NCBI GenBank assembly: GCA_964462525.1
Contig: CAYWWY010000001.1
Location: 183,074-247,073 of the forward strand
DNA from: an uncultured Thermotogaceae bacterium
Lineage (GTDB): Bacteria > Thermotogota > Thermotogae > MWEM01
Direction of reading: 5' to 3'
Length of the DNA: 64,000 bases
In this document: in pieces, positions 1 through 64,000 of the stretch
How positions within the stretch are numbered: the first letter of the stretch is position 1
How the letters are laid out: the number at the start of each line of letters is the position of its first letter
Position numbers and translations under genes: made by a program
The notes under the pieces: generated by a model
Databases searched by the model: none
Told to the model about the DNA's origin: nothing
What the model saw: the letters and a program-made list of their open reading frames with translations, nothing else

Positions 1-1595
1 ATGACATACAGTGCGTAACCGAAGGAATCGTACCCTCTATAGTACAGACGATCATCGACAACAAGCGGTTGGAATGCGCCTGTTTGTACAGAGGTATGCT
101 GATGGAAGGTCAGCTGGTTCAGATCAATGGAATAGATTTGGTATATTCCTTCCAGGTCCCAGGAAAAAAAGAGAGATGATTCGGTTAGGAAAGGATCGAT
201 CATCGCGTGATCAGAAGAATGGAGGCATATGAGCGCGCCATCCTCCCAAAGATACAGGTGTGTCTGTTCGTTGAAGGTAATGGAAAGCCCGATTCTTGGG
301 CCGTTAACGGAAATTCCGTTGATCCAAAAGTCTGGATTGCCATGCATCAGAGTTACTTCTTTGCTCGTATCGATCGTATGAACCATTAGGCTCGTTCCGC
401 CTTTATCGAGTTTCAGGTAAAGGATCGTACTTTCGTCCAACCACCGAACCTGGATGACCCGACCCTTTTCCGAAGCTTTACGCAAGACCCCATGATCGTC
501 TTCAAGAAAGAGTTCTTGACTGTACTGCTCCAAACCGTCGCCAAAACCATAGACTGCCGCAACTCTTCCTGCAGGGGAAATGTCAAAATCGATGGGCGTT
601 GGATCCAGGCGAAACACTCGACTCGTTCCATCGGGTTCGATCTGAAGCCACCGGGGCAGCATCTGGTCTGGCCTGTCAATCACCACGACCGAATTCCCAA
701 ACAAACGAGCCGTCCCAGAATGCGTTCGGCCCTTTTGAACTGGTTGTCCTTCATAAATAGGGTCGGGGATTGAAGCCTTTACGCGGTCGGATACCCATAC
801 CGCCCATTCTATAAGAAAGTCAGCCCAATCCATACCGGTAACCCCTTTTATGGCTTGAAAGAGGTTGTACCGATACTGAGTACCGTAGGTTTGAAAAAAA
901 GCCCGATATGCTTCGATCCCAAATCGGTCAATCATAAAGGCGAAAAAAAAGGCTCCATAAAGATAATTGTCTCCCACCGGTGTATATACAGGAGTCTGCA
1001 TCCCCCCCGCCAGTTGGAGACCCCGAAACCGTTCATCAAGGATGGCTGCTCGAAGGAACATTTCGAATCGGGAATCGTGAAGCCTCCCTTGATCAAAAAG
1101 AAGCGTTTCGGATACGATCGATCCGCCTTCGTGCATCCAGGATGGGGTAAATGCTGTATCGAAAAGCGTAGCCACAGGATTTCCGAATATCCGAAGCTGG
1201 TCTTTCAAGACACCCGGTTTATCAGCAATTAAGATATGGGTCAATTCGTGGGCAAATACATAAGGAACCCACCATTGATAATGGTTTTTCCCAATCCGAG
1301 TATCTGATCTGTTGACATAAATTGCCGTCATATGAGAAAAGATATCTGCGTAAGCGTTGGCATAGTCCCCGTCATCGACTAGATAGACGCGTACCCTCCG
1401 ATGTGGTTCAAATCCGTAGAAATCGCACAGATATTGGTAGATGCCAGGCCCCTCATGGTACAACTGCAGAGCGAAATCTTCCAACCCCTCTTGGTAAATG
1501 ATATCAAAGGGTTTTGTCCAGATTCGATAGTATTGGATCGCAAATGATGCAGTAAACGTCATCAGGCATACGAGAAAAAGGACCCATCTCTTCAT
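1..1595 (-). CDS. Secreted HExxH (zincin-like) metallopeptidase-family protein with a C-terminal beta-propeller-like region. Partial: the C-terminus runs off the window start.
   Basis: Manual translation of the minus strand from the ATG at 1595 gives a stop-free ORF to position 1. It has an N-terminal signal peptide (MKRWVLFLVCLMTFTASFA) and the motif FAHELTHILIAD (HExxH). The C-terminal part is rich in beta-strand/WD-like segments. It is absent from the ORF track, presumably because no stop lies inside the window. Confidence 0.55.
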   Translation of the reverse strand, partial: MKRWVLFLVCLMTFTASFAIQYYRIWTKPFDIIYQEGLEDFALQLYHEGPGIYQYLCDFYGFEPHRRVRVYLVDDGDYANAYADIFSHMTAIYVNRSDTRIGKNHYQWWVPYVFAHELTHILIADKPGVLKDQLRIFGNPVATLFDTAFTPSWMHEGGSIVSETLLFDQGRLHDSRFEMFLRAAILDERFRGLQLAGGMQTPVYTPVGDNYLYGAFFFAFMIDRFGIEAYRAFFQTYGTQYRYNLFQAIKGVTGMDWADFLIEWAVWVSDRVKASIPDPIYEGQPVQKGRTHSGTARLFGNSVVVIDRPDQMLPRWLQIEPDGTSRVFRLDPTPIDFDISPAGRVAAVYGFGDGLEQYSQELFLEDDHGVLRKASEKGRVIQVRWLDESTILYLKLDKGGTSLMVHTIDTSKEVTLMHGNPDFWINGISVNGPRIGLSITFNEQTHLYLWEDGALICLHSSDHAMIDPFLTESSLFFSWDLEGIYQIYSIDLNQLTFHQHTSVQTGAFQPLVVDDRLYYRGYDSFGYALYV

Positions 1596-1612
1596 TCGCG
1601 TCTCACCTCGCA

Positions 1613-1642
1613 ATAAAAAAGCGGGCTTGCGCCCGCTCTTTT
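1613..1642 (-). terminator. Rho-independent terminator of csp, bidirectional in shape.
   Basis: GCGGGC-ttgc-GCCCGC hairpin at 1621-1636, flanked by an A-run at 1615-1620 and tctttt at 1637-1642. On the minus strand it reads as stem plus TTTTTT immediately after the csp stop. Confidence 0.8.
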
Positions 1643-1656
1643 AGAATTCGCTGTAT

Positions 1657-1860
1657 TTATCCAAGGATAGAAACGTTTGCAGCTTGGGGTCCCTTGGTTC
1701 CATTTTGTACTTCGAACTCTACTTCTTGCCCTTCTTCGAGCGTTCGGAATCCATCCATATTGAGGGCGCTGAAGTGGACAAACACGTCATTGCCGTCGTC
1801 CTGAGAGATGAATCCGTAACCCTTCTTGGCATCAAACCACTTTACCTTACCTTTTAACAT
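1657..1860 (-). CDS. cspA: Cold-shock protein, CspA family, 67 aa.
   Basis: [33 protein letters not shown]... carries the canonical cold-shock-domain RNP motifs. The ATG at 1860 was chosen over the upstream ORF-track start. A ~240-nt untranslated leader follows, as is typical for csp genes. Confidence 0.9.
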
Positions 1861-2100
1861 CTTGTTCCTCCTAGAAACTTTGTTTTCCGTAAATACGGTT
1901 CCGAGGCATATCATACACGAAAAAACCCTCCTTGTCAACCCCTTGGATTTTTTTGAAACCGTTTGACGGAAATGGTGAACACTCAGCCAGACGGATCGTT
2001 AAAATGTTTTGGAATGTCCGGTATCCTGAAAAAAAATCAAGCTCATATTCAGGGGGTAAGCATTCGGTGAATTCGTACTGACTCGAAAAAAGGAAAAAGG

Positions 2101-5067
2101 CTAAAAATGGGTCTTTGCGATACGAAAGCCCCGGTTATTTTGTGAATTGCCTAGGGACCATTTATGAAACCGGTAAGCCAAGCGACAGTCGCCGGCATTG
2201 TTGTTCCAATGGCCACCTCGGACCATTTTATTCGAGTGGTGATCTAAGTGGCCAATAGGATTGGTCTTTGTTTCGGTTGTGTAGACTTGATAGGAGTCAT
2301 GACACCATTCCGTTACATTACCGGTCATGTCGTACAATCCCAATTGGTTCGGCGCCTTTTTTCCTACGGGTTGGGTACTCCCTCCAGAATTGTCCGTAAA
2401 CCAACCCACATCATCGATATCGTCGCCTCCCGCGTACAGATACCTTGGCGGAATCGGTAAAGCCAAATTGCCACCGCTCGCCGAATACTCCCACTCGGCT
2501 TCTGTAATCAGCCTATATCCAACTACTTGAGTAATATCTTCTGTTTTGGATCCCGCCGCGTCCAAAAAACTCCCTTGTTCTGGTTCGCCCTCTAAAATAT
2601 AGGCAACAGGCAATCCTTGTTGTTCGCTTAACCAATTACAGAAGGCGATCGCATCCCACCAAGTCACATTAACTACCGGACGGCTGCCTCTTCCCCAATC
2701 TTCATCACCAGGTTTAGCTCTATCCGTATCATCGCAGAAAGCATCGTATTCATAAAAGGTCACTGGATACGTTCCCACCCAAAAATCGTACGTCAGGTGA
2801 ACGGTATGAGTAGGTCCAGACTCGTGCAAATCTCCCTCTTCGTCACCCATTTGAAAAGTTCCTCCATAGACCAAGATCATTTCTGGGGGTGTGACCGTAA
2901 TCCGTTTTATGCCTTCCACTCCGGAACCATCTTTGGCGGTGGCTTTTACATCAACTATTCCTGTTGTCAGTCCCTTAAGAATACCTGTTTGGGTTATCTC
3001 GGCCCGATTCTCTCTGGGGGAGATCCCTCCAACATTTTCCACAGACCATGTGACCTCTTTGTTGGTTGCATTCTCGGGATTTACCTCCGCGATCATCTGA
3101 AGGGGTACCCCTACCCCAACAGATACTCTGCCTCCTTCTCCTGATACGGTAATGGCCGTTACAGGTTTATGAAAGGTAGCCACCAAGGTCACATTCTTTG
3201 CGGGCATAACATAGGAGAAGTTTTCTTCGACGCTTACTAGCTCCCCTCCGGACGTTCCAAACGTCCAATGGACAAAATCAAACCCCTCTGCGTCATCCGC
3301 ACGCACCTCAACCTGCGCGCCGGCAGGGTAATTCCCTGCGCCTTCTAAAACACCTACACCTTCCGGGTTTCCCTTCAAGGTCAAAGCAAAGATCTGTTCG
3401 AAGATGGCCAATAGGGTCACATTTGCCGCTGGCATGGTGAAGGTGTGGGTAGTGTCTGTGCTGACCGTGCTTCCAAAGCTATCTTCCCACTCAACAAAGC
3501 GATACCCAGCATTGGGTGTTGCTGTGATCTCTACCTCTGCTCCCGCTGCATAGGTGCCTCCTCCGGTTACCGTGCCCCATGTGTTGTTGTTTCTATTCAA
3601 TGTTAAGGTAAAAGCCTGTTCGAAGATGGCCAATAGGGTCACATTTGCCGCTGGCATGGTGAAGGTGTGGGTAGTGTCTGTGCTGACCGTGCTTCCAAAG
3701 CTATCTTCCCACTCAACAAAGCGATACCCCGTATTGGGTATGGCTGTGATCTCTACCTCTGCTCCCGCTACGTATGCTCCTCCTCCGGTCACGGTACCCC
3801 ATGCGTTGTTGTTTCTATTCAGGGTCAGGGTGTGAGCATCGGGTGGCAACTCTTCAAAATTTGCTACCAATGTCACGTTTTCTGCCGGCATCATGTAGTT
3901 GTAGTTGGCTTGTGTGCTGATTACCGAACCACCGTGGGTCCATTGGACAAAGCGGTAGCCTGCTGTTGGTGTGGCCTGGATGTTGGCAACCTGTCCAGCT
4001 GCATAGGTTCCTCCCCCAGCGACTGTTCCCCAAGCGTTGTTGTTTCTATTCAGGGTCAGGGTGTACAACTCAGCAGGTACTTCTTCAAAATCCGCTACCA
4101 ATGTCACATTCTCAGCAGGCATCGTGTAGCTGTGGTTGGCTTGTGTGCTGATGATCGTACCACCGTGGGTCCAATGGACAAAGCGGTAGCCCGCTGTTGG
4201 TGTGGCCTGGATGTTGGCAACCTGTCCGGCTACATAGGTTCCTCCCCCAGCGACTATTCCCCAAGCGTTGTTGTTTCTATTCAGGGTCAGGGTGAATGGC
4301 TGCGTTTGAGTGTTAAAGGTCCACACATCGCCTTCTGTCAATTCTCTTGGTTCGCTGGTTCTCCCGTCATCAGCGTCGACTCGCCAGAAGTATTGAGTGT
4401 CGTATGCCAATTCGGGCAGAGGGTGGTTCGTTTCGGTGGTTGTGGCGATCCATTCCAAATCGTCTTCCTCTGTGCTTAGGTAGACCATGTAGGTAAGTGG
4501 GTCGCCCTCAGGATCACCACAATCCCATCGCAAGACGACCCCTTCGATGGGTTGGTTTTCTGCGCCATCTTCCGGCTGGGGGTTGAATGGCTTGAGTGGG
4601 GGTTGGTTGAAGACTTCTATCCATAAGGTTGCTTCTTTTGTATTGTCATTTCTTGGGTTGATTTGATCGGGCGGGATGAGGGTGGCGCGGGTGGCGCGGA
4701 TGATGACCTCGTAGATTCCCGACGCCGTTGCGCTCACGTCGATTTCGTAGACTAAAACGCCATCGACAAGCTCAGTGGCTTGCGCCTGCTCTCGGAAGAT
4801 GACGGTGAACTCGACCCCAACGATGGGGGTGATGGAAAAGGAGAAGGTGTCTTCCCCCTCCAAACTGAATGGGGAGTTTTCGTCGATGTGGTCAGAGGCT
4901 GCCGCATCTCCGTCGCCTGTAATAATCTGCACCAACGCGTCCAGGACTTCGGGATCTTCCAGATTAGGAAGGACGATCTTGGGGATATCTCGGCTTACGC
5001 AGGAGAAAAGAAGAAAGACCATTATCAAGACCAGTGTCAGGATCGCAATCCGTTGTTTCGTGCCCAT
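2101..5067 (-). CDS. Large surface lipoprotein. It carries a Big_2 (bacterial Ig-like) domain, 4-5 tandem Listeria-Bacteroides (InlB B-type) repeats and a C-terminal formylglycine-generating-enzyme (FGE/SUMF1-like) domain.
   Basis: Lipobox LLFSC follows a hydrophobic signal peptide. The ATG at 5067 has GGAGGTG 8 nt upstream; the ORF-track start at 5103 is a GTG. The repeats read TLTLNRNNNAWGTV(A/T)GGGTY(A)AG..., a Big_2-like segment reads VTAITVSG...KATAKDGSG, and the C-terminal RGGHWNNNAGDCRLAYRF...NRGFR is FGE-sulfatase-like. Confidence 0.75.
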   Translation of the reverse strand: MGTKQRIAILTLVLIMVFLLFSCVSRDIPKIVLPNLEDPEVLDALVQIITGDGDAAASDHIDENSPFSLEGEDTFSFSITPIVGVEFTVIFREQAQATELVDGVLVYEIDVSATASGIYEVIIRATRATLIPPDQINPRNDNTKEATLWIEVFNQPPLKPFNPQPEDGAENQPIEGVVLRWDCGDPEGDPLTYMVYLSTEEDDLEWIATTTETNHPLPELAYDTQYFWRVDADDGRTSEPRELTEGDVWTFNTQTQPFTLTLNRNNNAWGIVAGGGTYVAGQVANIQATPTAGYRFVHWTHGGTIISTQANHSYTMPAENVTLVADFEEVPAELYTLTLNRNNNAWGTVAGGGTYAAGQVANIQATPTAGYRFVQWTHGGSVISTQANYNYMMPAENVTLVANFEELPPDAHTLTLNRNNNAWGTVTGGGAYVAGAEVEITAIPNTGYRFVEWEDSFGSTVSTDTTHTFTMPAANVTLLAIFEQAFTLTLNRNNNTWGTVTGGGTYAAGAEVEITATPNAGYRFVEWEDSFGSTVSTDTTHTFTMPAANVTLLAIFEQIFALTLKGNPEGVGVLEGAGNYPAGAQVEVRADDAEGFDFVHWTFGTSGGELVSVEENFSYVMPAKNVTLVATFHKPVTAITVSGEGGRVSVGVGVPLQMIAEVNPENATNKEVTWSVENVGGISPRENRAEITQTGILKGLTTGIVDVKATAKDGSGVEGIKRITVTPPEMILVYGGTFQMGDEEGDLHESGPTHTVHLTYDFWVGTYPVTFYEYDAFCDDTDRAKPGDEDWGRGSRPVVNVTWWDAIAFCNWLSEQQGLPVAYILEGEPEQGSFLDAAGSKTEDITQVVGYRLITEAEWEYSASGGNLALPIPPRYLYAGGDDIDDVGWFTDNSGGSTQPVGKKAPNQLGLYDMTGNVTEWCHDSYQVYTTETKTNPIGHLDHHSNKMVRGGHWNNNAGDCRLAYRFHKWSLGNSQNNRGFRIAKTHF
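3390..4300 (-). repeat. Intragenic tandem DNA repeats: two near-identical ~222-bp units followed by two near-identical ~231-bp units.
   Basis: The ~110-nt string cgaagatggccaatagggtcacatttgccgctggcatggtgaaggtgtgggtagtgtctgtgctgaccgtgcttccaaagctatcttcccactcaacaaagcgataccc starts at 3399 and again at 3621. A second unit (ttctgccggcatcatgtag...cagggtcagggtg) recurs at ~3876 and ~4110. These encode the InlB-B-like protein repeats. Confidence 0.85.
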
Positions 5068-5827
5068 ACATTTGCACCTCCAGAGCATGATTTGTTTAGT
5101 CACGCATATGATGGAGGATTTGTGGACTACAAAAAATCCGATTGCTGTATATCATAGGAACGAAAGGGAATAGAAAAGAAAACCGCTACAAGAATGAATG
5201 AGAAATAAGGAGCTTTTTGCTGGAACTCGAATCCTCACCGCAAAATCCCCCTTCTTTTCATCTTTTCATTTTACCATTTTGTGTACCTATTGTCAAGGAT
5301 CCGAAATGCTTCATAAATAAAAAGTACCCAAAATAGGATCTATTTTGAGAGCAGGGGACCGAGGCAAGGAGGAGCGTGTTCACATGGGGGAAAAATCCGT
5401 ATGGGAGAAATACGGGAAGTTGTTGAGAAGAGTGCGAAAAGATATCGAGAAAGCAATGACAGGTCACCCAAAACACAGATTTTGAACGAGTGTGACGAAA
5501 TGACGGGGTGCGAACGTCATTATGCAGCAAAGAACTTTCGTACAGAGCATTTGAGGCTTCGAGGGTTAAAAGGCGAAAAAAGAAGCCCAAAAGGGCAAAA
5601 GTCCAAGAAGATCCACAGGCATTTACAGACACCATATCACCGATGGCTGGAATTATCTTGGACCTCTCTAGATAAAAAAGAAGGGCTCCGCGGGGAAAGA
5701 TTTCAGATAAGTAATATACTATATAATACCATATATTCATACGAATCATGTCATATGGTATGGGTGAAATAAGATCAGATGTCCCTCCGTCAATAATATT
5801 GGAAAATCAAAATCGGAGGTGAAAGGT

Positions 5828-6289
5828 ATGTTGGTTCGAAGGGTACAAAGCGATTGGGACAACTTTTACAAACCGTTCTTGTCGATGCAAAGGGAGATTG
5901 ACAATCTTTTTTCCAACTTTCTTTCTGGGGAACGAGGCGCTAGTATCGATCGATCTGGTTGGAGGGTTCCCAGCGTAGATGTATATGATACTGAGAAAGA
6001 GTTTGTATTTGAATTTGAACTCCCGGGTTTTGACAAAGAGGATGTAAAAGTCAACGTGCAGAACGATGTGTTGACCGTGGAGTGTGAAAAAAAACTCCAG
6101 AGAGACTCCAAGGAAAAGAACTATCACCTTACGGAACGCCAAGGGCTTTGTTTCAAGAGGCAGTTCAATCTTCCAGACACGGCAGAATCTGACAAGACGT
6201 TCGCGCAATTTGAAAAAGGAGTTCTAGAGATCAGAATGCCGAAAAAAGAGGTTGCTCAGCCAAAAAGTATCGACATTCAAGTGAAATGA
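5828..6289 (+). CDS. Small heat-shock protein, Hsp20/alpha-crystallin family.
   Basis: Alpha-crystallin domain reads VDVYDTEKEFVFEFELPGFDKEDVKVNVQNDVLTVECEKK...GVLEIRMPK. ATG 5828 lies 7 nt after GGAGGTG; the ORF-track start at 5819 is a GTG. Confidence 0.85.
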   Translation: MLVRRVQSDWDNFYKPFLSMQREIDNLFSNFLSGERGASIDRSGWRVPSVDVYDTEKEFVFEFELPGFDKEDVKVNVQNDVLTVECEKKLQRDSKEKNYHLTERQGLCFKRQFNLPDTAESDKTFAQFEKGVLEIRMPKKEVAQPKSIDIQVK

Positions 6290-6310
6290 CCCATATCGCA
6301 AAAAAGCAAA

Positions 6311-6337
6311 AGGGCTGTTGATGACAGCCCTTTTGTT
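6311..6337 (+). terminator. Rho-independent terminator after hsp20.
   Basis: AGGGCTGT-tgatg-ACAGCCCT hairpin followed by TTTTGTT. An A-rich run sits upstream, so it could also terminate the convergent regulator gene. Confidence 0.75.
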
Positions 6338-6370
6338 CTAGTTCTCAAAAATAAGAGGAAAGGGATCTCT

Positions 6371-7126
6371 CTAGAATGGAATCCAATAAGCACGACCATC
6401 AGGTGTTCGTTGCAGAAACCCATATTCGATCAAGTATCGGCGCACCATGACATAATCATCAATTACGTTCATCAGAATTCGATTGATTTCGGATTCCTCA
6501 TATTTGATCCCTTTCTTCAAATGTTCCTTTATTATGTGTCTCAAGATGATCCATTTAGATTTTTGCTTGTTTGGAAAAACAATGATCTTTCCATTTCGGT
6601 CAACATACTTTTCTATCATTTTCTGCGCCTCTTCTTCTGTCACCGAGTATCGATCATCGATCATAGTTGCAGTTTTTGGGTATTCTACGAGCTTGTCTTC
6701 TCTTTTTTCCAATACTTCCACTAATTCCCACAGGGCAAGGAAAATCCGTGCCTGTTTCGCTTTTTCTCGGAGCCGAAAGCGGTGATTTCGGACAGTGGAT
6801 TCGCTTACCTTCATCTCCTGAGCAATATCCCGATTGCTTTTCCCATCATGGAGAAAAGTAAGTAAGACCGTTTGGGTTTCGCTCAACACTGAAAAACGCT
6901 GATCTAACTCCAACAGAAAGTTCCACGTTCCTCCGTGATCACATCGAATATGAAGATCGATTGCCTTTTCAGCAAGGTATAGATCACCTTCGACCTCATA
7001 GACCTTCCCTTCTTCATATACTCGTCCACAGACCAGGCAGATCCATTTTTTCTCTTCCGGAATCCAAAAACTTCCTGCTTTTAGATCTTCAGCAGGGACC
7101 TTCCAAAACCATTCATTCAGATCCAT
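6371..7126 (-). CDS. Putative transcriptional regulator with an N-terminal Cys/His zinc-ribbon-like motif, a central LuxR/GerE-type HTH and an uncharacterised C-terminal domain.
   Basis: HTH segment LLTFLHDGKSNRDIAQEMKVSESTVRNHRFRLREKA. N-terminus reads CLVCGRVY...HIRCDHGG. It is transcribed divergently from the metF-metH operon. Confidence 0.55.
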   Translation of the reverse strand: MDLNEWFWKVPAEDLKAGSFWIPEEKKWICLVCGRVYEEGKVYEVEGDLYLAEKAIDLHIRCDHGGTWNFLLELDQRFSVLSETQTVLLTFLHDGKSNRDIAQEMKVSESTVRNHRFRLREKAKQARIFLALWELVEVLEKREDKLVEYPKTATMIDDRYSVTEEEAQKMIEKYVDRNGKIIVFPNKQKSKWIILRHIIKEHLKKGIKYEESEINRILMNVIDDYVMVRRYLIEYGFLQRTPDGRAYWIPF

Positions 7127-7393
7127 CGTACCACCTCCATGGTCTGATTATATCACATAACATAAAATATTACAAACGTATACAGATAATGTCTACATAT
7201 ATAGATCATATTTCTGGATATGTTTGACTATCACTAGGCATTGGATGAACTGAGAACTGGATCAAAGACGGCTTAGCCGGGGAAGCAAACAACAGGGGGA
7301 AGATGGAATGGCGCGGAAGGGACCATTGTGTCTTTCTTCGGTTTCGAATTTCGGGGATGATGAAACACTGAATCGCTCAAAAACCTTTTGTCA

Positions 7394-7402
7394 TGGTATA
7401 AT
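7394..7402 (+). promoter_or_regulatory. Extended -10 (TGGTATAAT) of the metF-metH operon promoter.
   Basis: tcaTGGTATAATc lies 45 nt upstream of the metF ATG. The same TGGTATAAT element recurs in front of two other genes in the window. Confidence 0.5.
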
Positions 7403-7447
7403 CATCGCAGAATTTGGTGACGAGATCCTTAGATATTGGGGGTACTT

Positions 7448-8347
7448 ATGAAAAACAGAATAGCAGCATTCATGAACAGCCTATCGAGACCCTTTTCCTT
7501 GGAAATCTTCCCGCCAAAAAAAGAACATCAAAAAGCTTTTGAGTTTGTCTTGAGAACGATCGAAGCCCTCTGCCCCACGAACCCTTCATTCATCAGCGTA
7601 ACTTATGGTGCAGGCGGATCGAATAAAGGAAAAGTCGTGCAGATCTCTCACGAAGTGCTGGAAAGAGGAATCCTCCCGCTCAGTCATTTGACAGCGGTCG
7701 GATTTTCGAAGGAAGACGTCCGACTGGTTCTTGACCAGCTGCATGAAGCGGGAGTGCGCGCGATTCTCGCTTTGAGGGGAGATATTCCGAAAGGGGTTAC
7801 TTACCCAGATGGGGCGTGGAAAGACTTTCACCTTGCCATAGACTTGATCCGGCTCGTGCGAGAAGATGGCCGATTCTGTGTGGGGGCTGCAACCTATCCG
7901 GAGGGCCACCCTACCCATCGCGATCCAGATCGCTCGGTCGAGCATTTTGCTATCAAAGCATCTGCTGGGGCTGATTTTTTTATCTCCCAAATGTTTTTTG
8001 ACAACTCTTGCTTCTACCGTTTCGTGGATACAGTTAGAAAGCGCGGGCTTTCTCATCCAATCATTCCCGGAATCATGCCTTTGGTAAAAAAGATCCAAAT
8101 CCAGAAAATCCTCGAATTATCTGGGGCAATGATTCCCAAAACTCTGCTTGAATCAATTGAACGGTATCAGGATGACCCAGAAAGCTTTTGCCAAGCAGGG
8201 ATCGATTTTGCAACTCAACAGGTCCTCATGCTCAGAGATCAAGGAATCCCCAATGTTCACCTCTATACAATGAATCAACCTGATCCGATTCTGAAAATAC
8301 TCACACAAGCAAGTCTTTTGGATGAAAAGGAGATCCACAATGGATAG
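7448..8347 (+). CDS. metF: 5,10-methylenetetrahydrofolate reductase (MetF).
   Basis: FSLEIFPPKK...ISVTYGAGGSNKG...HLTAVGFSKED...ILALRGDIPKG matches MTHFR conserved blocks. The ORF-track start at 7436 is a TTG, so the first ATG (7448) was chosen. Confidence 0.8.
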   Translation: MKNRIAAFMNSLSRPFSLEIFPPKKEHQKAFEFVLRTIEALCPTNPSFISVTYGAGGSNKGKVVQISHEVLERGILPLSHLTAVGFSKEDVRLVLDQLHEAGVRAILALRGDIPKGVTYPDGAWKDFHLAIDLIRLVREDGRFCVGAATYPEGHPTHRDPDRSVEHFAIKASAGADFFISQMFFDNSCFYRFVDTVRKRGLSHPIIPGIMPLVKKIQIQKILELSGAMIPKTLLESIERYQDDPESFCQAGIDFATQQVLMLRDQGIPNVHLYTMNQPDPILKILTQASLLDEKEIHNG

Positions 8348-10682
8348 AGCAGAGTTTTCGGACCGAATTCAAAAAGAAGTGATTCTTTTGGACGGTTCAT
8401 ATGGCGCAAACCTCCAAATCAAAAGGTCGGATGCCCGCGCAGTGGAAATGTACAATATCAAAGACCCCGATTCTGTATTGGACCTTCATAAGGCTTATGT
8501 GCTCGCTGGGTCCGATCTGATCCTTACGAACTCCTTCAGCGCAAATCCACTTAAGCTAAAGATGCTTGGATTGGAGGGACTATTCGAACCAATAAATCGA
8601 GCCGCTGTTCATATAGCGAAGAAAGCTACCCAAGGAAGGAGTTGGGTATTTGGAGACATCTCTTCTTCGGGGCATTTTGCGCAACCATTTGGAGAGCCTT
8701 CTTTTGAAGAGTTGGAAGAATGCTTTTCTCAACAAGCCCTGGTTTTATTCGATTCTGGAGTGGATGGAATCCTTTTGGAAACCTTTACAGACATCAAAGA
8801 ACTGAAAGCTGCTATTTCTGGTGTGCGAAAGATCGCTCCCCATATCCCTTTAATCGCTTCGATGACCTTTACCGAGGAAGGAAGAACAGTATCGGGAACA
8901 CCGGTTCACGGATTCGGGATCCTAATGGAAGATTTGGACGTGGATGTGGTCGGGATTAATTGTACGCTTGACCCCAAGCAAATTATCCCGATTGCGCGTT
9001 CTCTGATGGAAGCAACTTCAAAACCCATCTGCGTCCAACCCAATGCAGGGAAACCGATCACGATTGGCCAAGAATCTCGATACGATCTGAGTCCCGATCA
9101 GTTTCGGCTTTATATGGAAGATTCTCTGGATTTGGGGGTATCTATGGTTGGTGGCTGCTGCGGAACAAACCCGAAGCATATCCACGAATTGCGGTTGCTC
9201 CTCGAGATTTACCATCGAAGCGAAACTAAGAGATTGGTTCACCCAAGGCTTTTTGTCACATCACGAACTTACTGTATTTCACCTGCCCCGTTTATGATAA
9301 TTGGAGAACGGATCAACCCTGCTTCTCGGAATGATTTTCAGAAAGAGATTGCGGAGATGGATATGAGAACAGTAATCCGTGAAGCAGCCAGCCAAGAACA
9401 AGAAGGAGCCGACGTATTGGATCTGAATTTGGGAATTGAAAAAGGCTTAACGCCTGATCATATACGAAAAGCAATCTGCGATTTGGATCGGGCGTCTTGC
9501 GTACCTCTTTCCATTGATATCCAAACGCGGGAATTACGGGAAACTGCATTGAGAGAATACCCAGGTCGCGGAATTATTAACTCCGCACGGATTACCCCAA
9601 AAAGCTTGGAATTTGCTATTCATTGTCTGAAGCAGTACGGAGGGTTAGTCATCCTATTGGGTATGGGAAAAACAGTTCCCGATACAGCCCTCGAACGGTT
9701 TCAATTGATCCTTAATGGGATTCAAGAAATGGAAAACGCTGGCATTTCTCGTGACCGTATCTTGGCTGATCCCTTGGTCTTGACAATTGGAGCGGGAAAC
9801 AAACCAAAAACCACGCTAGAAGCAATCCGATTGTTACATGAACAAGGGATTCGAACTACATTAGGTCTGTCCAACCTGAGTTACGGGATGAGAAATCGGA
9901 GCCATATCAATGCCGCCTTTATTTCTCAAGCCATAAGTGCTGGATTGGATAGCGCGATCATGAATCCAGCGGAAAAAATCGTCATGAATGTTTTAGATGG
10001 CAGTTTAACCCTACAAGGAAAAGAACGAGAAAACACCAATATTGGCGTGGATGACCCATTGATTCGGTCTTTGCTGCATGGAGATCTTCATACTGCCGAC
10101 CGTTTGATCCAAGAAAAGCTTGAAACTGGCCGTAAATCGGATATTGGTCAATCGGTTCTTGGAGAATCTCTTCAAGAGATTGGAGAGATGTACGCCAACG
10201 GAACCTTGTTTTTGCCTCATCTTCTTATGGCTGCTCAAACCGCAGCACCAATCTTCGACCGTTTGAACACCCTAGTAGGAAAACGGAGTCGGGCGATTGG
10301 CCGCGTTTTGCTGGCAACTGTTGAAGGGGACGTACACGATATTGGAAAGAAAATTATCGGGACTGTTTTGCAGAGTGGAGGATTTGAAGTGGTAGATATT
10401 GGAATCGACCAGTCGTCTCAGGAGATCCTTGATGCGGTTCTTAGGGAAAAGCCGGATATTGTCGGTTTATCAGCGATGATGACGACCACTATTGGAAAGG
10501 TCGAAGAGTTTTCCCGACTCCGCAAAGAGGTTCATCTTTCAATTCCCTTAATCTGCGGCGGGGCATCTCTTAATGGAGAGCTTGCCAAGAGCTTTGGGTG
10601 CGAAGGATATTGCGCCAATGCCTCAGGTGTAGTAAAACTGTGCAAGCAACTCCTTGGGAAGGAAGTGGTTCCATTTGATTGA
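8340..10682 (+). CDS. metH: Cobalamin-dependent methionine synthase core (Hcy S-methyltransferase, pterin-binding and B12-binding domains). The AdoMet reactivation domain is absent.
   Basis: LLDGSYGANL...GGCCGTNP (zinc/Hcy site), then the B12-binding DxHxxG block VEGDVHDIGKKIIGTVLQSGGFEVVDIG. At 781 aa it is too short to contain the activation domain. ATG 8340 is preceded by AAAGGAG and overlaps the metF stop (ATGGATAG). Confidence 0.85.
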   Translation: MDRAEFSDRIQKEVILLDGSYGANLQIKRSDARAVEMYNIKDPDSVLDLHKAYVLAGSDLILTNSFSANPLKLKMLGLEGLFEPINRAAVHIAKKATQGRSWVFGDISSSGHFAQPFGEPSFEELEECFSQQALVLFDSGVDGILLETFTDIKELKAAISGVRKIAPHIPLIASMTFTEEGRTVSGTPVHGFGILMEDLDVDVVGINCTLDPKQIIPIARSLMEATSKPICVQPNAGKPITIGQESRYDLSPDQFRLYMEDSLDLGVSMVGGCCGTNPKHIHELRLLLEIYHRSETKRLVHPRLFVTSRTYCISPAPFMIIGERINPASRNDFQKEIAEMDMRTVIREAASQEQEGADVLDLNLGIEKGLTPDHIRKAICDLDRASCVPLSIDIQTRELRETALREYPGRGIINSARITPKSLEFAIHCLKQYGGLVILLGMGKTVPDTALERFQLILNGIQEMENAGISRDRILADPLVLTIGAGNKPKTTLEAIRLLHEQGIRTTLGLSNLSYGMRNRSHINAAFISQAISAGLDSAIMNPAEKIVMNVLDGSLTLQGKERENTNIGVDDPLIRSLLHGDLHTADRLIQEKLETGRKSDIGQSVLGESLQEIGEMYANGTLFLPHLLMAAQTAAPIFDRLNTLVGKRSRAIGRVLLATVEGDVHDIGKKIIGTVLQSGGFEVVDIGIDQSSQEILDAVLREKPDIVGLSAMMTTTIGKVEEFSRLRKEVHLSIPLICGGASLNGELAKSFGCEGYCANASGVVKLCKQLLGKEVVPFD

Positions 10683-11445
10683 ACTCGATCAACTTTCTTT
10701 TTCTTACGAACGAGAATCTCCATTAATCAACAATTTATCTCTCGTGATTTCTTCTGCGGAATTTTTTGGGATCATTGGCCCCAATGGTTCAGGAAAAAGC
10801 ACATTGCTGAAGTTGATCTGTGGGCTTTTACGCCCTGATAAAGGAGAAATCCGAATCGACGGAGCAAGTACTGCCCGCACTTCGAGAAAAAAGCTTGCTC
10901 AAAATGTTTCTGCGGTATTGCAGGACTTCTTGCCCGTATATGATTTCGCCGTTCAAGACATAGTTCATATGGGACGGATCCCTTATCACAACCCTTTCTC
11001 CGAGCAACGATTCGAAGACTATCAGATCGTCCGAAAAGCGATTGAGCAAACCCAATTGAATGGTTTTGAAAAACGACGGTACTATACGTTAAGCGGGGGA
11101 GAAAAACAGCGAACGATCATTGCAAAGTGCTTTGCTCAACAAACCCCGGTTATTCTTTTGGATGAGTTCATTGCTCATCTCGATTTGGGGCATATACAGC
11201 AGGTTCTGCAAACTGTTTCATATAAGAATGACAAAGAGAAAATCACTATCGTCGGGGTTTTTCACGATATTAATATAGCCGCTCTTTACTGTGATCGGAT
11301 CTGCGTCTTGAACCATGGAGATCTCGAATGCATAGGGACTCCAGAAGAGGTGATTCAGAAAGAACTCCTGCAATCCGTATTTTCTGCTCAATGCGAAGTG
11401 ATTGATCACCCGGTTCTTCATAAACCCCAGGTGGTCCTTTTGTGA
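10654..11445 (+). CDS. ABC transporter ATP-binding protein (FepC/BtuD/FhuC-like NBD) with no cognate permease or binding protein in the window.
   Basis: Walker A GPNGSGKSTLLKLICG, signature LSGGEKQRTIIAKCF, Walker B ILLDEFIAHLD and H-loop are all present. The start is uncertain (TTG at 10654 or TTG at 10675) and overlaps the metH stop. The stop overlaps the next ORF as ATGA. Confidence 0.75.
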   Translation: MGRKWFHLIELDQLSFSYERESPLINNLSLVISSAEFFGIIGPNGSGKSTLLKLICGLLRPDKGEIRIDGASTARTSRKKLAQNVSAVLQDFLPVYDFAVQDIVHMGRIPYHNPFSEQRFEDYQIVRKAIEQTQLNGFEKRRYYTLSGGEKQRTIIAKCFAQQTPVILLDEFIAHLDLGHIQQVLQTVSYKNDKEKITIVGVFHDINIAALYCDRICVLNHGDLECIGTPEEVIQKELLQSVFSAQCEVIDHPVLHKPQVVLL

Positions 11446-12593
11446 ATGATTTGATCGATGCGTTGTATGACGCGCAGTACTTACATCGATTGCATGACTT
11501 GAGAGCGAAAAGCCAATGGGCTATCGATTCTTTATCGCAGGCACGTCTCAAGAAAATGGATGATTCGGGGTTTTCCTATATCATTAATAAATTGGATAAT
11601 TCGTTAAAAGAGAAGCTTCGAGGAGTAGACCTTCTTACGGTTATGTTCGCATGGGACAAGCTTTTCTACGGTTCTGGAAAGTTTTCCGATCGCCTTGAAG
11701 CGTGTTGTGACTTATTGGATCTTTCTGATTGGGATTTGGGGTTTTTGCTCTTCTTTACCGCTCCAAAAAGCTTTTTCCCCCCTAACCCTTTGGTTATCGC
11801 TTATTTTCAAAAGATCAAATCAACGATTGCGGAAACCTCTTTCCTTCAGTTCACCCAGACAGCCTCAAAGATTTGGAAGACCCGAAGAGACCATGACGTT
11901 TTTCCATCACCGATGGAACTGTATGCTGCGTTATTGACTATGAGGGATCGTTATGAGAACCCGAATCCTTTTAGTTCTTTTGTAGACACGCATGATGAAC
12001 GACTTTTTTCGGAACTCATCGATAGCATACGGAATCTGAGCTTGTATAGACTGAATCCAATGCAGATCACCTGGATTAGAGACTTATGCAGCGACTTTTC
12101 GGATCCGCAAAGATTCCGTCTTATGGAACGGATGCGCCAGGAAAACATCCATCCCTATATCCGAAGGATTATAACGAAGCAACCCAAACAAGGAGCCATC
12201 GTTGACGGGAGCAACATCATTTTTTCCGGTCTTTTGCAACCAGATCCCCTTCGACTCAGAGACCTAATGAATGCTTTGGGCGCTTTCCCCACCCTTTTCT
12301 TTCCGATCCGCTTTGTGTTCGACGCCAATGTGGATTACATCATCCCAACCAACCATGCATTTTGGAACACCCACTTTCGAAGCAATCCTGAGGTTGTCCG
12401 TTTTTCTCCAGCGGACGAATGGATAATCCAAACAGCATACGAGCAAAAATACGCTGTCATATCCAATGATCAGTATCGGCAGCATCAGAACTTGGGGTTG
12501 CCTATATACCCCTTTCTTCCTCATCAAGTGCGCCTTTGTCGGAAAGAGGACGCTAGACCAGGTACGATATCAAAAAAGCGGTCAAACCGGTAA
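11442..12593 (+). CDS. Hypothetical soluble protein with a C-terminal Zc3h12a-like NYN (PIN-like RNase) domain.
   Basis: The C-terminus reads GAIVDGSNIIFSG...RFSPADEWIIQTAYEQKYAVISNDQYRQ. This matches the IDGSNV ... VFTP..DD...A....IVSND.YRD pattern of Zc3h12a-type NYN domains. No TM segments. It is translationally coupled to the upstream ABC ATPase. Confidence 0.5.
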   Translation: MNDLIDALYDAQYLHRLHDLRAKSQWAIDSLSQARLKKMDDSGFSYIINKLDNSLKEKLRGVDLLTVMFAWDKLFYGSGKFSDRLEACCDLLDLSDWDLGFLLFFTAPKSFFPPNPLVIAYFQKIKSTIAETSFLQFTQTASKIWKTRRDHDVFPSPMELYAALLTMRDRYENPNPFSSFVDTHDERLFSELIDSIRNLSLYRLNPMQITWIRDLCSDFSDPQRFRLMERMRQENIHPYIRRIITKQPKQGAIVDGSNIIFSGLLQPDPLRLRDLMNALGAFPTLFFPIRFVFDANVDYIIPTNHAFWNTHFRSNPEVVRFSPADEWIIQTAYEQKYAVISNDQYRQHQNLGLPIYPFLPHQVRLCRKEDARPGTISKKRSNR

Positions 12594-13707
12594 TTGCCAA
12601 GATGGGCGCCATCCGGATCAGGGTTTTATACAAATCCGTTTGAAAGTAATTCACAGTCAGTACGATACACAGATGAACCGGAGACATTAGGACTCCAGCT
12701 ACCGCTCCAAAATACAGCCACAAAGGATCTGCGCCTAAAACCAGAAGCAAAGGGGCAGAGATTCCGATAGCGCTTTGAGTGATACCTGTTGCAAGCCCAA
12801 TTAAAAAGGGTAAGAGGAAGGTAAGAACGTTCAAGTTCAACCCCAATTGTTGTAAGTCTGTTGCGATGTCTGCAGCAAGCTGAACGTGTTCCAAATAAGC
12901 TTTATAGGCAAAAAATGAAAAGAGCAAAAAGAAAACAGGGAAGCGTTTGGCGGTTTTTTTCATGGATGGGATCAAGGAATGGTATCGTAAGCAAAAATAG
13001 ACTCCTACCGTTATCAACAGAGCCAGATACCCCTCCATCCGAAATCCGAGAATCAACACCCCTGTGATCGCAATCACCAACAAAACCCACAATCCCTTCA
13101 GGGAATGCAGACCGGCTTTTTTCATTTTGGGCAATGAAATTCCATTTAAGTAGATCCACCCGCCTACTACTGCTGTGAGAAAGATTGGGAAGGCCTTAAT
13201 TGAAAAGGACGCCATATTGATTGACGCCAAAGAACAAATAATAATCAGAGCAGGATACAAGGGCCAAAAAAACTCTACAGCGTGCCGAAACCAGAAGTTG
13301 GCCAGCACAAGATACTCGTTGGAGGAATCTTTCCCCACCATTTTCACTATGGGCGCTGTAAACATGGCTCCGCCAGGCATTGGCAAAAAACCGATCATTA
13401 ATGGCATAAAAGCAACAGATGTTTTTGGATCAAATAGATTTTGAACGGAATGGGAGAATTTTTGGTCATCTCGAGAGTGTGACAAGCCTTCGCTGAAAAG
13501 AAAGATCAGAAATACCGGAATTACCGATCGATATAAAGCGATATCGGAAAAAGGTTCAATCAAACTCAGGAAAAGGGCATTACCATCCCAACGAAAAACG
13601 ATCACAATCATGATTGCTGCGAATACTGCCATAAAGATCGATCGGCTCAATTTCTGAACCAGTACAAGAACCAATAGAGACACCAAAATGATTGCGAAAG
13701 ACAACAA
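12553..13707 (-). CDS. Polytopic membrane protein or permease of unassigned family (~10 TM).
   Basis: 384 aa, strongly hydrophobic throughout. Its 3' end overlaps the convergent NYN ORF by 41 nt. Confidence 0.5.
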   Translation of the reverse strand: MLSFAIILVSLLVLVLVQKLSRSIFMAVFAAIMIVIVFRWDGNALFLSLIEPFSDIALYRSVIPVFLIFLFSEGLSHSRDDQKFSHSVQNLFDPKTSVAFMPLMIGFLPMPGGAMFTAPIVKMVGKDSSNEYLVLANFWFRHAVEFFWPLYPALIIICSLASINMASFSIKAFPIFLTAVVGGWIYLNGISLPKMKKAGLHSLKGLWVLLVIAITGVLILGFRMEGYLALLITVGVYFCLRYHSLIPSMKKTAKRFPVFFLLFSFFAYKAYLEHVQLAADIATDLQQLGLNLNVLTFLLPFLIGLATGITQSAIGISAPLLLVLGADPLWLYFGAVAGVLMSPVHLCIVLTVNYFQTDLYKTLIRMAPILAITGLTAFLISYLV

Positions 13708-13720
13708 AGATCACCAGGCC

Positions 13721-14776
13721 TTAGGCGCGTTCACGAATAACCTCTTGTAGTAGAACAAAAAAGCGATTCCATAACTGATCTTTTGGGTAAGCGGCGACGA
13801 CCTTTCCTTTACGAAAGATCACTCCCCCGTGTTTTGTTCCAGCGATTCCAAGATCCGCTTCTTTGCCTTCCCCAATACCGTTTACAGCGCAACCCATTAC
13901 CGCTATGGTTATCGACACATCACAAAAACCAAGAAAGGCTTCGATTTGTTCGGCCCATTCTTCAACAGGAGCATCGGTTCTTCCACAGGTGGGGCAAGCA
14001 ATGACGATTGGACCCTTTTTCAACCCCAAAGAACCTAGAAGAATCTTTGCTGCACGGACTTCATAAATTGGGTCCCCTGTGATCGAATAACGAATGGTGT
14101 CTCCTATGCCTTCCTGTAATAGACTTCCAATCAGCGCACTGGACTTTATTAGTGAAGAGAAAAGGGTACCTGCTTCTGTCAACCCGATATGGAGGGGATA
14201 TGAACACTGGCTTGCAACTGATCGGGTCGCTTCCAGAGTCTGTTGTATATCAGAAGCTTTTACCGCCACAATGATCTGGTCGAAACCGGCTTCTTCCAAA
14301 ATACGCACTTCTCTCATTGCAGCTTCGGCTAGCGCTTCCGCTTTGAGTAAATGAGCAAGGTCCTCAGGAAGCGAACCTGAATTGGCTCCAACTCGTATGG
14401 ATACTCCCATTCTTTTGGCTTCAAATGCGATATCCCGAATCCGTTCAGCGTTTTTTATATTGCCTGGATTCAAGCGGATTTTGGGGATCCCCTGATGAAT
14501 AGCTTCTATGGCAATTTTGTAATCATAATGAACATCAGCAATCAAAGGGATTGGATCGGTTCGTTCCAGAACTTCTGGTAAGAACTCGAGCGATTCTCGA
14601 TCAGGCAATGCAACCCGTACCAAATCAGCCCCACATTGATTGAGCTGGTGAATTTGGGCTATACAAGCAGAGGTGTTTGATATAGGTACTGTGCACATTG
14701 ACTGAATCGCAATCGGGTGATCCCCTCCGATTACTATGGATCCTACTGGAATTGGAATGCTCGATCTTCGCTTCAA
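13721..14776 (-). CDS. ispG: 4-hydroxy-3-methylbut-2-en-1-yl diphosphate synthase (IspG/GcpE).
   Basis: IQSMCTVPISNTSACIAQIHQL..GADLVRVALPD and the C-terminal CPTCGR Fe-S motif. Confidence 0.85.
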   Translation of the reverse strand: MKRRSSIPIPVGSIVIGGDHPIAIQSMCTVPISNTSACIAQIHQLNQCGADLVRVALPDRESLEFLPEVLERTDPIPLIADVHYDYKIAIEAIHQGIPKIRLNPGNIKNAERIRDIAFEAKRMGVSIRVGANSGSLPEDLAHLLKAEALAEAAMREVRILEEAGFDQIIVAVKASDIQQTLEATRSVASQCSYPLHIGLTEAGTLFSSLIKSSALIGSLLQEGIGDTIRYSITGDPIYEVRAAKILLGSLGLKKGPIVIACPTCGRTDAPVEEWAEQIEAFLGFCDVSITIAVMGCAVNGIGEGKEADLGIAGTKHGGVIFRKGKVVAAYPKDQLWNRFFVLLQEVIRERA

Positions 14777-14813
14777 AAGACAATCATCATCCTATACCCT
14801 TATGGCCTAGGGT

Positions 14814-16784
14814 TTACGAGGAATATGCGGAATTCAACAGATACCTGTCGATTTCTTCAGTCATTTTTTCGATGATCTCTTCCAATGGCTTTGGACCGAT
14901 ATCCGTTCCGCAACGTAGACGCACCGATGCTGTTTGGACCTTTGATTCTAAATCTCCCACAACTAGCATATAAGGGATCTTCTGCAGTTGCGCTTCCCTG
15001 ATTTTGTAAGTGATTTTTCGAGGTTTGTCATCCACCTCAGCTCGGATGCCCGCTTGTTCCAATTTGCTTTTGTAAGCATAACACTGCTCGTTATGTCGAT
15101 CTGCTATGGGTAAAAGGATCGCCTGTGTTGGAGCCAACCAAAGAGGAAAAGCGCCTGCAAAATGTTCGATCAGAACCCCGAAGATCCGTTCTAAAGCGCC
15201 TAATACTGTTCGATGAATCATAACAGGGCGTTCTTCTTCATTATTACTCGTGACGTATGTAAGATCAAACCTCTGCGGCATCTGGAAATCAAGCTGGACC
15301 GTTGCGCACTGCCAAGTTCTACCGATGGAATCACGAATATGGTAATCAATTTTGGGCCCGTAGAATGCGCCATCTCCTTCATTGACTCGGTATGAGACGG
15401 ACGCCTCTTCAAGAGCTTCTCTAAGCGCTTGTGTCGCGATATCCCATTGCTCGATTGAACCCATGAAGTCTTCGGGACGTGTACTCAGTTCAACTTGGTA
15501 GGTGAATCCGAATACCCGATATATCCGGTCAACAAGATGGATAACTCCCAAAAGCTCATCTTTCATCTGATTGGTTGTACAAAATATGTGGGCATCATCT
15601 TGAGTGATCGCCCGAACTCGAAAAAGGCCATGTAGAACGCCGCTGCGTTCATAGCGGTGTACTTTTCCAATCTCAGACATTCGGAGCGGGAGATCTCTAT
15701 AACTTACCGTGCCATTTTGATAGATCTGAATATGCCCAGGACAGTTCATCGGTTTGATCGCATAGGTCTGTTCGTCTTTTTCAACGAAATACATGTTCTC
15801 GCGAAAGTGATCCCAATGACCGGATTGGTGCCACAACTTCTCGTGAAGAATCAAGGGGGTCATTACCTCTTGATATCCCGCCTCTTTGTGCGTCTTCCTC
15901 CACATTTCCAGCAATGCCTGAATCGCGATGACTCCTTTTGGTAAAAAGGTCGGCATACCCGCTGCCGTATCAGTATGAATCATAAACAAACCCAGATTTG
16001 GCCCAAGCTTCCGATGATCTCTCCTTTTGGCTTCTTCCAGCATGTCCAAATGGGTTTCCAATGCCTCTTTGGATGCGAAAACAGTCCCATAAATCCGCTG
16101 AAGCATGGGCTTTTTCTCGTCTCCATGCCAATAGGCTCCTGCAAGAGAGAGCAACTTGAAGTGTTTAATTTTCCCTGTTGATGGTATGTGTGGACCACGG
16201 CAAAGATCGATGAATTCTCCTTGCCGATAAAAGGTAATCCGTTCGCCTTCTGCCAACTCATGAATCAACTCAATTTTAAAAGTTTGGTCCTGATCCTTCA
16301 TCAATTGGAGGGCCTCTTCTTTGGTAAGCTCAAATCGTTCCAATGGCAAATCTTCTTCGATGATCCTCTTCATCTCTTTTTCAATCAGAGGTAGGTCCTC
16401 TTCTTTGATCTTCCCTTCCGTCAGAAGAATATCGTAGTAAAAGCCATCTTCAATCGTTGGACCTATTCCCAAACGGACATTGGAAGATCCAAAGATTCTT
16501 TCTACAGCTTGTGCCATGATATGAGCCATCGTATGCCGGTAAAAAGTAGTCGCTGCTTCATCCTCCTTCTTCAACAAAACAAGATCCACAATCTCGTCAG
16601 GGCCTTTTTGCTTAAAAGAGCTCATGGGTCGGAAAAGATCCCCAGGTTCTCCATTGATCAAGGCGCCAATCACGCTTTTTGCTAGTCCTTTGGAAATCCC
16701 TTCTGCAATCGATAAGGGTGTTTCTGTTCCTTCATACATACGGATTTGTCCGTCAGGAAATCGCACTTTTACTTTTTGGGACAT
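14814..16784 (-). CDS. thrS: Threonyl-tRNA synthetase.
   Basis: 656 aa. It has a TGS/N-terminal domain, class II core motifs (HRDLGP..., FRVRAITQDDAHIF) and a C-terminal anticodon-binding domain. Confidence 0.9.
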   Translation of the reverse strand: MSQKVKVRFPDGQIRMYEGTETPLSIAEGISKGLAKSVIGALINGEPGDLFRPMSSFKQKGPDEIVDLVLLKKEDEAATTFYRHTMAHIMAQAVERIFGSSNVRLGIGPTIEDGFYYDILLTEGKIKEEDLPLIEKEMKRIIEEDLPLERFELTKEEALQLMKDQDQTFKIELIHELAEGERITFYRQGEFIDLCRGPHIPSTGKIKHFKLLSLAGAYWHGDEKKPMLQRIYGTVFASKEALETHLDMLEEAKRRDHRKLGPNLGLFMIHTDTAAGMPTFLPKGVIAIQALLEMWRKTHKEAGYQEVMTPLILHEKLWHQSGHWDHFRENMYFVEKDEQTYAIKPMNCPGHIQIYQNGTVSYRDLPLRMSEIGKVHRYERSGVLHGLFRVRAITQDDAHIFCTTNQMKDELLGVIHLVDRIYRVFGFTYQVELSTRPEDFMGSIEQWDIATQALREALEEASVSYRVNEGDGAFYGPKIDYHIRDSIGRTWQCATVQLDFQMPQRFDLTYVTSNNEEERPVMIHRTVLGALERIFGVLIEHFAGAFPLWLAPTQAILLPIADRHNEQCYAYKSKLEQAGIRAEVDDKPRKITYKIREAQLQKIPYMLVVGDLESKVQTASVRLRCGTDIGPKPLEEIIEKMTEEIDRYLLNSAYSS

Positions 16785-16816
16785 GTGAACCTACCTCCTT
16801 TCCTCAATGATGAGAA

Positions 16817-17872
16817 TCATCCGTATCTTTTTTCAAATAGCTGTCTGATTTCAAGGTTTTCTCTAACGATATCAAGTGCGTATTGCGCATGTTCTTTCGC
16901 ATATCCATTACCGATGATCATTTCAAGATCTTTTCCAACGCCTTCCGCTCCCAAAGCGGCTTTGGTAAAACTCGTCGCCATGGAAAAGAAATAGAGCTTT
17001 CCATAGTTTCGCGTTGAAAGAATACAGCCCATCTCAGAATTTGGTGCATTGACCACGTTGATTGTTACATCCGCCATGTTTTCCGAAGTGGACCGTGCAA
17101 CTTTTTCGTAAACTTCCAGTGCCTGTGTGGCATCCGCCGTTAGGATCTGATCGCAAATATGAAGTTGCTCCAGTTCTTCTCGGTTGTCTTGTTCATGGAT
17201 CAACCCGATTACACGGCCGATGGAACCGGTCATTTTCTTGGCAATATAAGAACAAAGAATGCCCGATTTACCAGCAGCACCAACGATCAAGACGGTATCC
17301 CCTGGACGGACCATCCGGGCGGTTTGAATCGGCGCGCCTGCGACATCCAAGATTGAAAGGGCCAAAGCCTCGCTTAGATCTGATGGGAGCTTTGCCAATA
17401 CTCCACTCTTAAAAAGGACCGCTTTGCCTTTGATCTCCACTTGATCACGGTCCAGGTAGACTTTCTGTATTTGATCGATCCAAAGGGGGGTTAATGAAAG
17501 CGACACCAACGTGGCCACTTTATCTCCAATCGAAACCCCCTTTTCCACAGATAGCTCGGGAGAAATCCGAGAGATTTGACCGATCAGCATCCCTCCAGAC
17601 CCAGTTACGGGGTTGTGCATTTTCCCACGGGTATGAACGATTTCTTGGATTTTTTTGCCCACAAGGTCTTCCAACTCTTTATCTGGGAAAACTTCACCAC
17701 ATTCTTCTAGGATTTGCCGAAAAGAAGCGGAATCGATGTTTAACCGACGAACATCAATCAAAATCTCCTGATCAAAATCATAACTCATATCATTGTCCAG
17801 TTTCCAAGCCGGTTGAGGCAATACTCCTTTTGGTTCGACAACGCGGTGGGTTCCAAAGGGACAAACGTTCAT
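16817..17872 (-). CDS. NAD(P)-dependent dehydrogenase resembling L-erythro-3,5-diaminohexanoate dehydrogenase (Kdd).
   Basis: N-terminus reads CPFGTHRVVEPKGVLPQPAWKLDNDMSYDFDQEILIDV, with a Rossmann motif GDTVLIVGAAGKSG. The Kdd assignment rests on remembered similarity to lysine-fermentation Kdd sequences and was not checked against a database. Confidence 0.45.
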   Translation of the reverse strand: MNVCPFGTHRVVEPKGVLPQPAWKLDNDMSYDFDQEILIDVRRLNIDSASFRQILEECGEVFPDKELEDLVGKKIQEIVHTRGKMHNPVTGSGGMLIGQISRISPELSVEKGVSIGDKVATLVSLSLTPLWIDQIQKVYLDRDQVEIKGKAVLFKSGVLAKLPSDLSEALALSILDVAGAPIQTARMVRPGDTVLIVGAAGKSGILCSYIAKKMTGSIGRVIGLIHEQDNREELEQLHICDQILTADATQALEVYEKVARSTSENMADVTINVVNAPNSEMGCILSTRNYGKLYFFSMATSFTKAALGAEGVGKDLEMIIGNGYAKEHAQYALDIVRENLEIRQLFEKRYG

Positions 17873-17895
17873 CGAAATCCAACTCCTTTCAAAAC

Positions 17896-18900
17896 CTAAA
17901 ATAAGATCTCAATCGAGGCTATATCTATATAATAGTCAAACTCGTTTTGCAGCCATTGTTGCCAAAGCATGAATCGTTTTTCCAAAACGATTGCTTCTCG
18001 GATTTCTCTCTCTACGTTCTGTTGACTAGATTCTCCTCCTCTCAAAGCTTTCGCTTTTAAGATATGATAACCCAAGGGTGTTTGGATCGGTCCGACTACA
18101 GTTCCCGCAGGATAAGAGAAGATCACATCAAATTGGCGAAAGACGCCTTGTTCCATCCAGCCCAAATCCCCACCTGAACCTTTGGTGAGTTCATCCTGTG
18201 AATAGATTTTCGCTGCTTCTTCAAAGCTCATCTCATTCAAGGCATCCATCACTTGAAAGGCATCGATATGAGTCTCCACCAAGATGTGATAGATATGAGC
18301 TGAATGAACCCCAACGATCTGATCAGAGTCATGAGCGAGGTATTCATGGATTTCAGCTTGAGATACCTCAGGTTCTTGGATCAGGCTTTCCATTAGCCGT
18401 ATGTTGGTCAAAGCCAATCTTCGTTGGAATGCAAGATACATCTTATAGTCATCCAAAGACTCATATCCCTGGAGCATCATATAGTTTTCAAACTCTTTTA
18501 GAGTAACACCTGTCGCATCCAGTACTTCATCTAGGTAGTTTCGAACAAATGACTGAACCTCTTGTTCGGATACTCCGACTCCTTTGGTTTCAGCCAAATC
18601 GAAAAGGACGTAAGCACGGATGATTTGGTCCAAAATCCGTTCTTTGTAAGTGAGGAGAAGGTCATAACCCTGATCGGATCCGAGAAGCGTCTCGTAAAAG
18701 GATATATTGTCTTGTTTGATCCGTAATAAAGTGATAGGCAAGCGAGCTTCCACTTCCAATAATCTTCCTGTGATTGGTCTACCGTTCACGGTTGCGACGA
18801 TCATGTCCGGCGATACACTTAGTTTTCCCGGATCAGCGATCCCTGATCCAGAGATGAATAGCATCATTAGCAACACGAAAAGAGGGGTTGCATTCTTCAT
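17896..18900 (-). CDS. Secreted SurA/PrsA-like peptidyl-prolyl cis-trans isomerase (parvulin/PpiC domain).
   Basis: Signal peptide, then a parvulin block GDLGWMEQGVFRQFDVIFSYPAGTVVGPIQTPLGYHILKA. Confidence 0.7.
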   Translation of the reverse strand: MKNATPLFVLLMMLFISGSGIADPGKLSVSPDMIVATVNGRPITGRLLEVEARLPITLLRIKQDNISFYETLLGSDQGYDLLLTYKERILDQIIRAYVLFDLAETKGVGVSEQEVQSFVRNYLDEVLDATGVTLKEFENYMMLQGYESLDDYKMYLAFQRRLALTNIRLMESLIQEPEVSQAEIHEYLAHDSDQIVGVHSAHIYHILVETHIDAFQVMDALNEMSFEEAAKIYSQDELTKGSGGDLGWMEQGVFRQFDVIFSYPAGTVVGPIQTPLGYHILKAKALRGGESSQQNVEREIREAIVLEKRFMLWQQWLQNEFDYYIDIASIEILF

Positions 18901-18915
18901 TTTGTGCCTCCTTTA

Positions 18916-21900
18916 CTACAATCGGTTTTGCGCTTGATGTAATGCTTCCATAATCTGCTGGTATGTTATGGAGTCGTTCTGTTCCTTGGTCAGATGGTTT
19001 TGCCTCCAACCATCTAAAAAGACGATTTCAAACTCGCGTCGGTTTTCCGCGGATTCATATGTGCGGATCACTTGGCTAAGAAACTCGTGACGTTTTGCTC
19101 GAATATCTTCATAATTGCGAAGGAAGAGTTGAAACTGTTCCTTTTGGTCGTTGCTCAAGAATGGGTTTCCAACGGCAGCTTCCTTCACAACGGAGTGGAT
19201 GGGCTCCATCATAGCAACAATATCATCCAGAACCGTTACAGCTTCCTGAATCAAATTTTCCTTTACCAATGCATCCGCGATTTGCCGATAGATGGCGATG
19301 ATATCATTCGGAACACCATCCCTGTTTTGCCGAATCATCCATTTGCTGGCCCAAACTCTTTTTTCCGATACCTCTTTGACCTTGAGGTACACTTCCGAAA
19401 TCGGCTTGGCGCCTACCAAGTGTTCAATATACTCTCGGTATATGTGTTCCTGGTCGGCAAACATATTCCAGTTGCCCGGCATAATAAAAATCGCTTGGTC
19501 AAACCATTCTTGGAATGATTGGAAGTATTCTTCCGCCAACAGAGAATGCTTTTGCTGCAACACCCCGATATCATACACAAACTCCGGATATCTCGATGCG
19601 ATCTGTTTATAGGTATTGGATTGGTTGATCAATATGTTCCGAAGGGTCAGGAATGCTTGCCCAGCCATTTTATAAGCATTCTTTTCGTTGAAGCTCAAAA
19701 AAGTGGTCTCCAAATAGTCAATTTGATCGCGAAACCTTTGTCCATCAATCAAATTAGTAACCCGAAAATCGGATAAAACTTGTTGAAGAGGATATCCAGC
19801 CTGAACAACCCGATCAATTACAGACAGATCGGCCATAAAAGGGAACTCACGAAATTGGGGTTCAATGTAGCGGGTGTCATCCCATCCGGTCCAAATCATT
19901 TGATCTAAGACAAGCAGGGGATCAGACGCTGTATTGAACGCATTGAGTATTTCTTCTCTACGGGTGGGTGAGACCATCAGTAGGGAGAGATAGAAGGTGC
20001 TCTTGCCATAACAGTGTGTTGCATCAAGACTCTTAAGGAAATACGAGCGCGCCTTATGAAACATCTGATGCGCCCCTTGAACCATTTGAGCAATTTCCCG
20101 TTCTGACTCCGCCAAGAGCCCGCGGAGTCTTTGTTCTTCTTGTCTGATCACATTCTCCAGTTCTTGGAGGAAGTTGATTCGTAATTGGGCTTCACGGGCT
20201 TCGTCGATTACAATATTCGGGTTTTCTTGCCTGACGCGTTCCAATCGATGCGCAATATAAACATCTGGTTGAAGAACTGCATAGTTTTCTGTCCGAGATT
20301 CCAGGAAGTTCATATGGGTTTCAATCTCTCGCTTTTTATCCAAAGCCTGCTGATAGAATCGCTGATATTGAGAGATCCCCGAATAGTAGGAGCTTCCTTG
20401 TTTAAAATACACTTCAGCGGATACACTCTGCCATTTTAGGATCGTGGCGGAAAAACCCACAATGAGAAAAAGGCAAAAAACCCCCATCATAAAAGGGTAT
20501 TTCAGGGCAAATACCTTGCCAAGTCGGTTTTTTTTGTTGAAATACCGACCCATGCCAACCCCGCCAAAGATAATCGCTAAATATGCGTTAGGCAACAAGT
20601 GGAGAGGAAACTCTGTTGCGCTGTGACCAAGCATTTGGATAAACCCGACTGCAATCATTGCCAATAGGATTGTATCGTCCGGATTCTCCAAATCCCTGCG
20701 CATTTTGAAAAACAGCACCACCATGCCAACCAAAGTCAACACGACTGAAATGATTCCAAAAAGCCCCATCTCGCTCAATACTTGGGCATAATCATTATGG
20801 GTTCTCTTAAAATTGGACCAAGCATCAATAAACTGAGGGAAGTCCTGTGTAGCAGCGCCCATGTAGGTGACTGCATGAAGCTGATAGGTTCCTATACCCT
20901 TACCAATAAAGGGCATTTCCTTCCATTGATAAACCGAAGAAAGACTGGCAAGAAACCGATGATTCCCACCAGTCACTTGAAACCCATGCGCGTCGAAAAT
21001 ACTGAGCGTTCTTTCGGCAACACTGTATCCACCGGCAATGGGATTGTTGGGTATCGATAAAATACCGATGAGCAATACAGCCAAAACAACTATGACCCAC
21101 CTGAACGCATGACTGATCTCTTTAAGAAGAACAGCGGCTGATTTGGATTGGGAGGAGAGTTCCCGGTAGTCGTCGGAATTCGGATCTTGATCTGCGTTTC
21201 TCTTATTGTTTGTAGTAGGAGCAAGTTTTTTCGAACGAAAACGGGGAATGAGGAAAACAAAACCAACGATCAGAAAACCAAAAATGAGGGAAAGAAAGAC
21301 CCCGCGAGTTCCCGATAACAGGACAACGATAAGGAACATCGAAAAGCAAACCAATGAAAAAACCTTAACTCCAATAATCCTTGCCAAATACCCTCGAATT
21401 CTTTGCTTGGACTGATTCTTCCAACCAAAATTATAGCTGATGGCGAAGTACACTGCGACGGGCAGAAGAGAGGCGAGGTAATCCGAAACAAAGTTTACAT
21501 TTCCAATGGCAGCCTTCATTGCCATCTTTCCCCCTTCGCCATATGACCCAAGAAAAAAGGAGTGTCCGGTATAGTAGTTCATAAATGCCTCTATCGCAAC
21601 CAAAAAACCAGAGAACATCGCAGCTAATAAAAGGTGCGTTACCTTTCGTTTGGTATCGACAGCGTTGGAAAGATAGATGACCATAAAGACGGTGAAGAAT
21701 GCATATAACCCTATTTCGAGTGAGTAACGGAAATAATGAGGGTTTTGGGAGTATACTGTTAGGGTAGAAATCAATGCTGAGAGCCCAAACAATACCCATC
21801 CCCAATGCGGAAGAGCCATTTGGATTTTTAAGTCTGAATTCTTCAGCACATGACGCAGAAAGTAGATACTGATGATGATCATCATGAAAATGAGTAGAAA

Positions 21901-22002
21901 TCCGTACTTAGAGGTGCTGAACTCATATGTCAACAATGGATGTGCGAAAACAGATATGAAGACAATGCTAAAATAGAGAAACAGTCTTTCAATCAACTGC
22001 AT
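18916..22002 (-). CDS. Giant membrane protein with an N-terminal O-antigen-ligase/Wzy_C-like polytopic domain and a ~600-aa helical (TPR-like) C-terminal domain.
   Basis: Roughly 12 TM helices, with a Wzy_C-like block WSNFKRTHNDYAQVLSEMGLFGI. The C-terminal half is alpha-helical and charged. Confidence 0.55.
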   Translation of the reverse strand: MQLIERLFLYFSIVFISVFAHPLLTYEFSTSKYGFLLIFMMIIISIYFLRHVLKNSDLKIQMALPHWGWVLFGLSALISTLTVYSQNPHYFRYSLEIGLYAFFTVFMVIYLSNAVDTKRKVTHLLLAAMFSGFLVAIEAFMNYYTGHSFFLGSYGEGGKMAMKAAIGNVNFVSDYLASLLPVAVYFAISYNFGWKNQSKQRIRGYLARIIGVKVFSLVCFSMFLIVVLLSGTRGVFLSLIFGFLIVGFVFLIPRFRSKKLAPTTNNKRNADQDPNSDDYRELSSQSKSAAVLLKEISHAFRWVIVVLAVLLIGILSIPNNPIAGGYSVAERTLSIFDAHGFQVTGGNHRFLASLSSVYQWKEMPFIGKGIGTYQLHAVTYMGAATQDFPQFIDAWSNFKRTHNDYAQVLSEMGLFGIISVVLTLVGMVVLFFKMRRDLENPDDTILLAMIAVGFIQMLGHSATEFPLHLLPNAYLAIIFGGVGMGRYFNKKNRLGKVFALKYPFMMGVFCLFLIVGFSATILKWQSVSAEVYFKQGSSYYSGISQYQRFYQQALDKKREIETHMNFLESRTENYAVLQPDVYIAHRLERVRQENPNIVIDEAREAQLRINFLQELENVIRQEEQRLRGLLAESEREIAQMVQGAHQMFHKARSYFLKSLDATHCYGKSTFYLSLLMVSPTRREEILNAFNTASDPLLVLDQMIWTGWDDTRYIEPQFREFPFMADLSVIDRVVQAGYPLQQVLSDFRVTNLIDGQRFRDQIDYLETTFLSFNEKNAYKMAGQAFLTLRNILINQSNTYKQIASRYPEFVYDIGVLQQKHSLLAEEYFQSFQEWFDQAIFIMPGNWNMFADQEHIYREYIEHLVGAKPISEVYLKVKEVSEKRVWASKWMIRQNRDGVPNDIIAIYRQIADALVKENLIQEAVTVLDDIVAMMEPIHSVVKEAAVGNPFLSNDQKEQFQLFLRNYEDIRAKRHEFLSQVIRTYESAENRREFEIVFLDGWRQNHLTKEQNDSITYQQIMEALHQAQNRL

Positions 22003-22026
22003 AATACCCCCCCTTTACAATTGATC

Positions 22027-23553
22027 CTATTGTATCACAAAACTTAGGATGGAAGTGATCAGCAAAAGAAGAAGAAAGATGGTCAACCATATGTTCCGGT
22101 AGGCAATATATGGTGTGGAGGGAAGAGGATCAACGGGAACCTCAAAGACATCCCATGAAGATTCAAAGGGAGGAAGCCGTTGAATGATTCGACCATACGG
22201 ATCGACTAACCCTGTGATTCCGTTATTGGAAACTTGAAGCATCCATCTTCGGTTTTCCACAGCCCGAAAGGGAAGAAAAGCGAAATGAGTCTCTAAGCCA
22301 ATTAGATTTCCAAACCAACCATCGTTTGTTACCACAACCAATATCTCAGCGTGGTTTTGATGAAATGCTGAGAAAACTTCCGGATACAAGGACTCAAAAC
22401 AGATCGGAAATCCGATGGAACGATTCGCAACTTCAAAGACTGTAGCATCGGGGCCTTCTTCAAAATAGGCATAGAGCATGAGGAATTCAAAGGCTCTGAA
22501 CAAATCCCCATAAGGAAGGGTTTCCACAAAAGGCGTTAGTTTCATCTTTCCATAAAAGTCTGTGCTTAGGCCCGAAAAGGGATATACAATCCGAACCGCG
22601 TTATAGTACCTTTGGTCTTCGATTTTCGGATGAGGAACAACAATCGGTATGCCGATTTCTCGCGCTGTTGCCTCAACCACTTGAAGGGTCATCGGTGACT
22701 TGGCAATATCGTATTGAAAGTGAGATTCAGGAAAAACAATCAGGTCCACATCTTTTCTGGTTTGGATGAGATCTGATATCGATGCTTCAAAAGAACGAAT
22801 GAAGTCAAACTCAGAATAACGATACTTTTCACGTGGTTCGACCCAGGGCTGCATGACAGCAATCTTAGTCTTCTCGGCCATGTGGGGTTGGGTTGGAGGG
22901 ATGAACGCAATGATTAAGGAATTGACTAAATAGGCTGCCCCGATACAAAGCAATCCAATTCTCACCGCATTCAATCGGAAAGAGGGAAACCCTCTTCCCC
23001 AGGCATAGGCGACCCAGGCATTGGTGAATCCGATGATCCATAGTAACAGTTCATTCCCCCCGAATGCAGCGATTTGCAGCAAACCGAAATCCCGATAAAG
23101 GCTGTCTGAGAAACGGTATCCCGTAAACCCCATGGGACCCCATCCGCGAAGTAATTCCGTGAATACAAGCAATGAAGGGATAAAAAGGAGAAATAACCAT
23201 AAGCGTTTTTCGATCTTTGGGTAAAACGCGCAATAGATCGCACCAAACAATCCAAAAAAGAAGGATTGGATCAAGCATAGCAATAGATAGACAACAATAC
23301 CCACTTCGCTTGGAAACCGCTCGAACATATTCGGTATCTCATTATAGAAAGTAGGGATGATCCAATGAAGGCAAATGCCAAAATAGATCATACCGAACAA
23401 AATGCCCCGAATGAATCCCTTCCAAGGAGAACACCTTTTTAAGATGATTAAAAAAACGGAAAACCCTACCCATATAGGGAATGAAAATCCAAATCCAGGC
23501 ATACATACGGCCAAAACACCGGCAGAAGCGATCAACATTCCCCATTGCTTCAA
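22027..23553 (-). CDS. lnt: Apolipoprotein N-acyltransferase (Lnt).
   Basis: N-terminal polytopic region plus a C-terminal CN-hydrolase domain (IAVMQPWVEPREKY..., KMKLTPFVE). 508 aa. Confidence 0.7.
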   Translation of the reverse strand: MKQWGMLIASAGVLAVCMPGFGFSFPIWVGFSVFLIILKRCSPWKGFIRGILFGMIYFGICLHWIIPTFYNEIPNMFERFPSEVGIVVYLLLCLIQSFFFGLFGAIYCAFYPKIEKRLWLFLLFIPSLLVFTELLRGWGPMGFTGYRFSDSLYRDFGLLQIAAFGGNELLLWIIGFTNAWVAYAWGRGFPSFRLNAVRIGLLCIGAAYLVNSLIIAFIPPTQPHMAEKTKIAVMQPWVEPREKYRYSEFDFIRSFEASISDLIQTRKDVDLIVFPESHFQYDIAKSPMTLQVVEATAREIGIPIVVPHPKIEDQRYYNAVRIVYPFSGLSTDFYGKMKLTPFVETLPYGDLFRAFEFLMLYAYFEEGPDATVFEVANRSIGFPICFESLYPEVFSAFHQNHAEILVVVTNDGWFGNLIGLETHFAFLPFRAVENRRWMLQVSNNGITGLVDPYGRIIQRLPPFESSWDVFEVPVDPLPSTPYIAYRNIWLTIFLLLLLITSILSFVIQ

Positions 23554-24716
23554 AGCGTTTCCACCCCTCGCTTTACCCGATCGACCACGTACTCCTGCTC
23601 CGCGGAAGACAGTTGGCTGTGAAAGGGCAGCGCTATCGTCCGAGCCGCAATAGACTCCGTTATGGGAAAGACGCCTGGTTTGTATCCAAACATCTTTTGG
23701 TATACCGGTTGGAGGTGAATCGGCCGAAAGTATTCACGACACCCCACTTCTTCTTTTTCCAAAAAGGAGAGCAGTCGATCTCTTGGAATATGATGATCTA
23801 AAAGAATGACATAAACAAACCAACTCATTCTTGTCGTAAACGGTCCAATGATGGGCGTTTGTACATAGCAACAGTCTCGAAAAAGCTGATTGTATCGATT
23901 CGCAACCGCTGCTCTTCGTTCCAGCAATTGATCCAACCGGTTTATCTGCTGGACTCCCAAAGAAGCAGAAAGCTCATCCATACGAAAATTATACCCCAAT
24001 TCAACATGATTCAGCCATTGTTCATTAATGCCTCTCCCTTGGTTTCGCAGAGACCGCGCCATTTGGTAGAGGTCATGGTGATCGGTCACCAAAACACCGC
24101 CCTCTCCAGTGGTCATCTGCTTGTTGGGATAAAAGGCAAAAGCTCCGGCAATGCCGAACGATCCGCATGGTTTTCCTTTATAGGTTGCTCCAATTGATTC
24201 ACATGAGTCTTCAACGATTTCAAGCCGATGTTTGTTACAGAGAGCAGTAACAGCATCCCAGTCCAAAGGCTGTCCGAAAATATCAACGCCAATGACCCCC
24301 TTTAGGCGATTGCTTTGGTAATGTACCCTTCCATCACCAATGGTAAGTCGACCTTGTATTACTTGATTAATGGTTTCAGTAAGAGCCGATGGGTCCATGT
24401 TTAGGGTTACGGGATCAATATCCGAGAAGATCGGAATCGCCCTCTCATAGAGAACTATATTGCTTGAGGTAACAAAAGAAAAAGGAGTCGTAATCCATAA
24501 ATCTCCTTTTTGGAGATTCAGAAACTTCATGATAAGCATAAGTGCACTCGTTCCGCTGTTTACAGCAACCGCAAACCGCACGCCCGCACGTTGTGCGCTG
24601 AGCCGTTCCAATTCTTCCACGTGTGGCCCCATACTAAGGGTACCGCTTCGCAAAACGCCGACCACTGCGTCGATTTCTGCTTGACCGATGTCTGGTCGAG
24701 ATAAGGGTACTTTCAT
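23550..24716 (-). CDS. DegT/DnrJ/EryC1/StrS-family PLP-dependent sugar aminotransferase.
   Basis: VPLSRPDIGQAEIDAVVGVLRSGTLSMGPHVEELE..., 388 aa. Overlaps lnt by 4 nt. Confidence 0.8.
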   Translation of the reverse strand: MKVPLSRPDIGQAEIDAVVGVLRSGTLSMGPHVEELERLSAQRAGVRFAVAVNSGTSALMLIMKFLNLQKGDLWITTPFSFVTSSNIVLYERAIPIFSDIDPVTLNMDPSALTETINQVIQGRLTIGDGRVHYQSNRLKGVIGVDIFGQPLDWDAVTALCNKHRLEIVEDSCESIGATYKGKPCGSFGIAGAFAFYPNKQMTTGEGGVLVTDHHDLYQMARSLRNQGRGINEQWLNHVELGYNFRMDELSASLGVQQINRLDQLLERRAAVANRYNQLFRDCCYVQTPIIGPFTTRMSWFVYVILLDHHIPRDRLLSFLEKEEVGCREYFRPIHLQPVYQKMFGYKPGVFPITESIAARTIALPFHSQLSSAEQEYVVDRVKRGVETL

Positions 24717-25705
24717 GAAGATATGACTCCTTCCGATGCTTTGGTCAATTCTTTGTCAACTCCTTTTGCGGCAACAAGCAAAGCGTTTTTGATGGCCTGA
24801 GCATCCGAGCTTCCATGAGCTTTCACAACTGGCGCTTTTGTTCCCATAATGAACGCGCCTCCTGTGTTGCGATAGTCTAGTCGTTCTCGAAACCCATTTA
24901 AGGATTTTCGGATGAGCCCCCCTCCAATTTTTGCTCCCAATCCTCCTTGAAGAATCGATTCTTTCATTCCAGAAAGGATAAACTTAGCCAATCCTTCTAA
25001 GGTCTTTAAAACCACATTCCCCGTAAATCCATCAGTTACGACTATATGGACTTTGCCAAGGTTGATATCTCTTCCTTCAACATATCCCACAAATGAATCG
25101 GGAAAGAATTCTTTGATCAGAATGGATGCTTTATGGAGTTCTTCTAGCCCCTTCTCCTCTTCTGTTCCCACGTTCAGCAATCCGATTTTTGGGGAATGGA
25201 CCCCGTTCATTTCCGCATACGCTTTACCCAAACGGGCAAATCCCAAATAGTGTTCCGCCTTGCACTGAGTATTTGCTCCGCTATCAATCAGGATCGTCCA
25301 TCCCAAAACGCTAGGGATCAAAGTTGCAATCGCAGGTCTGGGAATCGTTGAAAGACGGCCAACCACAAATGTTGCGACCGCAAGAAGACCACCAGTATTC
25401 CCCGCGCTAACCAGCGCTTGTGCCCTTTGCTCGCGCACCTCCTGAGCCGCTTTGTACATCGAAGCGTCTTTGCGTTTTAAGATCATTGATGGCCGTTCCT
25501 CTGTACCAAAAACATCAGGCGCGTGAAGAACGCGAATCCTTTTCGGATTCTTATACTTGGCCAGCAAGGGATGAAGATCCGATTCATTTCCTACGAAAAG
25601 AATCGTATGGGTAAATGTAGGTTCATCAAGCGCAAGAATGGCTCCCTCGACAAGAGAGTGGGGAGCGTGATCCCCTCCCATTGCATCAACCGCTATTGTA
25701 GCCAT
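24713..25705 (-). CDS. plsX: Phosphate acyltransferase PlsX.
   Basis: MATIAVDAMGGDHAPHSLVEGA... at the N-terminus, 330 aa. Confidence 0.85.
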   Translation of the reverse strand: MATIAVDAMGGDHAPHSLVEGAILALDEPTFTHTILFVGNESDLHPLLAKYKNPKRIRVLHAPDVFGTEERPSMILKRKDASMYKAAQEVREQRAQALVSAGNTGGLLAVATFVVGRLSTIPRPAIATLIPSVLGWTILIDSGANTQCKAEHYLGFARLGKAYAEMNGVHSPKIGLLNVGTEEEKGLEELHKASILIKEFFPDSFVGYVEGRDINLGKVHIVVTDGFTGNVVLKTLEGLAKFILSGMKESILQGGLGAKIGGGLIRKSLNGFRERLDYRNTGGAFIMGTKAPVVKAHGSSDAQAIKNALLVAAKGVDKELTKASEGVISS

Positions 25706-26561
25706 GATTATCGACTCCTTCTTGTTGATTGATCACGTATGCCCGAAACCCGCGCATGAGCTCTTGAGTAATCGGGCCAATTGATTTAGGAATCCCTTGA
25801 ATTGCACTTATGGGCACAATTTCCGCCGAAGTGTGGGTTAAAAAGAGTTCATCCGCGTCGAAAAGCTCAATAAGTTCGATAAACCGTTCCTCAACGGGAA
25901 CCCCAAGTTCACGAGCAAAATCTATGACAATTTCGCGAGTAATCCCGCTAAGGATTCCTGAATGAATCGATGGGGTCAAAACTACTTGGTTTTTCACGAA
26001 AAAAACATTGCTAAAGGTACCTTCAGCCACATGACCTTGGTGGTTCAGCATCAGTCGATCATAAAAAGGGGGATGAATCTCTCTTCGCGCGATGATTATG
26101 TCTGAAGCCCCCGATAGTTTTACCGCTGCTCCATGTTCGACTGGTACATATCGTCGAATCCGAGAAAGAGCTACTTGAACGCCATTTGTTTCAATCAGAG
26201 GATCTTTGGGCTCTAGTGGCTTGAATACAATGACGATCATTGGCGTCAAGCCCTCTTCACGCATCTGGTAATGACCTTGGCCTGCGCTCAACTGGATTCG
26301 GATATTGGCCTCGGGCAAATTGTTGCGGTAAACACCTTCCTCGATTACTGTCCTGAGCGAATCCAAGGAAACAGGAACTGGAATACCCAATACACCCGCT
26401 GAATAACAAAGTCTGTGATAATGACGGTCAACGGCAAAAGGTTTTCCATCATAAGTACGAAGAGATTCATAGACTGATTCCCCAAATAGAAAACCCCTGT
26501 CCCAGAGAGATATTCGCGCTTCTTCGCTATCCTGCCACTTCTGATTCAGATATACCCACAT
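25686..26561 (-). CDS. Class IV (fold-type IV) aminotransferase, either branched-chain/D-amino-acid aminotransferase or 4-amino-4-deoxychorismate lyase-like.
   Basis: ISLWDRGFLFGESVYE...EGTFSNVFFVKNQVVLTP. An internal ATG (26561) was chosen so that the gene does not overlap the upstream gene by 71 nt. Confidence 0.65.
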   Translation of the reverse strand: MWVYLNQKWQDSEEARISLWDRGFLFGESVYESLRTYDGKPFAVDRHYHRLCYSAGVLGIPVPVSLDSLRTVIEEGVYRNNLPEANIRIQLSAGQGHYQMREEGLTPMIVIVFKPLEPKDPLIETNGVQVALSRIRRYVPVEHGAAVKLSGASDIIIARREIHPPFYDRLMLNHQGHVAEGTFSNVFFVKNQVVLTPSIHSGILSGITREIVIDFARELGVPVEERFIELIELFDADELFLTHTSAEIVPISAIQGIPKSIGPITQELMRGFRAYVINQQEGVDNHGYNSG

Positions 26562-27870
26562 ACTCCGACACCACCCGACCCATATACAGTTCATCAAAAG
26601 AGCGAATCCTGCAATTCATGATGAATTGGTTTGTCTGATTGTCAACAGGCAAACCCTCTTGGATGGCAATCCAGTGTTCGAGATAGTATTCATCGTGGCC
26701 TGTCATCCAACCCGCTTGTTTGCGCTCAAACAAAACTGGACGAATTTCGTTCAAGTGGAGTTTCCTATAGCGAACCGAAGATTCGATGGCTTGTGCATTC
26801 AAGAACCACGAACGGTCTCTCTTCTTTCGTTCGTCCACTTGTCCCGTCATGGCTGCTGCTTGTGTTCCTTTTCGCGGTGAAAAGCGAAAAATGTGCGCTT
26901 TAACAAACCCTATGGATTGAACCAAACGGACTGTTTCTAAGAAATCTGTTTCTGTTTCGCCCGGAAACCCAACGATGAGATCGGTCGAAAAACTGAATTT
27001 CTGGTTTACTGAGCGCAACCGGTCTACCCACTCATATACTTTGTCGATGGTATACTTCCGATTCATTTTCCGTAAAACTTGGTTGGAACCGCTTTGGATG
27101 GATAGGTGAAGATGAGGGCACATCTTTGTGTGTCGGAAAATGGGAACCCATTTATGGGATTCACCCTCGGGGTTTAGGGAACTGACTCTAAGGCGAAAAT
27201 CCCCAGGAATACATAAAATTTGGTCGATCAGAGAAACCAAATCCGTTTCGTTTCCTTGAAACGAATTGTCTTTATACAATTGAAGATTGATCCCAGTTAG
27301 CACGACTTCTTTTACGCCTTGGTCTACCAACCCCTTTATTTCTTGAACGACCCTTTCGACCGGTTTGCTATTTGGTGTTCGACCACGCGCTAGAGGGATA
27401 ATGCAATATGAGCATGCTTGATTACACCCTTCTTCGATCATTACACCTACTCGATGATGAACCCCATTGGGGCAAAGGCGATGATGGAGAGATCGTGTTT
27501 GGTTATAATCGAAAGGGATAAAGGCTTGGGTCGAGATTGAATCGTCTTCGATAATCTCCAAAAATCTGTCTTTATATTGATTGCCAACGATTCGATTGCA
27601 CTCGGACCAGAACAGATGAGGGTTTAACTGAGCCAAACATCCTGCAGCTACGATCTTTGACTCGGGATATCTGCGTTTCATTCTTCGAATCATTTGAAGA
27701 GACTTCCGTTCGGCTTCATTTGTCACCGCACACGTATTAATGATAATGCAATCACACTCCAGATCAAGGGCTTCAGTTACACTGTGACCCTGCTGTCGAA
27801 GTATTTGAAGCATCCACTGTGATTCGTATTGGTTCACTTTGCATCCAAGAGTCATCACTCGGACCTTCAA
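26527..27870 (-). CDS. Radical-SAM methylthiotransferase of the MiaB/RimO/MtaB family, most similar to MtaB.
   Basis: N-terminal MTTase domain (KVRVMTLGCKVNQYESQ), radical-SAM CxxxCxxC (CNQACSYC) and a C-terminal TRAM-like region. Confidence 0.75.
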   Translation of the reverse strand: MKVRVMTLGCKVNQYESQWMLQILRQQGHSVTEALDLECDCIIINTCAVTNEAERKSLQMIRRMKRRYPESKIVAAGCLAQLNPHLFWSECNRIVGNQYKDRFLEIIEDDSISTQAFIPFDYNQTRSLHHRLCPNGVHHRVGVMIEEGCNQACSYCIIPLARGRTPNSKPVERVVQEIKGLVDQGVKEVVLTGINLQLYKDNSFQGNETDLVSLIDQILCIPGDFRLRVSSLNPEGESHKWVPIFRHTKMCPHLHLSIQSGSNQVLRKMNRKYTIDKVYEWVDRLRSVNQKFSFSTDLIVGFPGETETDFLETVRLVQSIGFVKAHIFRFSPRKGTQAAAMTGQVDERKKRDRSWFLNAQAIESSVRYRKLHLNEIRPVLFERKQAGWMTGHDEYYLEHWIAIQEGLPVDNQTNQFIMNCRIRSFDELYMGRVVSEYVGISESEVAG

Positions 27871-28340
27871 AGGTTTTGTGCGCTTCCTTCCTCCGAGCGG
27901 ATTTCCTGCATGACCCCACTGAGAATTTGCATCCGGTTTACGATTCCTAACAAAGAACCTTCTGAACTAATCACTGGTAAAGACAAGAATTTGTGTCGGA
28001 TTAGCAAATCGGCCGCATGCAATAAGGTATCGTTCTCTTGGACTGTTACGATGGCTTGATTCATGAACTTTTGAATCGGTTCATTCCGAATTTCTCGAAG
28101 TTTCCTTTTGAGTTGATTGGTATCCGGAATGAACGAAGCAGATTGAAGCATTCCGAAGTAGGAAGGCATTACTGCATTGACAATGTCGTTTTCACTGATG
28201 TAGCCGACCAATCTCATGTCGTCGTCAACGACAGGCATTCCACTCCTCTGGTGATTGGAACAGATCCGAACGAACCGTTCCACTTTTTCATCTTCAAATA
28301 CTGCTGAAACATCTTTGATCATAATCTCTCCAACGACCAT
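27867..28340 (-). CDS. CBS-domain pair protein.
   Basis: Two CBS motifs are visible (...GMPVVDDDMRLVGYISENDI..., ...LSLPVISSEGSLLGIV...). Confidence 0.7.
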   Translation of the reverse strand: MVVGEIMIKDVSAVFEDEKVERFVRICSNHQRSGMPVVDDDMRLVGYISENDIVNAVMPSYFGMLQSASFIPDTNQLKRKLREIRNEPIQKFMNQAIVTVQENDTLLHAADLLIRHKFLSLPVISSEGSLLGIVNRMQILSGVMQEIRSEEGSAQNL

Positions 28341-28349
28341 CCATCCACC

Positions 28350-29324
28350 TCAATTCATCCGTTCAATGGCAATATGATCCATAGTTTGGTTGATTTCTTC
28401 CACTGGAGGCATCTCTTTTTTGATCCTGTGAGTCTTTGCAAGCGCTGAAGCCATTCCAAAATGAGCCATTTTGAGATAGTCCAAAGCTTCCGTTTGCTTT
28501 CTTTTTAAATAGTAATAGATCATACCTGCCATAAAAGCATCCCCAGTCCCCAATAAATGCGAGAAGTCAACTTCCTCGTCTCGAATCGAAAAAACCCAAT
28601 TTCCTTCCCTGGTTACAATAACATCTTGAAGGGTTTTATAGGAAATAACAACCAACTGAGCGCCTCTTCGAATGAGTTCTTTTCCTGCGTCAAAATAGTC
28701 GTCCAAACACTCCACATGCTGACCGAGGATTTTTTGATCACTACGCATGTCCGGACGTACTACCATGGGGCATGCTTGCATACTTGATTGCGTAAGTAGT
28801 TTTCCCCGGGCTTCCATGAATACGGAGTTATTCCTCTCTTGAGCAATTTGTGAGAGGGTGCCATAAATATTGAGAGGAATGCCCAAAGGCACTGAACCAG
28901 AAATCAAGATAAGGTTGGAATGGGAACAGAACGAATGATACCTTTTGAGAAAATGCTGAAGATCATCTTCAGAAACTTGAGGGCCAGGAGCATTTATCTC
29001 AGTGATCGTATGTTTTTCCTCATCAAAAATGGATATGTTTTCCCGACTTTCTTCTTCCATATGAACAAAGTTGACTGTAATGGATCGATATCTCTTCCGC
29101 AGTTCTTCCGAGATAACCCGGCCGATATACCCTCCGATAAATCCCATCGCAGTAGAAGGAATCCCCAAACTCGCAAGCATCATCGAAACATTGATTCCTT
29201 TCCCACCAGGATCCATATTGATCTTATCTCGATCATAAATCCGGTGCAAGCTGTTCGCACAGAAATTTTGTATGATGAACTCTCGATCCAGCGCAGGATT
29301 AAGGGTTACTGTGCCAACAATCAT
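28350..29324 (-). CDS. PfkB-family carbohydrate kinase (1-phosphofructokinase/tagatose-6-phosphate kinase-like).
   Basis: GGKGINVS near the N-terminus and the GTGDAF(MAG) anion-hole motif near the C-terminus. Confidence 0.8.
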   Translation of the reverse strand: MIVGTVTLNPALDREFIIQNFCANSLHRIYDRDKINMDPGGKGINVSMMLASLGIPSTAMGFIGGYIGRVISEELRKRYRSITVNFVHMEEESRENISIFDEEKHTITEINAPGPQVSEDDLQHFLKRYHSFCSHSNLILISGSVPLGIPLNIYGTLSQIAQERNNSVFMEARGKLLTQSSMQACPMVVRPDMRSDQKILGQHVECLDDYFDAGKELIRRGAQLVVISYKTLQDVIVTREGNWVFSIRDEEVDFSHLLGTGDAFMAGMIYYYLKRKQTEALDYLKMAHFGMASALAKTHRIKKEMPPVEEINQTMDHIAIERMN

Positions 29325-29337
29325 TTTTTCTCCCTCC

Positions 29338-31740
29338 TTATTTCTGCAAATCGATCTCTACTTCATCCCCTTCGCATAAAGGATCCAAGAATGCCGCGTT
29401 CTTCCCATTTAGACGGAGAGAATACCCTCGTAGGTTGCTCACATCAAGCCTCATTAATGGGAAAATATCCACAATCTTTGCAGTACCTTCGATCGATTCG
29501 ATAAACACATTCGATCCTTCGTACAGGGTGCTGTCCAATGTTCCTGGGGTATCATCGATCGTGATTTGGTAGGAGGTGACAGGGATTTTCGTTTCCTTTC
29601 CGTTCACCATGCACGTACAATATCTGATTCCGAAGTCTTTAAGGAGCATCCGAACGGTAGGCATCTTCTCCCGGGTTTTTGTGGTTATTACGGACCCCTC
29701 TACAAGGGGGGAGTTTGGATTAAGGGGGATCGCATCTTGGGAAGGGAGAATTTGGTGGCATTCTGTTTCTTTCCACAACACCGCTTTTGGCATGCCATTC
29801 ATCAGTAAACTGACATACTCTTTATGCTGTAGGTTCAAGTGATCGAGAACATCTTGTAGGTTCACTTGACGTGAAAACTGGATTTTGTCTTTGTCTTGTA
29901 CCTCGACATCTCCGTGTACTTCATTATCGTTTAAAAAGACCCGCGGCCAGATTTCATATACTGATCCGTTGACTAAAACCGGAATTTTATCAATAAACGA
30001 AGACAAGAATACGGTTGGGGTATGACCTTCTTCTCCCGGCTCAAATTGAATGATATCGCCATGTGATAGCCTTGTCCGAGTATTCGCTTCCTCTCCGTTT
30101 ACTTGAATCTTGCCCGCTCGGCCTATTGTTCCTCGAACAAATTGCAGCGAACCGTTGACTTCAAAGGCAATGGCCGGGCCTGGTTTTCCGATAATATCTT
30201 CCACACGATATCCCATTTGAAGAAGGGCTTGCATGACTGTATTCTTCCCGTCAATCGCCATTAAGTCAGTTGGGACACCATTAACGGTTACTCGAACAAA
30301 GACACTCCCTGTATGCGTCCCAACGCAATTCGCAATTCCAACAGGAGTGATGTATTCGCTTCCTTGCAAAAGATGGTTCGGGTCTATAACTGTAGGCAGA
30401 TTTTCGACCATCTTCAATGCTACGCGGCTTTGGGGAAGACCCAACTTTTCGGCAATCAGTTCAGAAAAACCTTTGACTTTCGCTCCTCCACCTACAATCA
30501 AAACGGCGGATGGTGGCTTTCCATTAAGGTTCAAAATTTCTGATGTAATTTTTGATGTGATTTCTTCCAATACCGGCATAACCATCTTTGTCCATTCTTC
30601 TTGATTGATTGTGACAGAACTATCTAAGATATCGGAAACTACGATCTCCGAAACCAAAGGATCTTTGCTCATTTCCCTTTTTACCTGTTCTGCTGTTTGA
30701 AAATCGAGTAAGTATTGCTCACATAAACGCTCTGAAATCTCGTCACCCGCCAACGGAACCATCCCGTAAGCAATAATCGTCCCGTCTCTTGAAATCGCAA
30801 TGTCGCTCGTTCCTGCACCGACGTCAACTAAAGCGATGTTCAGTTTTCTTAGGTCTGTGGGAACCACCAAACTCATTGCTGCAATCGGTTCTAGCGTGAT
30901 ATGCCTCGGTGTAAGGGTCGTTTTTTCTAAAACATTCATCATCGCATTGACAATGTACGCTGGAAGAAACGCGGCGATCACCTTAACGGACGCTTCTTTT
31001 CCCCTTTGACCTTCGAGATTCCTTATCCACTCTCCATCAAGAGAATAGTAAAGAACGGAATATCCCACACAGTACATCTCGTGGTTTTGAACATCAAGTT
31101 TATCTATGGACTCACTAATCGCGTTCATTTCCAACATCCGAACAGAGTCGGAAGAGATCGCATGATCACTTGATACATCCAAACGGGCTTCTCCGAGAGA
31201 AGTTTTCAAAAACCGTCCAGCCATTGCAACGGAAACCGAATGAAGCGGAAACTTGCTTTGCGATTGGAGGTGATCGGTCACCACGCGTACGATTCGGCTT
31301 ACCTTCTGAACATCATGAATCGCGCCATCAAGCATGGCTCTTTCCTCATGTTCCATCACAGCCACAGAAAGAATTTCTATGGATTCTTCCCGTTTGGCAA
31401 CAATCAACCCTTTTACACAACGTGTGCCAATATCGAGAGAATAGATGATATTTTCTGTACTGTTTTCCTTTTCGATCAAAACCACTCCTCGCTCAGAAAG
31501 AGTTATCCTCTTCACTGCATGTATTATATCACGATTTTCGTTCTCAAAAAACGGCCCTAAAGGAATTGTTTTCCCCCAATCACCCGTTTTGATTTCTTCT
31601 CTGATCGGGGCATATCGGAACCATGCGAAATCTACGGAAGGCATGCGAATTCGAAGCGCCGCATACATGGAGAACTGATCTAGAATTCGTGGTATAATCT
31701 GGTCAAAACAGGGAAGGACCGGTACAATTGAACGAAACAA
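29338..31740 (-). CDS. FtsA/actin-fold (ASKHA) ATPase domain fused to a ~330-aa C-terminal region made of 4-5 tandem ThiS/MoaD-like (beta-grasp) motifs. The exact start is uncertain.
   Basis: ATPase motifs IYSLDIGTRCVKGLIV...VAMAG... and NIALVDVGAGTSDIAI...VLIVGGGAKVKG are FtsA-like. C-terminal segments repeat a pattern such as VNGVPTDL..., EVNGSLQF..., IQVNGEEANTRTRLSHGDIIQF, VLVNGSVYEI...GDVEV, MVNGKETKI, and LRLNGKNAAFLDPLCEGDEVEI. The ORF-track start at 31740 is a TTG; internal ATGs at 31668 and 31644 are alternatives. Confidence 0.55.
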   Translation of the reverse strand: MFRSIVPVLPCFDQIIPRILDQFSMYAALRIRMPSVDFAWFRYAPIREEIKTGDWGKTIPLGPFFENENRDIIHAVKRITLSERGVVLIEKENSTENIIYSLDIGTRCVKGLIVAKREESIEILSVAVMEHEERAMLDGAIHDVQKVSRIVRVVTDHLQSQSKFPLHSVSVAMAGRFLKTSLGEARLDVSSDHAISSDSVRMLEMNAISESIDKLDVQNHEMYCVGYSVLYYSLDGEWIRNLEGQRGKEASVKVIAAFLPAYIVNAMMNVLEKTTLTPRHITLEPIAAMSLVVPTDLRKLNIALVDVGAGTSDIAISRDGTIIAYGMVPLAGDEISERLCEQYLLDFQTAEQVKREMSKDPLVSEIVVSDILDSSVTINQEEWTKMVMPVLEEITSKITSEILNLNGKPPSAVLIVGGGAKVKGFSELIAEKLGLPQSRVALKMVENLPTVIDPNHLLQGSEYITPVGIANCVGTHTGSVFVRVTVNGVPTDLMAIDGKNTVMQALLQMGYRVEDIIGKPGPAIAFEVNGSLQFVRGTIGRAGKIQVNGEEANTRTRLSHGDIIQFEPGEEGHTPTVFLSSFIDKIPVLVNGSVYEIWPRVFLNDNEVHGDVEVQDKDKIQFSRQVNLQDVLDHLNLQHKEYVSLLMNGMPKAVLWKETECHQILPSQDAIPLNPNSPLVEGSVITTKTREKMPTVRMLLKDFGIRYCTCMVNGKETKIPVTSYQITIDDTPGTLDSTLYEGSNVFIESIEGTAKIVDIFPLMRLDVSNLRGYSLRLNGKNAAFLDPLCEGDEVEIDLQK
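31690..31698 (+). promoter_or_regulatory. Extended -10 (TGGTATAAT) for the PP-loop ATPase gene.
   Basis: cgTGGTATAATct lies 30 nt upstream of the TTG start. GGGAAGGA is positioned as the RBS 8 nt before the TTG. Confidence 0.5.
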
Positions 31741-32720
31741 TCCATTCCATTATTACAGAAATCCGATCTATTGATGCTCCCAGACCCGTATATATTGCTT
31801 TCTCAGGGGGAATGGATTCGACAGTCGCCGCGAGTATTGCCGTCGAAGCCCTGGGAAAATCCCAAGTTATCCTGGTGCATGTTTCATTTGGCGAGTATGC
31901 CTATAGCCAGACGCAGAGCAACGTTTTGTTTGTTGCAAAGCGTCTTGGATGCGAGCTGGTATGGGTGAAGGGAAAATCGAAACAGGAGCAAGTATTGAGA
32001 TATGGGCCTTCATGCAATCTCTGCACAAAACGGGTGAAACTGGCCGGAGTACGTTCGGTAAAACCTTTTGAAGCTATTTTGATTTCTGGCGCAAATCAGA
32101 GTGATAGCTGGGGTACATATGGAAAAAAAAGGATGTTGGACACATATTCCCCTTTATTCGAGCTCGATAAACCCATGATTAAGCAGATGCTTGATCATTA
32201 TGGGATTCCACTCGATCGAGTTCGCGCCGGTGAGTCAGAACACCGTGAGGGATGCACACTCAAACACTTGATGAAGATGCTCGCAGCGCCTGCGTATCAT
32301 GGCTCAGCCGTATCGGAATCCAATGAAACCCTTCTTGGGATATTGCGCGAGAAAAAATTCCAGGCTTCCCTTGCAAACGTGAAAGTAATTGGTCCATTAA
32401 GCAGAAATATTGCTTTGGTGAATGTCCTTCCAACCCCAGATTCGTTAGTACGAGAGGAAATCTGCGAAAAAATCATGTCTATCAATACCATTGATGAAGC
32501 ACATTGGTTGGATACACCCATCCATCTTGAAGTGATCGCCAACCCCAGTGTTGTTCGGACCAAAGAAGCAAGATATTGGTTAGAAAAAGGGAAATTCGCT
32601 CCGGAATTTGCAGTCCCTGTTCGTTGCAGTTGGCGAGAATCAAAAAACACAAAACTCAGGACCTATCAAGTTGTCGGTTTTAAAAAGCAGTATTCAGAAG
32701 GGAATGAGATCATCATGTGA
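31728..32720 (+). CDS. PP-loop (adenine-nucleotide alpha-hydrolase) family ATP pyrophosphatase, of the LarE/TtuA/TIGR00268 type.
   Basis: SGGxDS PP-loop at VYIAFSGGMDSTVAAS, with a downstream CNLC cysteine pair. TTG start with a good RBS. 330 aa. Confidence 0.65.
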   Translation: MNETIHSIITEIRSIDAPRPVYIAFSGGMDSTVAASIAVEALGKSQVILVHVSFGEYAYSQTQSNVLFVAKRLGCELVWVKGKSKQEQVLRYGPSCNLCTKRVKLAGVRSVKPFEAILISGANQSDSWGTYGKKRMLDTYSPLFELDKPMIKQMLDHYGIPLDRVRAGESEHREGCTLKHLMKMLAAPAYHGSAVSESNETLLGILREKKFQASLANVKVIGPLSRNIALVNVLPTPDSLVREEICEKIMSINTIDEAHWLDTPIHLEVIANPSVVRTKEARYWLEKGKFAPEFAVPVRCSWRESKNTKLRTYQVVGFKKQYSEGNEIIM

Positions 32721-32734
32721 GAGGAGGGGGTAAG

Positions 32735-33253
32735 ATGATCCTTAGGTATTTGGATGCTTATCCGAAAATCCATCCATCCGTTTTTATTGCGCCCAATGCG
32801 ACAATCATCGGAGATGTGACACTGGAAGAAGGGGTAAGTGTTTGGTACGGCGCAGTACTAAGGGGTGACATGGCTCCTATCTATATTGGGAAATCCAGCA
32901 ACATCCAAGACAACGCAACGATTCATACTTCTGAGAACCATCCCGTTTGGATTGGAAAGGAAGTAACTGTCGGACACAACGCAGTTATCCATGGATGCAA
33001 GATTGATGACCATTCTTTGATTGGGATTGGCGCAGTCATTCTCGATGGAGCAATCATCCAAAAAGGAACTGTTATCGCTGCGTCTTCCCTTGTAAAGGAA
33101 AGAGAATCATTTGACGAAGATAGTCTTGTTGCCGGAGTTCCTGCTGTACAGAAAAAAAGGCTAGATCCAAAGTTTCGAGAATCTCGTACACTCCACGCGA
33201 ATGTGTACGTTGAAATGGGCAATCAGCATAAGGAGTTAGTTCGTGAACATTGA
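32735..33253 (+). CDS. Left-handed beta-helix (hexapeptide) protein of the gamma-carbonic-anhydrase/YrdA/PaaY family.
   Basis: MILRYLDAYPKIHPSVFIAPNATIIGDVTLEEGVSVWYGAVLRGD... shows hexapeptide repeats. The ATG is preceded by GAGGAGGGGG. Confidence 0.75.
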   Translation: MILRYLDAYPKIHPSVFIAPNATIIGDVTLEEGVSVWYGAVLRGDMAPIYIGKSSNIQDNATIHTSENHPVWIGKEVTVGHNAVIHGCKIDDHSLIGIGAVILDGAIIQKGTVIAASSLVKERESFDEDSLVAGVPAVQKKRLDPKFRESRTLHANVYVEMGNQHKELVREH

Positions 33254-34022
33254 CCGTTTGAGACCCGATACCAAAATCGGCTCGCCTATATCAGCTCCCA
33301 TTTTCAGAAAAGCGGGGGAGAAAGCGGTATTGCTGATCCATGGATATACGGGATCTCCTCACGATATGTGTTTTCTTGCCGATTACCTGAATACGAAAGG
33401 AATGACTGTGCATGTGCCCCGATTACCCGGGCACGGTACCAATTCCACCGACTTTGACCAATCAAACTGGAATCAATGGTTGCGCGCATCAATCGATTCC
33501 TATATCCACCTTTTAACAGATTATCAAAATCCAATGATTTGTGGACTGTCAATGGGAGGGTTATTGGCCGTCATTCTTGCTTCCATATTCCAACCGCCAA
33601 AAATCGTTTTGGCTGCTCCCGCGTTTGGAGTGAAAAGCAAAATCCTTGGATTAACCCCAATTCTTAAATGGATCGTTCCAAATCGCAAAAGGGATGAAGG
33701 GCGTATTCCCATTTTCCCAGACAATCCTGACTTGGAACACCTGTCCAAAGAATATTGGAGCACAGATAATCTGAAAAAACTATCGGATCTCGAGCGGATA
33801 CGGAGAATAGCAATTCGCAGATTGCCAAAGGTTCGATCGGAAACACTAACGATTCTCTCAAAAAAGGACCGAACAGTTTCATTAAAGACCTCTGATATAA
33901 TCGAACATAAGATTGGCGCATCCCGAAAACAAACGATCATCCTTGAAAATAGCGCGCACGTTGTTGTAAATGATTGTGAAAGAGAAGAAGTGGCCTGTAC
34001 AATCGCTCATTGGTTCTCATAA
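33243..34022 (+). CDS. Alpha/beta-hydrolase carboxylesterase.
   Basis: LLIHGYTGSPHDM...GLSMGG nucleophile elbow. GTG start with AAGGAG 9 nt upstream. Confidence 0.7.
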   Translation: MNIDRLRPDTKIGSPISAPIFRKAGEKAVLLIHGYTGSPHDMCFLADYLNTKGMTVHVPRLPGHGTNSTDFDQSNWNQWLRASIDSYIHLLTDYQNPMICGLSMGGLLAVILASIFQPPKIVLAAPAFGVKSKILGLTPILKWIVPNRKRDEGRIPIFPDNPDLEHLSKEYWSTDNLKKLSDLERIRRIAIRRLPKVRSETLTILSKKDRTVSLKTSDIIEHKIGASRKQTIILENSAHVVVNDCEREEVACTIAHWFS

Positions 34023-34079
34023 TCCAAATCGGTACGCCATAGGAAATTCAGACACTCCCATTCCATGGGTTCCATGGCA

Positions 34080-34088
34080 TGGTATAAT
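34080..34088 (+). promoter_or_regulatory. Extended -10 (TGGTATAAT) upstream of the DHH phosphoesterase gene.
   Basis: catTGGTATAATag lies 43 nt before the ATG at 34131. Confidence 0.45.
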
Positions 34089-34130
34089 AGAATTCGAAGG
34101 GGTTCAAACGCGACGAAAAGGGGAGCAAAG

Positions 34131-35069
34131 ATGGAACCGAACCAATTTCGCCTTGTAACTCGAAGTGATTTTGATGGGTTGGTTTGCGGAGTTTTACTGA
34201 AAGAACTGGATATGATCGAAGATATTCTGTTTGTGCATCCCAAAGACATGCAAGACGGAAAAATAGCCATTACTTCGCGAGACATTACGACCAATCTTCC
34301 CTACGTTAAAGGGGTTTATCTTGCTTTTGACCATCATTATAGCGAAACACTTCGTGTTTCGGAGCAAAAAAACCACATCATCGATCCTCAAGCGCCTTCT
34401 GCCGCCAGGGTTGTGTACAGCTATTTTGGTGGAAGAGATCGCTTTCCGGGAGTGTCGAATGAAATGATGGAAGCGGTTGACAAATCGGATTCTGCTCAGT
34501 TTTCGTTGGATGAAATCCTTCAGCCCAAAGGTTGGGTATTACTCAATTTTTTAATGGACGCTCGAACAGGTCTAGGACGATTCCGGAATTTCCGGATATC
34601 CAATTATTCATTGATGATGAAACTCATTGATTCCTGCAAAAAAATGACCATCGGAGAAATCCTTGAAGACCCAGATGTACAAGAACGATCTACCTTGTAC
34701 TTTTCGCAACAATCCAATTTCAAGAACCAAATCCTTCATTGCTCCAAAGAATTAGGTATGGGAAGCCTTATCGTACTTGACCTTCGGAGAGAAGAAACGA
34801 TTTATGTCGGGAACCGTTTTATGATTTACGCCCTTTTTCCAAATTCGAAAATATCCATCCACGTTATTTGGGGATTAAAAAAACAGAACACTGTCTTTGC
34901 CGTAGGAAAATCCATACTTGATCGTTCATCGACTGTAAACATCGGAGAACTTATGCTTCATTACCAAGGAGGAGGACACTCCAATGCCGGCACTTGTCAA
35001 GTCCCAAATGAAGATGCGGATGAACGATTAAAAGAGATCGTAGGCAAAATCCTTTCCTATGAAACATAA
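34131..35069 (+). CDS. DHH/DHHA1 phosphoesterase (NrnA-like oligoribonuclease/pAp phosphatase).
   Basis: DxD motif (TRSDFDG), DHH motif (LAFDHHYSE) and DHHA1 GGGH (QGGGHSNAG). ATG 34131 follows AAAGGGGAG. Confidence 0.7.
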   Translation: MEPNQFRLVTRSDFDGLVCGVLLKELDMIEDILFVHPKDMQDGKIAITSRDITTNLPYVKGVYLAFDHHYSETLRVSEQKNHIIDPQAPSAARVVYSYFGGRDRFPGVSNEMMEAVDKSDSAQFSLDEILQPKGWVLLNFLMDARTGLGRFRNFRISNYSLMMKLIDSCKKMTIGEILEDPDVQERSTLYFSQQSNFKNQILHCSKELGMGSLIVLDLRREETIYVGNRFMIYALFPNSKISIHVIWGLKKQNTVFAVGKSILDRSSTVNIGELMLHYQGGGHSNAGTCQVPNEDADERLKEIVGKILSYET

Positions 35070-35604
35070 CGAGTTGTTTCCACAATTTCTGATAGAAGGA
35101 ACAGTCCGGACGATCCAGGAAATCTCAGACCCACAAATACCAAGCATGAACTGCCAAATATCAGGTGATACAATCCAAATCATTTGTCATCCCAGATTCC
35201 CACGACATCACTATTATCGGAATGCTGTCAAAGAAATCCGAAAGGTTTTGATCCGGAGCGCGAAAGCTACTATTTTGGATCGTGTTCATAAGGCTTCAAT
35301 CAAAGTTCAAAAACATCCCCAGAACGTCTTTATCAAGTTTTATAAATCTCGTTGGGGAAGCTGTACCAATAATGGGGTCCTTCAGATGAATTGGTCTTTG
35401 ATTATGGCACCCGTGTTTATTATTGATTATGTAGCAATCCACGAATTGTGCCACTTAACGCATATGAATCATTCTCCCCATTTTTGGCAGGAAGTGAAAC
35501 AACATGCGCCCGATTATCCCGAATCAAGAAGGTGGCTCAAACAGAACGCATCTATGATCTTGAGCTTAGCGAATTGGCTGAATGATGAATCTCGATCAGC
35601 CTAA
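35059..35604 (+). CDS. YgjP/DUF45-family metal-dependent hydrolase (WLM/SprT-like zincin).
   Basis: Signature HELCHLTHMNHSPHFWQEV. Confidence 0.7.
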   Translation: MKHNELFPQFLIEGTVRTIQEISDPQIPSMNCQISGDTIQIICHPRFPRHHYYRNAVKEIRKVLIRSAKATILDRVHKASIKVQKHPQNVFIKFYKSRWGSCTNNGVLQMNWSLIMAPVFIIDYVAIHELCHLTHMNHSPHFWQEVKQHAPDYPESRRWLKQNASMILSLANWLNDESRSA

Positions 35605-36283
35605 TGGGGGAAAGCCATTGGATAACGCAACTTTGTTCCTTGTAGTGTTTGCTACCTTTGGGCTCTTAATCGCCATGGGTTTTTTATTCATTCGCGGAAG
35701 CAAGAAGAAAACGGAAAAGCTTTCAACCGACGTCAATGAATTTGAGACAAGAGTTCTCGATTTGATCGGACGATTCCAACATATATCAGCGAATCGATTA
35801 CAAGCTTTAGAAAATCGGATTGCCGATTTCCAGAAAGTTTTGAAGGAATCCAATGAAATATACTTGTCTCTTTCATCGCTGGTTTCAGAGAGCAACAAAC
35901 ACATAACCGAATTCGAAAAAAAGATGGGAATGATACGCGAATTCTCACAGGACAGCAATGGGAAAGCGGCCCCCCTGAATCATGACGAGGGAAATCATGC
36001 TGAAGACATTAAACAGAATACCCGTGATAAAACCACGAGAAAAAAATCGAGTGTCGAAGAAGAGAAAAAGGAATTTGTCCTTGAACAGTCAAAGAAAGGA
36101 GATTCTGGAGAGAGAGAATCGTCTTCTTTTCCCTCCTTTGATATATCCGAAAGCTCGCTCGAACACCGTATTTTGAATCTTGCTTCTGAAGGCAGCGAAC
36201 CCGAAGAAATCGCGAAACAATTAAAAATCGGAAAAGGAGAGGTTCTTTTGGTACTCGAGCTTTTTCGTCGAAAGACCGACTGA
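35582..36283 (+). CDS. Membrane-anchored coiled-coil protein with an acidic linker and a C-terminal HTH-like motif.
   Basis: One TM (LFLVVFATFGLLIAMGFLFI), heptad-rich coiled coil, a K/E-rich low-complexity stretch, and a C-terminal EIAKQLKIGKGEVLLVLELF. Confidence 0.4.
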   Translation: MMNLDQPNGGKPLDNATLFLVVFATFGLLIAMGFLFIRGSKKKTEKLSTDVNEFETRVLDLIGRFQHISANRLQALENRIADFQKVLKESNEIYLSLSSLVSESNKHITEFEKKMGMIREFSQDSNGKAAPLNHDEGNHAEDIKQNTRDKTTRKKSSVEEEKKEFVLEQSKKGDSGERESSSFPSFDISESSLEHRILNLASEGSEPEEIAKQLKIGKGEVLLVLELFRRKTD

Positions 36284-36289
36284 TTATTT

Positions 36290-36775
36290 ATGCGTAGCAT
36301 ATTACTGGAACGGTCCATGGATTTTTTCGACATTTTAAAAAAAGATCGGAAGGAATGGATGCATTTCTGGGAAGACTATAAAAGAAGGCTTCCGGGGATT
36401 ATGATTCCATACTGTGCATTTTATCATTTAGACGAGCCAAGAGTGCGTCTCTCCTTGGACCAGTTTTCCCGTCCTTTTTTGGACAGGATTTATCAAAAGA
36501 ATGAGACCATTCGATTTTGGAAAGCCAAAGCTGCGAAAGCCCTGTCGCACAGACAGGAAGAACTGAGATTGGTCCAAGAAGACTTCACGATCTACATGAT
36601 TGGCGCATTAGGCTTGGAGGATAGCGCCTATTTCCCCAATACGGGCAAATATATCGGGATTATTGATATTGTGTCGGTAATTGCCAATGAACGCATCGAA
36701 GAGCTTCCAAGCATCGCAATCGGTATTGCGAAGGGAATTAGGTCATCGATTGATCGGGAAGAAAAGGCAACTTAG
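36290..36775 (+). CDS. Hypothetical protein.
   Basis: 161-aa ORF packed tightly between neighbours, with no recognisable motifs. Confidence 0.35.
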
Positions 36776-36791
36776 TCAAGGGGGAGAGCCA

Positions 36792-37757
36792 ATGGGAATT
36801 CAAAAATTGGGAATATTGACAAGCGGTGGAGATTCGCCAGGGATGAATGCGGCAGTTCGCGCGGTTGTCCGCTACGGAATCAAATCAGGTATGGAAATGA
36901 TTGGGATCCAGAAGGGGTATGCAGGTATCTTGGATGAGGAATTTATTGAGCTTCAGTATAAGGATGTGGCAGGTTTTTTGGAAAAGGGAGGAACAGCATT
37001 TCAAACCGCTCGCTGCCCAGAATTTAAAGTGGCTTCTGTTCGAGAAGAAGCAGCAGAGAAGCTGAGAAAGCGAGGGGTTCAAGCATTGGTTGTCATTGGT
37101 GGTGATGGTAGCTTAAACGGCGCGGCTTTGCTAAATGATGATCACGGAATCCCTACAGTAGGAATTCCAGGCAGTATCGATAATGACATCTATGGAACAG
37201 ATATGTCCATCGGAGTTGATACATGTTTAAATACAGTGATGGAGAACATCCAAAAACTCAAAGATACCGCTGCCTCCCATGAACGGGCTTTTATCGTGGA
37301 AGTCATGGGTCGAGAAAATGGCTACATCGCAATGATGGCGAGTATTATTACTGGGTCTGAAGCCGCGATCATTCCTGAAGTACCTGTCGATTACGACAAA
37401 CTTGCTGAACGACTTTTAGAAGAACGAAAAAGGGGGAAAATCAACTCCATCATCGTTGTGGCAGAAGGAGCAGCAAGCGCGTATACGGTTTCTCGCCATC
37501 TGGAACACAAAATTGGCTACGAGACGCGAATAACCATTTTGGGGCATATTCAAAGAGGGGGAAGCCCTTCTGCGTTTGACCGGATTCTAGCCACAAGAAT
37601 GGGATTGCATGCCGTGAAAGCGGTTATGGAGGGTGAGTTTGGCGTGATGATTGGGCTTCAATCGAATTCTATGGTGCGTGTTCCTTATAAGACGGTGCTA
37701 GAGCAAAAGAAAACGATCAATTTGGATCTCTACGAAATTTCATATCTGCTTTCCTAG
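36792..37757 (+). CDS. pfkA: ATP-dependent 6-phosphofructokinase.
   Basis: [26 protein letters not shown]...GGDGS.... ATG 36792 follows AGGGGGAGAG; the ORF-track start lies further upstream. Confidence 0.9.
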
Positions 37758-37792
37758 TCTCATAGATTTCGATACAGAAGGAGAGGCGAGTG

Positions 37793-39205
37793 ATGAGACG
37801 AACAAAGATCGTTTGTACAATTGGAAACGTCACGGAAAAAGAGTCGATAATCGAATCCCTAGTTCAAGCAGGGATGAATGTTGCTCGGCTAAACACTTCT
37901 CATGGAAAGCCCGAAATGCATATTCAATTGATCCATCGGTTAAAAAAAATACGAGAACGGATGCGCCAACCTTTAGCGATTCTGCTCGATTTGGAAGGTC
38001 CGAAGATACGAACCGGTCAGTTCTGCGCGGATGAAATCCAATTGGAAGAAGGGCAGGAATTCGTGCTAACTTCTGACGAGATCTTGGGAAACGATCAATA
38101 CGCATCGATTAGCTATGCCAATCTCCCGAAAGAAGTCAAATCAGGAGATTTGATCCTCGTCAATGATGGTTTGGTTGGTTTGAAAGTGCTCGAAACAAAC
38201 GAGACTCAGATTAAAACCAGGGTTTTAAACTCTGGCGTCATTTCCCACAGAAAAGGGATCAACGTACCTGGTGTTGATATCGGATTGCCTCCGATTACAG
38301 ATAAAGACCTCGAGTATTTGAAGATCGCAGTTGAAGAAGGAATCGATTTTATCGCGCAATCCTTTGTTCGAAAACCTGAGGATGTAGAAGAAACAAGAGA
38401 CCATTTGCGAAGGATGGACTCGGTTATTCCCATCATCTCGAAAATTGAAACCAGTCAAGCTATGGCTTATCTTCAAAGCATCATATACAAAAGTGATGGC
38501 ATTATGGTTGCACGAGGAGATTTAGGAGTAGAGATTCCAACGGAAGATGTTCCAATCGCCCAAAAAAGGATAATTAAAATGTGCAACGCCCAAAGCAAAC
38601 CAGTGATTACTGCAACCCAGATGCTTGAATCGATGATTGTCAATCCTCGTCCCACTCGGGCAGAAGCCACAGATATCGCCAATGCCATTTTGGATGGAAC
38701 AGACGCCATTATGCTCTCCGGAGAAACCGCCATTGGAAAGTATCCTGTAGAAGCAGTAGGAGTAATGCACCGGATCGCGCAACGAACCGAAACCGTGCAA
38801 GCTGACCTCGGATCCAAGGCATGGAAGGATCTTCCCCTTATGGAGAATTCGGGAGAAGCGATTGCAAAAGCTTGCGTGCAGATTAGCGAACAGCTCAACG
38901 TTGGGGTTATTGTTGCGTCAACAAGCAGTGGAAGCACTGCTCGGAGGATATCAAAATACCGTCCCAAAGCCTTGATCATCGCGACAACCCCTAATGAACA
39001 GACATTTCAACGAATGGCCTTGGTCTGGGGAACAATACCTGTATTGATTCAAAAAACCATGGGTACAGATGAAATGATTGAGTTATCCGTTGAGAAAACT
39101 TTAGAGAGGGGAATCGCTCGAAAAGGAGATCTAATTATTATAACGGCAGGAATTCCGTGGGGAATTCCCGGGACGACAAACATGCTGAAGATACACCAAT
39201 GCTAA
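37793..39205 (+). CDS. pyk: Pyruvate kinase.
   Basis: MRRTKIVCTIGNVTEKESIIE...NTSHG...MVARGDLG.... Confidence 0.9.
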   Translation: MRRTKIVCTIGNVTEKESIIESLVQAGMNVARLNTSHGKPEMHIQLIHRLKKIRERMRQPLAILLDLEGPKIRTGQFCADEIQLEEGQEFVLTSDEILGNDQYASISYANLPKEVKSGDLILVNDGLVGLKVLETNETQIKTRVLNSGVISHRKGINVPGVDIGLPPITDKDLEYLKIAVEEGIDFIAQSFVRKPEDVEETRDHLRRMDSVIPIISKIETSQAMAYLQSIIYKSDGIMVARGDLGVEIPTEDVPIAQKRIIKMCNAQSKPVITATQMLESMIVNPRPTRAEATDIANAILDGTDAIMLSGETAIGKYPVEAVGVMHRIAQRTETVQADLGSKAWKDLPLMENSGEAIAKACVQISEQLNVGVIVASTSSGSTARRISKYRPKALIIATTPNEQTFQRMALVWGTIPVLIQKTMGTDEMIELSVEKTLERGIARKGDLIIITAGIPWGIPGTTNMLKIHQC

Positions 39206-40407
39206 AAGTCACCCTTTTTTTTATGTTTTTTTTCAGCCTACCATGTTTGTTTATTGGCAATTCCGTGCGGTTTGTCCTCCATTACGATCCCGTATTGAGC
39301 TCTTCTTTTCAGTCAATTGCACGTGATATGACCGATGCGATCCAGAAACATCTCATTTCTGAAGGATATGCGATCCGCACCCCTGCTGATTATTCACTCA
39401 CCATACGTTTTTGCTCCGAAGGATCAGAACTATTCCGATTGGATATTGAATTGGATGGGAAAAAGGGCAACTCATATTTTCTGAAATCCGGCGAACGCTG
39501 GGAACCAATTGCGTATCGAGCCGCAATGACTCTTCTGGAAATACTCGTATTGGAAGGAGTGCTCAATCATCGGATTGAAGCGGATACTCGCTTCACGCAT
39601 TTCCTCTCCAGTTATGAATACGCAAGTTTTTCGCAAGATGGAAGGTTCTTCACCTATATCTCCGACAAACTTACAGGGAATACCAACCCAATCGTTATCA
39701 ACTTGGAAACCATGGAGGAATCGATTTATGTATTGCCCGAAGCAAGCGAAATTTTCCCTTTGGTTATTGGTTCTTTGAAAAACGAAAAAGGCCCGTGGTT
39801 GATCTTTATTCAAAGTGGAGCAACTCAGTGGAAGCTTCGCGCCTTAGCAGTTTCGAAGCTAACCGGTATTCTCTCTGTTCAAGGATCAGAACTGATCACC
39901 CTAGATTACGGTGACATCCATTCCCCCTGTGTTGATCAAGATTATTTGTATTACATTCGTGACGGCAAGATCATTCAGATGCACCTGGACTCCATGAAAA
40001 GATGGATCCTTCATCCTCCTGTTCCTTATGGATTCCCTCAATCAATCGATGTTCGAGATGGGATCGCTATTCTCTCTTTACTCATGGGATCCCATTACAA
40101 TCTGTTTTCTTGGGATCTATCCACCAATCAATGGACTTCGCTTTCACAAACCGATTTTAACGAAGTCGATGTTCGATGGTCTTTTGAGTCGCCATTTTTT
40201 GTATACAGTGCCAATCCAACAGGAGTCTATGACCTTTTTATCCGGACGGTAGAGGACGATAAACCTCAAAGACTCGATACCGATTCCGGCGATCAATTTT
40301 ACCCTTTTTTCTCGCCATCTGATCGATTTGTGGGCTTTTCTTCATATACTACGAACCAAAAACCTGAGTTGTTCTTGATTCCGCTCCCGATTAAGGAATC
40401 CCCTTGA
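39199..40407 (+). CDS. Secreted protein with a TolB-like beta-propeller C-terminal region.
   Basis: Signal peptide MLKVTLFFMFFFSLPCLF. C-terminal repeats resemble TolB-type blades. Overlaps the pyk stop. Confidence 0.45.
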   Translation: MLKVTLFFMFFFSLPCLFIGNSVRFVLHYDPVLSSSFQSIARDMTDAIQKHLISEGYAIRTPADYSLTIRFCSEGSELFRLDIELDGKKGNSYFLKSGERWEPIAYRAAMTLLEILVLEGVLNHRIEADTRFTHFLSSYEYASFSQDGRFFTYISDKLTGNTNPIVINLETMEESIYVLPEASEIFPLVIGSLKNEKGPWLIFIQSGATQWKLRALAVSKLTGILSVQGSELITLDYGDIHSPCVDQDYLYYIRDGKIIQMHLDSMKRWILHPPVPYGFPQSIDVRDGIAILSLLMGSHYNLFSWDLSTNQWTSLSQTDFNEVDVRWSFESPFFVYSANPTGVYDLFIRTVEDDKPQRLDTDSGDQFYPFFSPSDRFVGFSSYTTNQKPELFLIPLPIKESP

Positions 40408-41267
40408 TGGGGTTCAAAAAAGGATTCGTTACAGATTATGTCGTCCTCTTTCTGGGATGTTTCTTGACTGCGGTGTCAATAGCCCTATTTCTCGTACCCA
40501 ATCGGATTGTAGCAGGTGGAGTAAGTGGCTTAGCAATCGTGGTATATGAGTTGGCCGGTTGGCCAGTGGGAATACAAATGCTTGGATATAATATGGGCTT
40601 GTTTGCTCTGGGATTTTGGATCCTTGGGGCTCGCTTTGGAATTAAAAGCATTGTTTCTTCGATCACCCTATCCCTTTTTGTGGACTTATTCTCATACATT
40701 TTGCCTTTGTCCCCTCCCGATCTTTCTAAGGATCCACTCTTAGCGCCAATTTATGGGGGAGTGATTGCGGGTATAGGGATGGGCTTGGTTTTCTGGAAAG
40801 GGGCTTCCACAGGGGGCACCGACATTATTGCGATGATTATAAAGCGCTTTTCCTCGATTAGCACGGGATTTGGGCTATTAATCGTAGACTCGTTGATCAC
40901 TTTCGTTGCTATGATCATTCTTGGACCGATTATTGTGTTATACGGAATCATTGCTATTTTTGTTACGACGAAAGTTATCGATGGTGTTTTGGAAGGGATT
41001 GAAAATACCCGAAGTGTATGGATTATATCCGACCAATGGGAAGCAATCAAAGAAGAGGTCTTTATGAAGTTGGAACGGGGAGCAACCATAGTTCCCGGCA
41101 TGGGCGCATACACACGAAAAGACCGTCCGGTTCTATGGATTGTAATCCGGAGAAGAGAAATCAGCCTTCTTCGCAGCATTACCCTAAAGCACGATCCTGA
41201 TGCTTTTATGATTGTTCAACAAAACACTGAAGTTTTCGGAGAAGGTTTTAAGCGATTGAAGTTCTAG
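40404..41267 (+). CDS. YitT-family membrane protein (DUF161 plus DUF2179).
   Basis: GGVSGLAIVVYELAGWPVGIQ... and a C-terminal soluble DUF2179-like region. Confidence 0.7.
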   Translation: MMGFKKGFVTDYVVLFLGCFLTAVSIALFLVPNRIVAGGVSGLAIVVYELAGWPVGIQMLGYNMGLFALGFWILGARFGIKSIVSSITLSLFVDLFSYILPLSPPDLSKDPLLAPIYGGVIAGIGMGLVFWKGASTGGTDIIAMIIKRFSSISTGFGLLIVDSLITFVAMIILGPIIVLYGIIAIFVTTKVIDGVLEGIENTRSVWIISDQWEAIKEEVFMKLERGATIVPGMGAYTRKDRPVLWIVIRRREISLLRSITLKHDPDAFMIVQQNTEVFGEGFKRLKF

Positions 41268-41339
41268 ACTATTTCTGGCAAACCCTAAGCCGATCGAGTT
41301 GAAGGATTGAAGCGGCGAGATATCTGTAAGGAGGATAAC

Positions 41340-41780
41340 ATGGACATTCAACAGATTATGGAGATTCTACCTCATCGATACCCCTTTCTTTTTGTAGACC
41401 GGGTGTTGGAAAAAACGGAAAGCACCATTAAAGCTATTAAATGTGTCACGATCAATGAACCATTTTTTCAAGGACATTTCCCTTCTTACCCCATTATGCC
41501 CGGGGTGCTTCTTCTTGAAGGACTTGCCCAAACAGCAGGATTGATGCTCATTCATTGCGATCAGAATTCCACTGATGGAACTCGAGAGCTTCCCTTATAC
41601 CTTGGTATCGAAAAAGCGCGGTTTAAAGAACCGGTTTACCCTGGAGACATAATTATCTACGAAATCACAGCTATCCAGAGAAGGGGAAAGATATCAATCG
41701 TGGATGGTCAAATCGAGAAAGAAGGGAAAAAGGGTTTAGTCGTTACCGCGCAGCTCATTCTTGGAACAAAAGAACTATGA
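41340..41780 (+). CDS. fabZ: 3-hydroxyacyl-ACP dehydratase FabZ.
   Basis: ILPHRYPFLFVDRVLE...GHFP..PIMPGVLLLEGLAQ. ATG 41340 follows AGGAGGATAACA. Confidence 0.85.
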   Translation: MDIQQIMEILPHRYPFLFVDRVLEKTESTIKAIKCVTINEPFFQGHFPSYPIMPGVLLLEGLAQTAGLMLIHCDQNSTDGTRELPLYLGIEKARFKEPVYPGDIIIYEITAIQRRGKISIVDGQIEKEGKKGLVVTAQLILGTKEL

Positions 41781-42703
41781 ACCGAGTGTGTATTTCCCGG
41801 ATGGCTCGATATATACCCAAACGAATGGTAAGTAGTACAGAGATGGAGAAACAATTGGGTTTGGACCCCGAGTGGATCCAGCAAAGAACAGGTATTCTTC
41901 AGCGGTTTTTTTCCGATGAAGAAAACTCGGTAATGGCAAAAAAAGCCGTCCAAGAGCTTTTAGAAATCCATCCAGACGCTTTGGAAGGGATCGATCAAGT
42001 AATTTGTGTCTTCAGCGCATCGGAACAATCCTTTCCTTCGATTTCGGCCTATATACAAGGCGCTTTCAATCTCCGATGCGGTGGTTTTGACATGAACAAC
42101 GGGTGTACTGGGTTTATCAACTCTTTAGAAGTCGTTTCAGCGTTAATCAAAAAGGGGATGTATCAGAAAATCCTCCTTATCACTTCCGAACGGTTTTCCC
42201 CTTTTCTCGAAGAGGAAGACACAGGAACATATATCGTATTTGGAGACGGAAGCACCGCTATGACCATTGAAGAAGATGGGTGGATGGAAATCGGCCTGTC
42301 TTTTAACACTCATAAGTATGACCATGATTTGTCGCTATCATTGAGGAAACCACTTTGGAAAATTCATATGGATGGGTTGCATGTATATCGGTTTGCGGTC
42401 AAAACCTTTGAAGAAATATTTATGCGATGTACGGAGATTGTTGATTTCAACCAGCTTTCCATGATCATTCCCCATCAGTCCAATGCAAGAATTATTGAAA
42501 AGCTTTTTCATACAGCCAGAAGATACACAAAAGCGCAAATATTATCGACGGTATCTCTCCACGGAAATACAGGCGCGAATAGCATCCCTTGGGCGCTAGA
42601 GGAGGTATATCGTTCGAAAATTCCAGTAGAAAACATTCTCTTAATGGCTTATGGATCCGGACTATCTTATGGAATGGCAACCCTGCATCGAATGCCAAGT
42701 TGA
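41777..42703 (+). CDS. fabH: 3-oxoacyl-ACP synthase III (FabH-like KAS III).
   Basis: Catalytic triad context FDMNNGCTGFINSL, IIPHQSNARI and HGNTGANSIPWAL. Confidence 0.75.
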   Translation: MNRVCISRMARYIPKRMVSSTEMEKQLGLDPEWIQQRTGILQRFFSDEENSVMAKKAVQELLEIHPDALEGIDQVICVFSASEQSFPSISAYIQGAFNLRCGGFDMNNGCTGFINSLEVVSALIKKGMYQKILLITSERFSPFLEEEDTGTYIVFGDGSTAMTIEEDGWMEIGLSFNTHKYDHDLSLSLRKPLWKIHMDGLHVYRFAVKTFEEIFMRCTEIVDFNQLSMIIPHQSNARIIEKLFHTARRYTKAQILSTVSLHGNTGANSIPWALEEVYRSKIPVENILLMAYGSGLSYGMATLHRMPS

Positions 42704-42722
42704 AGGCAAGGAGGAAAACGGT

Positions 42723-43694
42723 ATGAACCGAATTTGTTCACTTCTGAAGATTCAATATCCGATCCTACAGGGAGGGATGGCCTGGGTAGGAACTCCAAAT
42801 CTTGCTTCTGCGGTTTCGAATGCAGGAGGGTTGGGTATCATAGGTTCTGGAAGCATGACACCTGACATACTACAAAAGGCGATTCAAAGATGCAAAGCCC
42901 TTACTACTTTTCCTTTTGGAGTCAATTTGATTCTCGTATCCCCATTTATCGATGAACAAGTTGAGGTCGTTTTGAAAGAACAACCGCCAATCGTTACCTT
43001 CGGAGCTGGAAATCCTTCTAGATACATCTCAAGGCTCAAGGAAAAAGAGATTAAAGTGATTCCGGTCGTAGCAAGCGAAGGGATGGCTCGCATGATGGAG
43101 AGAATCAACGCAGACGCTGTTATTGCCGAAGGGATGGAAAGCGGAGGGCACATTGGAGAAGTTTCAACAATGGTATTAGTCCCCCGAATAGTCGATCAAG
43201 TTTCTATTCCAGTTATCGCTGCCGGTGGAATCGTCGATGGCCGAGGAATGGCCGCGGCATTTATCCTTGGCGCGGAAGGAGTACAAATGGGGACGCGTTT
43301 CATTGCTAGTTTCGAATCAGAAGCCCATGAAATCTACAAGAAAAAGATCCTTCGCGGGTCGATCCGCGATACCGAAATAACCGGGTTAAAAATGGGACAT
43401 CCAGCACGCGTTTTGCGGAGTAAAATATGCAAAACCCTTGCAGACATGGAGAATATCGGGAGTCTTGCAGAAGCTGAGGATCTTTTAGTTGGGAGTTTGC
43501 GGAAAGCGTTCATGGATGGCGATCTTGAAGAAGGGTCCTTTATGGCCGGACAGTGCTGCGGACTGATTGATGAAATTAAAACCGTTCAAGGAATCATTGA
43601 AAGCACGTGGTTATTGGGTATGAAACGGTTTCAGGAGTGCTATCAGAAATTTAGTCATCCTGAGAACAAGGAAAAAAAGGAGAAGAAAGAATGA
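42723..43694 (+). CDS. fabK: Enoyl-ACP reductase II (FabK, NMO/2-nitropropane-dioxygenase fold).
   Basis: MNRICSLLKIQYPILQGGMAWVGTPNLASAVSNAGGLGIIG. ATG 42723 follows AAGGAGGAAAACGG. Confidence 0.8.
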   Translation: MNRICSLLKIQYPILQGGMAWVGTPNLASAVSNAGGLGIIGSGSMTPDILQKAIQRCKALTTFPFGVNLILVSPFIDEQVEVVLKEQPPIVTFGAGNPSRYISRLKEKEIKVIPVVASEGMARMMERINADAVIAEGMESGGHIGEVSTMVLVPRIVDQVSIPVIAAGGIVDGRGMAAAFILGAEGVQMGTRFIASFESEAHEIYKKKILRGSIRDTEITGLKMGHPARVLRSKICKTLADMENIGSLAEAEDLLVGSLRKAFMDGDLEEGSFMAGQCCGLIDEIKTVQGIIESTWLLGMKRFQECYQKFSHPENKEKKEKKE

Positions 43695-44605
43695 AAACAG
43701 CTGTCTTTTGCGGTCAGGGATCGCAAAAACTAGGAATGGGAAATGAACTTTACTACCACGTTTCCCGTTGTCGATCGATTATGGATGAATCTGAACGAAT
43801 TCTAGGATACAGCTTGAAAGCAATTGTTTTTGGGGATGATCCCGAAATACTGACCGATACTTCACATGCTCAACCAGCCCTATTTATCACTGGGTTAATG
43901 TATGCTGCCGCACTGGAAGAAAAAGGGTATCGATTTAGAGCTTGCGCCGGTCATAGCCTTGGTGAATACACAGCGTTAGTCTTTGCGAAATCTCTTTCCT
44001 TCGAAGAAGGCCTTCAACTGGTTCAAAAGAGGGGATGCGCAATGAAAAAGGCAGCCGATGGAACAGGAAGCATGGCAGCAGTGATCGGATTCACACCCGA
44101 GGAACTAGATTCGATTCTTGTATCCTACCCGAAAGTACAAATTGCCAATATTAACTCAGATGATCAAATCGTGATCAGCGGAGAAAAAAACGAGCTACAA
44201 AGTGCTTACCAAGCCATTAAATCCATCAACATTCCTGGAAGACGAGTCCGAGTCATTCCTTTGAAGGTAAGCGGGCCTTTTCACTCCAGAATGATGAAAA
44301 CAGCTCAAGCAGAAATGAGGCCGTATCTTCAAAACGCAACCGTACAGAAGCCTCAAATACCTGTAGTTATGAATGTGAGCGGAAATCCGGAGGAGGAACC
44401 AAATTGCATCCGAGAACTGCTAATCCGTCAGATCGTTGAACCGGTACAATGGGTAAAGACACTTCATTCGCTTGCTGCGCTAGGGTCTTTTGAGAATATT
44501 GAAATAGGACCGGGGAATACTTTGACGGGGCTTTCAAAAAAAACCCAAGGCGCTCCCAACACGATCGAATCCGATATTCTTCTAGCCCCCACTGGTATGG
44601 TATAA
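43691..44605 (+). CDS. fabD: Malonyl-CoA:ACP transacylase FabD.
   Basis: VFCGQGSQKLGMG...GHSLGEYTAL. Confidence 0.85.
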   Translation: MKTAVFCGQGSQKLGMGNELYYHVSRCRSIMDESERILGYSLKAIVFGDDPEILTDTSHAQPALFITGLMYAAALEEKGYRFRACAGHSLGEYTALVFAKSLSFEEGLQLVQKRGCAMKKAADGTGSMAAVIGFTPEELDSILVSYPKVQIANINSDDQIVISGEKNELQSAYQAIKSINIPGRRVRVIPLKVSGPFHSRMMKTAQAEMRPYLQNATVQKPQIPVVMNVSGNPEEEPNCIRELLIRQIVEPVQWVKTLHSLAALGSFENIEIGPGNTLTGLSKKTQGAPNTIESDILLAPTGMV

Positions 44606-44640
44606 TCACACAAGATGAACGAATATTCGGGGGTGAGACC

Positions 44641-45144
44641 GTGGACAGCCAGCAGTGGTTGGAATTTAGCCAACAGTGTATGGACGATCTTCAGAAAGGA
44701 AGGATCATCATTACCAGTGTCGATGCGCGTGGCAAACCAAACGGAATGACTGTAGCTTGGGGATTTTTCGGGTTCATGTGGAATGAACCCTATTTTATCA
44801 GTGCCGTTCGTCCGCAACGGTATACGTGGCGATTGATAAAAGAAACTGGGCGATTCTGTGTGAATTGCTTTTCTGATGTGTACCAGGAAGCATTGCGTTT
44901 TTTCGGAACTGAATCAGGATACAATCTAGACAAGTTTCAAACTGGGAGCCTCCATCTTGACAAGGTACCAGGTTTTACCGCTCCCATTCAGGAAGCCCAC
45001 ACGCTTTTTGAGTGCGCTGTTGTTACGACCACACAAATCCAACCATTTGAACTCCCTTTTGACTATATCGAAAAGAATTATCGCGCTGATAATGGATATC
45101 ATACGCTCTTTTTTGGTCGACTTGAAAATGCGTACCACCGATAG
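44641..45144 (+). CDS. Flavin reductase-like protein (FMN-binding split-barrel).
   Basis: RIIITSVDARGKPNGMTVAWGFFGFMWNEPYFISAVRP. GTG start after GGGGGTGAG. Confidence 0.65.
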   Translation: MDSQQWLEFSQQCMDDLQKGRIIITSVDARGKPNGMTVAWGFFGFMWNEPYFISAVRPQRYTWRLIKETGRFCVNCFSDVYQEALRFFGTESGYNLDKFQTGSLHLDKVPGFTAPIQEAHTLFECAVVTTTQIQPFELPFDYIEKNYRADNGYHTLFFGRLENAYHR

Positions 45145-45739
45145 GATTTTGGAACTAAGACAAATGAACGGAGATCCAAAGGTCGAACCGCGGATTATTA
45201 TGATGGAAGACGGGGGAGAAGTTACAGTTCGTGAGGCCAATGAAAACGATGCCCGCGAGATTCTTGAATACCTTCACCGTAACGCAGATCGATTTCCTTT
45301 CATGATCAATACTGCTGATGAACTGGAAAAAAACCCAACGACCGAAATCCGTTTCATTCAAGCGCACCACCGATCCGAAAACTGCATAATGATTGTCGCA
45401 ACCCACAGAATGAGGATCATTGGCCTTCTTAATTGCCTTGGAGGGCAAAAGAGAAGAACAAAACACGATGCAGAGTTTGGGCTCTCTGTTGATGCGGACT
45501 ATTTCCGCAAAGGGGTTGGTTCAGCGATGATGGATACTCTTATGCATTGGGCCAAGAATCAATCGCCTTTGGAACGGTTAACTCTGATGGTGATGCACGA
45601 TAATTGTGGCGCGATTGCTTTATACAAACGCTACGGGTTTATTCAGGAAGGGATCCGACATAGCGCTGTTAAGATAGATGATGCTCATTATCAGAATTTG
45701 ATCATCATGGCTCGGTGGTTGAGGCGCAAGGAGGGTTAA
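45128..45739 (+). CDS. GNAT-family N-acetyltransferase.
   Basis: Acetyl-CoA-binding block FGLSVDADYFRKGVGSAMMDTL...HDNCGAIALYKRYGF. The start is uncertain (ATG 45128 or 45163); the ORF-track start at 44957 would overlap the previous gene by ~190 nt. Confidence 0.6.
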   Translation: MRTTDRILELRQMNGDPKVEPRIIMMEDGGEVTVREANENDAREILEYLHRNADRFPFMINTADELEKNPTTEIRFIQAHHRSENCIMIVATHRMRIIGLLNCLGGQKRRTKHDAEFGLSVDADYFRKGVGSAMMDTLMHWAKNQSPLERLTLMVMHDNCGAIALYKRYGFIQEGIRHSAVKIDDAHYQNLIIMARWLRRKEG

Positions 45740-46689
45740 TGGATCGAAGGCAGGGAGTTGTCGCTCGGTTTCATTCGAACTTAGTTGATATCCGCGATAT
45801 GGCAACTGAACAACGGTACCTTTGCTCACTTCGTGGAAGGTTCCGACTCCAAAACATTCGTCCGATTGTTGGTGATGTTGTAGAATACTCTCTTCAAGAT
45901 GACCATCACGGAAGGATTGAAAACATACTCCCGCGTAACAACCTTCTTACTCGGCCCAACATCGCCAACCTGGATCATGTCCTGCTTGTTGTCACGTACC
46001 GTTACCCCGGTTTTTCCCCTTTGATCCTCGATAAGTTCCTTGCGCAAACAGAAAAAGAGGCTGTTGATACCTCTTTGGTGATTAATAAGGTAGACTTGCT
46101 CACCAAAACAGAACTGGAGAGTATGCGGGGACTATCCAAATACTATGAACAATACTATCCTGTCATCGAAACGAGTGCAAAGACAGGGCTAGGGATTTTG
46201 GATGTTCAACGGATTATGGCAGGGAAAATCTCAACCATGGCAGGTATGTCCGGTGTCGGAAAGAGTACGTTGCTAAATGCAATAAGACCGGGATTGAAAC
46301 TCCGGACAAATGAGCTATCTGTCGCTCTCGAAAGAGGCGTACACACCACTACATACACGGAACTGATTCAATTGGGTCCAAGGACTTTTATTGCCGATAC
46401 GCCTGGTTTTGCCCAATTGGAGCTGACAGATACCAAACCCCAACAAATTCGGTTTTTCTTTCCGGAGCTGATTGAAACAGGACAAAAATGCTTGTTCTCA
46501 GATTGCCTTCATCTTGATGAGACCGGTTGCGCGGTTCAAGAACATGTAAAAGCTGGAATTATCCTTAATTCCCGGTTTGAGAGTTATCAGATGATGGTGG
46601 AGGAAGCCCGAAACTTTCATATGCAGAAACTGAAAAAGGAACGGAACCGAAAATCCGATAAATCACAGAAGATTGGAGGCAAACCATGA
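45739..46689 (+). CDS. rsgA: Ribosome small-subunit-dependent GTPase A (RsgA/YjeQ).
   Basis: OB-fold N-terminus, circularly permuted GTPase (NKVDLL ... MAGMSGVGKSTLLNAI) and a C-terminal zinc motif CLHLDETGC. The ATG overlaps the GNAT stop (TAATG). Confidence 0.8.
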   Translation: MDRRQGVVARFHSNLVDIRDMATEQRYLCSLRGRFRLQNIRPIVGDVVEYSLQDDHHGRIENILPRNNLLTRPNIANLDHVLLVVTYRYPGFSPLILDKFLAQTEKEAVDTSLVINKVDLLTKTELESMRGLSKYYEQYYPVIETSAKTGLGILDVQRIMAGKISTMAGMSGVGKSTLLNAIRPGLKLRTNELSVALERGVHTTTYTELIQLGPRTFIADTPGFAQLELTDTKPQQIRFFFPELIETGQKCLFSDCLHLDETGCAVQEHVKAGIILNSRFESYQMMVEEARNFHMQKLKKERNRKSDKSQKIGGKP

Positions 46690-47338
46690 TTCGATTATCT
46701 CCTTCCATTCTAGCAGCAGACTTCGCAAACCTTCAGTCTGACATTCAGAAAGTGCAAAGCGAAGTGGATCTGATTCATGTTGATGTAATGGACGGTCATT
46801 TTGTTCCTAATATTACAATAGGAGTCCCAGTCGTTCAAGCGCTGCACAGAATCACAGAGCTGCCTTTAGATGTTCATCTCATGATCAGTCAGCCGGATCC
46901 TTTTATTGCAAAATTTGCAGAAGCTGGCTCATCCATCCTCACGATTCACTATGAAGCTTGTGTCCACCTGCATCGTTCCATTGAACAGATTCGGAGTTTG
47001 GGTGTCTCTCCTTGGGTTTCTATCAATCCACATACACCGGTTATGCTATTAGAAGAGATAATTCCATGGGTTGATGGAATCTTGGTAATGGGAGTGAATC
47101 CTGGTTTCACCGCTCAGAAGTTTATCTCTTCAACACTTCGAAAAGTACAGGAAGTTCGATCCCTTTCCGAACGGATTCATCCTTCCCTTGATATTTCAGT
47201 CGATGGAGGAGTATGTTTGGACAATGCGCGAGCTCTTGTCGAGCACGGAGCAACTGTGCTGGTCGCAGGGGCAGCAATATTTCACCAACCGGATCCCGCG
47301 TTGGCATCCAGAACTCTTAGACAACACGCCAACGGGGA

Positions 47339-47351
<13 letters not shown>
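46686..47351 (+). CDS. rpe: Ribulose-phosphate 3-epimerase.
   Basis: LSPSILAADFANLQSDI...DVMDGHFVPNIT. Confidence 0.9.
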
Positions 47352-51554
<4,203 letters not shown>

Positions 51555-51814
51555 TCGGACCTCTTACCAATCCGTTTTAAAACTCCATATGGGCAATCCC
51601 ATTCTTACACTCTTGTTTAAGGAACTGAATCTGCTGAAGCATGCTCCTTTCAAAAAACGAATAAAAAAGCCCTCTAAGGAAACATAGGTGATTGGATTGC
51701 CCGCATTCGACTTGTTTTCTTTGATATAGATCCAATCCTGGAATACCTTAAGGAGTAAACCCCCTATTTTACACAACTGTCACTTCAATAGTTAGCAATA
51801 GCGGATTGACAAGG

Positions 51815-51822
51815 TGTATAAT
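51815..51822 (+). promoter_or_regulatory. Extended -10 (TGTATAAT) upstream of tldD.
   Basis: gacaaggTGTATAATcc lies 40 nt before ATG 51863. The RBS GGAACGGGAGGTG precedes the ATG. Confidence 0.4.
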
Positions 51823-51862
51823 CCATATGGCATACTTGAATAAAAGGAACGGGAGGTGTGCG

Positions 51863-53206
51863 ATGGACTTTTCCTTTCCAGAAGGTGTATATACCGATGT
51901 TCGCATAGAAGAGGTATCAAAGACAGAAATATTGCTTCACCAAGGAAAACTGGAAGGATATCGAGAACCAAACTACACAGCTGCATTCATTCGCCTCTTT
52001 GATGGAAACCGATGGTATTATGCGTCGACGACCGATCTTCGAAGGATCCCAAAAGAAATCGACTGTTTGTCAAAACTCTGCGCAAAAAACCCCAAAATAT
52101 CCGAACACCCTTTAGTTAGAAACTTTGAAGTCCATAGGGATAATACGCTTCTCTTTACAAAAGCCGCGAACATCAATTCCGTTACTCGACAAGAAAAGAT
52201 CGATCGCTTGCGTTCCTATGACCAGATCATGGATGAGAAACCTTATCTGCTGATGCGCAAAAGCCAGTACATTGACGAGTATGTAAAAAAGACCTTCATT
52301 TCCAGTAAAGGATCTTTAATCACTTTTGATTTCCAACGGGCCGGTATCCATATCCATTTCGAACTTGCGGACGGAGAACGACGCCTTCGAGAATTCTTTC
52401 AACGGGGAGGAACTCATTTTTCTCAATTAGAAAACCTCGACGAATCTTTGCTCTTTCGATACCAGCAAGCTTGTACTTTTCTCGCGAAAAGCGAACCTAT
52501 TGAACCGGGAAAATGGACATTGGTTCTTTCACCTGAAGTTTCCGGTATCTTTGCGCATGAAAGCTTTGGACATAAAAGTGAATCTGACTTTATGGCTGGA
52601 GACCTTGGGGCTCAAGAAGCGTGGAAGATTGGCACTAAAGTAGGCAGCGAAATCCTTACGATTATCGATTCGGGTCAAGTACATGGATCCGGATATGTTC
52701 CTTATGACGATGAAGGGACCCGTTCGCGCTTCACTACCTTGATTGATAAAGGTGTTCTTTCTGGTAGGCTTCATAGTGTGTCTACAGCCACAATGATGGA
52801 TGAATCCCTCACGGGAAACGCAAGAGCCGTCGATTTCTCATACGAACCGATTGTCCGTATGACAACCACATACATTAAGGAAGGAACCCAATCTTTGTAT
52901 GACCTTATCTCCGATATCGATGATGGGATTTTGGTCGAAAGCGTACATGGGGGTTCTGGAATGAGCACATTCACGATGCGACCTTCTTTAACATGGCGGA
53001 TTCGACGCGGGACCGTGGCTGAACCCGTTCGCGCCTCTGTCATCTCCGGTACAGTTATAGAAACCCTTCAACATATCGAAGGGGTATCAAATCGGCTTGA
53101 AATATCGGGCATGGTATTGGGCGGTTGTGGAAAAATGGAGCAATCGCCACTTCCAGTGGGTTTTGGAGGTCCGTACATTCGGGTAAGGGAGTTGATGGTG
53201 CAATGA
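51863..53206 (+). CDS. tldD: TldD/PmbA-family metalloprotease (TldD-like).
   Basis: C-terminal VHGGSGMSTFTMRP block typical of TldD/PmbA. Confidence 0.7.
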   Translation: MDFSFPEGVYTDVRIEEVSKTEILLHQGKLEGYREPNYTAAFIRLFDGNRWYYASTTDLRRIPKEIDCLSKLCAKNPKISEHPLVRNFEVHRDNTLLFTKAANINSVTRQEKIDRLRSYDQIMDEKPYLLMRKSQYIDEYVKKTFISSKGSLITFDFQRAGIHIHFELADGERRLREFFQRGGTHFSQLENLDESLLFRYQQACTFLAKSEPIEPGKWTLVLSPEVSGIFAHESFGHKSESDFMAGDLGAQEAWKIGTKVGSEILTIIDSGQVHGSGYVPYDDEGTRSRFTTLIDKGVLSGRLHSVSTATMMDESLTGNARAVDFSYEPIVRMTTTYIKEGTQSLYDLISDIDDGILVESVHGGSGMSTFTMRPSLTWRIRRGTVAEPVRASVISGTVIETLQHIEGVSNRLEISGMVLGGCGKMEQSPLPVGFGGPYIRVRELMVQ

Positions 53207-54444
53207 AAAAACCCATCATCGAACATTGGAAGTCGGAAATGGAAAAAGACACAGTAAAAATCACCCAATCAAAAATTGAAGCAGTAAAGAAAACTTTCAT
53301 TCATGCGGTAAGTGTGCGAGTATACGATGGTTCCAGTATCGGTGTTGCTGGCACATACGCACCTTTTGATGAACATGAAATAACACAGAAAGCCATGGAT
53401 GTACTAAAACTCAAGATCGACTATCCGTGCGCCCCTACCTCACAAGAGACTGTAACGCGTTCCTATCCGTCGATCATTCCCAACAAGGAAATCTGGATCA
53501 ATGAAGCAGAAGATTTGCTCGCTCACTTGGAGAGAGATATGACGACCTTTCAATTCCAAGGAGCCTTTCACCATTGCATCGAAACCACACAAATAGCAAA
53601 CGAAATGGGGCTTGACCTAAAAAGCCAGATTGACTTTTGTGATTTGCTTCTTACGTTTAAATCCCGATCGAGCACTGATTTGGTCGATGGATATATCGTT
53701 GTGAAGACACCTGAATGGAACCCCAAAAAGATACACGAACTGCTGAAAAAAATCTGTGCTGCATGGGAACACGAAATCCCCCTTCCTGTTGGAAAGCAAC
53801 CAATCATCTTCCTTTCAACCGAACCATGGCTTTTATCTTTGATGGTTCGAGAGCTCAATGCAGACAAAATGGGTACTGGAAGCTCCCTTTTTTCAGAGAA
53901 GAAGCACCATCGAATCTTCAATAACCGCTTCTCCCTTTATGCAACCAGAAACCCCGAAGATCATGCCATGATTCCTTTTTTTGATAGCGAGGGGGTAAGC
54001 CTTCCGGATGACCAAATCCCTCTAATCTTTGAAGGGCATATTCTTTCGCCTTTTAGCGATAAACGATCGGCTCATCGATATGGATATCCTTTAACAGCAA
54101 CCGCAGGAGGCTCATTCAACGAAATCCCCCACATTGAAAAACCAGAGCTTCGAATCAAGCCAACCTCCAAATGCATGGAAGAATTGCTAAACAGCCACAC
54201 TGGTATTTTGGTCTTAGTTTCTGCGGGGGGAGGGTATGCTCCTGACGGTGCGTTCGCCATTCCTGTATCCACGGCTTTCCTGTTCGATGGTCAAGAAATC
54301 GTAGGAAGGTTACCTCCCTTCAACCTCCGTTCGAATATTTGGAAGATCTTTGGGGAAGACTATCTAGGGACATTGGAAGGATATCTCTTCAAACCATGGG
54401 GGTATAGACCAACTGTGATTCAGATGGAGCTCTTTCCTGGCTGA
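53203..54444 (+). CDS. TldD/PmbA-family protein (PmbA-like partner).
   Basis: Distant paralogue of the upstream gene. Its start overlaps the previous stop as ATGA. Confidence 0.65.
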   Translation: MKKPIIEHWKSEMEKDTVKITQSKIEAVKKTFIHAVSVRVYDGSSIGVAGTYAPFDEHEITQKAMDVLKLKIDYPCAPTSQETVTRSYPSIIPNKEIWINEAEDLLAHLERDMTTFQFQGAFHHCIETTQIANEMGLDLKSQIDFCDLLLTFKSRSSTDLVDGYIVVKTPEWNPKKIHELLKKICAAWEHEIPLPVGKQPIIFLSTEPWLLSLMVRELNADKMGTGSSLFSEKKHHRIFNNRFSLYATRNPEDHAMIPFFDSEGVSLPDDQIPLIFEGHILSPFSDKRSAHRYGYPLTATAGGSFNEIPHIEKPELRIKPTSKCMEELLNSHTGILVLVSAGGGYAPDGAFAIPVSTAFLFDGQEIVGRLPPFNLRSNIWKIFGEDYLGTLEGYLFKPWGYRPTVIQMELFPG

Positions 54445-54512
54445 TTCTGGTTTTTTAAATTAAAAAATGCATTTGAAAGAAAAAAGCCCCACATATGAGG
54501 TTTTTTTCTATA

Positions 54513-54539
54513 CCGATTTGGGACAATACCCAAAATCGG
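54513..54539 (+). promoter_or_regulatory. Near-perfect inverted repeat (candidate operator or hairpin) upstream of the PAS kinase gene.
   Basis: CCGATTTGGG-acaata-CCCAAAATCGG. It lies just upstream of a TATACT -10-like element and the RBS AAGGAGG. Confidence 0.4.
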
Positions 54540-54647
54540 AAAATATGCTATACTATACCCTAGTTGAGGTTTGGGGATCCAATAACTCTCAACCCGCTTC
54601 TGAACGACCCTTATTCCAACATCGTAATAATGATCTAAGGAGGCTTT

Positions 54648-56960
54648 ATGCTCCACAAAGATGTACACAAAATCAAACGGTGGATTCCGATCGAAGGGAA
54701 AACCGGGATCGTTATGGAAGGAAGCTCTTGGAGATGGGAGTACCATCACAAATCCCAGGCTTTTCTCTGGAGCAGTAGTTTTATTGATATCTTGGATAAC
54801 CCCAATCAAGAGGTCGACGCGTCTCTGGATTCCTTTATCAAACTGATCCATCCCGAAGACCAAGAATCTGTACGTAAGGCCTGGACACAATCCATCCGCA
54901 CGGAAGAATCTTATTCAATCGAATACCGGTTGAAAATTGCGCAAGATTCGTTTATATGGATCAGTGAGTATTGCCGTACGGAATTTGATAAAAATGGAAA
55001 TCCAATCCGTTCTGTCGGGATTCTTCACGACATTAGTGACTGGAAAACCCAGGAAGAACAGTTGAACAAGGAAAAAGACCGATTGCAGGATGTTTTGTCA
55101 TCGATCGGAGCAGGCACTTGGGAAGTAAATCTCCTGACAGGGGATACCAAAAGAAACAAAAACTGGTATCATGCTTTTGGATACAATCCAACTGATTCTC
55201 CCCCTCATCAAAATTTCGGATTATCGATCATTCATCCAAATGATCAAAAAAAAGTCAAAGAGTCGATAGATGCGTTGATCCGGGGCGATCAGGTTGTATC
55301 TGAGCTTGAAGTTCGATTGAAACATAAACAAAGAGATTGGATTTGGGTAATCAGTAGGGCGCAAGTCATCTCATTTAAGAACGGGATTTCCGAGCGTTTG
55401 TCCGGTATCGATTTTGACATTTCCGACCAGAAGAAAAAAGAGCAAACGCTTCAATCTTGGATTTCATTGCTCAATGCAACCCTTGAATCCATTGTCGATG
55501 GGATTCTAATAATCAATCGCTTCGAAAAAGTTGTGAAATGGAACCGAAAAGGTCTGATTCTTTGGAACCTTTCTGAATCCCTTGTCCAGGAAGGTCTTTT
55601 CGAAAAAGTCATTCAACACATGGCCCGGAATCTGGATGATCCTGCGCAGTTTAATGAGCAAGCTAAAGCGGTGTATGCCAATCCACAAGAATCGAGTTTT
55701 CGTCAAGTTCGTTTTGCCGATGGAAAAATTCTTGAATGGTATTCTAAACCACAATACATGGGAAATGCTGTTGTAGGAAGCGTATGGAGTTTCTGTGACA
55801 TCACAGAACAGATTCGCCTTCAAACCCAACTTCAAGAACAGCAAATGCAGATCGAATATGCAATGAAAGAAATGCCTGCCTCCATTTGGACTGCCTCTCA
55901 TCCCGATCATACTCCGGTTTTTTTCAGCGAATCCAGCGAAAAGCTGTATGGCAGATCGATGGACGATATCTTTGCAAATCCTGATATCGAGCTTGAATTC
56001 ACTCATCCAGAGGATCGAGAAATAGCGGTGAAGGCATATGAAACCTTGGAAAAGGAAGGAGTTGCAGAATTTGAGTATCGGCTTGTTCACCCGGACCACT
56101 CATTTATTTGGGTCAATCGGAAAATGAGGGCAGTTAGGGAAAACGGGAGAATCGTCCGGATCCAAGGAATCGAAGTCGATATTACAGAGCGAAAGAAGTA
56201 CGAGTCCCAACTCCTTGAAGCAAAAATGCAAGCAGAAGCTTTTTCAAAAGCCAAATCTGATTTTTTATCCAATATGTCTCATGAACTCAGAACCCCGTTA
56301 ACTGGGATAATCGGTTTTGCTGATTCTTTAATGATGACTCCATTAAATGATGAGCAAAGGTTTCTTCTTCAGCATATTATTACTGCCTCAGAGGCGTTGA
56401 AGAATGTGGTTGGAAACGTGCTGGATATCTCAAAGATCGAAGCAGGAAAACTGGAACTCCATCCGCGTTCGGTTGATTTGCTTTCTTTATCTCGCCAGAC
56501 TTTAAGTATGGTTCAGTACCAAGCCAAACAGAAACAGATCCAACTGTCTCTAACGGTTGATCCTCTCATTCCAAAAGTCATGATCGATCCGCTTCGAATT
56601 CAACAGATTCTGCTCAATTTGGTGGCAAATGCAGTCAAGTTCACGCCTGAAAGAGGTCGAGTGGACCTTACCATAAAAAAAAGAAGTGATTTCCCTCTCT
56701 GCGTGGGTTTTGAAATTGCTGATACCGGGATCGGAATCCCTGAGAATGAGAAGAAACGAATTTTCGAACCCTTTGAGCAAATTGATAGTTCTTTAACACG
56801 AAAGTATTCAGGAACCGGAATCGGTCTTGCTATCTCTCTCGAACTGGTTCAACGGATGGGTTCCGCTATTCAGGTCAAATCGGAATTGGGTAAGGGCTCG
56901 ACTTTCTTTTTTGATTTAGAACTTCAACCTTCCTCACTTCATCGAAAAAAGGGGAAGTAG
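54648..56960 (+). CDS. Multi-PAS/PAC sensor histidine kinase with no adjacent response regulator.
   Basis: At least 4 PAS/PAC modules, then HisKA (SHELRTPLTGIIGFADSL) and HATPase_c (GTGIGLAIS). Confidence 0.8.
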   Translation: MLHKDVHKIKRWIPIEGKTGIVMEGSSWRWEYHHKSQAFLWSSSFIDILDNPNQEVDASLDSFIKLIHPEDQESVRKAWTQSIRTEESYSIEYRLKIAQDSFIWISEYCRTEFDKNGNPIRSVGILHDISDWKTQEEQLNKEKDRLQDVLSSIGAGTWEVNLLTGDTKRNKNWYHAFGYNPTDSPPHQNFGLSIIHPNDQKKVKESIDALIRGDQVVSELEVRLKHKQRDWIWVISRAQVISFKNGISERLSGIDFDISDQKKKEQTLQSWISLLNATLESIVDGILIINRFEKVVKWNRKGLILWNLSESLVQEGLFEKVIQHMARNLDDPAQFNEQAKAVYANPQESSFRQVRFADGKILEWYSKPQYMGNAVVGSVWSFCDITEQIRLQTQLQEQQMQIEYAMKEMPASIWTASHPDHTPVFFSESSEKLYGRSMDDIFANPDIELEFTHPEDREIAVKAYETLEKEGVAEFEYRLVHPDHSFIWVNRKMRAVRENGRIVRIQGIEVDITERKKYESQLLEAKMQAEAFSKAKSDFLSNMSHELRTPLTGIIGFADSLMMTPLNDEQRFLLQHIITASEALKNVVGNVLDISKIEAGKLELHPRSVDLLSLSRQTLSMVQYQAKQKQIQLSLTVDPLIPKVMIDPLRIQQILLNLVANAVKFTPERGRVDLTIKKRSDFPLCVGFEIADTGIGIPENEKKRIFEPFEQIDSSLTRKYSGTGIGLAISLELVQRMGSAIQVKSELGKGSTFFFDLELQPSSLHRKKGK

Positions 56961-57300
56961 CATATAGGATCATTGTTGATAGAATGCCATTAATGGAATC
57001 TTATACAAACGGCTGGCGTTTACAATCACCTTTGAAAACTCAAAAGCAATGAGCGCATCTTTCGGATTCCGTGGTTCACGATCCCATTCCCGAATAATAT
57101 CTCGATACAGACAGATCAGCACCTCTCGGCGTTTCATACGTCCCCCCCCCTATACTGAGCGGTATTTATGCTTCTCTCATGTTATATTATATAACAATTT
57201 ATTCCTTTTTGTCAATAGTGATAAAGGAAGAAAACCAGAGGCATTTCAAAGAAAACCATACGTTCTGTCGAAAATAGCCCTACAATAAATATAACTCATT

Positions 57301-57334
57301 TTGATTTCCGATTAAACTGTGGTAAAATACAGTT
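57301..57334 (+). promoter_or_regulatory. Promoter TTGATT-N16-TAAAAT overlapped by an AACTGT-N8-ACAGTT palindrome (candidate autoregulatory operator) that abuts the start codon.
   Basis: TTGATT at 57301-06 and TAAAAT at 57323-28. AACTGT at 57315-20 and ACAGTT at 57329-34 fit the CTGT-N8-ACAG geometry. ATG at 57335 has no SD sequence. Confidence 0.55.
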
Positions 57335-58009
57335 ATGAATCCAACAACTGAAGGTATCGGTACTCGCGTGAAAAAACGCAGAGTGATCATGGGATTGAGT
57401 CAAAAAAAACTATCCGATCTATTGGGTGTTGCTCAAGCTCATATTTCCAAAATCGAGCGGGGGAAAGGATATCCATCTCCTAAACTCTTGGTCAATATCG
57501 CTCGTGTCTTGAAAACGACTTCCGGATACCTTACTGGATCATTCTCCGAATCAGAATCTTCTCCATTCGAAACCGGGTTGGTCGAGTTCGATCGCGAAAC
57601 ACAACGGTATAAAGTTCGCGTAATTGGTCGTATTTCTGCAGGAGGTACCGAAAACTGTTCAATTGCTGCAGAAGAGGTTATTGCGGTTATCGAATCAGAC
57701 AAACCCATGGACTATGCCTTATTGGTTCGCGGGGATAGCATGGAACCAAGGCTGTTTGATGGGGATGTTGTGTTGATTCAGAAGACTCCTGTGAGTGAAT
57801 TAAAAAACCGCGATATGGTCGTAGTGATACGGAATTTTGAAGAGGGCCTTGTAAAACGGTTTTTCCAAGATGATTCAGGAAATGTAATCCTACAAAGCGA
57901 TAATGCAAATTACCCTCCCCTCATTATCCCAGCTGACCAAATTGGTATTGAATGCTTTATTGTGGGAAAGGTAATCGAGATACGAGCTTATCCTGGTAGC
58001 CGTTTCTAG
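57335..58009 (+). CDS. CI/LexA-like repressor with an XRE-type HTH and a peptidase S24 (autocleavage) domain.
   Basis: HTH_3 segment MGLSQKKLSDLLGVAQAHISKIERG. S24 segment VRGDSMEPRLFDGDVVLI...VKRF. Confidence 0.75.
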   Translation: MNPTTEGIGTRVKKRRVIMGLSQKKLSDLLGVAQAHISKIERGKGYPSPKLLVNIARVLKTTSGYLTGSFSESESSPFETGLVEFDRETQRYKVRVIGRISAGGTENCSIAAEEVIAVIESDKPMDYALLVRGDSMEPRLFDGDVVLIQKTPVSELKNRDMVVVIRNFEEGLVKRFFQDDSGNVILQSDNANYPPLIIPADQIGIECFIVGKVIEIRAYPGSRF

Positions 58010-58548
58010 GAGGCGAAAAGCACCGTGTTTGTTTGCTGTTGCAGTTCAGATAAGCAATTTGATCTAGCTTTTTTCAAAGGCTTTATTTTCGCCGCCCTGT
58101 TCCAACAAAGATGGAGTTCTTGAAGGAATACAAGCACTTTCAAAGGTTCAATATTCAATGCGCCACCCCTTTTCCGTATCTTGTTCTCGTGTGTCCCGAA
58201 GATCTTCAAAGGAAAAAGGACGATCTGATTGACCGCGGGATCCCTGATCGGAACTAATTGCTCTTTCAACATTGGTTCGCATAAACGCATTCTGGTATTT
58301 TATTGAAACCGGAAGCTTTCATCGATAACGCAATCCTTTATATGATCTAGATAATGGATATTGTTAACTGATGCCCATTATGCCCTTCCTTACGTTATGA
58401 ATACCATCGGGCAGCACTCTATCTGTTGGCGGAATTATATTATTTTGCTTGAAACTTCAATATACGAATTCAATGCATCAAAAAATTTGAAGGGCGTTGA
58501 TTGATTGAAACCAATAAGAATCCAAAATTATAAAAGCAGGAGTCCCCT

Positions 58549-60071
58549 ATGTCAATACTCGAAAAAAAACTGCTTGAACTCCAGACCCGAATGCACGAAA
58601 TCATGAATCTCCAAAAAACCAACGCTTTACTGTATTGGGATCAAGCAACAAATATGCCCGTAGACGGGGGGTATAACGGAGCAAAGCATTGGCAACAATT
58701 TCTCGAATCATCCACGAAAAGCAAACAGATCCTGCAGTCGGCAAACTTTTGGACAATCCTGAACCCATGGTAGAATCTTTTCCCTACGATCATGACAATT
58801 CGGCTTTTGTCCGTATTGCCCGTAGAGATTTCGAACGCGCCATTAAAGTGCCCTCTTCATTTATTTCAGACGCTTCTAGCCATTTTGCTTCTACGTACCA
58901 GGCGTGGACAGATGCCTGCCTTTCTAATAAATTTAAGGGGATCTTGCCGATGCTGGAAAAAACTTTGGTTATAAGCAGGCAAATGGCGGATTTCTTCCCT
59001 GGGTACGATCATATAGCCGATCCGCTTATCGATTTTTCCGATTATGGCTTGAAAGCCAATAATGTCCGTAAAATTATTATTGAATTGCGTCAACAACTAA
59101 TCCCTTTGGTACAGACGGTAACCGCACAAGAGATTGCCGATGATAGCTGCTTACACAAACACTTTCCAGAAAAAAAACAACTTGATTTCAGCGCTCAGAT
59201 GATCAAAGCTTTCGGTTTTAATTTTTCTCGAGGTCGACAGGATCAAAGCCCCCATCCATTTACGATCAGTCTTTCAATAGACGATGTCCGGATTACAACC
59301 AGAATCATAGAAGGAGATCTGAGTTGGGGATTTTTCTCTACGACACACGAAGCGGGGCATCCTATGTATGAGCAAGGAATCAAGAGGTCCTTTGAGGACA
59401 CTCCACTTAAAAGAGGCACGAGCTCAAGCATTCACGAATCTCAATCTCGGACATGGGAAAACCTGGTTTCACGAAGCCGACCGTTTTGGGAATACTTTTA
59501 TCCACATCTTCAAAAGACCTTCCCCGAACAACTCAATCCTGTTTCTCTGGATTCTTTTTATCGAGCAGTTAATAAGGTTCAGCGGTCTGTTATTCGAACG
59601 GAAGCAGACGAGTTAACCTACAATCTTCACGTTATGATACGCTTTGAACTCGAATTGCAGTTGATGGAAGGAGAGCTTGCTGTCAAAGATTTGCCTGAAG
59701 CATGGAGAGCGGCATATCAGCGAGTACTGGGATTGTCCACTGATAATGATTCCGATGGATGTATGCAAGATATTCACTGGTTCTCGAAGATGATTGGAGG
59801 TGCTTTCCAAGGGTATACGCTTGGCAACATCATATCCGCGCAGTTTTTCGAACGAGCGCTTCAAGCCCACCCCGAAATCCCTCAGGAGTTTCGCAAAGGG
59901 GAATTTCACACCTTGCGGAATTGGTTAACAGAGCATATTTATCAACATGGGCGTAAGTTTACCACAACCGAGCTAATTCAAAGGATTACTGGTGAAGGTT
60001 TGTCCATCGGACCATATATTCGTTATCTCAAGAAGAAATTCAGTGAATTGCACAAAATCGAAAAACACTAG
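58549..60071 (+). pseudogene. M32 carboxypeptidase (Taq-type), interrupted by a -1 frameshift near 58666-58677.
   Basis: The first frame reads ...LLYWDQATNMPVDGG then goes out of register and stops at 58773. The second frame reads ...RSKALATISRIIHEKQTDPAVGKLL... and continues through HEAGHPMYEQG (HExxH) to 60071. The junction coincides with a G6 run at 58666-58671. Confidence 0.7.
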
Positions 60072-60541
60072 ACCAATCTGTCTCAAATCTGAAGTTCGTT
60101 CTGAACATTCAAGCTATGGTCAACAATGGCTTCGATATATCCGATGGTAACAAGATTCATGAGGTCCATCGGGGCTTTGCGCATAAAGGTCAGACCTCCA
60201 TTTCCTAGACCCTTGTTCCGAACAAGTGGTTCTATGTGAGATCCGCTTGATTGCTGCAAATTCAAGGCGGAATCATGGAAAATGAATCAAAGGGGCACTT
60301 GAGGTAAGAACAACCCCATTAGTCGCTACCAGTATTTCTCTCGAGCCCAAAATATGACTCATCTTTCTCAACGCCATCCGCCTCTTTCTATTAAATAATT
60401 GGAGAGGTAATCGGTTTTTTGACCTTTTTTTTCCAACGATATCATACTCTTGTCGTTAACCTCTTACTTTTCGCAAAGACAGAAGGGGGCACTTTTTTTG
60501 TCGCTTTCGCTCACACTTAAGGAGGGAAAGGCTATACGCGT

Positions 60542-61528
60542 ATGAAAAACCACGATCACACAAAACATTACGTGTCTCAGATCAACGAAGTGCTGGACTA
60601 TATTGATCGCAACTTGACCCGTTCTTTTACCCTTGAAGAGCTTGCAGCTATTGCAGGATTCTCAAAATATCACTTTCATCGGATCTTTACTGCCTTCCTT
60701 GGAGAAACCCTGTTTCGCTATATTCAGCGATTGCGGTTGGAAAAAGCAGCCCGTTTGCTTTTGGAGCGCAAAGAAGAGAGTATCACGCAGATTGCGATGG
60801 ATGTTGGTTTTTCCGGATCAGCACCCTTTTCCCGAGCTTTTAAGGAAGTATTTTGCATCCGGCCCAGTGATTGGAAAAAGAAACACCGCAATTCATGCCA
60901 TAATCTTAGCAATCCTGAGCAATCGTTTCGTAAGAATGGCAAAGACTTACCGAACAATCCCCTTTATCATTCAGTGATCTCATCTGAAATAGTGAGGTAT
61001 GCGGAAAGGGAAACGATGAACAAAGGGATTGTTCAACCGATTGGGTCAGTTCGAGTGGAACGGATTGAGCAGATGACATTGGCATACATTCGATACATAG
61101 GACCGTATCAAGGAGATGAACTGCTATTCGAACGGCTTTTCAACCAGCTATCCCATTGGGCGAACCCGAAAAATATGATTCGATTTCCAGAGGCGAAGTG
61201 TATCATTGTGTATCATGATGATCCAGATATCACTCAACCAGAAAAACTCAGAATTAGTGTATGCATTAGTGTGCCCTCCGATACCAAGGTCCAAAAAGCA
61301 ATCGGGAAAATGGTCATAGATTCTGGGAAATGCGCTATCGGTCATTTTGAAGTCAGAGGAGATGAGTTTGGGAAGGCTTGGAACTACATGTATGGGTTCT
61401 GGTTGCCTCATAGCGGTTATGTACCAGATGACCGGCATTGCTTCGAGTTATATCCGAAAGAAAAGGAAACTCATCCCGAAGGCAAATACACAGTGGATAT
61501 CCACGTTCCTTTGAAATCGGCGGAATGA
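60542..61528 (+). CDS. AraC-family transcriptional regulator with a C-terminal GyrI-like effector-binding domain.
   Basis: N-terminal HTH_AraC (SFTLEELAAIAGFSKYHFHRIF...) and a C-terminal GyrI-like fold (~150 aa). Confidence 0.8.
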   Translation: MKNHDHTKHYVSQINEVLDYIDRNLTRSFTLEELAAIAGFSKYHFHRIFTAFLGETLFRYIQRLRLEKAARLLLERKEESITQIAMDVGFSGSAPFSRAFKEVFCIRPSDWKKKHRNSCHNLSNPEQSFRKNGKDLPNNPLYHSVISSEIVRYAERETMNKGIVQPIGSVRVERIEQMTLAYIRYIGPYQGDELLFERLFNQLSHWANPKNMIRFPEAKCIIVYHDDPDITQPEKLRISVCISVPSDTKVQKAIGKMVIDSGKCAIGHFEVRGDEFGKAWNYMYGFWLPHSGYVPDDRHCFELYPKEKETHPEGKYTVDIHVPLKSAE

Positions 61529-61699
61529 TCAAGCGGTCCATCAAGAAAAGCTCTTACCTCGAAATTTGATCCATATCCATGCAACGAGCGAGATTCAGGA
61601 TACGAGCTTGAAAACTCCAAGTCTTTTCTTACACCCAATTCTCGAGAAAAGAATGGTACTATTGGGTAAAGAAGAGAGAATGACTCGGAGAAAAAGATC

Positions 61700-61912
61700 A
61701 TGCTTAATACGCGCGCTTTTCTTGCTGTCCCTCTCTTAATGGGAATGGGATTCCCTCCAACTGCGGCTGCAATGATCACTCTTCTTTTCAATAGCACATC
61801 AGTCGCTTTTGGAGCCGTTGGTACAGCGATAGTTGTGGGGATCGGCAATTCTATTTCGGGATCGTTTATCGCTTCGATCCTCTCTATTCTCCAGAAATTC
61901 TCCAATTTATAA
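61700..61912 (+). pseudogene. Remnant of an L-lactate permease (LctP-family) gene.
   Basis: AVPLLMGMGFPPTAAAMITLLFNSTSVAFGAVGTAIVVG aligns with the conserved [37 protein letters not shown] block of LldP/LctP permeases. The frame is closed 30 nt upstream and after 70 codons. Confidence 0.45.
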
Positions 61913-61942
61913 GGGTACGCATTTTTCTGGGTGTGAGTTTTT

Positions 61943-62884
61943 TCATGAAGCAAAAGCTAGGATGCATGCGACAAGTTGAATCACCCAAAACCTACCGACC
62001 ACAAGTGTTTCGGGCCATCCCAGCAGTTCAAAATGATGATGGATGGGGCTCATAAGAAAGATCCGTTTCTTTCTGATTTTGTATGAACATACCTGAAGCA
62101 CTACACTAAGTGTCTCCATCCAAAAGACAAACCCGAAGACGAAAAAAAGAAAGGGGCTTTTCGAAGAAAGGGCATAAACACCCAAAATCCCTCCCAAACC
62201 AAGCGCACCAGTATCACCCATAATGATTTTTGCGGGTTTTGTATTGAACCACAAAAAAGCAAGTAGCACGGCCGCGAGAAAGAGTAGGGTAGGATCATGA
62301 ACGTCCTGTAAGGTGAAGAAAACGAACGCAGCAACACAAGTGATTATTGATGCTCCTCCGGCAAGACCATCTAATCCATCTGTTAGGTTGGTTGCGTTGG
62401 AGAAACCCGTAAGGAATAGAAAGAAAAACGGGTAATACAACCATCCCATATCCCAAATCATTCCTCCGGAAAAGGGTATAGAAACTGATGAAGTGGGTTG
62501 CGTTGGATAAAGGATGAATAATACGATCAAACAGGAAAGAAACTGCAAGAATAGTTTGTAACGCGCAGGAAGCCCGCGCGCGTTTTTCCGGTTAATTTTA
62601 AGAAAATCATCCATAAAGCCAATACTACCGAAAAGAAGGCCCCCGTAAAATACTGGAAGATAATAAGGGGTCGGATGCCACAATTGATAGAAAGAATAGG
62701 CTGCAAGGAACAAAGGGAGAAAGATTAGCCCCCCCACTGATGGTGTGCCTTGCTTATAACCATGCATATCGGGTCCTTCTTCCCGAACGTACAAGACCAA
62801 CTGTCTTTTTTTAATGAGAGGAATTGTAATTCTAAAGGCGAGGATCGTGATTGCGAAGAGAACTAGTGTGGTCCACAAGACCAT
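61943..62884 (-). CDS. mraY: Phospho-N-acetylmuramoyl-pentapeptide transferase.
   Basis: GTPSVGGLIFL...DDFLKI...NATNLTDGLDGLA motifs. It follows murF as in dcw clusters. Confidence 0.9.
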   Translation of the reverse strand: MVLWTTLVLFAITILAFRITIPLIKKRQLVLYVREEGPDMHGYKQGTPSVGGLIFLPLFLAAYSFYQLWHPTPYYLPVFYGGLLFGSIGFMDDFLKINRKNARGLPARYKLFLQFLSCLIVLFILYPTQPTSSVSIPFSGGMIWDMGWLYYPFFFLFLTGFSNATNLTDGLDGLAGGASIITCVAAFVFFTLQDVHDPTLLFLAAVLLAFLWFNTKPAKIIMGDTGALGLGGILGVYALSSKSPFLFFVFGFVFWMETLSVVLQVCSYKIRKKRIFLMSPIHHHFELLGWPETLVVGRFWVIQLVACILAFAS

Positions 62885-64000
62885 GGGTTATTGCCTCCAA
62901 TTGAAATTTCCGCGACGCTTTGAAAAAAAATACCGATTCGGTGCACTCAAGGTATTCTTCTGCAATTTTTTGAATTAAGGTATCCATTTGATTTGAAACA
63001 TGAACAGGCGCGCAACGAATCGGCTTTGCCATCAGTAAAGCATCATCATGTCCATGAAAAAGATAGACCGATCTGGGGTTTATGGCATTTACCAGCTCGC
63101 CGATTTTCGTATGGATGGCACCCGATTCCGCTCCTAGTTCGGCAATCGGTCCCAAAATCAGAGAAAAACTTTTAATTTGAGATTCACTTTCCAATTGCTT
63201 CAACAGCAATAACGCATATTTCATCGATTCCCAATTCGAGTTATACATATCTTCAAGAATCCAGTTTTGTAGAAAACGCCGTGTTTCGAACCTCATCTTC
63301 GGTGTCGACCACTCGATCTTATTGAACTCAGCGATTTGTCCTTGCGGATTGGCCGATAACGATAGGCAAAGCGCTGCGGCCATATTATAAGCAAATCCAT
63401 TGTGGAGAAGATAAGGAATCTGAATGGATACGGGGCTATCTATTTCCATAGATTGGAAGGTGAAATCCATTGTTGTAGACCCTTTTTTTGAATCCAACTT
63501 GGTCTCTATCTTTTCTATACGGACTCCATTTACACCCTTGGGAAGAGATTGCCCAAAAAACCATACCGATCGATCTTGGCATCGATCAGATAGTTGGCGA
63601 ACCATCGGATCGTCGTAAAGAAGAATGACTGAACCATTCGGATAGGTGTTTGGAATCAATTCCGCTTTTGCTTCCAATGTTCCTTTGGTTGAACCGGTAT
63701 TCCCCATATGAGCAGTTCCAACATTTAGTAAGACGCTGAACATCGGATGAAACAAATCAGAAAGCAGATTGATATCCCCTAGATGATCCATAGCCATTTC
63801 TAAAAGCGCATATCGATGGTTCGGATTTAACCCATTTAAGATACTTAGAGGCAATCCTGTTTGAGTGTTGCGATTTCCCGGCGAGGCAAAAACTGAGTCT
63901 TCACCATATAGTTTGACAAAAAGGTCTTTTGCCCATTCTTTGGTAGTGGTCTTCCCACATGAACCAGTTATGCCAATAACGATAGGAGCCACTTTTCGCA
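62832..64000 (-). CDS. murF: UDP-MurNAc-tripeptide--D-Ala-D-Ala ligase. Partial: the N-terminus lies beyond the window end.
   Basis: APIVIGITGSCGKTTTKEW (P-loop), ...NVGTAHMG... and C-terminal Mur ligase domains. The protein begins upstream of position 64000. Confidence 0.85.
   Translation of the reverse strand, partial: RKVAPIVIGITGSCGKTTTKEWAKDLFVKLYGEDSVFASPGNRNTQTGLPLSILNGLNPNHRYALLEMAMDHLGDINLLSDLFHPMFSVLLNVGTAHMGNTGSTKGTLEAKAELIPNTYPNGSVILLYDDPMVRQLSDRCQDRSVWFFGQSLPKGVNGVRIEKIETKLDSKKGSTTMDFTFQSMEIDSPVSIQIPYLLHNGFAYNMAAALCLSLSANPQGQIAEFNKIEWSTPKMRFETRRFLQNWILEDMYNSNWESMKYALLLLKQLESESQIKSFSLILGPIAELGAESGAIHTKIGELVNAINPRSVYLFHGHDDALLMAKPIRCAPVHVSNQMDTLIQKIAEEYLECTESVFFFKASRKFQLEAITHGLVDHTSSLRNHDPRL

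Follow-up and report, generated by a model that had tools for sequence, protein, structure and literature searches.

What does a formylglycine-generating enzyme (FGE)-type domain do at the C-terminus of an exported protein, behind a series of repeats, and how have those repeats evolved? This question is raised by the locus at 2101..5067, on the minus strand of the 64-kb stretch of DNA of an uncultured Thermotogota bacterium that we analyzed (the window); all features described below lie on this strand unless stated otherwise. The locus is a genuine gene, with a complete coding sequence of 988 amino acids followed by a TAG stop, based on the list of open reading frames, the domain matches and the public copies: 99–100% identical proteins are present in public assemblies (P0001, P0121 and P0124). 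We read a Shine-Dalgarno sequence, GGAGGTG (5075..5081), 7 nt upstream of the ATG at 5067, and a consensus scan placed a promoter-like site (TTGACA-17-TAAAAT, 11/12 matches, with a TG extension; 5268..5296) ~200 nt upstream of the start, which may function as a promoter. The window holds no paralog of the gene. The G+C content of the gene is higher than that of its surroundings (51% compared to 44%), which made us consider horizontal transfer, but the same locus is occupied in a second species, and amino-acid composition is a simpler explanation of the raised G+C.

The N-terminus, MGTKQRIAILTLVLIMVFLLFSC, is a lipobox. Judged by its sequence (MGTKQRIAILTLVLIMVFLLFS-C23), this is the arrangement of a bacterial lipoprotein, with a signal peptide and the lipobox L-F-S-C in amino acids 1–23 (4999..5067). 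The motif LLFSC is kept in P0002 and in the L010 ortholog, and P0380 has FLFFAC. Lipidation at Cys23 is therefore probable, and the protein would be located in the cell envelope. The sequence-only reading had called it a surface lipoprotein, but a position outside the toga is an assumption, since in a Thermotogota cell a lipid-anchored protein could also sit under the toga, in the periplasm.

The sequence-only reading had listed InlB-B-type repeats, Big_2 and, at the C-terminus, an FGE-like domain, and Pfam found all three. The N-terminal region that precedes them (amino acids 24–152; 4612..4998) is lineage-specific and predicted to be all-beta; among 1.84 billion representatives, it was covered only by P0250, P0002, P0380 and P0389. 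No recognizable fold for these ~130 residues emerged from Pfam at E ≤ 10 or from a PDB sequence search with the N-terminal 234 residues, which gave only weak FN3 hints, and the AlphaFold model of the same 234 residues, built from a 5-sequence alignment, was unusable (pLDDT 50). An FN3-like domain follows (amino acids 153–257; 4297..4611), with weak matches to fn3 (E 0.014) and to neogenin FN3. This domain type is widespread and forms long arrays in giant proteins; 6239 representatives matched the N-terminal query at E ≤ 1e-3, mostly in the FN3-like part, with 3–41 stretches per protein.

Next come five repeats of the Flg_new_2 family (PF18998, E 5.9e-91; PF09479 and TIGR02543 matched as well): R1 (amino acids 258–334, 231 nt; 4066..4296), R2 (335–411, 231 nt; 3835..4065), R3 (412–485, 222 nt; 3613..3834), R4 (486–559, 222 nt; 3391..3612) and R5 (560–634; 3166..3390). 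[quoted passage not shown] The repeats liken it to InlB B-repeat and Flg_new_2 proteins (Listeria InlB, Bacteroidota type IX secretion [T9SS] cargo), and the nearest repeat arrays are found in large secreted Bacteroidota proteins. In contrast, those proteins bear T9SS sorting or LRR domains, and the combination of PF18998 with PF03781 occurs in only a handful of proteins (P0002, P0008, P0010, P0095, P0127 and P0128). The long antisense open reading frames within the gene had been dismissed as artefacts of the repeats, and we agree: those at 3667..4479 (plus strand, 270 amino acids) and 2797–3144 had zero family matches, and the translation of the former repeats at the period of the sense units, as the mirror image of units with lengths in multiples of three.

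In the sequence-only reading, there were four central units, near-identical at the DNA level, that had arisen by very recent duplication. The two 231-nt and two 222-nt units exist as described, but the divergent R5, with ~50% nucleotide identity to the other units, brings the total to five, and neither the near-identity nor the recent origin held up. R1 and R2 differ at 28/231 nt (87.9% identity; TRF score 798), R3 and R4 at 23/222 nt (89.6% identity; TRF score 765), and the two pairs are only ~65% identical to each other. A divergence of 10–12% within pairs, patchily homogenized, is comparable to that between the gene and its ortholog in another species (83–91% nucleotide identity). The ortholog in L010 has only 2 repeat units, the second of which is 92% identical in amino acids to R5.

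The suggestion that these units recombine, with possible variation in size, fared better. A 114-nt tract of R3 (3616..3729) is identical to 3394..3507 in R4, as expected of a gene-conversion tract; in 200,000 random placements of the 23 differences, none gave a run of at least 115 nt. In the other alleles, the identical tract shared by R3 and R4 is only 74 nt, and the three allele states that we distinguished vary exactly at sites that distinguish R3 from R4 (180, 189 and 190, plus the patch 93–103). The repeats thus display a gene-conversion pattern. Moreover, while the unit count is equal in 6 of the 7 alleles, a 914-amino-acid metagenome allele is an R3/R4 chimera with exactly one unit missing, a candidate unit deletion that comes from a short-read assembly, in which a wrong path taken at k ≤ 74 would give an identical sequence. 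At the protein level, P0125 equals P0002 plus a perfect 78-amino-acid tandem duplication. A scan of JGI metagenomes for further alleles returned only L030 (the same as L001) and more distant relatives. In tandem-repeat surface proteins such as streptococcal alpha C/Rib and staphylococcal Bap-type proteins, the units as a rule show nearly 100% identity, and their copy number varies widely. The gene shares with these the recombination of intragenic units, whose lengths are multiples of three, with in-frame gain or loss of whole units and mosaic alleles as the outcome, but here the units are 88–90% identical and a different number was seen in just that one allele.

Turning to the head, we considered that it might be a classical aerobic FGE, tethered to the membrane and maturing exported sulfatases. 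It certainly has the fold: the PF03781 match (E 1.7e-46) covers 254/255 profile positions, and human and bacterial FGE structures (1Y1E, 2Q17 and 6S07) were matched at E ~1e-10 by sequence and, with a head model of pLDDT 93, at E ~1e-17 by Foldseek. Mutation of S333, C336, H337, Y340 or C341 of SUMF1 alters FGE activity (PMC4505483). When we aligned the head with SUMF1 (a sequence with a 100% match to 1Y1E), these residues corresponded to H953, N956, N957, D960 and C961 (segment H953...C961; 2185..2211), such that four of the five are replaced, including Cys336 by Asn956, and only Cys341 is kept. Across 71 family members, the position of Cys336 is mainly Phe (27), Ser (13) or Asn (11), with no Cys in the family alignment; that of Cys341 is Cys in 37/71, and is not kept even in close homologs. 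Arg966, the equivalent of Arg349, is retained with Cys961, and both are conserved, as are Glu920 and Asp913. We take the calcium ligands of SUMF1 to be N259/I260/D273/F275 and N293/G296/A298/E300, the list reportedly given by Dierks et al. in 2005, and the residue types were confirmed at those positions. By this alignment, the equivalents of site 2 (D913, G916, V918 and E920) appear to be kept, and the SUMF1 loop with site 1 is missing from the head. Furthermore, although FGE genes often lie near one for a Cys-type (CxPxR) sulfatase, sulfatases do not accompany this gene, as had been noted earlier: a PROSITE-type sulfatase signature had 0 matches in a six-frame search of the 64-kb window, the annotated allele contigs held no sulfatase in the 10 kb to either side, and no sulfatase Pfam occurred among the neighbors in L002. 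Thus, as far as its residues tell, the head is not a formylglycine-generating enzyme, in agreement with the earlier view that it is no classical maturase, and we see next to no chance that it matures sulfatases.

The best structural match of the head was instead TvpA (Treponema denticola variable protein 1, PDB 2Y3C; E 2.2e-22, TM 0.77, Foldseek), followed by CarF (PDB 5AOH) and then by FGEs, and TvpA was also the best PDB match by sequence (E 6e-23, ~30% identity). We found nothing in a literature search on CarF or on Thermotogota FGE-like lipoproteins. TvpA is likewise a lipoprotein and has the FGE-type C-type-lectin fold, a Cys at the position equivalent to Cys341 and a binding or variable segment at the extreme C-terminus that ends in GFR-x-A. 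Its C-terminal 45 amino acids are the variable region and form a variable ligand-binding site (PMC6328139); their counterpart here, aligned to the last ~40 residues of TvpA, is amino acids 944–984 (2116..2238). The earlier suggestion of binding rather than sulfatase maturation fits this relative. Kinship to the variable proteins of diversity-generating retroelements (DGRs), of which TvpA is one, had been missed; we pursued this lead, with a negative outcome.

Specifically, we asked whether the C-terminal segment could, like that of TvpA, be a variable region served by a DGR at another place in the genome. Several observations speak for this. The protein has the C-type-lectin/FGE fold of DGR variable proteins and, like them, a variable segment at its C-terminus; among family members, no other part of the domain varies as much as this segment (entropy 2.20 compared to 1.21 bits), which is also rich in Asn (7 in 45 amino acids); and template repeats can be remote from their targets (PMC7159879). 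Moreover, two distant FGE-type relatives are real DGR targets, L024 with a reverse transcriptase and template and variable regions, and L025 with a reverse transcriptase. However, the 3'-terminal 450 nt of the gene have no template-like copy in the 64-kb window, which also lacks a YxDD reverse-transcriptase ORF; neither was found in the flanks, and the same script that detected the L024 DGR found no DGR reverse transcriptase or template in Thermotogota loci L010–L018 (29 related loci searched). Amino acids 940–988 display zero differences among the 7 alleles, which vary elsewhere. Relative to the ortholog, the segment has 15/138 substitutions compared to 73/672 in the rest of the domain, an equal density, without an adenine excess, and the Asn codons are mixed (4 AAT and 3 AAC). 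DGR targeting is therefore not supported: neither a reverse transcriptase nor a template repeat turned up in the DNA searched, and the alleles do not vary in this segment. We rejected the gene as a DGR target and consider a DGR elsewhere in the genome very improbable.

Two further readings deserve more weight. The protein could be a structural component of the envelope, a scaffold rather than a receptor, comparable to GldJ, GldK and PorK of the type IX secretion ring. PorK and GldK, too, are lipoproteins whose FGE fold is catalytically dead, and the protein matches the GldK family TIGR03525 (E 1.3e-23) and PorK structures (E ~1e-11); Fibrobacter TIGR02171 lipoproteins are also non-catalytic members of this fold with a partial NCBIfam match. 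The conserved chromosomal position of the gene in two species is consistent with such a role. Nevertheless, the scores are far below the cut-offs (84 compared to 350 bits for GldK, 89.8 compared to 544 bits for TIGR02171), the Foldseek TM is 0.5 to PorK as against 0.77 to TvpA, the partner domains differ from those of GldJ, GldK, PorK and TIGR02171 proteins, partner genes such as PorL, PorM and PorN were not found nearby, and domain content varies among close relatives, in which the repeats number from 2 to 5 and the FGE head is single or double. Type IX secretion is not known in Thermotogota, a different phylum. On balance, we regard a scaffold as unlikely, if still worth keeping in mind. Alternatively, the domain could be an enzyme with a different chemistry, as are the family members PvdO, EgtB, CalU17 and ToxD, since the fold hosts several chemistries among the matches found. 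The retention of Cys961, Arg966 and the putative calcium site 2 residues means that there may be another chemistry at the Cys961 site. Against this, every equivalog score was far below its cut-off (EgtB 41 compared to 360, PvdO 63 compared to 500), relatives conserve no part of the domain less well than the putative active-site segment, and a multi-repeat architecture outside the cytoplasm is what one typically sees in binding proteins. We consider an enzyme of this kind a rather poor prospect.

The account that we favor, and think reasonably probable, is that of an exported, probably lipid-anchored protein with a non-enzymatic, lectin-like head of the FGE type that binds a ligand and is borne on a stalk whose repeats recombine. 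The protein would be exported and probably anchored by lipid at Cys23, and its beta-rich stalk consists of the lineage-specific N-terminal region, one FN3-like domain, the five InlB-B-type repeats and one Big_2 domain. At its C-terminal end the stalk would present the C-type-lectin-fold head, from which the Cu(I)-binding Cys pair of FGEs has been lost and which is most likely a ligand-binding module, with specificity set by the C-terminal loop that corresponds to the TvpA variable region. The stalk units would swap sequence through gene conversion, with occasional gain or loss of a unit by unequal recombination or slippage, so that stalk length could vary between strains, presumably with consequences for the protein. 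Such an arrangement differs from that of TvpA, which has just one domain and owes its diversity to a DGR, whereas here the head stands behind ~700 amino acids of stalk modules.

For the most part, the gene is a fairly ordinary additional member of known protein families, and none of these findings overturns current understanding. It has ~1600 word-sharing relatives, with several paralogs per MAG, and one relative (L018) pairs its heads with caspase-like proteins that are exported. More speculatively, and at odds we ourselves consider low, the Thermotogota lineage might hold a large DGR-independent repertoire of TvpA-like binding heads, in which the loop is diversified by ordinary mutation and paralog turnover, and from which this gene displays one head, with recombination of the repeats adjusting the length of the stalk beneath it. 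If so, a role as receptor or decoy for phage, partner cells or polymers at the toga would be possible, and the caspase-like pairing in L018 would hint at a role in conflict or sensing. The locus also provides a small, clean case of intragenic concerted evolution, with mosaic alleles, a homogenized tract and one candidate unit deletion, and it indicates that TvpA-like heads without a DGR exist in a phylum whose envelope proteins have been little studied. The main value of the analysis is for annotation. Relatives routinely receive the name [quoted passage not shown]; since the catalytic Cys pair is absent from this gene and most of its relatives, that name is misleading for them.

The gene lies on the minus strand in an open reading frame of 1000 aa (2101-5103), and its start is likely the ATG at 5067, as the sequence-only reading had it: GGAGGTG is located 7 nt upstream, and public assemblies include proteins with 99-100% identity to the resulting 988-aa product (P0124, P0001, P0121). 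The gene is preceded by its own promoter-like site, TTGACA-17-TAAAAT, found at 5296-5268 in a scan of the sequence. The N-terminus, MGTKQRIAILTLVLIMVFLLFSC, is a signal peptide with a lipobox, and Pfam assigned five units of Flg_new_2, the divergent InlB B-repeat (E 5.9e-91), a Big_2 domain at aa 635-716 and, at aa 727-985, an FGE-sulfatase domain (E 1.7e-46); thus the domain architecture had been read correctly. For the N-terminal part, Pfam and PDB gave only weak FN3 hints and an AlphaFold model built on a shallow alignment was unusable (pLDDT 50). A full HMMER scan over 1.84 billion representatives identified aa 153-257 as a widespread FN3-like module, which giant proteins carry in arrays of as many as 41 copies, and detected aa 24-152 in four relatives only. 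The G+C content of the gene (51.2%) is higher than that of the whole window (44.4%), and the adjoining 5100-7500 has 40-43%. The long antisense ORFs (3667-4479 and 2797-3144) are indeed artefacts, since neither has a family match in our search and the translation of 3667-4479 is periodic, with the same period as the sense-strand units.

We aligned the FGE-like head to human SUMF1, the formylglycine-generating enzyme (FGE), using a copy checked against 1Y1E (100% identity). Mutation of S333, C336, H337, Y340 or C341 of SUMF1 alters FGE activity (PMC4505483). These residues align to H953, N956, N957, D960 and C961, such that four of the five are replaced here, including C336. Most of 71 relatives have F, S or N in place of Cys336, and just 37 of the 71 keep Cys at the Cys341 position. 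What we take to be the ligands of SUMF1 Ca site 2 are kept (D913, G916, V918, E920), and the loop presumed to hold Ca site 1 is absent. Neither a sulfatase signature nor another FGE-like gene was found across the 64-kb window, and the annotated flanks encode no sulfatase, in agreement with the earlier statement that none is encoded nearby. Thus, the view that the domain is no classical maturase stood, and the 988-aa protein is not a sulfatase maturase; a true FGE, for which the retained C961 could be cited, has next to no chance. The NCBIfam equivalogs GldK, PvdO, EgtB, OvoA and SenA all scored far under their cut-offs. An enzyme with another chemistry, for which the fold and the presumed Ca site could serve, is quite improbable. 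A structural envelope component of the PorK/GldK kind, compatible with the lipobox, is conceivable if improbable.

The best solved relative of the head, both by sequence (E 6e-23) and by structure (Foldseek E 2.2e-22, TM 0.77; model pLDDT 93), is TvpA, the Treponema denticola variable protein. In TvpA, a lipoprotein, a diversity-generating retroelement (DGR) diversifies the C-terminal 45 residues, which form the ligand-binding site (PMC6328139), and FGE-type heads are considered binding modules in other systems as well (PMC7159879). In our protein, aa 944-984 correspond to this C-terminal segment of TvpA; they are rich in Asn and form the domain's most variable part among relatives (2.20 compared to 1.21 bits), and the paired heads of one homologous protein (P0008) are near-identical outside this segment. 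Because of this kinship and this segment, we tested for DGR targeting. We found no template-like copy of the gene's 3' end in the 64 kb, no YxDD reverse-transcriptase ORF in the window, and no reverse transcriptase or template copy in any Thermotogota locus examined. As a positive control, the same script recovered a complete DGR in a Neomegalonema MAG (L024:900-3300 and 7700-7830), with a reverse transcriptase (IGNLTSQ...YVDD), a template (~2732-2846) and two FGE-type variable regions (916-1046 and, on the other strand, ~3106-3236; 87-91% identical to the template), and a reverse-transcriptase fragment in an Anaerolineae contig (L025:1-500). Moreover, aa 944-984 were identical in 7/7 alleles and showed no excess change relative to the orthologue (15/138, compared to 73/672 in the rest of the domain) and no adenine bias. 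None of these tests supported the gene as a DGR target; diversification by a remote DGR is unlikely, and we give it a very slight chance.

The repeats had been described as near-identical and very recent. Both terms were overstatements, because R1 and R2 (231 nt each) share 87.9% nt identity, R3 and R4 (222 nt each) 89.6%, the two pairs ~65%, and R5 and the others ~50%; the copies diverge as much as the gene does from the orthologue of a different Thermotogota MAG (83-91% nt identity). In amino-acid sequence, R3 and R4 are 91% identical, compared to 86% to the single corresponding unit of the L010 orthologue (a related Thermotogaceae MAG), and R1 and R2 82%, compared to 76-77% to the unit of the homologue P0002. 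Since the copies are closer to each other than to relatives' units, the duplications are either lineage-specific or homogenised. The 23 differences between R3 and R4 are all confined to nt 1-105 and the final 3 nt, so that 114 consecutive nt are identical, a tract obtained in 0/200,000 random placements of 23 differences.

We compared seven alleles, from the window and six metagenome contigs, which are >99% identical overall with clustered differences. The common metagenome allele has 26 sites at which R3 and R4 differ, and an identical tract of just 74 nt; in the window allele R3 and R4 are homogenised at sites 180, 189 and 190; and in the L003 allele R3 carries an R4-like patch (sites 93-103). 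These three states differ at exactly those sites that distinguish R3 from R4, and thus are direct evidence that gene conversion between the two units is ongoing. Exactly 222 nt are missing from the P0122 allele (contig L001; 914 aa), whose remaining unit is chimeric: it follows R3 as far as position 105 and R4 from 180 onward, which places the crossover within the 74-nt identical tract. This loss is a candidate for unequal recombination or slippage and would equally result from a de Bruijn path error at k<=74. For unit number and indels there are three independent observations: the L010 orthologue has two InlB-type units only, P0125 is P0002 plus a perfect 78-aa tandem duplication (993/998 identical once one copy is removed), and a 9-nt RAT/RATRAT indel segregates among alleles. 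Thus, of the earlier proposal, recombination and possible size variation still stand, and the dating of the expansion does not.

The RAT-RAT duplication (4691-4699, minus strand), in the lineage-specific N-terminal region, is a small slippage polymorphism: the L003 allele (985 aa) has a single copy, the window allele and the remaining five the duplication. At the end of R4 and start of R5 (3326-3433, minus strand), the window allele differs from all six metagenome alleles by ten substitutions in ~110 nt, and its GNPEGVGV matches another species' orthologue at the protein level, which points to a patch of recombination or to an old polymorphism. In the L010 orthologue (L010:1007-3339), a stop separates Big_2 from the FGE-like domain, giving ORFs 1007-2518 and 2545-3339; this reflects either pseudogenisation or an error of assembly.

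The gene is flanked on one side by hsp20 and a GerE/DUF2087 regulator and on the other by a cold-shock gene; no neighbour is an operon partner suggesting a pathway. The cold-shock ORF (1657-1938, minus strand), directly downstream, has its own promoter-like TTGACA-17-TATGAT (1938-1910) and is spanned by a cspA thermoregulator leader (Rfam RF01766; 1612-1963, minus strand; 85 bits, gathering score 78). Beyond it, cut by the window edge (1 to ~1595, minus strand; full length L002:13473-16064), is an 863-aa exported protein with an HExxH motif (FAHELTHIL). It matches no Pfam family, has no sequence relative in the PDB and adjoins cspA and our gene in two species (869 aa in L010); it is possibly an envelope metalloprotease not yet characterised.

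The nearest genomes are MAGs of uncultured Thermotogaceae, Kosmotogaceae and Thermotogota, and the named relatives belong to Mesotoga, Kosmotogaceae and Thermotogaceae. These Thermotogota carry several FGE-like paralogues per MAG, mostly small (280-420 aa), and architectures vary freely (one or two heads, one to five InlB-type units). The metagenome series that supplied the alleles also encodes four very large exported proteins in a cluster (L008:1-14221 and L009:1-13513): Ig-like/Flg_new_2; DUF5018 with FGE-sulfatase; Flg_new_2 with a NosD beta-helix; and Flg_new_2 with two FGE-sulfatase heads (P0010), 56-60% identical to the window head. In another Thermotogota MAG (L018:2527-9156), Peptidase_C14 caspase-PEGA genes alternate with PEGA-FGE-sulfatase genes in two successive pairs, all apparently with signal-like N-termini, resembling conflict-system associations (PMC7159879).

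Overall, we consider the product probably a lipid-anchored, non-enzymatic binding protein, in which a TvpA-like head of C-type-lectin fold, with a fixed specificity loop, would be held out on a modular stalk whose repeats would be subject to gene conversion and would occasionally gain or lose a unit. A surface location is uncertain in the Thermotogota cell, where the protein could be anchored beneath the toga, in the periplasm. The protein belongs to kinds already known, and in practice it shows that formylglycine-generating enzyme, the name assigned automatically, is a misnomer here.

Follow-up and report, generated by a model that had tools for sequence, protein, structure and literature searches.

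What are genes for an ABC ATPase and a NYN-domain protein doing at the end of a metF-metH operon in an uncultured member of the Thermotogaceae? In the original prediction, the two genes were candidate accessory factors of a truncated MetH, serving either ATP-dependent maintenance of its cobalamin or the control of met mRNA. Using gene calls, profile and structure comparisons, and gene neighborhoods of relatives, we analyzed a 64-kb stretch of DNA (the window) and found it probable that the locus is a clade-specific chimeric operon, put together from three units with no relation to one another, and that it did not arise as a dedicated system for the support of MetH.

Gene order, junctions and promoter

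Four genes on the plus strand are joined stop-to-start and form a tightly coupled, co-translated operon: metF (methylenetetrahydrofolate reductase, 299 aa, 7448–8347; PF02219, E=1.8e-73), metH (three-module cobalamin-dependent methionine synthase by its Pfam domains, 780 aa, 8340–10682), a lone ABC ATPase resembling HmuV, FhuC, FecE and BtuD of the type II importers (256 aa with a TTG start, 10675–11445) and a 383-aa ORF with a GTG start (11442–12593). The metF call is also 299 aa on public contigs, and the protein scores 269.5 bits against TIGR00676, under the 293.7-bit cutoff. Overlaps are found at every junction, as had been predicted. The metF TAG stop (8345–8347) is overlapped by the metH ATG (8340), as ATGGATAG, and the metH TGA stop (10680–10682) is overlapped by the start of the ATPase, whose TTG at 10675 gives a protein beginning MIELDQL. 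The longest ORF would place this start at 10654, which we rejected because public-contig gene calls and orthologue N-termini fit 10675. The third overlap also exists, but its sequence is GTGA (GTG start at 11442, TGA stop at 11443–11445) and not the predicted ATGA; the ATG close to this junction is in another frame. Each of the four starts is preceded by a purine-rich stretch resembling a Shine-Dalgarno sequence (GGGGG, AAGGAG, GGAAGGAAG and AGGTGG). At its 3' end the 383-aa ORF is overlapped for 41 nt by the end of a convergent gene for a DUF401/TIGR00529 membrane protein (12553–13707, minus strand). The protein tail encoded within this overlap is of low confidence and is missing from most homologues.

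The same four-gene order with overlapping junctions is found in two more species-level relatives, whose versions of the 383-aa protein are 85% and 60% identical to the one in the window. Purifying selection acts on each of the four (dN/dS 0.04–0.13), most strongly on the ATPase (0.04), and overlaps of 4–14 nt have been kept in three lineages diverged to 60–65% protein identity. Since the overlaps are kept and no other gene of the operon is as conserved as the ATPase, co-expression with metH could be selected and not neutral; conservation of the arrangement itself says little either way, because the three species may share synteny by recent common descent.

By reading the sequence and comparing the three species, we were able to identify an extended -10 promoter element, TGGTATAAT (7394–7402, plus strand), which leaves a leader of ~45 nt before the metF ATG. 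The element is invariant in the three species, even where the sequence upstream is unrelated, and was missed by a two-hexamer promoter scan because it has no good -35. Unlike riboswitch-controlled met or B12 operons, the operon has a leader without a SAM, T-box or cobalamin riboswitch according to Rfam, at the gathering threshold or at E<=10, in agreement with the prediction that a SAM riboswitch is lacking. A riboswitch hidden elsewhere in the 320-nt intergenic region was considered and rejected, as Rfam finds none there and the invariant -10 leaves only the ~45-nt leader. Regulation had instead been tentatively ascribed to the divergent neighbor (6371–7126, minus strand), which encodes a regulator with a GerE-type HTH and DUF2087 (Pfam). 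This idea is weakened by the relatives: the regulator gene is present in the 85% relative and missing in the 60% relative, which retains the same operon promoter.

A three-module MetH without its reactivation gene

Pfam matches in MetH comprise S-methyl_trans (PF02574, E=8.7e-63), Pterin_bind (PF00809), the B12-binding_2 cap (PF02607) and the Rossmann B12-binding domain (PF02310). In the translation, the homocysteine domain shows the zinc-ligand cysteine motifs GINC and GGCCGT, and the DxHxxG motif reads DVHDIG. No match to Met_synt_B12 (PF02965) was found in the protein, which stops after the B12 domain. The predicted restriction to homocysteine, pterin and B12 modules thus stands, at 780 aa and not the 781 given before. 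Among solved structures, that of T. maritima MetH (1Q7M, E=4e-138) comes closest, and all 120 best homologues contain the same four domains and no AdoMet activation domain (lengths 632–803 aa, with 116 of the 120 at 770–803 aa). Judged by its sequence, MetH is a TM0268-type three-module enzyme, already known and not new.

A MetH without the AdoMet reactivation module must be reactivated in trans, as had been reasoned from the window, and this is the known TM0268/TM0269 situation. T. maritima MetH (TM0268) is reactivated by a separate protein, TM0269 (Huang et al. 2007, Protein Sci 16:1588, as cited in PMC7857596, PMC3509894 and PMC10293825); this pair and the "split MetH" are the precedents in the literature. 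The window resembles this pair (1Q7M and 1J6R) in its phylum and in having a three-module MetH of ~770–800 aa without the AdoMet domain, and relatives of its organism have a 1J6R-like gene adjoining metF/metH. Such a TM0269-type gene immediately precedes metF/metH at three loci of related Thermotogota: the proteins of L038 and L037 (185 and 187 aa) match PDB 1J6R at 3e-14 and 3e-16, respectively, and that of L119 (~180 aa) is 39–47% identical to them. The window differs from T. maritima in that ABC ATPase and NYN genes come after metH and no TM0269-type gene stands beside metF/metH; none was found anywhere in the 64 kb, nor in the clade's loci L012 and L014, by tblastn and a maximum-sensitivity HMM search, and Pfam on essentially all ORFs of the window gave no PF02965 gene. 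TM0269-type proteins have no Pfam family in the precomputed annotation and were recognized through PDB 1J6R only; for this reason, many genomes with a three-module MetH will be annotated by pipelines, wrongly, as having "no reactivation function".

The TM0269-type neighbor is gone exactly in the clade that has the two extra genes, and in three species both of these share co-translation with metH, as would be expected if they had taken over reactivation or other support of MetH. The identities and distributions of the two genes, described below, argue against this.

The solitary ABC ATPase

The third gene encodes an ABC ATPase (PF00005, E=2e-31) whose motifs are all intact: Walker A (GPNGSGKST), Q-loop (Q83), signature (LSGGEKQR), Walker B with the catalytic Glu (ILLDE) and H-loop (FHDIN). 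It matches the NCBIfam heme, corrinoid and FecE models at E=5e-68 to 4e-62, all under the cutoffs (heme, 229 bits vs 261; corrinoid PRK09536, 215 vs 537; FecE, 210 vs 375), and a substrate is not assignable because these scores lie under the equivalog cutoffs. The closest solved relatives are HmuV (4G1U, 8e-43) and FhuC (7LB8, 2e-40); the structure matches at E<=1e-25 do not include E. coli BtuD. The protein is like the type II importer ATPases HmuV, FhuC, FecE and BtuD in its motifs and in ~40% identity over the full length, and unlike them in having no adjoining FecCD permease or cluster A binding protein. Indeed, Pfam on essentially all ORFs gave no FecCD permease and no Peripla_BP_2 binding protein in the 64 kb. 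The protein is thus a full-length NBD of the canonical transporter type and differs in kind from the ASKHA/RamA-type activators of corrinoid proteins, which speaks against a part in the maintenance of the MetH cofactor. As far as its sequence can tell, the ATPase presumably powers a permease encoded elsewhere.

Its orthologous group (48–57% identity) is such that every named member is labelled as a Thermotogota MAG. Away from metH, orthologues were found in four other contexts (L035, L036, L039 and L040), the last two being the only true orthologues from a metagenome scan whose remaining 78 loci encode generic members of the family. No permease or binding-protein gene lies beside the orthologues in L035, L036 and L040, which have long flanks; the short L039 covers only the downstream side of its orthologue and has no permease or metH there. 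The original prediction had held that finding the ATPase and NYN genes elsewhere, without met genes and with a permease, would mean incidental juxtaposition in the window; this is largely what we found, as the genes do occur away from met genes, but with no permease beside the ATPase in the contexts with long flanks. In related genomes, the immediate upstream neighbor of the orthologue encodes an 835–847-aa protein. A homologue of this protein is encoded by a partial gene truncated at the start of the window (15–1595, minus strand; tblastn 36–37% identity over ~530 aa, E=1e-103 to 1e-111), and a full copy of the homologue is found in L012 (1282–3738, minus strand). The window has thus retained the usual upstream neighbor of the ATPase, ~9 kb off and inverted.

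Because the ATPase family includes corrinoid importers, the gene could be linked to MetH through B12 supply, as a BtuD-like motor with BtuC and BtuF encoded elsewhere, uptake being coupled to metH and the NYN gene a passenger. MetH is the only B12-dependent enzyme visible, the corrinoid score (215 bits) is close to the heme score (229 bits), BtuFCD importers are known from Thermotogales (PMC3509894), and the ATPase is both co-translated with metH in three species and the most strongly constrained of the four genes. Against this, related Thermotogota with a B12-dependent three-module MetH keep the ATPase orthologue apart from metH, Rfam detects a cobalamin riboswitch neither in the window nor at the loci of the relatives, the structures that match best belong to importers of heme and hydroxamate with E. 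coli BtuD missing at the threshold above, and a Fur-family regulator adjoins the orthologue in two contexts, pointing to metal or heme. We consider a B12-supply role rather unlikely.

The helical NYN protein and its gene contexts

The C-terminal part of the 383-aa protein (residues ~250–360, 12189–12521, plus strand) was correctly predicted to be a NYN domain. As a single sequence it matches Pfam RNase_Zc3h12a (PF11977) at E=0.0015 and 18.7 bits, under the cutoff of 23, and the call is confirmed by the family profile, transitive homology (PF11977 matches in 103 of 121 profile homologues) and a predicted PIN-like alpha/beta fold near the solved ZC3H12 domains. Among the conserved acidic active-site residues, D255, D294, D325 and D343 do not vary across the family. 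Like Zc3h12a/MCPIP1 (Regnase) and bacterial PF11977 members, the protein has DGSN and SND.YR motifs, which align with the D141/N144 and S242–D244 regions of MCPIP1. Unlike MCPIP1, it has Ala at the equivalent of D225 and, in this clade, Gln at that of D248, an extra invariant Asp in an FDAN motif, a score under the Pfam gathering threshold, no CCCH zinc finger, and an N-terminal helical domain that matches no assignable family or fold.

This N-terminal domain (residues 1–245, 11442–12176, plus strand) is all-helical in the predicted fold; residues 1–235 have no PPR or other Pfam match. The nearest folds are PRORP, which acts in tRNA 5' processing, and the ZC3H12 stem-loop RNases. The global TM-score with PRORP is ~0.2, however, and PF16953 is touched by just five of the 121 remote homologues; unlike PRORP, which combines a helical PPR domain with a NYN domain, the protein has no detected PPR repeats or central zinc-binding domain. 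Thermotogota have an RNA-based RNase P, which makes such a function improbable for this protein. On the predicted model, the protein is most likely a metal-dependent endoribonuclease of the Zc3h12a/PRORP class that would cut RNA, its helical domain most likely providing substrate recognition. Matelska et al. 2017 (PMC5499597) give "unknown function in bacteria" for the bacterial PF11977 members, and bacterial NYN domains have been tied to tRNA and rRNA processing through gene neighborhood (PMC5499597).

Full-length members of the family come only from uncultured Thermotogota (MAGs). In 13 other species loci, all from GTDB representative genomes, the NYN gene comes after mnmG-Mem_trans, and none of metF, metH and the ATPase gene lies within 10 kb of it; a 14th locus (L025), on a 1.8-kb contig, shows Mem_trans-NYN only. 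A shorter relative, in the order NYN-queA, overlaps queA by 8–11 nt in five species. The three contexts (mnmG, queA and metF-metH) are mutually exclusive, and in one complete 3.98-Mb genome (OY763325.1) the ATPase and NYN genes lie ~3 Mb apart. We also considered an anti-phage defense pair (PARIS, Septu or Gabija-like) and rejected it, since PADLOC gave only P-loop-local matches and the genes are unlinked in the complete genome.

With these contexts, the view of the two genes as accessory factors of MetH loses its support: the NYN family is unlinked to metH in 13 + 5 other species and the ATPase in four other contexts, a complete genome has the ATPase and NYN genes far apart from one another, and relatives have TM0269-type genes for reactivation. 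The predicted helical fold, which has no structural match to the MetH AdoMet activation domain, rules out a role as that domain. We therefore regard an accessory role, whether in cobalamin maintenance or in met mRNA control, as highly improbable.

Another reading starts from mnmG, queA and metF-metH being the only three contexts of the NYN protein, which might then be a tRNA or structured-RNA endonuclease linked to one-carbon- or AdoMet-dependent modification of the wobble base, with its placement behind metF-metH reflecting that link. The mnmG enzyme, which acts in U34 modification, uses methylene-THF, and the queA enzyme, in the queuosine-34 pathway, uses AdoMet; metF-metH draws on methylene-THF and provides the methionine needed for AdoMet. 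The overlapping queA junction in five species, the nearest folds, and the neighborhoods of bacterial NYN domains fit the same picture. Set against it, each context occurs within one lineage only and may thus be inherited synteny, the direct neighbor in the mnmG context is the Mem_trans permease, and the N-terminal domain shows neither PPR nor any other known repeat that binds RNA. We judge such a link unlikely, and decidedly unlikely its fullest form, in which the protein is a new bacterial endonuclease tied to folate/AdoMet-dependent wobble modification and wired, together with the ATPase, to methionine and AdoMet supply, with the TM0269-type gene displaced simultaneously.

In the chimeric operon that we favor, the first unit completes methionine synthesis in two steps, MetF reducing 5,10-methylene-THF to 5-methyl-THF and MetH passing the methyl group to homocysteine through cobalamin. 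Oxidized cob(II)alamin on MetH would be re-methylated by a separate, small AdoMet-binding protein of the TM0269 type, whose gene would have been split off from metF-metH in this clade and either be located beyond the 64 kb or no longer exist. The second unit is the ATPase, a member of the type II (heme/siderophore/corrinoid) importer family with its catalytic motifs intact, and the third the lineage-specific helical domain joined to a NYN domain of the Zc3h12a/PRORP class, a likely endoribonuclease. In the ancestor of the three species-level lineages, a rearrangement would have set metF-metH, without the reactivation gene, before the ATPase, and the NYN gene behind it, after which stop/start overlaps would have fixed co-expression from one conserved promoter. 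What we observed is what the genes are, how they overlap, that their promoter is conserved, and where they occur and beside which neighbors in relatives; from this we infer the direction of the rearrangement, the transporter role of the ATPase, the RNase activity and the lack of a specific link to MetH.

Taken as found, the locus has little significance: the truncated MetH is a known type of Thermotogota and anaerobes, and the two genes appended to metF-metH look like a lineage-specific rearrangement. A group of solitary type II importer ATPases without an adjoining permease or binding-protein gene wherever the flanks are long enough does raise the question of which permease they serve, and the Thermotogota-specific family that joins a helical domain to a Zc3h12a-class NYN domain, with its contexts beside mnmG, queA and metF-metH, is a testable lead.

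Layout and promoter of the met operon

Reading of the window sequence gave four ORFs on the forward strand at 7394-12593, i.e., metF (7448-8347; 299 aa from an ATG preceded by GGGGG), metH (8340-10682; 780 aa), an ABC ATPase gene (10675-11445; 256 aa) and a 383-aa ORF (11442-12593). The operon described in the original prediction is confirmed, with small corrections. The metF/metH overlap is present as predicted (ATGGATAG), and the metH/ATPase junction reads TTGATTGA, the ATPase starting from a TTG at 10675 (the longest-ORF start at 10654 is unused). The ATPase and the 383-aa ORF do overlap, the letters being GTGA and not the predicted ATGA. The same starts are found in public gene calls on identical contigs, and a Shine-Dalgarno-like purine-rich run lies 7-9 nt 5' of each of the four starts. 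Two more species-level relatives have the same arrangement and overlapping junctions; the 383-aa protein is 85% identical to that of the window in one (L014/L016) and 60% in the other (L012/L013). Since dN/dS values (Nei-Gojobori; window versus L014) are 0.07 for metF, 0.13 for metH, 0.04 for the ATPase gene and 0.13 for the 383-aa ORF, all four genes are maintained.

The three species share an unchanged extended -10 element (TGGTATAAT, 7394-7402), even when the upstream DNA is unrelated; given its position, the leader is only some 45 nt long. No Rfam riboswitch match was found in the operon leader or anywhere in the relatives' loci. Control of the met genes by the divergent regulator, as had been suggested, is unsupported, as this GerE-DUF2087 gene is missing in the 60% relative despite the kept promoter.

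At the other end of the operon, the 383-aa ORF and a convergent DUF401 gene overlap by 41 nt at their 3' ends (12553-12593), and no terminator-like hairpin was found between them. The protein tail in this overlap (residues 370-383) is a low-confidence extension seen only in this species and the 85% relative. Elsewhere in the window, an 800-aa protein of unusual architecture (29338-31740, reverse strand) combines an actin-fold ATPase region in its centre (PilM/FtsA/MreB-like) with a weak ThiS-like segment. ORFs at 39157-40407 (+), 5401-5772 (+) and 61471-61953 (-) have no Pfam family; the second (123 aa) is a called gene on public contigs.

MetH and its reactivation gene

MetF matches PF02219 (E=2e-73). 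The only domains in MetH are S-methyl_trans, Pterin_bind, B12-binding_2 and B12-binding, and its translation shows both GGCCGT (the Zn-ligand motif) and DVHDIG (the cobalamin motif). Among solved structures, the MetH fragment 1Q7M of T. maritima is closest to it (E=4e-138). All of the best 120 MetH homologues among 5.8 billion proteins have the same four domains (632-803 aa; 116 of them 770-803 aa), and their hosts include Thermotogota (Defluviitoga, Petrotoga, Pseudothermotoga, Thermosipho, Fervidobacterium), Halanaerobiales, Synergistaceae, Cloacimonetes and others. Lack of the activation module is thus a widespread and already known state. In T. maritima, the separately encoded TM0269 is required for AdoMet-dependent reactivation of the MetH TM0268 (Huang et al. 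2007, cited in PMC7857596, PMC3509894 and PMC10293825). Among the same 120 homologues, the closest relatives outside the window's own clade are from Anoxybacter and Halanaerobiales (50-51% identity, versus 45-49% for other Thermotogota), a possible hint that metH has been exchanged horizontally.

A TM0269-type gene was found directly upstream of metF/metH in all three related Thermotogota examined. Two uncultured lineages (L037 and L119) share the order DUF4899, a 180-187-aa protein (L037:6501-7064; L119:6557-7099), metF, metH and DUF327; in Defluviitoga tunisiensis, a 185-aa protein (L038:7451-8008) overlaps the metH start. Two of the three small proteins match the TM0269 structure 1J6R (E=3e-16 and 3e-14), and the third is 39-47% identical to the other two. 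Precomputed annotation assigns them no Pfam family and they were recognised only via 1J6R, so that Pfam-only annotation would overlook the reactivation function in these genomes. Using tblastn and a maximum-sensitivity HMM of the three sequences, we found no such gene in the 64-kb window (six frames), L012 or L014, and PF02965 is absent from essentially all ORFs of the window. The reactivation gene is probably displaced from metF-metH in the window's clade.

The NYN protein and its genomic contexts

At normal thresholds, neither Pfam nor NCBIfam assigns the 383-aa protein to a family; its C-terminal part matches RNase_Zc3h12a under the cutoff (E=0.0015). Just 11 clusters were found among 5.8 billion proteins. 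When 1.84 billion representatives were searched with a profile and no filter, the matches were three full-length representatives, about 30 shorter proteins (roughly 230-360 aa) sharing residues ~183-360, and then remote NYN proteins. The predicted NYN domain proved right: the family profile matches only ZC3H12A/B/C and KHNYN in the PDB, 103 of 121 proteins from the profile search match PF11977 (the three full-length representatives left out), and the family alignment has the invariant motifs DGSN, FDAN, SPAD and SND.YR. No function is known for the bacterial members of PF11977 (PMC5499597). In the AlphaFold model (pLDDT 83), residues 1-245 form an all-helical domain and residues 250-360 an alpha/beta domain, with no match to the MetH activation domain. 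The separate look at residues 1-235 that had been proposed was apt; they have no assignable family and are not an AdoMet-binding module.

Scanning one genome per GTDB species for the NYN protein gave 19 loci, all in Thermotogota MAGs. Full-length homologues of ~40% identity occur in 13 species loci in the order ABC2_membrane, mnmG, Mem_trans, NYN, and none of metF, metH and the ATPase gene is found within 10 kb of them; a 14th locus (L025) is a 1.8-kb contig in which only Mem_trans and NYN are visible. In all five Kosmotogaceae/Petrotogales-type genomes (L030-L034), the stop of a 332-aa NYN relative overlaps the queA start by 8-11 nt (e.g. L034:9392-10390 and 10380-11393), and the SND motif of these relatives reads SYD. 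In OY763325.1, a complete genome of 3.98 Mb, the ATPase orthologue (0.69 Mb) and the NYN homologue (3.79 Mb) lie far apart. Because of these placements, the ATPase and NYN genes do not form a module, nor is a link to metH the rule for either of them, so the proposal that they encode accessory functions of MetH is not supported. Against a role as a defence pair, PADLOC gave nothing more than P-loop similarity.

MnmG uses methylene-THF and QueA uses AdoMet; metF-metH consumes methylene-THF and feeds AdoMet synthesis. The mnmG, queA and metF-metH contexts may together hint at a tRNA-directed nuclease, a hint that is weak as each context is lineage-bound.

The ABC ATPase and the origin of the operon

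The ATPase aligns end to end with heme (PRK13548, 5e-68), corrinoid (PRK09536) and FecE ATPase models, with all scores below equivalog cutoffs; its catalytic motifs are all intact and its best solved relatives are HmuV and FhuC. Database searches place it in an orthologous group (48-57% identity) in which every named member is labelled as a Thermotogota MAG, followed by a gap down to generic family members at ~40%. Four other genomic contexts of the group were examined. The orthologue is preceded by an 835-847-aa protein in L035 and L036, and in L039 the 140 nt upstream are a fragment of the 835-aa protein (tblastn); L040 has the order birA, ATPase and a 577-aa ORF with a hydrophobic N-terminus. 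No FecCD permease, binding protein or metH was found nearby in these four contexts (140 nt being the upstream view in L039), and the 64-kb window has no permease or binding-protein gene either. The ATPase gene is thus conserved as a solitary gene and is linked to metH only in the window's clade.

In the regions L036:10001-11542 and L039:141-1738, a Fur-family gene is convergent to the ATPase orthologue (downstream of it in L039), and DUF503, which is annotated in L036 and was matched by tblastn in L039, separates the two. The same PheT-PTPS-MrpF-Fur block is found in L119 (2084-2521), ~4.5 kb upstream of the TM0269-type-metF-metH cluster, so the ATPase and met loci may have lain in the same region in an ancestor.

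A homologue of the 835-847-aa protein (36-37% identity by tblastn) lies at the very start of the window and is truncated by its edge (15-1595, reverse strand), and another occurs in L012; the protein has no firm Pfam family, with a weak Tricorn_N match in one copy. The gene that usually precedes the ATPase thus remains ~9 kb away, inverted, with CSD, HSP20 and metF-metH now in between, which matches the expected trace of a local rearrangement placing metF-metH before the ATPase. The same region holds the sole Rfam match of the window, a cspA thermoregulator (1612-1963, reverse strand; 85 bits, E=5e-20) spanning the leader and coding region of the cold-shock-domain gene. It also encodes a 1000-aa lipoprotein-like surface protein (2101-5103, reverse strand) in which five internal repeats of the Flg_new type (~90 aa each) and a Big_2 domain are combined with an FGE-sulfatase domain at the C-terminus. 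The window's species has this protein, and the 60% relative (L012) lacks it at the same position.

The operon is real, but it is a chimera in which three ancestral units (metF-metH minus the reactivation gene, the solitary ATPase and the NYN gene) are joined in one small clade, the most economical reading being rearrangement first and then fixation of co-expression. Co-expression of the four genes might still be useful, with a B12-uptake role for the ATPase as the best candidate, but the Fur neighbours and the similarity to HmuV and FhuC favour iron or heme. The novelty is modest and lies in the unusual make-up of the operon, an importer ATPase conserved as a solitary gene, a probably displaced reactivation gene, and a small NYN family, so far uncharacterised, whose N-domain has no assigned fold.

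What the first reader, a model, noticed from the sequence alone, without database searches (positions are those of the whole stretch)
10654..12593. Type-II-importer-like ABC nucleotide-binding protein paired with a soluble Zc3h12a-like NYN RNase-domain protein, with no permease
The NBD has all canonical transporter motifs of the FepC/BtuD/FhuC type. Its only coupled partner is a TM-free 383-aa protein whose C-terminal ~150 aa match the Zc3h12a/NYN nuclease signature: VDGSNI ... FSPADE ... AVISNDQYRQ, with conserved acidic positions.

ATPase-plus-nuclease two-gene modules are a recurring theme in phage-defence and RNA-turnover systems. A transporter-class NBD in that role would be unusual. The downstream convergent membrane protein (12553-13707) is not a FecCD-type permease.
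Basis: inference. Interest (0 to 1): 0.62.

Follow-up and report, generated by a model that had tools for sequence, protein, structure and literature searches.

The report
Orphan transporter ATPase beside NYN nuclease

Summary
The sequence observation holds. ORF 10654/10675-11445 is an intact ABC ATPase whose closest relatives are type II importer ATPases (HmuV, FhuC, BtuD-like). ORF 11442-12593 is a soluble 383-aa protein with a new all-helical N-terminal domain and a C-terminal NYN/PIN-like nuclease domain that keeps conserved acidic residues. No FecCD permease or binding protein lies anywhere in the 64-kb window.

The interpretation as a functional ATPase-plus-nuclease module is not supported.
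- The adjacency occurs only in the window and two close relatives (85% and 60% identity), and all three share the same housekeeping order: metF-metH-NBD-NYN, then DUF401, ispG and thrS on the opposite strand.
- In 13 other Thermotogota genomes the full-length nuclease follows mnmG and a Mem_trans gene. In 5 more, a 332-aa relative sits beside queA.
- The ATPase ortholog (48-57% identity) also lacks a permease in 5 other lineages, in different contexts.
- In one complete MAG chromosome the two genes are about 3.1 Mb apart.
- Neither protein matches a known defence component in a specific way.

Most likely these are two independent housekeeping genes. One is an unlinked importer ATPase serving permeases encoded elsewhere, as S. 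aureus FhuC and B. subtilis YusV do. The other is a Thermotogota-specific NYN nuclease of unknown substrate. Interest is low.

The parts
10675..11445 (+). ABC nucleotide-binding protein of the HmuV/FhuC/BtuD (type II importer) class, 256 aa. The mechanical ORF begins at TTG 10654 (263 aa). It belongs to a Thermotogota-only clade that never has a permease next door and carries the invariant signatures AKCFAQ and LLDEF..HLD.
   Evidence: gene calls of 256 aa
11442..12593 (+). Soluble 383-aa protein made of an unclassified helical N-terminal domain plus a C-terminal NYN/PIN-like nuclease domain. The family is restricted to Thermotogota.
11442..12176 (+). [not shown]
12192..12530 (+). NYN (Zc3h12a/PRORP-group PIN-like) nuclease domain, residues about 251-363. 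Invariant residues are D255 (12204-12206), N258, D294 (12321-12323), D325 (12414-12416) and D343 (12468-12470).
7436..10682 (+). metF (MTHFR, 7436-8347) and a B12-dependent metH without the reactivation domain (8322-10682). Each ORF overlaps the next on the same strand, so they probably form one transcription unit with the NBD and the NYN gene.
12553..13707 (-). Convergent DUF401/TIGR00529 10-TM membrane protein whose 3' end overlaps the NYN gene by 41 nt. It is not FecCD and is not linked to the NBD in other lineages.

Best explanation
These are two functionally independent housekeeping genes that ended up as the last two genes of the metF-metH operon in one small Thermotogota subclade.

(1) The NBD is a catalytically intact ATPase of the type II importer class. 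It is encoded apart from its membrane partner in every lineage of its clade that was examined. It most likely dimerises on one or more FecCD-type permeases encoded elsewhere in the genome and powers uptake of heme, siderophore iron or a corrinoid. S. aureus FhuC works this way for HtsABC, SirABC and IsdEF, and B. subtilis YusV for FeuABC and YfiYZ-YfhA.

(2) The 383-aa protein is a metal-dependent nuclease. Its C-terminal NYN domain carries the active site (D255, D294, D325, D343, N258). The family-specific helical N-terminal domain probably supplies nucleic-acid recognition. The most likely substrate is RNA, possibly tRNA-related, given its neighbours in other lineages.

Shown here: the domain identities, the conserved catalytic residues, the absence of a permease nearby, and the non-conservation of the pairing. 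Inferred: co-transcription, the existence of an unlinked permease, RNA as substrate, and a housekeeping role.
For: Pairing not conserved. Among genomes with a full-length homolog of the 383-aa protein, only the 85% and 60% relatives have the NBD next door, within an otherwise identical gene order. Thirteen others carry ABC2_membrane-mnmG-Mem_trans-NYN with no NBD ortholog within 10 kb. Five Kosmotogaceae or Petrotogales genomes carry a 332-aa relative between rpmE and queA.

NBD orthologs. At 48-57% identity they sit in other contexts in 5 lineages and never next to FecCD, a binding protein or the NYN gene. In MAG chromosome OY763325.1 the NBD lies at about 0.69 Mb and the NYN gene at about 3.80 Mb.

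Positive control. Canonical relatives of the NBD (about 30-40% identity) have a FecCD gene in the fetched locus in 15 of the 21 top-ranked loci, and where the probe aligns in full it abuts the NBD gene. The same probe finds none near the Thermotogota clade.

Class of the NBD. Catalytic motifs are intact and the closest structures are HmuV and FhuC.

Precedent for unlinked or shared importer ATPases: PMC10147376 and PMC11466899. A Fur gene lies about 330 bp downstream of the NBD ortholog in two lineages.

NYN fold and residues. Relatives are already labelled 'RNase NYN domain-containing protein' or 'ribonuclease' in Thermosipho and Fervidobacterium.
Against: - In the window subclade the two genes overlap by 4 nt and are probably co-translated, so a recently acquired functional link cannot be excluded.
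- No unlinked FecCD permease was actually found, because the rest of the genome was out of reach.
- The orphan clade has lost the conserved Pro-Thr after Walker B (DEF instead of DEPT) and has AKCFAQ instead of ARALAQ. This could mean a non-canonical partner.
- The window protein has Ala and Gln at two of the five MCPIP1 aspartate positions (A324, Q347), and no activity was tested.
Confidence: 0.72

Rival explanations
1. The transporter-class NBD and the NYN protein form a two-gene ATPase-plus-nuclease machine for phage defence or regulated RNA turnover, and the ATPase works without any membrane partner.
For: The 4-nt start/stop overlap with its own Shine-Dalgarno sequence is conserved in three lineages. 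There is no permease within 64 kb. The NBD clade is diverged at the DEPT and ARALAQ positions.
Against: The adjacency is confined to one subclade in which the whole neighbourhood is collinear, so it carries no independent weight. Both genes exist unlinked in at least 5 to 13 other lineages, and about 3.1 Mb apart in one chromosome. PADLOC gives nothing for the nuclease and only generic ABC or P-loop matches for the NBD. The known defence ATPases (AriA, PtuA, GajA) belong to the SMC/RecF-like AAA_15/21/23 class, and the NBD matches them only over the P-loop. The neighbours are metF, metH, ispG and thrS.
Confidence: 0.07
2. The NBD is specifically the BtuD-like ATPase of a cobalamin importer, placed behind the B12-dependent metH so that cofactor uptake is co-regulated with methionine synthase.
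For: It lies directly downstream of, and overlaps, a B12-binding MetH in three lineages. The NCBIfam corrinoid ABC ATPase model scores 214 bits, second best.
Against: The metH linkage is absent in 5 other lineages of the same NBD clade. Rfam found no cobalamin riboswitch in the window. The best matches are heme HmuV and FhuC. A Fur gene is nearby in two lineages. Substrate cannot be read from an NBD sequence.
Confidence: 0.12
3. The Thermotogota orphan NBD clade is not a transporter component at all. It is an ABC ATPase that works with an unknown soluble partner, as SufC does with SufBD.
For: The NBD lacks a permease next door in all 9 loci and in at least 3 different contexts. Clade-specific loss of the Pro after Walker B Glu and a changed helix after the signature motif.
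Against: Overall similarity to HmuV and FhuC is strong and full-length. The Q-loop Gln, the contact point with the coupling helix, is invariant. No conserved soluble neighbour exists across contexts. Unlinked importer ATPases are a documented arrangement.
Confidence: 0.09

Closest known systems
HmuV / FhuC / BtuD-type nucleotide-binding subunits of type II ABC importers (PDB 4g1u, 7lb8)
   Same: Full-length similarity (E = 8e-43 and 2e-40), the same size, and all ATP-binding and hydrolysis motifs.
   Different: No FecCD permease or substrate-binding protein is encoded nearby in any lineage. It scores below the NCBIfam equivalog cut-offs (229 against 261 for heme). It has DEF instead of DEPT and AKCFAQ instead of ARALAQ.
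Shared or unlinked iron-importer ATPases: S. aureus FhuC and B. subtilis YusV
   Same: An ATPase of the same class that energises FecCD-type permeases whose own operons lack an ATPase (PMC10147376, PMC11466899).
   Different: FhuC itself sits in fhuCBG with a permease. Here no partner permease was identified, so the analogy is inferred.
Zc3h12a (MCPIP1/Regnase-1), ZC3H12C and KHNYN NYN endoribonucleases (PF11977; PRORP group of PIN-like nucleases, Matelska et al. 2017, PMC5499597)
   Different: There is no CCCH zinc finger after the domain. MCPIP1 D225 is Ala and D248 is Gln in the window protein (Asp in most relatives). There is an extra invariant FDAN aspartate. The N-terminal domain is unrelated. 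Pfam scores below threshold. Matelska et al. list the bacterial members of this family as 'unknown function'.
PRORP (protein-only RNase P)
ATPase-plus-nuclease defence pairs (PARIS AriAB, Septu PtuAB, Gabija GajAB)
   Same: An ABC-superfamily ATPase gene next to a nuclease gene.
   Different: Those ATPases are SMC/RecF-like, and the window NBD matches them only over the P-loop. The nuclease has no PADLOC hit. There is no conserved co-occurrence and no defence-island context.

Membership tests
Type II ABC importer NBD (HmuV/FhuC/FepC/BtuD) | Walker A, Q-loop, LSGGQ signature, Walker B, D-loop and H-loop | tested here: met
   GPNGSGKST, Q90, LSGGEKQR, ILLDE, HLD and H204 are invariant in alignment A3.
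Type II ABC importer NBD (HmuV/FhuC/FepC/BtuD) | Closest sequence relatives are NBDs of FecCD-type importers | tested here: met
   HmuV 8e-43 and FhuC 2e-40 lead the PDB hits by 13 orders of magnitude. The top NCBIfam models are heme, corrinoid and FecE.
Type II ABC importer NBD (HmuV/FhuC/FepC/BtuD) | Reaches an NCBIfam equivalog cut-off (assigns substrate) | tested here: not met
   229 bits against a cut-off of 261 (heme), 214 against 537 (corrinoid) and 210 against 375 (FecE).
Type II ABC importer NBD (HmuV/FhuC/FepC/BtuD) | Encoded with a FecCD permease and a class III binding protein | tested here: not met
   None in the 64-kb window, and no FecCD homolog within +/-8 kb of the orthologs examined. 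Canonical relatives do have one in the locus in 15 of the 21 top-ranked loci.
Type II ABC importer NBD (HmuV/FhuC/FepC/BtuD) | Physically docks on a FecCD permease encoded elsewhere | not testable with these tools
RNase_Zc3h12a / NYN (PF11977) | Pfam gathering score | tested here: not met
   15.8 bits against 23 for the window protein. However, 49 of 61 profile-linked relatives hit PF11977, best 3.6e-20.
RNase_Zc3h12a / NYN (PF11977) | PIN-like alpha/beta fold of the PRORP/Zc3h12a group | tested here: met
   [not shown]
RNase_Zc3h12a / NYN (PF11977) | Active-site acidic residues (MCPIP1 D141, D225, D226, D244, D248) | tested here: inconclusive
   D255, D325 and D343 align with D141, D226 and D244 and are invariant. 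A324 replaces D225 in all members. Q347 replaces D248 in the window subclade, where most relatives keep Asp. An extra invariant D294 is present. Whether these residues cluster in space could not be measured.
RNase_Zc3h12a / NYN (PF11977) | Endoribonuclease activity | not testable with these tools
   This needs biochemistry.
PRORP (protein-only RNase P) | PPR repeats plus a zinc-binding connector upstream of the NYN domain | tested here: not met
   [not shown]
ATPase-nuclease anti-phage systems (PARIS, Septu, Gabija, OLD-like) | Both proteins match system models, and the pair co-occurs across genomes | tested here: not met
   In PADLOC the NBD gives only the generic ABC match mad3 plus P-loop-only hits, and the nuclease gives none. 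The pair is split in 18 genomes with a nuclease homolog and in 5 lineages with the NBD ortholog.

The most novel reading that the evidence does not exclude
The Thermotogota-only orphan NBD clade (invariant LLDEF..HLD and AKCFAQ) has left membrane transport and acts as a soluble ATP switch. In the window subclade it has been captured, through translational coupling, as a regulator of the NYN nuclease. That would be a transporter-class ABC ATPase controlling a nuclease.
Probability: 0.06. Interest if true: 0.6.

Novelty: new member of a known kind. Interest (0 to 1): 0.2.

Why it matters
As it stands, the value is mainly corrective. A striking-looking 'ATPase plus nuclease without permease' pair dissolves once relatives are compared, which shows that adjacency inside a collinear subclade is not evidence of coupling.

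Two small residues of interest remain.
- A conserved clade of type II importer ATPases in Thermotogota always lacks an adjacent permease and carries an unusual Walker B/D-loop region.
- A Thermotogota-restricted NYN nuclease has an unclassified helical N-terminal domain. It belongs to the bacterial branch of the Zc3h12a family, whose function is still listed as unknown.

Its repeated placement next to wobble-tRNA modification genes (mnmG, queA) and folate/methionine genes gives a testable hint of a tRNA-related role.

Tried and rejected
- Defence-system reading. The PADLOC scan of both proteins and two neighbours gave only generic ABC or P-loop hits. Rejected.
- DUF401 as the missing permease. 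It is convergent, it is not FecCD, and it is absent near the NBD in other lineages. Rejected.
- The 835-847-aa protein upstream of the NBD in three lineages as a membrane partner. It has only a signal-like N-terminal segment, an HExxH motif and a weak Tricorn_N match, so it is not a permease. Its homolog lies about 9 kb away on the other strand in the window.
- Riboswitch control linking the NBD to B12 or SAM. Rfam at gathering threshold found only a cspA element at 1612-1963.
- Promoter and terminator scan of 7000-13800. Counts were no higher than in shuffled sequence.
- Metagenome scan with the orphan-clade alignment. The generic Walker A pattern swamped it and it returned only canonical NBDs of 40% identity or less. 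These were reused as a positive control for the FecCD probe.
- AFDB50 fold search. The library was unavailable.
- Multimer prediction of the NBD dimer with the 383-aa protein. No tool offered it.
- Finding FecCD genes elsewhere in the same genomes.
Full report
**What is at the coordinates.** The ORF list gives, on the + strand:
- metF/MTHFR (7436-8347);
- a 786-aa B12-dependent methionine synthase without the reactivation domain (8322-10682);
- an ABC ATPase (10654-11445);
- a 383-aa ORF (11442-12593).

A DUF401 membrane protein (12553-13707), ispG and thrS converge on these from the - strand. The ATPase stop and the GTG start of the 383-aa ORF overlap as GTGA, with AGGTGG 7 nt upstream. The ATPase most likely starts at TTG 10675, overlapping the metH stop by 8 nt, as gene calls on identical or near-identical contigs have it (256 aa). 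The four genes therefore look like one transcription unit. This is inferred, because the promoter and terminator scan was uninformative.

**The ATPase.**
- Pfam ABC_tran E = 2e-31.
- The best NCBIfam models are heme (229 bits), corrinoid (214) and FecE (210), all below their equivalog cut-offs.
- The closest solved structures are HmuV (4g1u, 8e-43) and FhuC (7lb8, 2e-40), far ahead of every other ABC protein.
- All catalytic motifs are invariant.

Its nearest relatives (48-94% identity) form a Thermotogota-only clade with the invariant signatures AKCFAQ and LLDEF..HLD, where canonical members have ARALAQ and LDEPT.HLD.

**The 383-aa protein.**
- It has no predicted TM segment.
- Pfam gives only a sub-threshold RNase_Zc3h12a hit (15.8 bits against 23).
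- Only 11 clusters of homologs exist in the 5.8-billion-protein database, and the ones that carry a name come from Thermotogota MAGs.
- Their alignment has invariant D255-G-S-N258, F-D294-A-N, S-P-A-D325 and N342-D343.
- A profile of the family hits only ZC3H12A/B/C and KHNYN in the PDB (best E = 0.0025). There, xDGSN aligns with MCPIP1 D141/N144, D325 with D226 and D343 with D244 (MCPIP1 active site from PMC5499597).
- The exhaustive profile search found 124 cluster representatives. Three are full-length, about 30 are proteins of roughly 300 aa sharing the last 175 residues, and the rest share only the NYN domain.
- In an alignment of 61 of these, the D, N, D, D positions are invariant, and 49 of the 61 hit PF11977, down to 3.6e-20.
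- The AlphaFold model (pLDDT 83) has a helical region (1-245) and an alpha/beta domain (252-360).

The NYN call is confirmed. Two of the five MCPIP1 aspartates are not kept in the window protein (A324, Q347), and an additional invariant D294 is present. The short tail after the domain contains a single cysteine, so there is no CCCH zinc finger.

**No permease.** The ORFs with 6 or more predicted TM segments in the 64-kb window are DUF401, Wzy_C, LNT, YitT, MMPL and a Glycos_transf_4 protein. A BtuC probe was validated as FecCD (291 bits). It finds nothing in the window or in the loci around the orthologs. The same probe does find a FecCD gene in the fetched locus in 15 of the 21 top-ranked loci that carry canonical relatives of the NBD, and where it aligns in full that gene abuts the NBD gene.

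**Is the pair a module?** The comparative evidence says no.
- Full-length homologs of the nuclease were located in GTDB species-representative genomes and in assemblies.
- Only the 85% and 60% relatives carry the NBD next door. In both, the whole neighbourhood is collinear with the window (metF-metH-NBD-NYN followed by DUF401, ispG and thrS on the opposite strand), so the adjacency is a single inherited event.
- The 13 genomes at about 40% identity all have ABC2_membrane-mnmG-Mem_trans-NYN with variable downstream genes and no ortholog of the NBD within 10 kb.
- Five Kosmotogaceae or Petrotogales genomes have a 332-aa relative between rpmE and an overlapping queA.
- Conversely, NBD orthologs in five lineages follow either an 835-847-aa secreted HExxH protein or a biotin/lipoate ligase-family gene. 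They never have FecCD, a binding protein or the nuclease nearby.
- In chromosome OY763325.1 the two genes are at about 0.69 and about 3.80 Mb.
- PADLOC finds nothing specific, and the surrounding genes are core metabolism and translation.

**Most likely mechanism.** The NBD is an unlinked importer ATPase. That arrangement is documented for S. aureus FhuC, which energises HtsABC, SirABC and IsdEF, whose operons lack an ATPase (PMC10147376). B. subtilis YusV is likewise paired with FeuABC and YfiYZ-YfhA (PMC11466899). A Fur gene just downstream in two lineages hints at iron, and the metH adjacency in the window subclade hints at B12, but neither is conserved.

The nuclease is a Thermotogota-wide, single-context housekeeping NYN enzyme. 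Relatives in Thermosipho and Fervidobacterium are already labelled 'RNase NYN domain-containing protein' or 'ribonuclease'. The bacterial branch of PF11977 is listed as of unknown function (PMC5499597).

**Residual uncertainty.** The DEF and AKCFAQ signatures of the orphan clade are unexplained. Translational coupling in the window subclade leaves a small chance of a recently evolved link. Neither ATPase nor nuclease activity has been measured.

**Verdict.** The functional interpretation is not supported. These are ordinary members of known kinds, in a chance juxtaposition.

Noticed in passing
window 10675-11445; P0012-P0035; loci L030-L041: The Thermotogota orphan NBD clade has invariant AKCFAQ and LLDEF..HLD, having lost the Pro-Thr of the canonical DEPT after Walker B. 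It has no FecCD homolog within +/-8 kb in any of 9 loci, whereas 15 of the 21 top-ranked canonical relatives at about 30-40% identity have one in the locus.
   Followed up: partly
window 15-1595 (-), runs off the window start; L031 5444-7951; L030 5441-7984; L006 1252-3678 (-): A secreted protein of about 840 aa with an HExxH motif and a weak Tricorn_N match lies directly upstream of the NBD ortholog in three lineages. Its homolog is about 9 kb from the NBD on the opposite strand in the window, which looks like relic synteny.
   Followed up: partly
L001-L003, L008-L024 (mnmG-Mem_trans-NYN); L025-L029 (rpmE, NYN332, queA); window 7436-12593: All three conserved contexts of the NYN family lie beside wobble-position tRNA modification genes (mnmG, queA) or folate/methionine one-carbon genes (metF, metH). 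This may be a hint of a tRNA-related substrate, or a coincidence.
   Followed up: no
[not shown]
   Followed up: partly
window 8322-10682: The MetH-like protein (786 aa) has the homocysteine, pterin and B12-binding domains but no AdoMet reactivation domain.
   Followed up: no
window 1612-1963 (-): An Rfam cspA thermoregulator hit (85 bits) overlaps a cold-shock-domain gene (1657-1938, -). An HSP20 gene lies nearby at 5819-6289.
   Followed up: partly
window 12553-12593: The 3' ends of the NYN gene and the convergent DUF401 gene overlap by 41 nt. The same overlap is present in the 85% relative (L004), but not in the 60% relative (L006).
   Followed up: no
window 2101-5103 (-): A 1000-aa predicted surface protein combines five divergent InlB B-repeat domains, a Big_2 domain and a C-terminal FGE-sulfatase domain.
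   Followed up: no
L001 3997-5133 and equivalents in 12 other genomes: An ABC2_membrane permease gene sits upstream of mnmG with no adjacent ATPase. This is another unlinked ABC component in this clade.
   Followed up: no

Follow-up and report, generated by a model that had tools for sequence, protein, structure and literature searches.

An uncultured Thermotogaceae bacterium encodes, in the 64,000-nucleotide stretch of DNA analysed here (the window), a conserved, uncharacterised relative of FtsA in which a predicted actin-fold (ASKHA) ATPase of the FtsA/PilM class is followed by an array of five tandem, degenerate ThiS/MoaD-like beta-grasp repeats. Because these repeats are internal to the chain, have no Gly-Gly end and lack an E1, sulfurtransferase or protease partner, they are neither sulfur carriers nor conjugatable modifiers; they would be fixed ubiquitin-like interaction modules. 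The likeliest function, to which we give a probability of about 50%, is that of a scaffold that associates with itself under the control of ATP and binds partners through its ubiquitin-like arm, which cannot be conjugated. The fusion occurs in at least 593 species genomes (564 cluster representatives at 50% identity) and is frequent among Thermotogota and Bacillota; the array is found almost only at positions ~385-715 of proteins of ~700 aa, which annotation pipelines call 'cell division protein FtsA' or 'FtsA domain-containing'. The family was not found on viral contigs, and searches with defence models gave no significant match, the single PADLOC hit being weak and partial (17 bits, E 4e-4). 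The initial annotation did not know this architecture from any described system; likewise, our literature search found no paper on an FtsA-type ATPase joined to a ThiS-like array.

The gene and its actin-fold core

The mechanically called open reading frame has 800 codons (29338..31740, minus strand), and the protein was initially taken to have 800 residues. The frame itself stands; the length probably does not. The product is probably a protein of 713 aa that starts at the TTG codon at 31479, since homologue N-termini lie about 10 residues ahead of IYSLDIGTR, an AGGAG lies 5 nt before this TTG, and TGATATAAT, an extended -10-like element matched to the promoter by consensus only, lies upstream at 31531-31523. 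A 71%-identical orthologue has been called at 715 aa, and the database call for the window protein is 776 aa. The features are collected in Table 1.

Table 1. Positions of the features in the window
Feature	Position	Strand	Evidence or remark
FtsA-like ATPase with C-terminal beta-grasp array, 713 aa, probable true gene	29338..31479	-	Stop codon 29338-29340; homologue N-termini, AGGAG, 715-aa orthologue
5' part of the 800-codon frame, probably untranslated, and promoter region shared with the PP-loop gene	31480..31740	-	Extension absent from all homologues
FtsA/PilM-class actin-fold (ASKHA) ATPase core, residues 9-385	30325..31455	-	Pfam FtsA, PilM_2, MreB_Mbl
1C (SHS2-type) subdomain insert, residues ~81-173, boundaries inferred	30961..31239	-	Secondary structure of the model
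Phosphate-1 loop DIGTR, D16-R20	31420..31434	-	D16, G18, T19 and R20 invariant in 57 homologues
Phosphate-2 loop DVGAGTSD, D219-D226	30802..30825	-	Invariant in 57 homologues; aligns to DIGAGTMD of FtsA
Adenosine motif GGGA, 330-333	30481..30492	-	G330-G332 invariant in 57 homologues
M1, residues 390-484, complete ThiS-type beta-grasp with inserted hairpin of ~23 residues	30028..30312	-	Most conserved module
M2, residues 486-538	29866..30024	-	hhalign against M1, M3, M4 and M5, 95.7-97.4%; same order in Bacillota orthologues
M3, residues 539-606	29662..29865	-	Holds most of the protein's best Pfam ThiS stretch
M4, residues 607-666	29482..29661	-	hhalign M3-M4, 97.9%, E 3.7e-13
M5, residues 667-713, holds LRLNGKNAAFLDPLCEGDEVEI	29341..29481	-	hhalign; orthologue order
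Divergent PP-loop ATP pyrophosphatase, 330 aa, uncharacterised family	31728..32720	+	SGGMDS and C96-x2-C99

Residues 1-385 are modelled as an FtsA/PilM-class actin fold with intact nucleotide-binding loops and a 1C subdomain (AlphaFold, pLDDT 85). Foldseek placed FtsA first (7q6i, E 4.8e-28, TM-score 0.85 normalised to the target, 393 aligned columns), superposition of the whole chain on FtsA structures covers 383-393 columns, and a sequence search of the PDB with the protein reached FtsA at 3.8e-14. Together with the invariance of the motifs among homologues, the match of the model to FtsA bears out the complete FtsA/ASKHA core with recognisable phosphate loops that had been read from the sequence.

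FtsA (7q6i, 1e4f), the closest known protein by both sequence and structure, shares with the window protein the actin/ASKHA fold, the 1C subdomain in place of 1B and the three nucleotide motifs. It ends, however, in an amphipathic membrane-targeting helix, whereas the protein described here carries a 325-aa beta-grasp array instead. PilM (2ych, 5eou), the second-best structural and HMM match (Foldseek E 1e-21), has an FtsA-type fold without a membrane helix of its own, as is the case here; unlike the present protein, it has no C-terminal extension, and no recurrent pilN/O/P/Q genes were seen among the neighbour clusters of the family.

The beta-grasp array

The repeat region covers residues ~390-713, where the VNG...GD motif picked out in the initial annotation occurs five times, against 0.0066 expected from 5000 shuffles; it was found in no other open reading frame of the window. 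Profile-profile comparison (hhalign) of the five sub-alignments gave probabilities of 74-98% (E 3e-5 to 4e-13). Pfam ThiS matches the window protein at 26.9 bits (cut-off 22.5), with its best stretch, residues 530-563, beginning in the last strand of M2, and among M1 segments from the family it matches 14 of 27 (best E 1.9e-8). With the C-terminal model (pLDDT 88.7), Foldseek found the multi-ubiquitin proteins of the Ubl3 type (9cd2, E 1.4e-6; 9d5a, E 1.2e-5). The region is, on the predicted structure, an array of iterated ThiS/MoaD-like beta-grasp modules, a fold that is read for the array as a whole and not for M2-M5 singly, and the pTM of 0.58 leaves the arrangement of the modules uncertain; the linker between core and array is short and of low confidence in the model. 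The array consists of M1, which is a single ThiS-like domain carrying an insert, and four shorter copies of the C-terminal two-thirds of M1. Most of the near-invariant residues of the C-terminal part lie in M1, whose profile aligned colinearly in two pieces, although not significantly (whole-sequence E 0.054), with Pyrococcus furiosus PF1061 (1rws), labelled hypothetical in the PDB, which we take to be ThiS/MoaD-like.

The order from M1 to M5 is kept across Thermotogota and Bacillota, and forms with three modules exist in some lineages. The array is acidic (pI 5.1, which is also the family median), and the chain ends in a beta-strand of M5 (...EIDLQK). The four or five ThiS/MoaD-like modules proposed earlier are five by motif count, and the earlier statement that they do not end in Gly-Gly holds as well. 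A terminal Gly-Gly is absent from 79 of 80 family members, the exception being L051, which ends in GGG.

Known beta-grasp systems differ from this arrangement. The carriers ThiS, MoaD and SAMP share the fold and have an E1-like adenylating or sulfurtransferase partner, but here the modules are fused rather than free-standing, lack Gly-Gly, come in five copies (four of them shortened) and have no such partner nearby. The TGS domains of RelA/SpoT, ThrRS and Obg-type GTPases are single in each protein and linked to RNA, in contrast to an acidic array on an actin-like ATPase. RpfB and YabE, which carry tandem DUF348 domains (G5-linked ubiquitin-like modules), are extracellular cell-wall enzymes, whereas no signal peptide or transmembrane segment was seen in the window protein. 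The Ubl3 proteins of the Bil/Bub systems (9cd2, 9d5a, 8u38) likewise hold tandem beta-grasp domains in one bacterial polypeptide and are the best Foldseek matches over at least 300 columns. The Bil/Bub pathways mediate protein conjugation; their Ubl proteins contain between one and three domains, Ubl3 having three, and are encoded in operons with a predicted E1, E2 and peptidase, and the Ubl3 proteins self-assemble (PMC11601603). The protein described here differs from them in its five repeats, its N-terminal ATPase, the absence of an E1/E2/peptidase operon and its housekeeping context.

Gene neighbourhood and competing explanations

The genes around the family members point in more than one direction. 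Most Thermotogota show translational coupling of the family gene to mutS2: at 10 of their 17 loci it comes after mutS2 in the same orientation, the two genes being at most 27 nt apart and overlapping by 3 nt in the extreme case, and at an eleventh mutS2 lies 1.3 kb upstream; these loci belong to Thermotoga, Fervidobacterium, Petrotoga, Marinitoga-like MAGs and Pseudothermotoga. In 11-13 clostridial loci, all of one group, the family gene follows nth. Both arrangements point to nucleic-acid or ribosome quality control, and the protein might be an ATPase whose TGS/S4-like modules would bind RNA, tRNA or ribosomes and which, in Thermotogota, would work with the Smr endonuclease MutS2. We regard this as unlikely. 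The VNG...GD motif does give weak matches to S4 and YabO, but the S4 matches stay below the cut-off and span only this short shared motif; the mutS2 link is seen in a single phylum only, where it may be one inherited gene order, and is missing from the window and its closest relatives; and the acidity of the array is weakly contrary. The recurrent neighbours in Bacillota, which include rodA/ftsW, mbl/mreB, a tagA-like gene and murC, fit a link to the cell envelope or cell shape, but only weakly, because no neighbour is conserved across lineages.

The same order of nucleotide-binding domain, linker and beta-rich region is found in Hsp70, and DnaK and Sse1 appear among the distant matches, so that the actin-fold ATPase could drive the binding and release of clients by the C-terminal domain, as in a remodelling machine. 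This is a long shot, considering that FtsA and PilM are far better Foldseek matches than DnaK (E 5e-13), that a 1C subdomain is what FtsA and PilM typically have, and that the C-terminal region is beta-grasp and not the substrate-binding sandwich of Hsp70.

It is very improbable that the protein is the organism's FtsA, tethering FtsZ to the membrane at the division site, even though the pipelines name it so and the closest solved structures are those of FtsA. Identity to these structures is only ~20%, and the protein falls below the equivalog cut-offs of both TIGR01174 (102 bits against 175.85) and PRK09472 (48.7 against 409). The C-terminal amphipathic helix is absent, and so is the setting of a division cluster, no open reading frame with the FtsZ signature GGGTG[ST]G being present within 6 kb at any of 80 loci. 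Moreover, Thermotoga maritima has a 664-aa paralogue of the present family alongside a separate 419-aa FtsA (PDB 1e4f).

The initial annotation proposed instead a sulfur- or adenylate-relay scaffold, in which the ThiS/MoaD-type modules would work with the divergently encoded PP-loop ATPase. That neighbour was correctly described: it has SGGMDS and a CxxC, and it probably shares a promoter region with the FtsA-like gene (248 bp between the two after correction of the start). SGGxDS, C96, C99 and C176 are invariant in its family, with a spacing like that of the three cysteines that bind the cluster in TtuA and other [4Fe-4S] thiolases. The protein does not score above a family cut-off over its full length for TtuA, LarE or QueC: LarE TIGR00268 scores 35.7 bits (cut-off 150) and QueC 19.2 (cut-off 22), the one family above its cut-off is Pfam NAD_synthase (27.1 against 21, residues 8-78 only), and the PDB profile matches, with TtuA and LarE weak among them, are confined to the N-terminal ~170 residues or fewer. 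On the PP-loop side lie, as claimed, a gamma-carbonic-anhydrase-like/hexapeptide protein and an alpha/beta hydrolase (the esterase), together with the gene named as a DHH phosphoesterase, which is present but matches DHHA1 only below threshold; other neighbours of the FtsA-like gene are PfkB, CBS and a MiaB-like gene.

Gene order across genomes largely refutes the sulfur-carrier proposal, ThiS-like though the modules are. The pair is retained in one 71%-identical relative, but the PP-loop protein adjoins the family gene in none of 80 other genomes, among them relatives at 54% identity in which the downstream gene order is preserved, and any SGGxDS frame lies nearby at only one of the 80 loci. 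Elsewhere the PP-loop family has unrelated neighbours (in Marinitoga, Pseudothermotoga and Atribacteria), and it is missing from the hits in Bacillota, where the FtsA-like family is common. The adjacency in the window is a genus-level accident of gene order. No E1, JAB, sulfurtransferase, small ThiS with a Gly-Gly end, E2 or deubiquitinase gene recurs among the neighbours of the family loci, all the modules sit inside a single chain and none ends in Gly-Gly, and a carrier or relay function is scarcely credible. The situation that the initial annotation had set against its own proposal, a common fusion already annotated as an FtsA paralogue and without linkage to PP-loop genes, is the one found, and its further suggestion of a ubiquitin-like conjugation element fares no better, in view of the missing E1 and JAB genes and of the 79 members without Gly-Gly. 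Equally hard to credit is a polyubiquitin-like precursor cleaved into free modules for conjugation, as in Bil/Bub, for which the Foldseek matches and the GGG end of L051 would speak, but which is contradicted by the lack of recurrent E1, E2 or deubiquitinase genes, of Gly-Gly junctions between modules and of a significant defence-model hit, by the housekeeping contexts, and by modules whose identity and order are conserved like those of fixed domains.

A proposed scaffold with a ubiquitin-like arm

In the ATP-regulated scaffold that we favour, ATP binding and hydrolysis would control self-association of the actin-like core, by analogy with FtsA, PilM and MreB, and the ubiquitin-like arm would recruit partner proteins. 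M1 would be the conserved docking module and M2-M5 a spacer of variable length, the latter because some lineages have three modules in all. A role at the cell envelope may be part of this. A bolder version, for which we see an outside chance, is that the family forms an unrecognised class of actin-like filament or oligomer whose polyubiquitin-like arm couples ATP-dependent assembly to specific client machinery; possible clients would be MutS2/Smr-type quality control in Thermotogota and the apparatus for elongation and shape in Bacillota.

Two annotation problems emerge. Databases wrongly give these genes the name 'cell division protein FtsA', and the pairing in the window, which looks like a sulfur relay, should not be propagated. 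If the scaffold mechanism is true, hundreds of species in two phyla have a widespread FtsA/PilM paralogue in which membrane anchoring has been swapped for a five-module ubiquitin-like arm. This would be a new way of connecting bacterial actin-like ATPases to their partners, and ThiS-type domains would gain a new role that involves no conjugation. Should the filament or oligomer version hold, it would be a prokaryotic example of a cytoskeletal ATPase to which ubiquitin-like domains are permanently attached for recruitment.

Gene limits and the ATPase core

The longest open reading frame of the FtsA-like gene and the public gene call (database record P0001) would give proteins of 800 and 776 aa, respectively. 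We take the product to be a 713-residue protein initiated at TTG 31479, because the N termini of all 56 aligned homologues lie ~10 residues ahead of 'IYSLDIGTR', the TTG codon is preceded 5 nt upstream by AGGAG, and the 71%-identical orthologue has been called at 715 aa; residues are counted from this start throughout. With the start so placed, 248 bp would separate the gene from the divergently transcribed PP-loop gene. Rfam and promoter/terminator scans of the gene region gave nothing above chance level. The gene heads a same-strand run whose first four genes are separated, or overlap, by ≤14 nt; two overlaps exceed this, at 72 and 20 nt, owing to first-start calls of the ORF finder. It is followed there by genes for a PfkB-family kinase, a CBS protein, a MiaB/MtaB-like radical-SAM enzyme, a branched-chain aminotransferase, PlsX and a DegT-type aminotransferase, an order retained only in the closest relatives.

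Coordinates of the features discussed (nucleotide positions refer to the window unless a relative's locus is named; residues refer to the 713-aa numbering)
Feature	Position	Strand	Remark
FtsA-like gene, start taken as TTG 31479	29338..31479	-	713 aa
FtsA-like gene, longest ORF	29338..31740	-	800 codons (window ORF call)
TGATATAAT	31531-31523		upstream of TTG 31479
Same-strand run headed by FtsA-like gene	23550-31479	-	
PP-loop gene	31728-32720	+	330 aa
Proposed DHH phosphoesterase gene	34065-35069	+	
cspA thermoregulator RF01766	1612-1963	-	full model
Repeat M1	residues 390-484		piece of family alignment
Repeat M2	residues 486-538		piece of family alignment
Repeat M3	residues 539-606		piece of family alignment
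Repeat M4	residues 607-666		piece of family alignment
Repeat M5	residues 667-713		piece of family alignment
mutS2, relative's locus L011	5710-8004		
FtsA-like gene, relative's locus L011	8001-10022		

The N-terminal half is matched by the Pfam models FtsA, PilM_2 and MreB_Mbl. With 102 bits, the NCBIfam FtsA equivalog TIGR01174 stays below its cut-off of 175.85, and the PilM and EutJ models score lower still. Residues D16, G18, T19 and R20, the DVGAGTSD stretch (D219-D226) and G330-G332 are unchanged across 57 sequences. [quoted passage not shown] On these sequence-model matches, motifs and structural superposition, the core is assigned to the FtsA/PilM type, with the 1C subdomain included in the predicted fold. 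The protein is not canonical FtsA, nor an orthologue of it; Thermotoga maritima carries a 664-aa family member (AAD36352.1) alongside the 419-aa FtsA of PDB 1e4f.

The C-terminal beta-grasp array

The initial annotation had pointed to repeated ThiS-like motifs in the C-terminal half, and five copies are indeed found in residues 386-713, against 0.0066 expected (5000 shuffles), with none in the other ORFs of the window. When the family alignment was divided into five pieces, M1-M5, profile-profile comparison matched them to one another with probabilities of 74-98% (E 2.7e-5 to 3.7e-13), M2-M5 aligning to the last two-thirds of M1. For the model of residues 370-713 (pLDDT 88.7), the sole Foldseek matches below E 0.001 were to bacterial Ubl3 proteins, which are multi-ubiquitin proteins (9cd2, 1.4e-6; 9d5a, 1.2e-5), in line with the beta-grasp fold proposed for the array as a whole. 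The Pfam ThiS model gives 26.9 bits for the complete window protein (cut-off 22.5) and up to 65.9 bits for one homologue; taken alone, the M1 pieces of 14 of 27 family members match it, with E 1.9e-8 at best. Scans of single modules of the window protein gave only sub-threshold S4, Ub-Mut7C and ThiS matches. The signal is carried by the complete array and by homologues.

The M1 profile also aligned to the small Pyrococcus furiosus protein PF1061 (1rws), which we take to be ThiS/MoaD-like, at a whole-sequence E of 0.054, below significance. This alignment, in two colinear pieces, suggests that M1 is a ThiS-type domain with an inserted hairpin of ~23 residues. Beta-grasp is accordingly the assignment for the array as a whole and, via the sequence profile, for M1; for each of M2-M5 the fold is predicted from homology to M1 and from the Foldseek matches to multi-domain proteins.

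As had been noted, the array does not end in Gly-Gly: the window protein terminates in ...EIDLQK, and a terminal Gly-Gly is absent from 79 of the best 80 of at least 593 relatives. Bacillota members mostly share a conserved 'h-x-h-x-W-E/D' C terminus, with Trp 2-3 residues from the end. The single exception to the missing Gly-Gly, at locus L051 (family gene end ~9986), closes with a ThiS-like triple glycine (...DGDVIEVGGG), while its closest relatives end in ...EVGWE instead. No helix is seen beyond M5 in the full-length model or in that of residues 370-713. The array is acidic, with a pI of 5.1 in the window protein and a family median of 5.1.

Distribution and gene neighbourhoods of the family

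A one-genome-per-species scan yielded at least 593 confirmed relatives, the best 80 of which, all full-length matches, were used for locus comparisons. These 80 comprise Thermotogota (38-62% identity), Bacillota (~34%; Bacilli, Clostridia and Negativicutes) and one Methylomirabilis MAG. Members range from 650 to 746 aa, the M1-to-M5 order is common to both phyla, and no domain beyond core and array was recognised in the longer members; a separate group of ~590 aa has three modules. The C-terminal 326 aa, compared with 1.84 billion representatives, gave 564 matches at E ≤ 0.001 (210 at E ≤ 1e-10), nearly all in ~700-aa proteins aligned at ~385-715, the shorter ones being fragment-like; the array therefore occurs essentially only as this fusion. 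Viral contigs yielded no relatives, and defence models no significant match, the sole PADLOC match being weak and partial (17 bits, E 4e-4). Database names are 'cell division protein FtsA' and 'cell division FtsA domain-containing protein', with 'ubiquitin-like domain-containing protein' in a single case. We found no description of the fusion in the literature, and it is not mentioned in two large surveys covering the beta-grasp domains of prokaryotes or in a 2024 study of bacterial multi-ubiquitin proteins. The family itself is common and automatically annotated; what is undescribed is the C-terminal array on an FtsA/PilM-class ATPase.

A sulfur relay between the array and the PP-loop protein, as initially proposed, finds no support in gene order. 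By tblastn the PP-loop protein adjoins the family gene in none of the 80 loci, a regular-expression search placed an SGGxDS ORF nearby in one, and the pair is retained only in the 71%-identical relative, together with the entire local gene order; the downstream PfkB, CBS, MiaB-like and IlvE genes persist only in the five closest loci. At three loci of PP-loop homologues in other genomes (L083, L084 and L085), an FtsA-like gene is never adjacent, the preceding gene encoding a Metallophos_2 or S1-domain protein; in Marinitoga and Pseudothermotoga the PP-loop gene overlaps the end of the Metallophos_2 gene. Near the family gene in the 80 loci there were no FtsZ-signature ORFs, and none of seven small Gly-Gly-ending ORFs matched the module HMMs.

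The PP-loop protein belongs to an uncharacterised ~325-aa family of Thermotogota, Atribacterota and Armatimonadota, variously named 'ExsB family', 'LarE' or 'QueC' at source. The family profile matches the ATP-pyrophosphatase domains of LarE and TtuA, along with those of GMP synthase and NAD synthase. Among the sequence models, only Pfam NAD_synthase exceeds its cut-off. Matches to known models are confined to the N-terminal ~130 residues, and the C-terminal ~200 aa match no known domain. SGGxDS, C96, C99 and C176 are invariant, the three cysteines resembling the trio of ligands that bind the cluster in [4Fe-4S]-dependent thiolases. The DHH phosphoesterase proposed further along is weakly founded, since there is no NCBIfam match and the only Pfam match is a C-terminal, sub-threshold DHHA1 (21.1 bits against 25.9). 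Elsewhere in the window, the sole Rfam match, RF01766 (85.1 bits, gathering score 78), probably marks a cold-shock protein gene and its leader.

In Thermotogota, a same-strand MutS2 gene (MutS_V plus Smr) lies upstream at 11 of 17 loci (L005-L009, L011-L015 and L034), as in most members outside the window's own clade; the window contains no mutS2. Ten of the 11, L011 for example, have the two genes ≤27 nt apart, the extreme being a 3-nt overlap, which points to translational coupling where the spacing is tightest; L013 is the exception, with mutS2 1.3 kb upstream. Upstream of the gene, one clostridial group encodes endonuclease III, and Syntrophomonadaceae encode Mbl/MreB, a flagellar rod protein and a WecG/TagA-family transferase; downstream, the former has a GAF-GGDEF membrane protein and the latter ctsR-clpC. 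In Bacilli the gene stands alone, flanked by aroA on one side and by ytxJ-ytxH-ytxG-murC on the other (names read from translations). Thermoanaerobacterales have RodA/FtsW-family, M23 and M50 peptidase genes downstream, directly so at L018, L021 and L068, loci of ~590-aa members whose three repeats correspond to M1, an M2/M4-like module and M5. Compared across lineages, the clusters are lineage-specific and share no common partner.

Possible roles of the fusion

The analysis establishes the architecture and shows that the family bearing it is both conserved and common; a conserved tie to sulfur or conjugation enzymes is absent. The main rival reading is a role linked to nucleic acids or ribosomes, for which the mutS2 coupling and a TGS-like fold would speak; yet the array is acidic, and the mutS2 gene order is limited to one phylum. 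Readings as a sulfur relay, canonical FtsA, an Hsp70-like protein or a poly-ubiquitin precursor each conflict with a feature that was tested. In the favoured mechanism, nucleotide would control self-association of the actin-like core, and the ubiquitin-like arm, standing in place of the membrane helix of FtsA, would recruit partners; M1 would serve as a conserved docking module and M2-M5 as a spacer that varies in length. In Bacillota, envelope-related neighbours hint that the family may act in the cell envelope or in cell shape.
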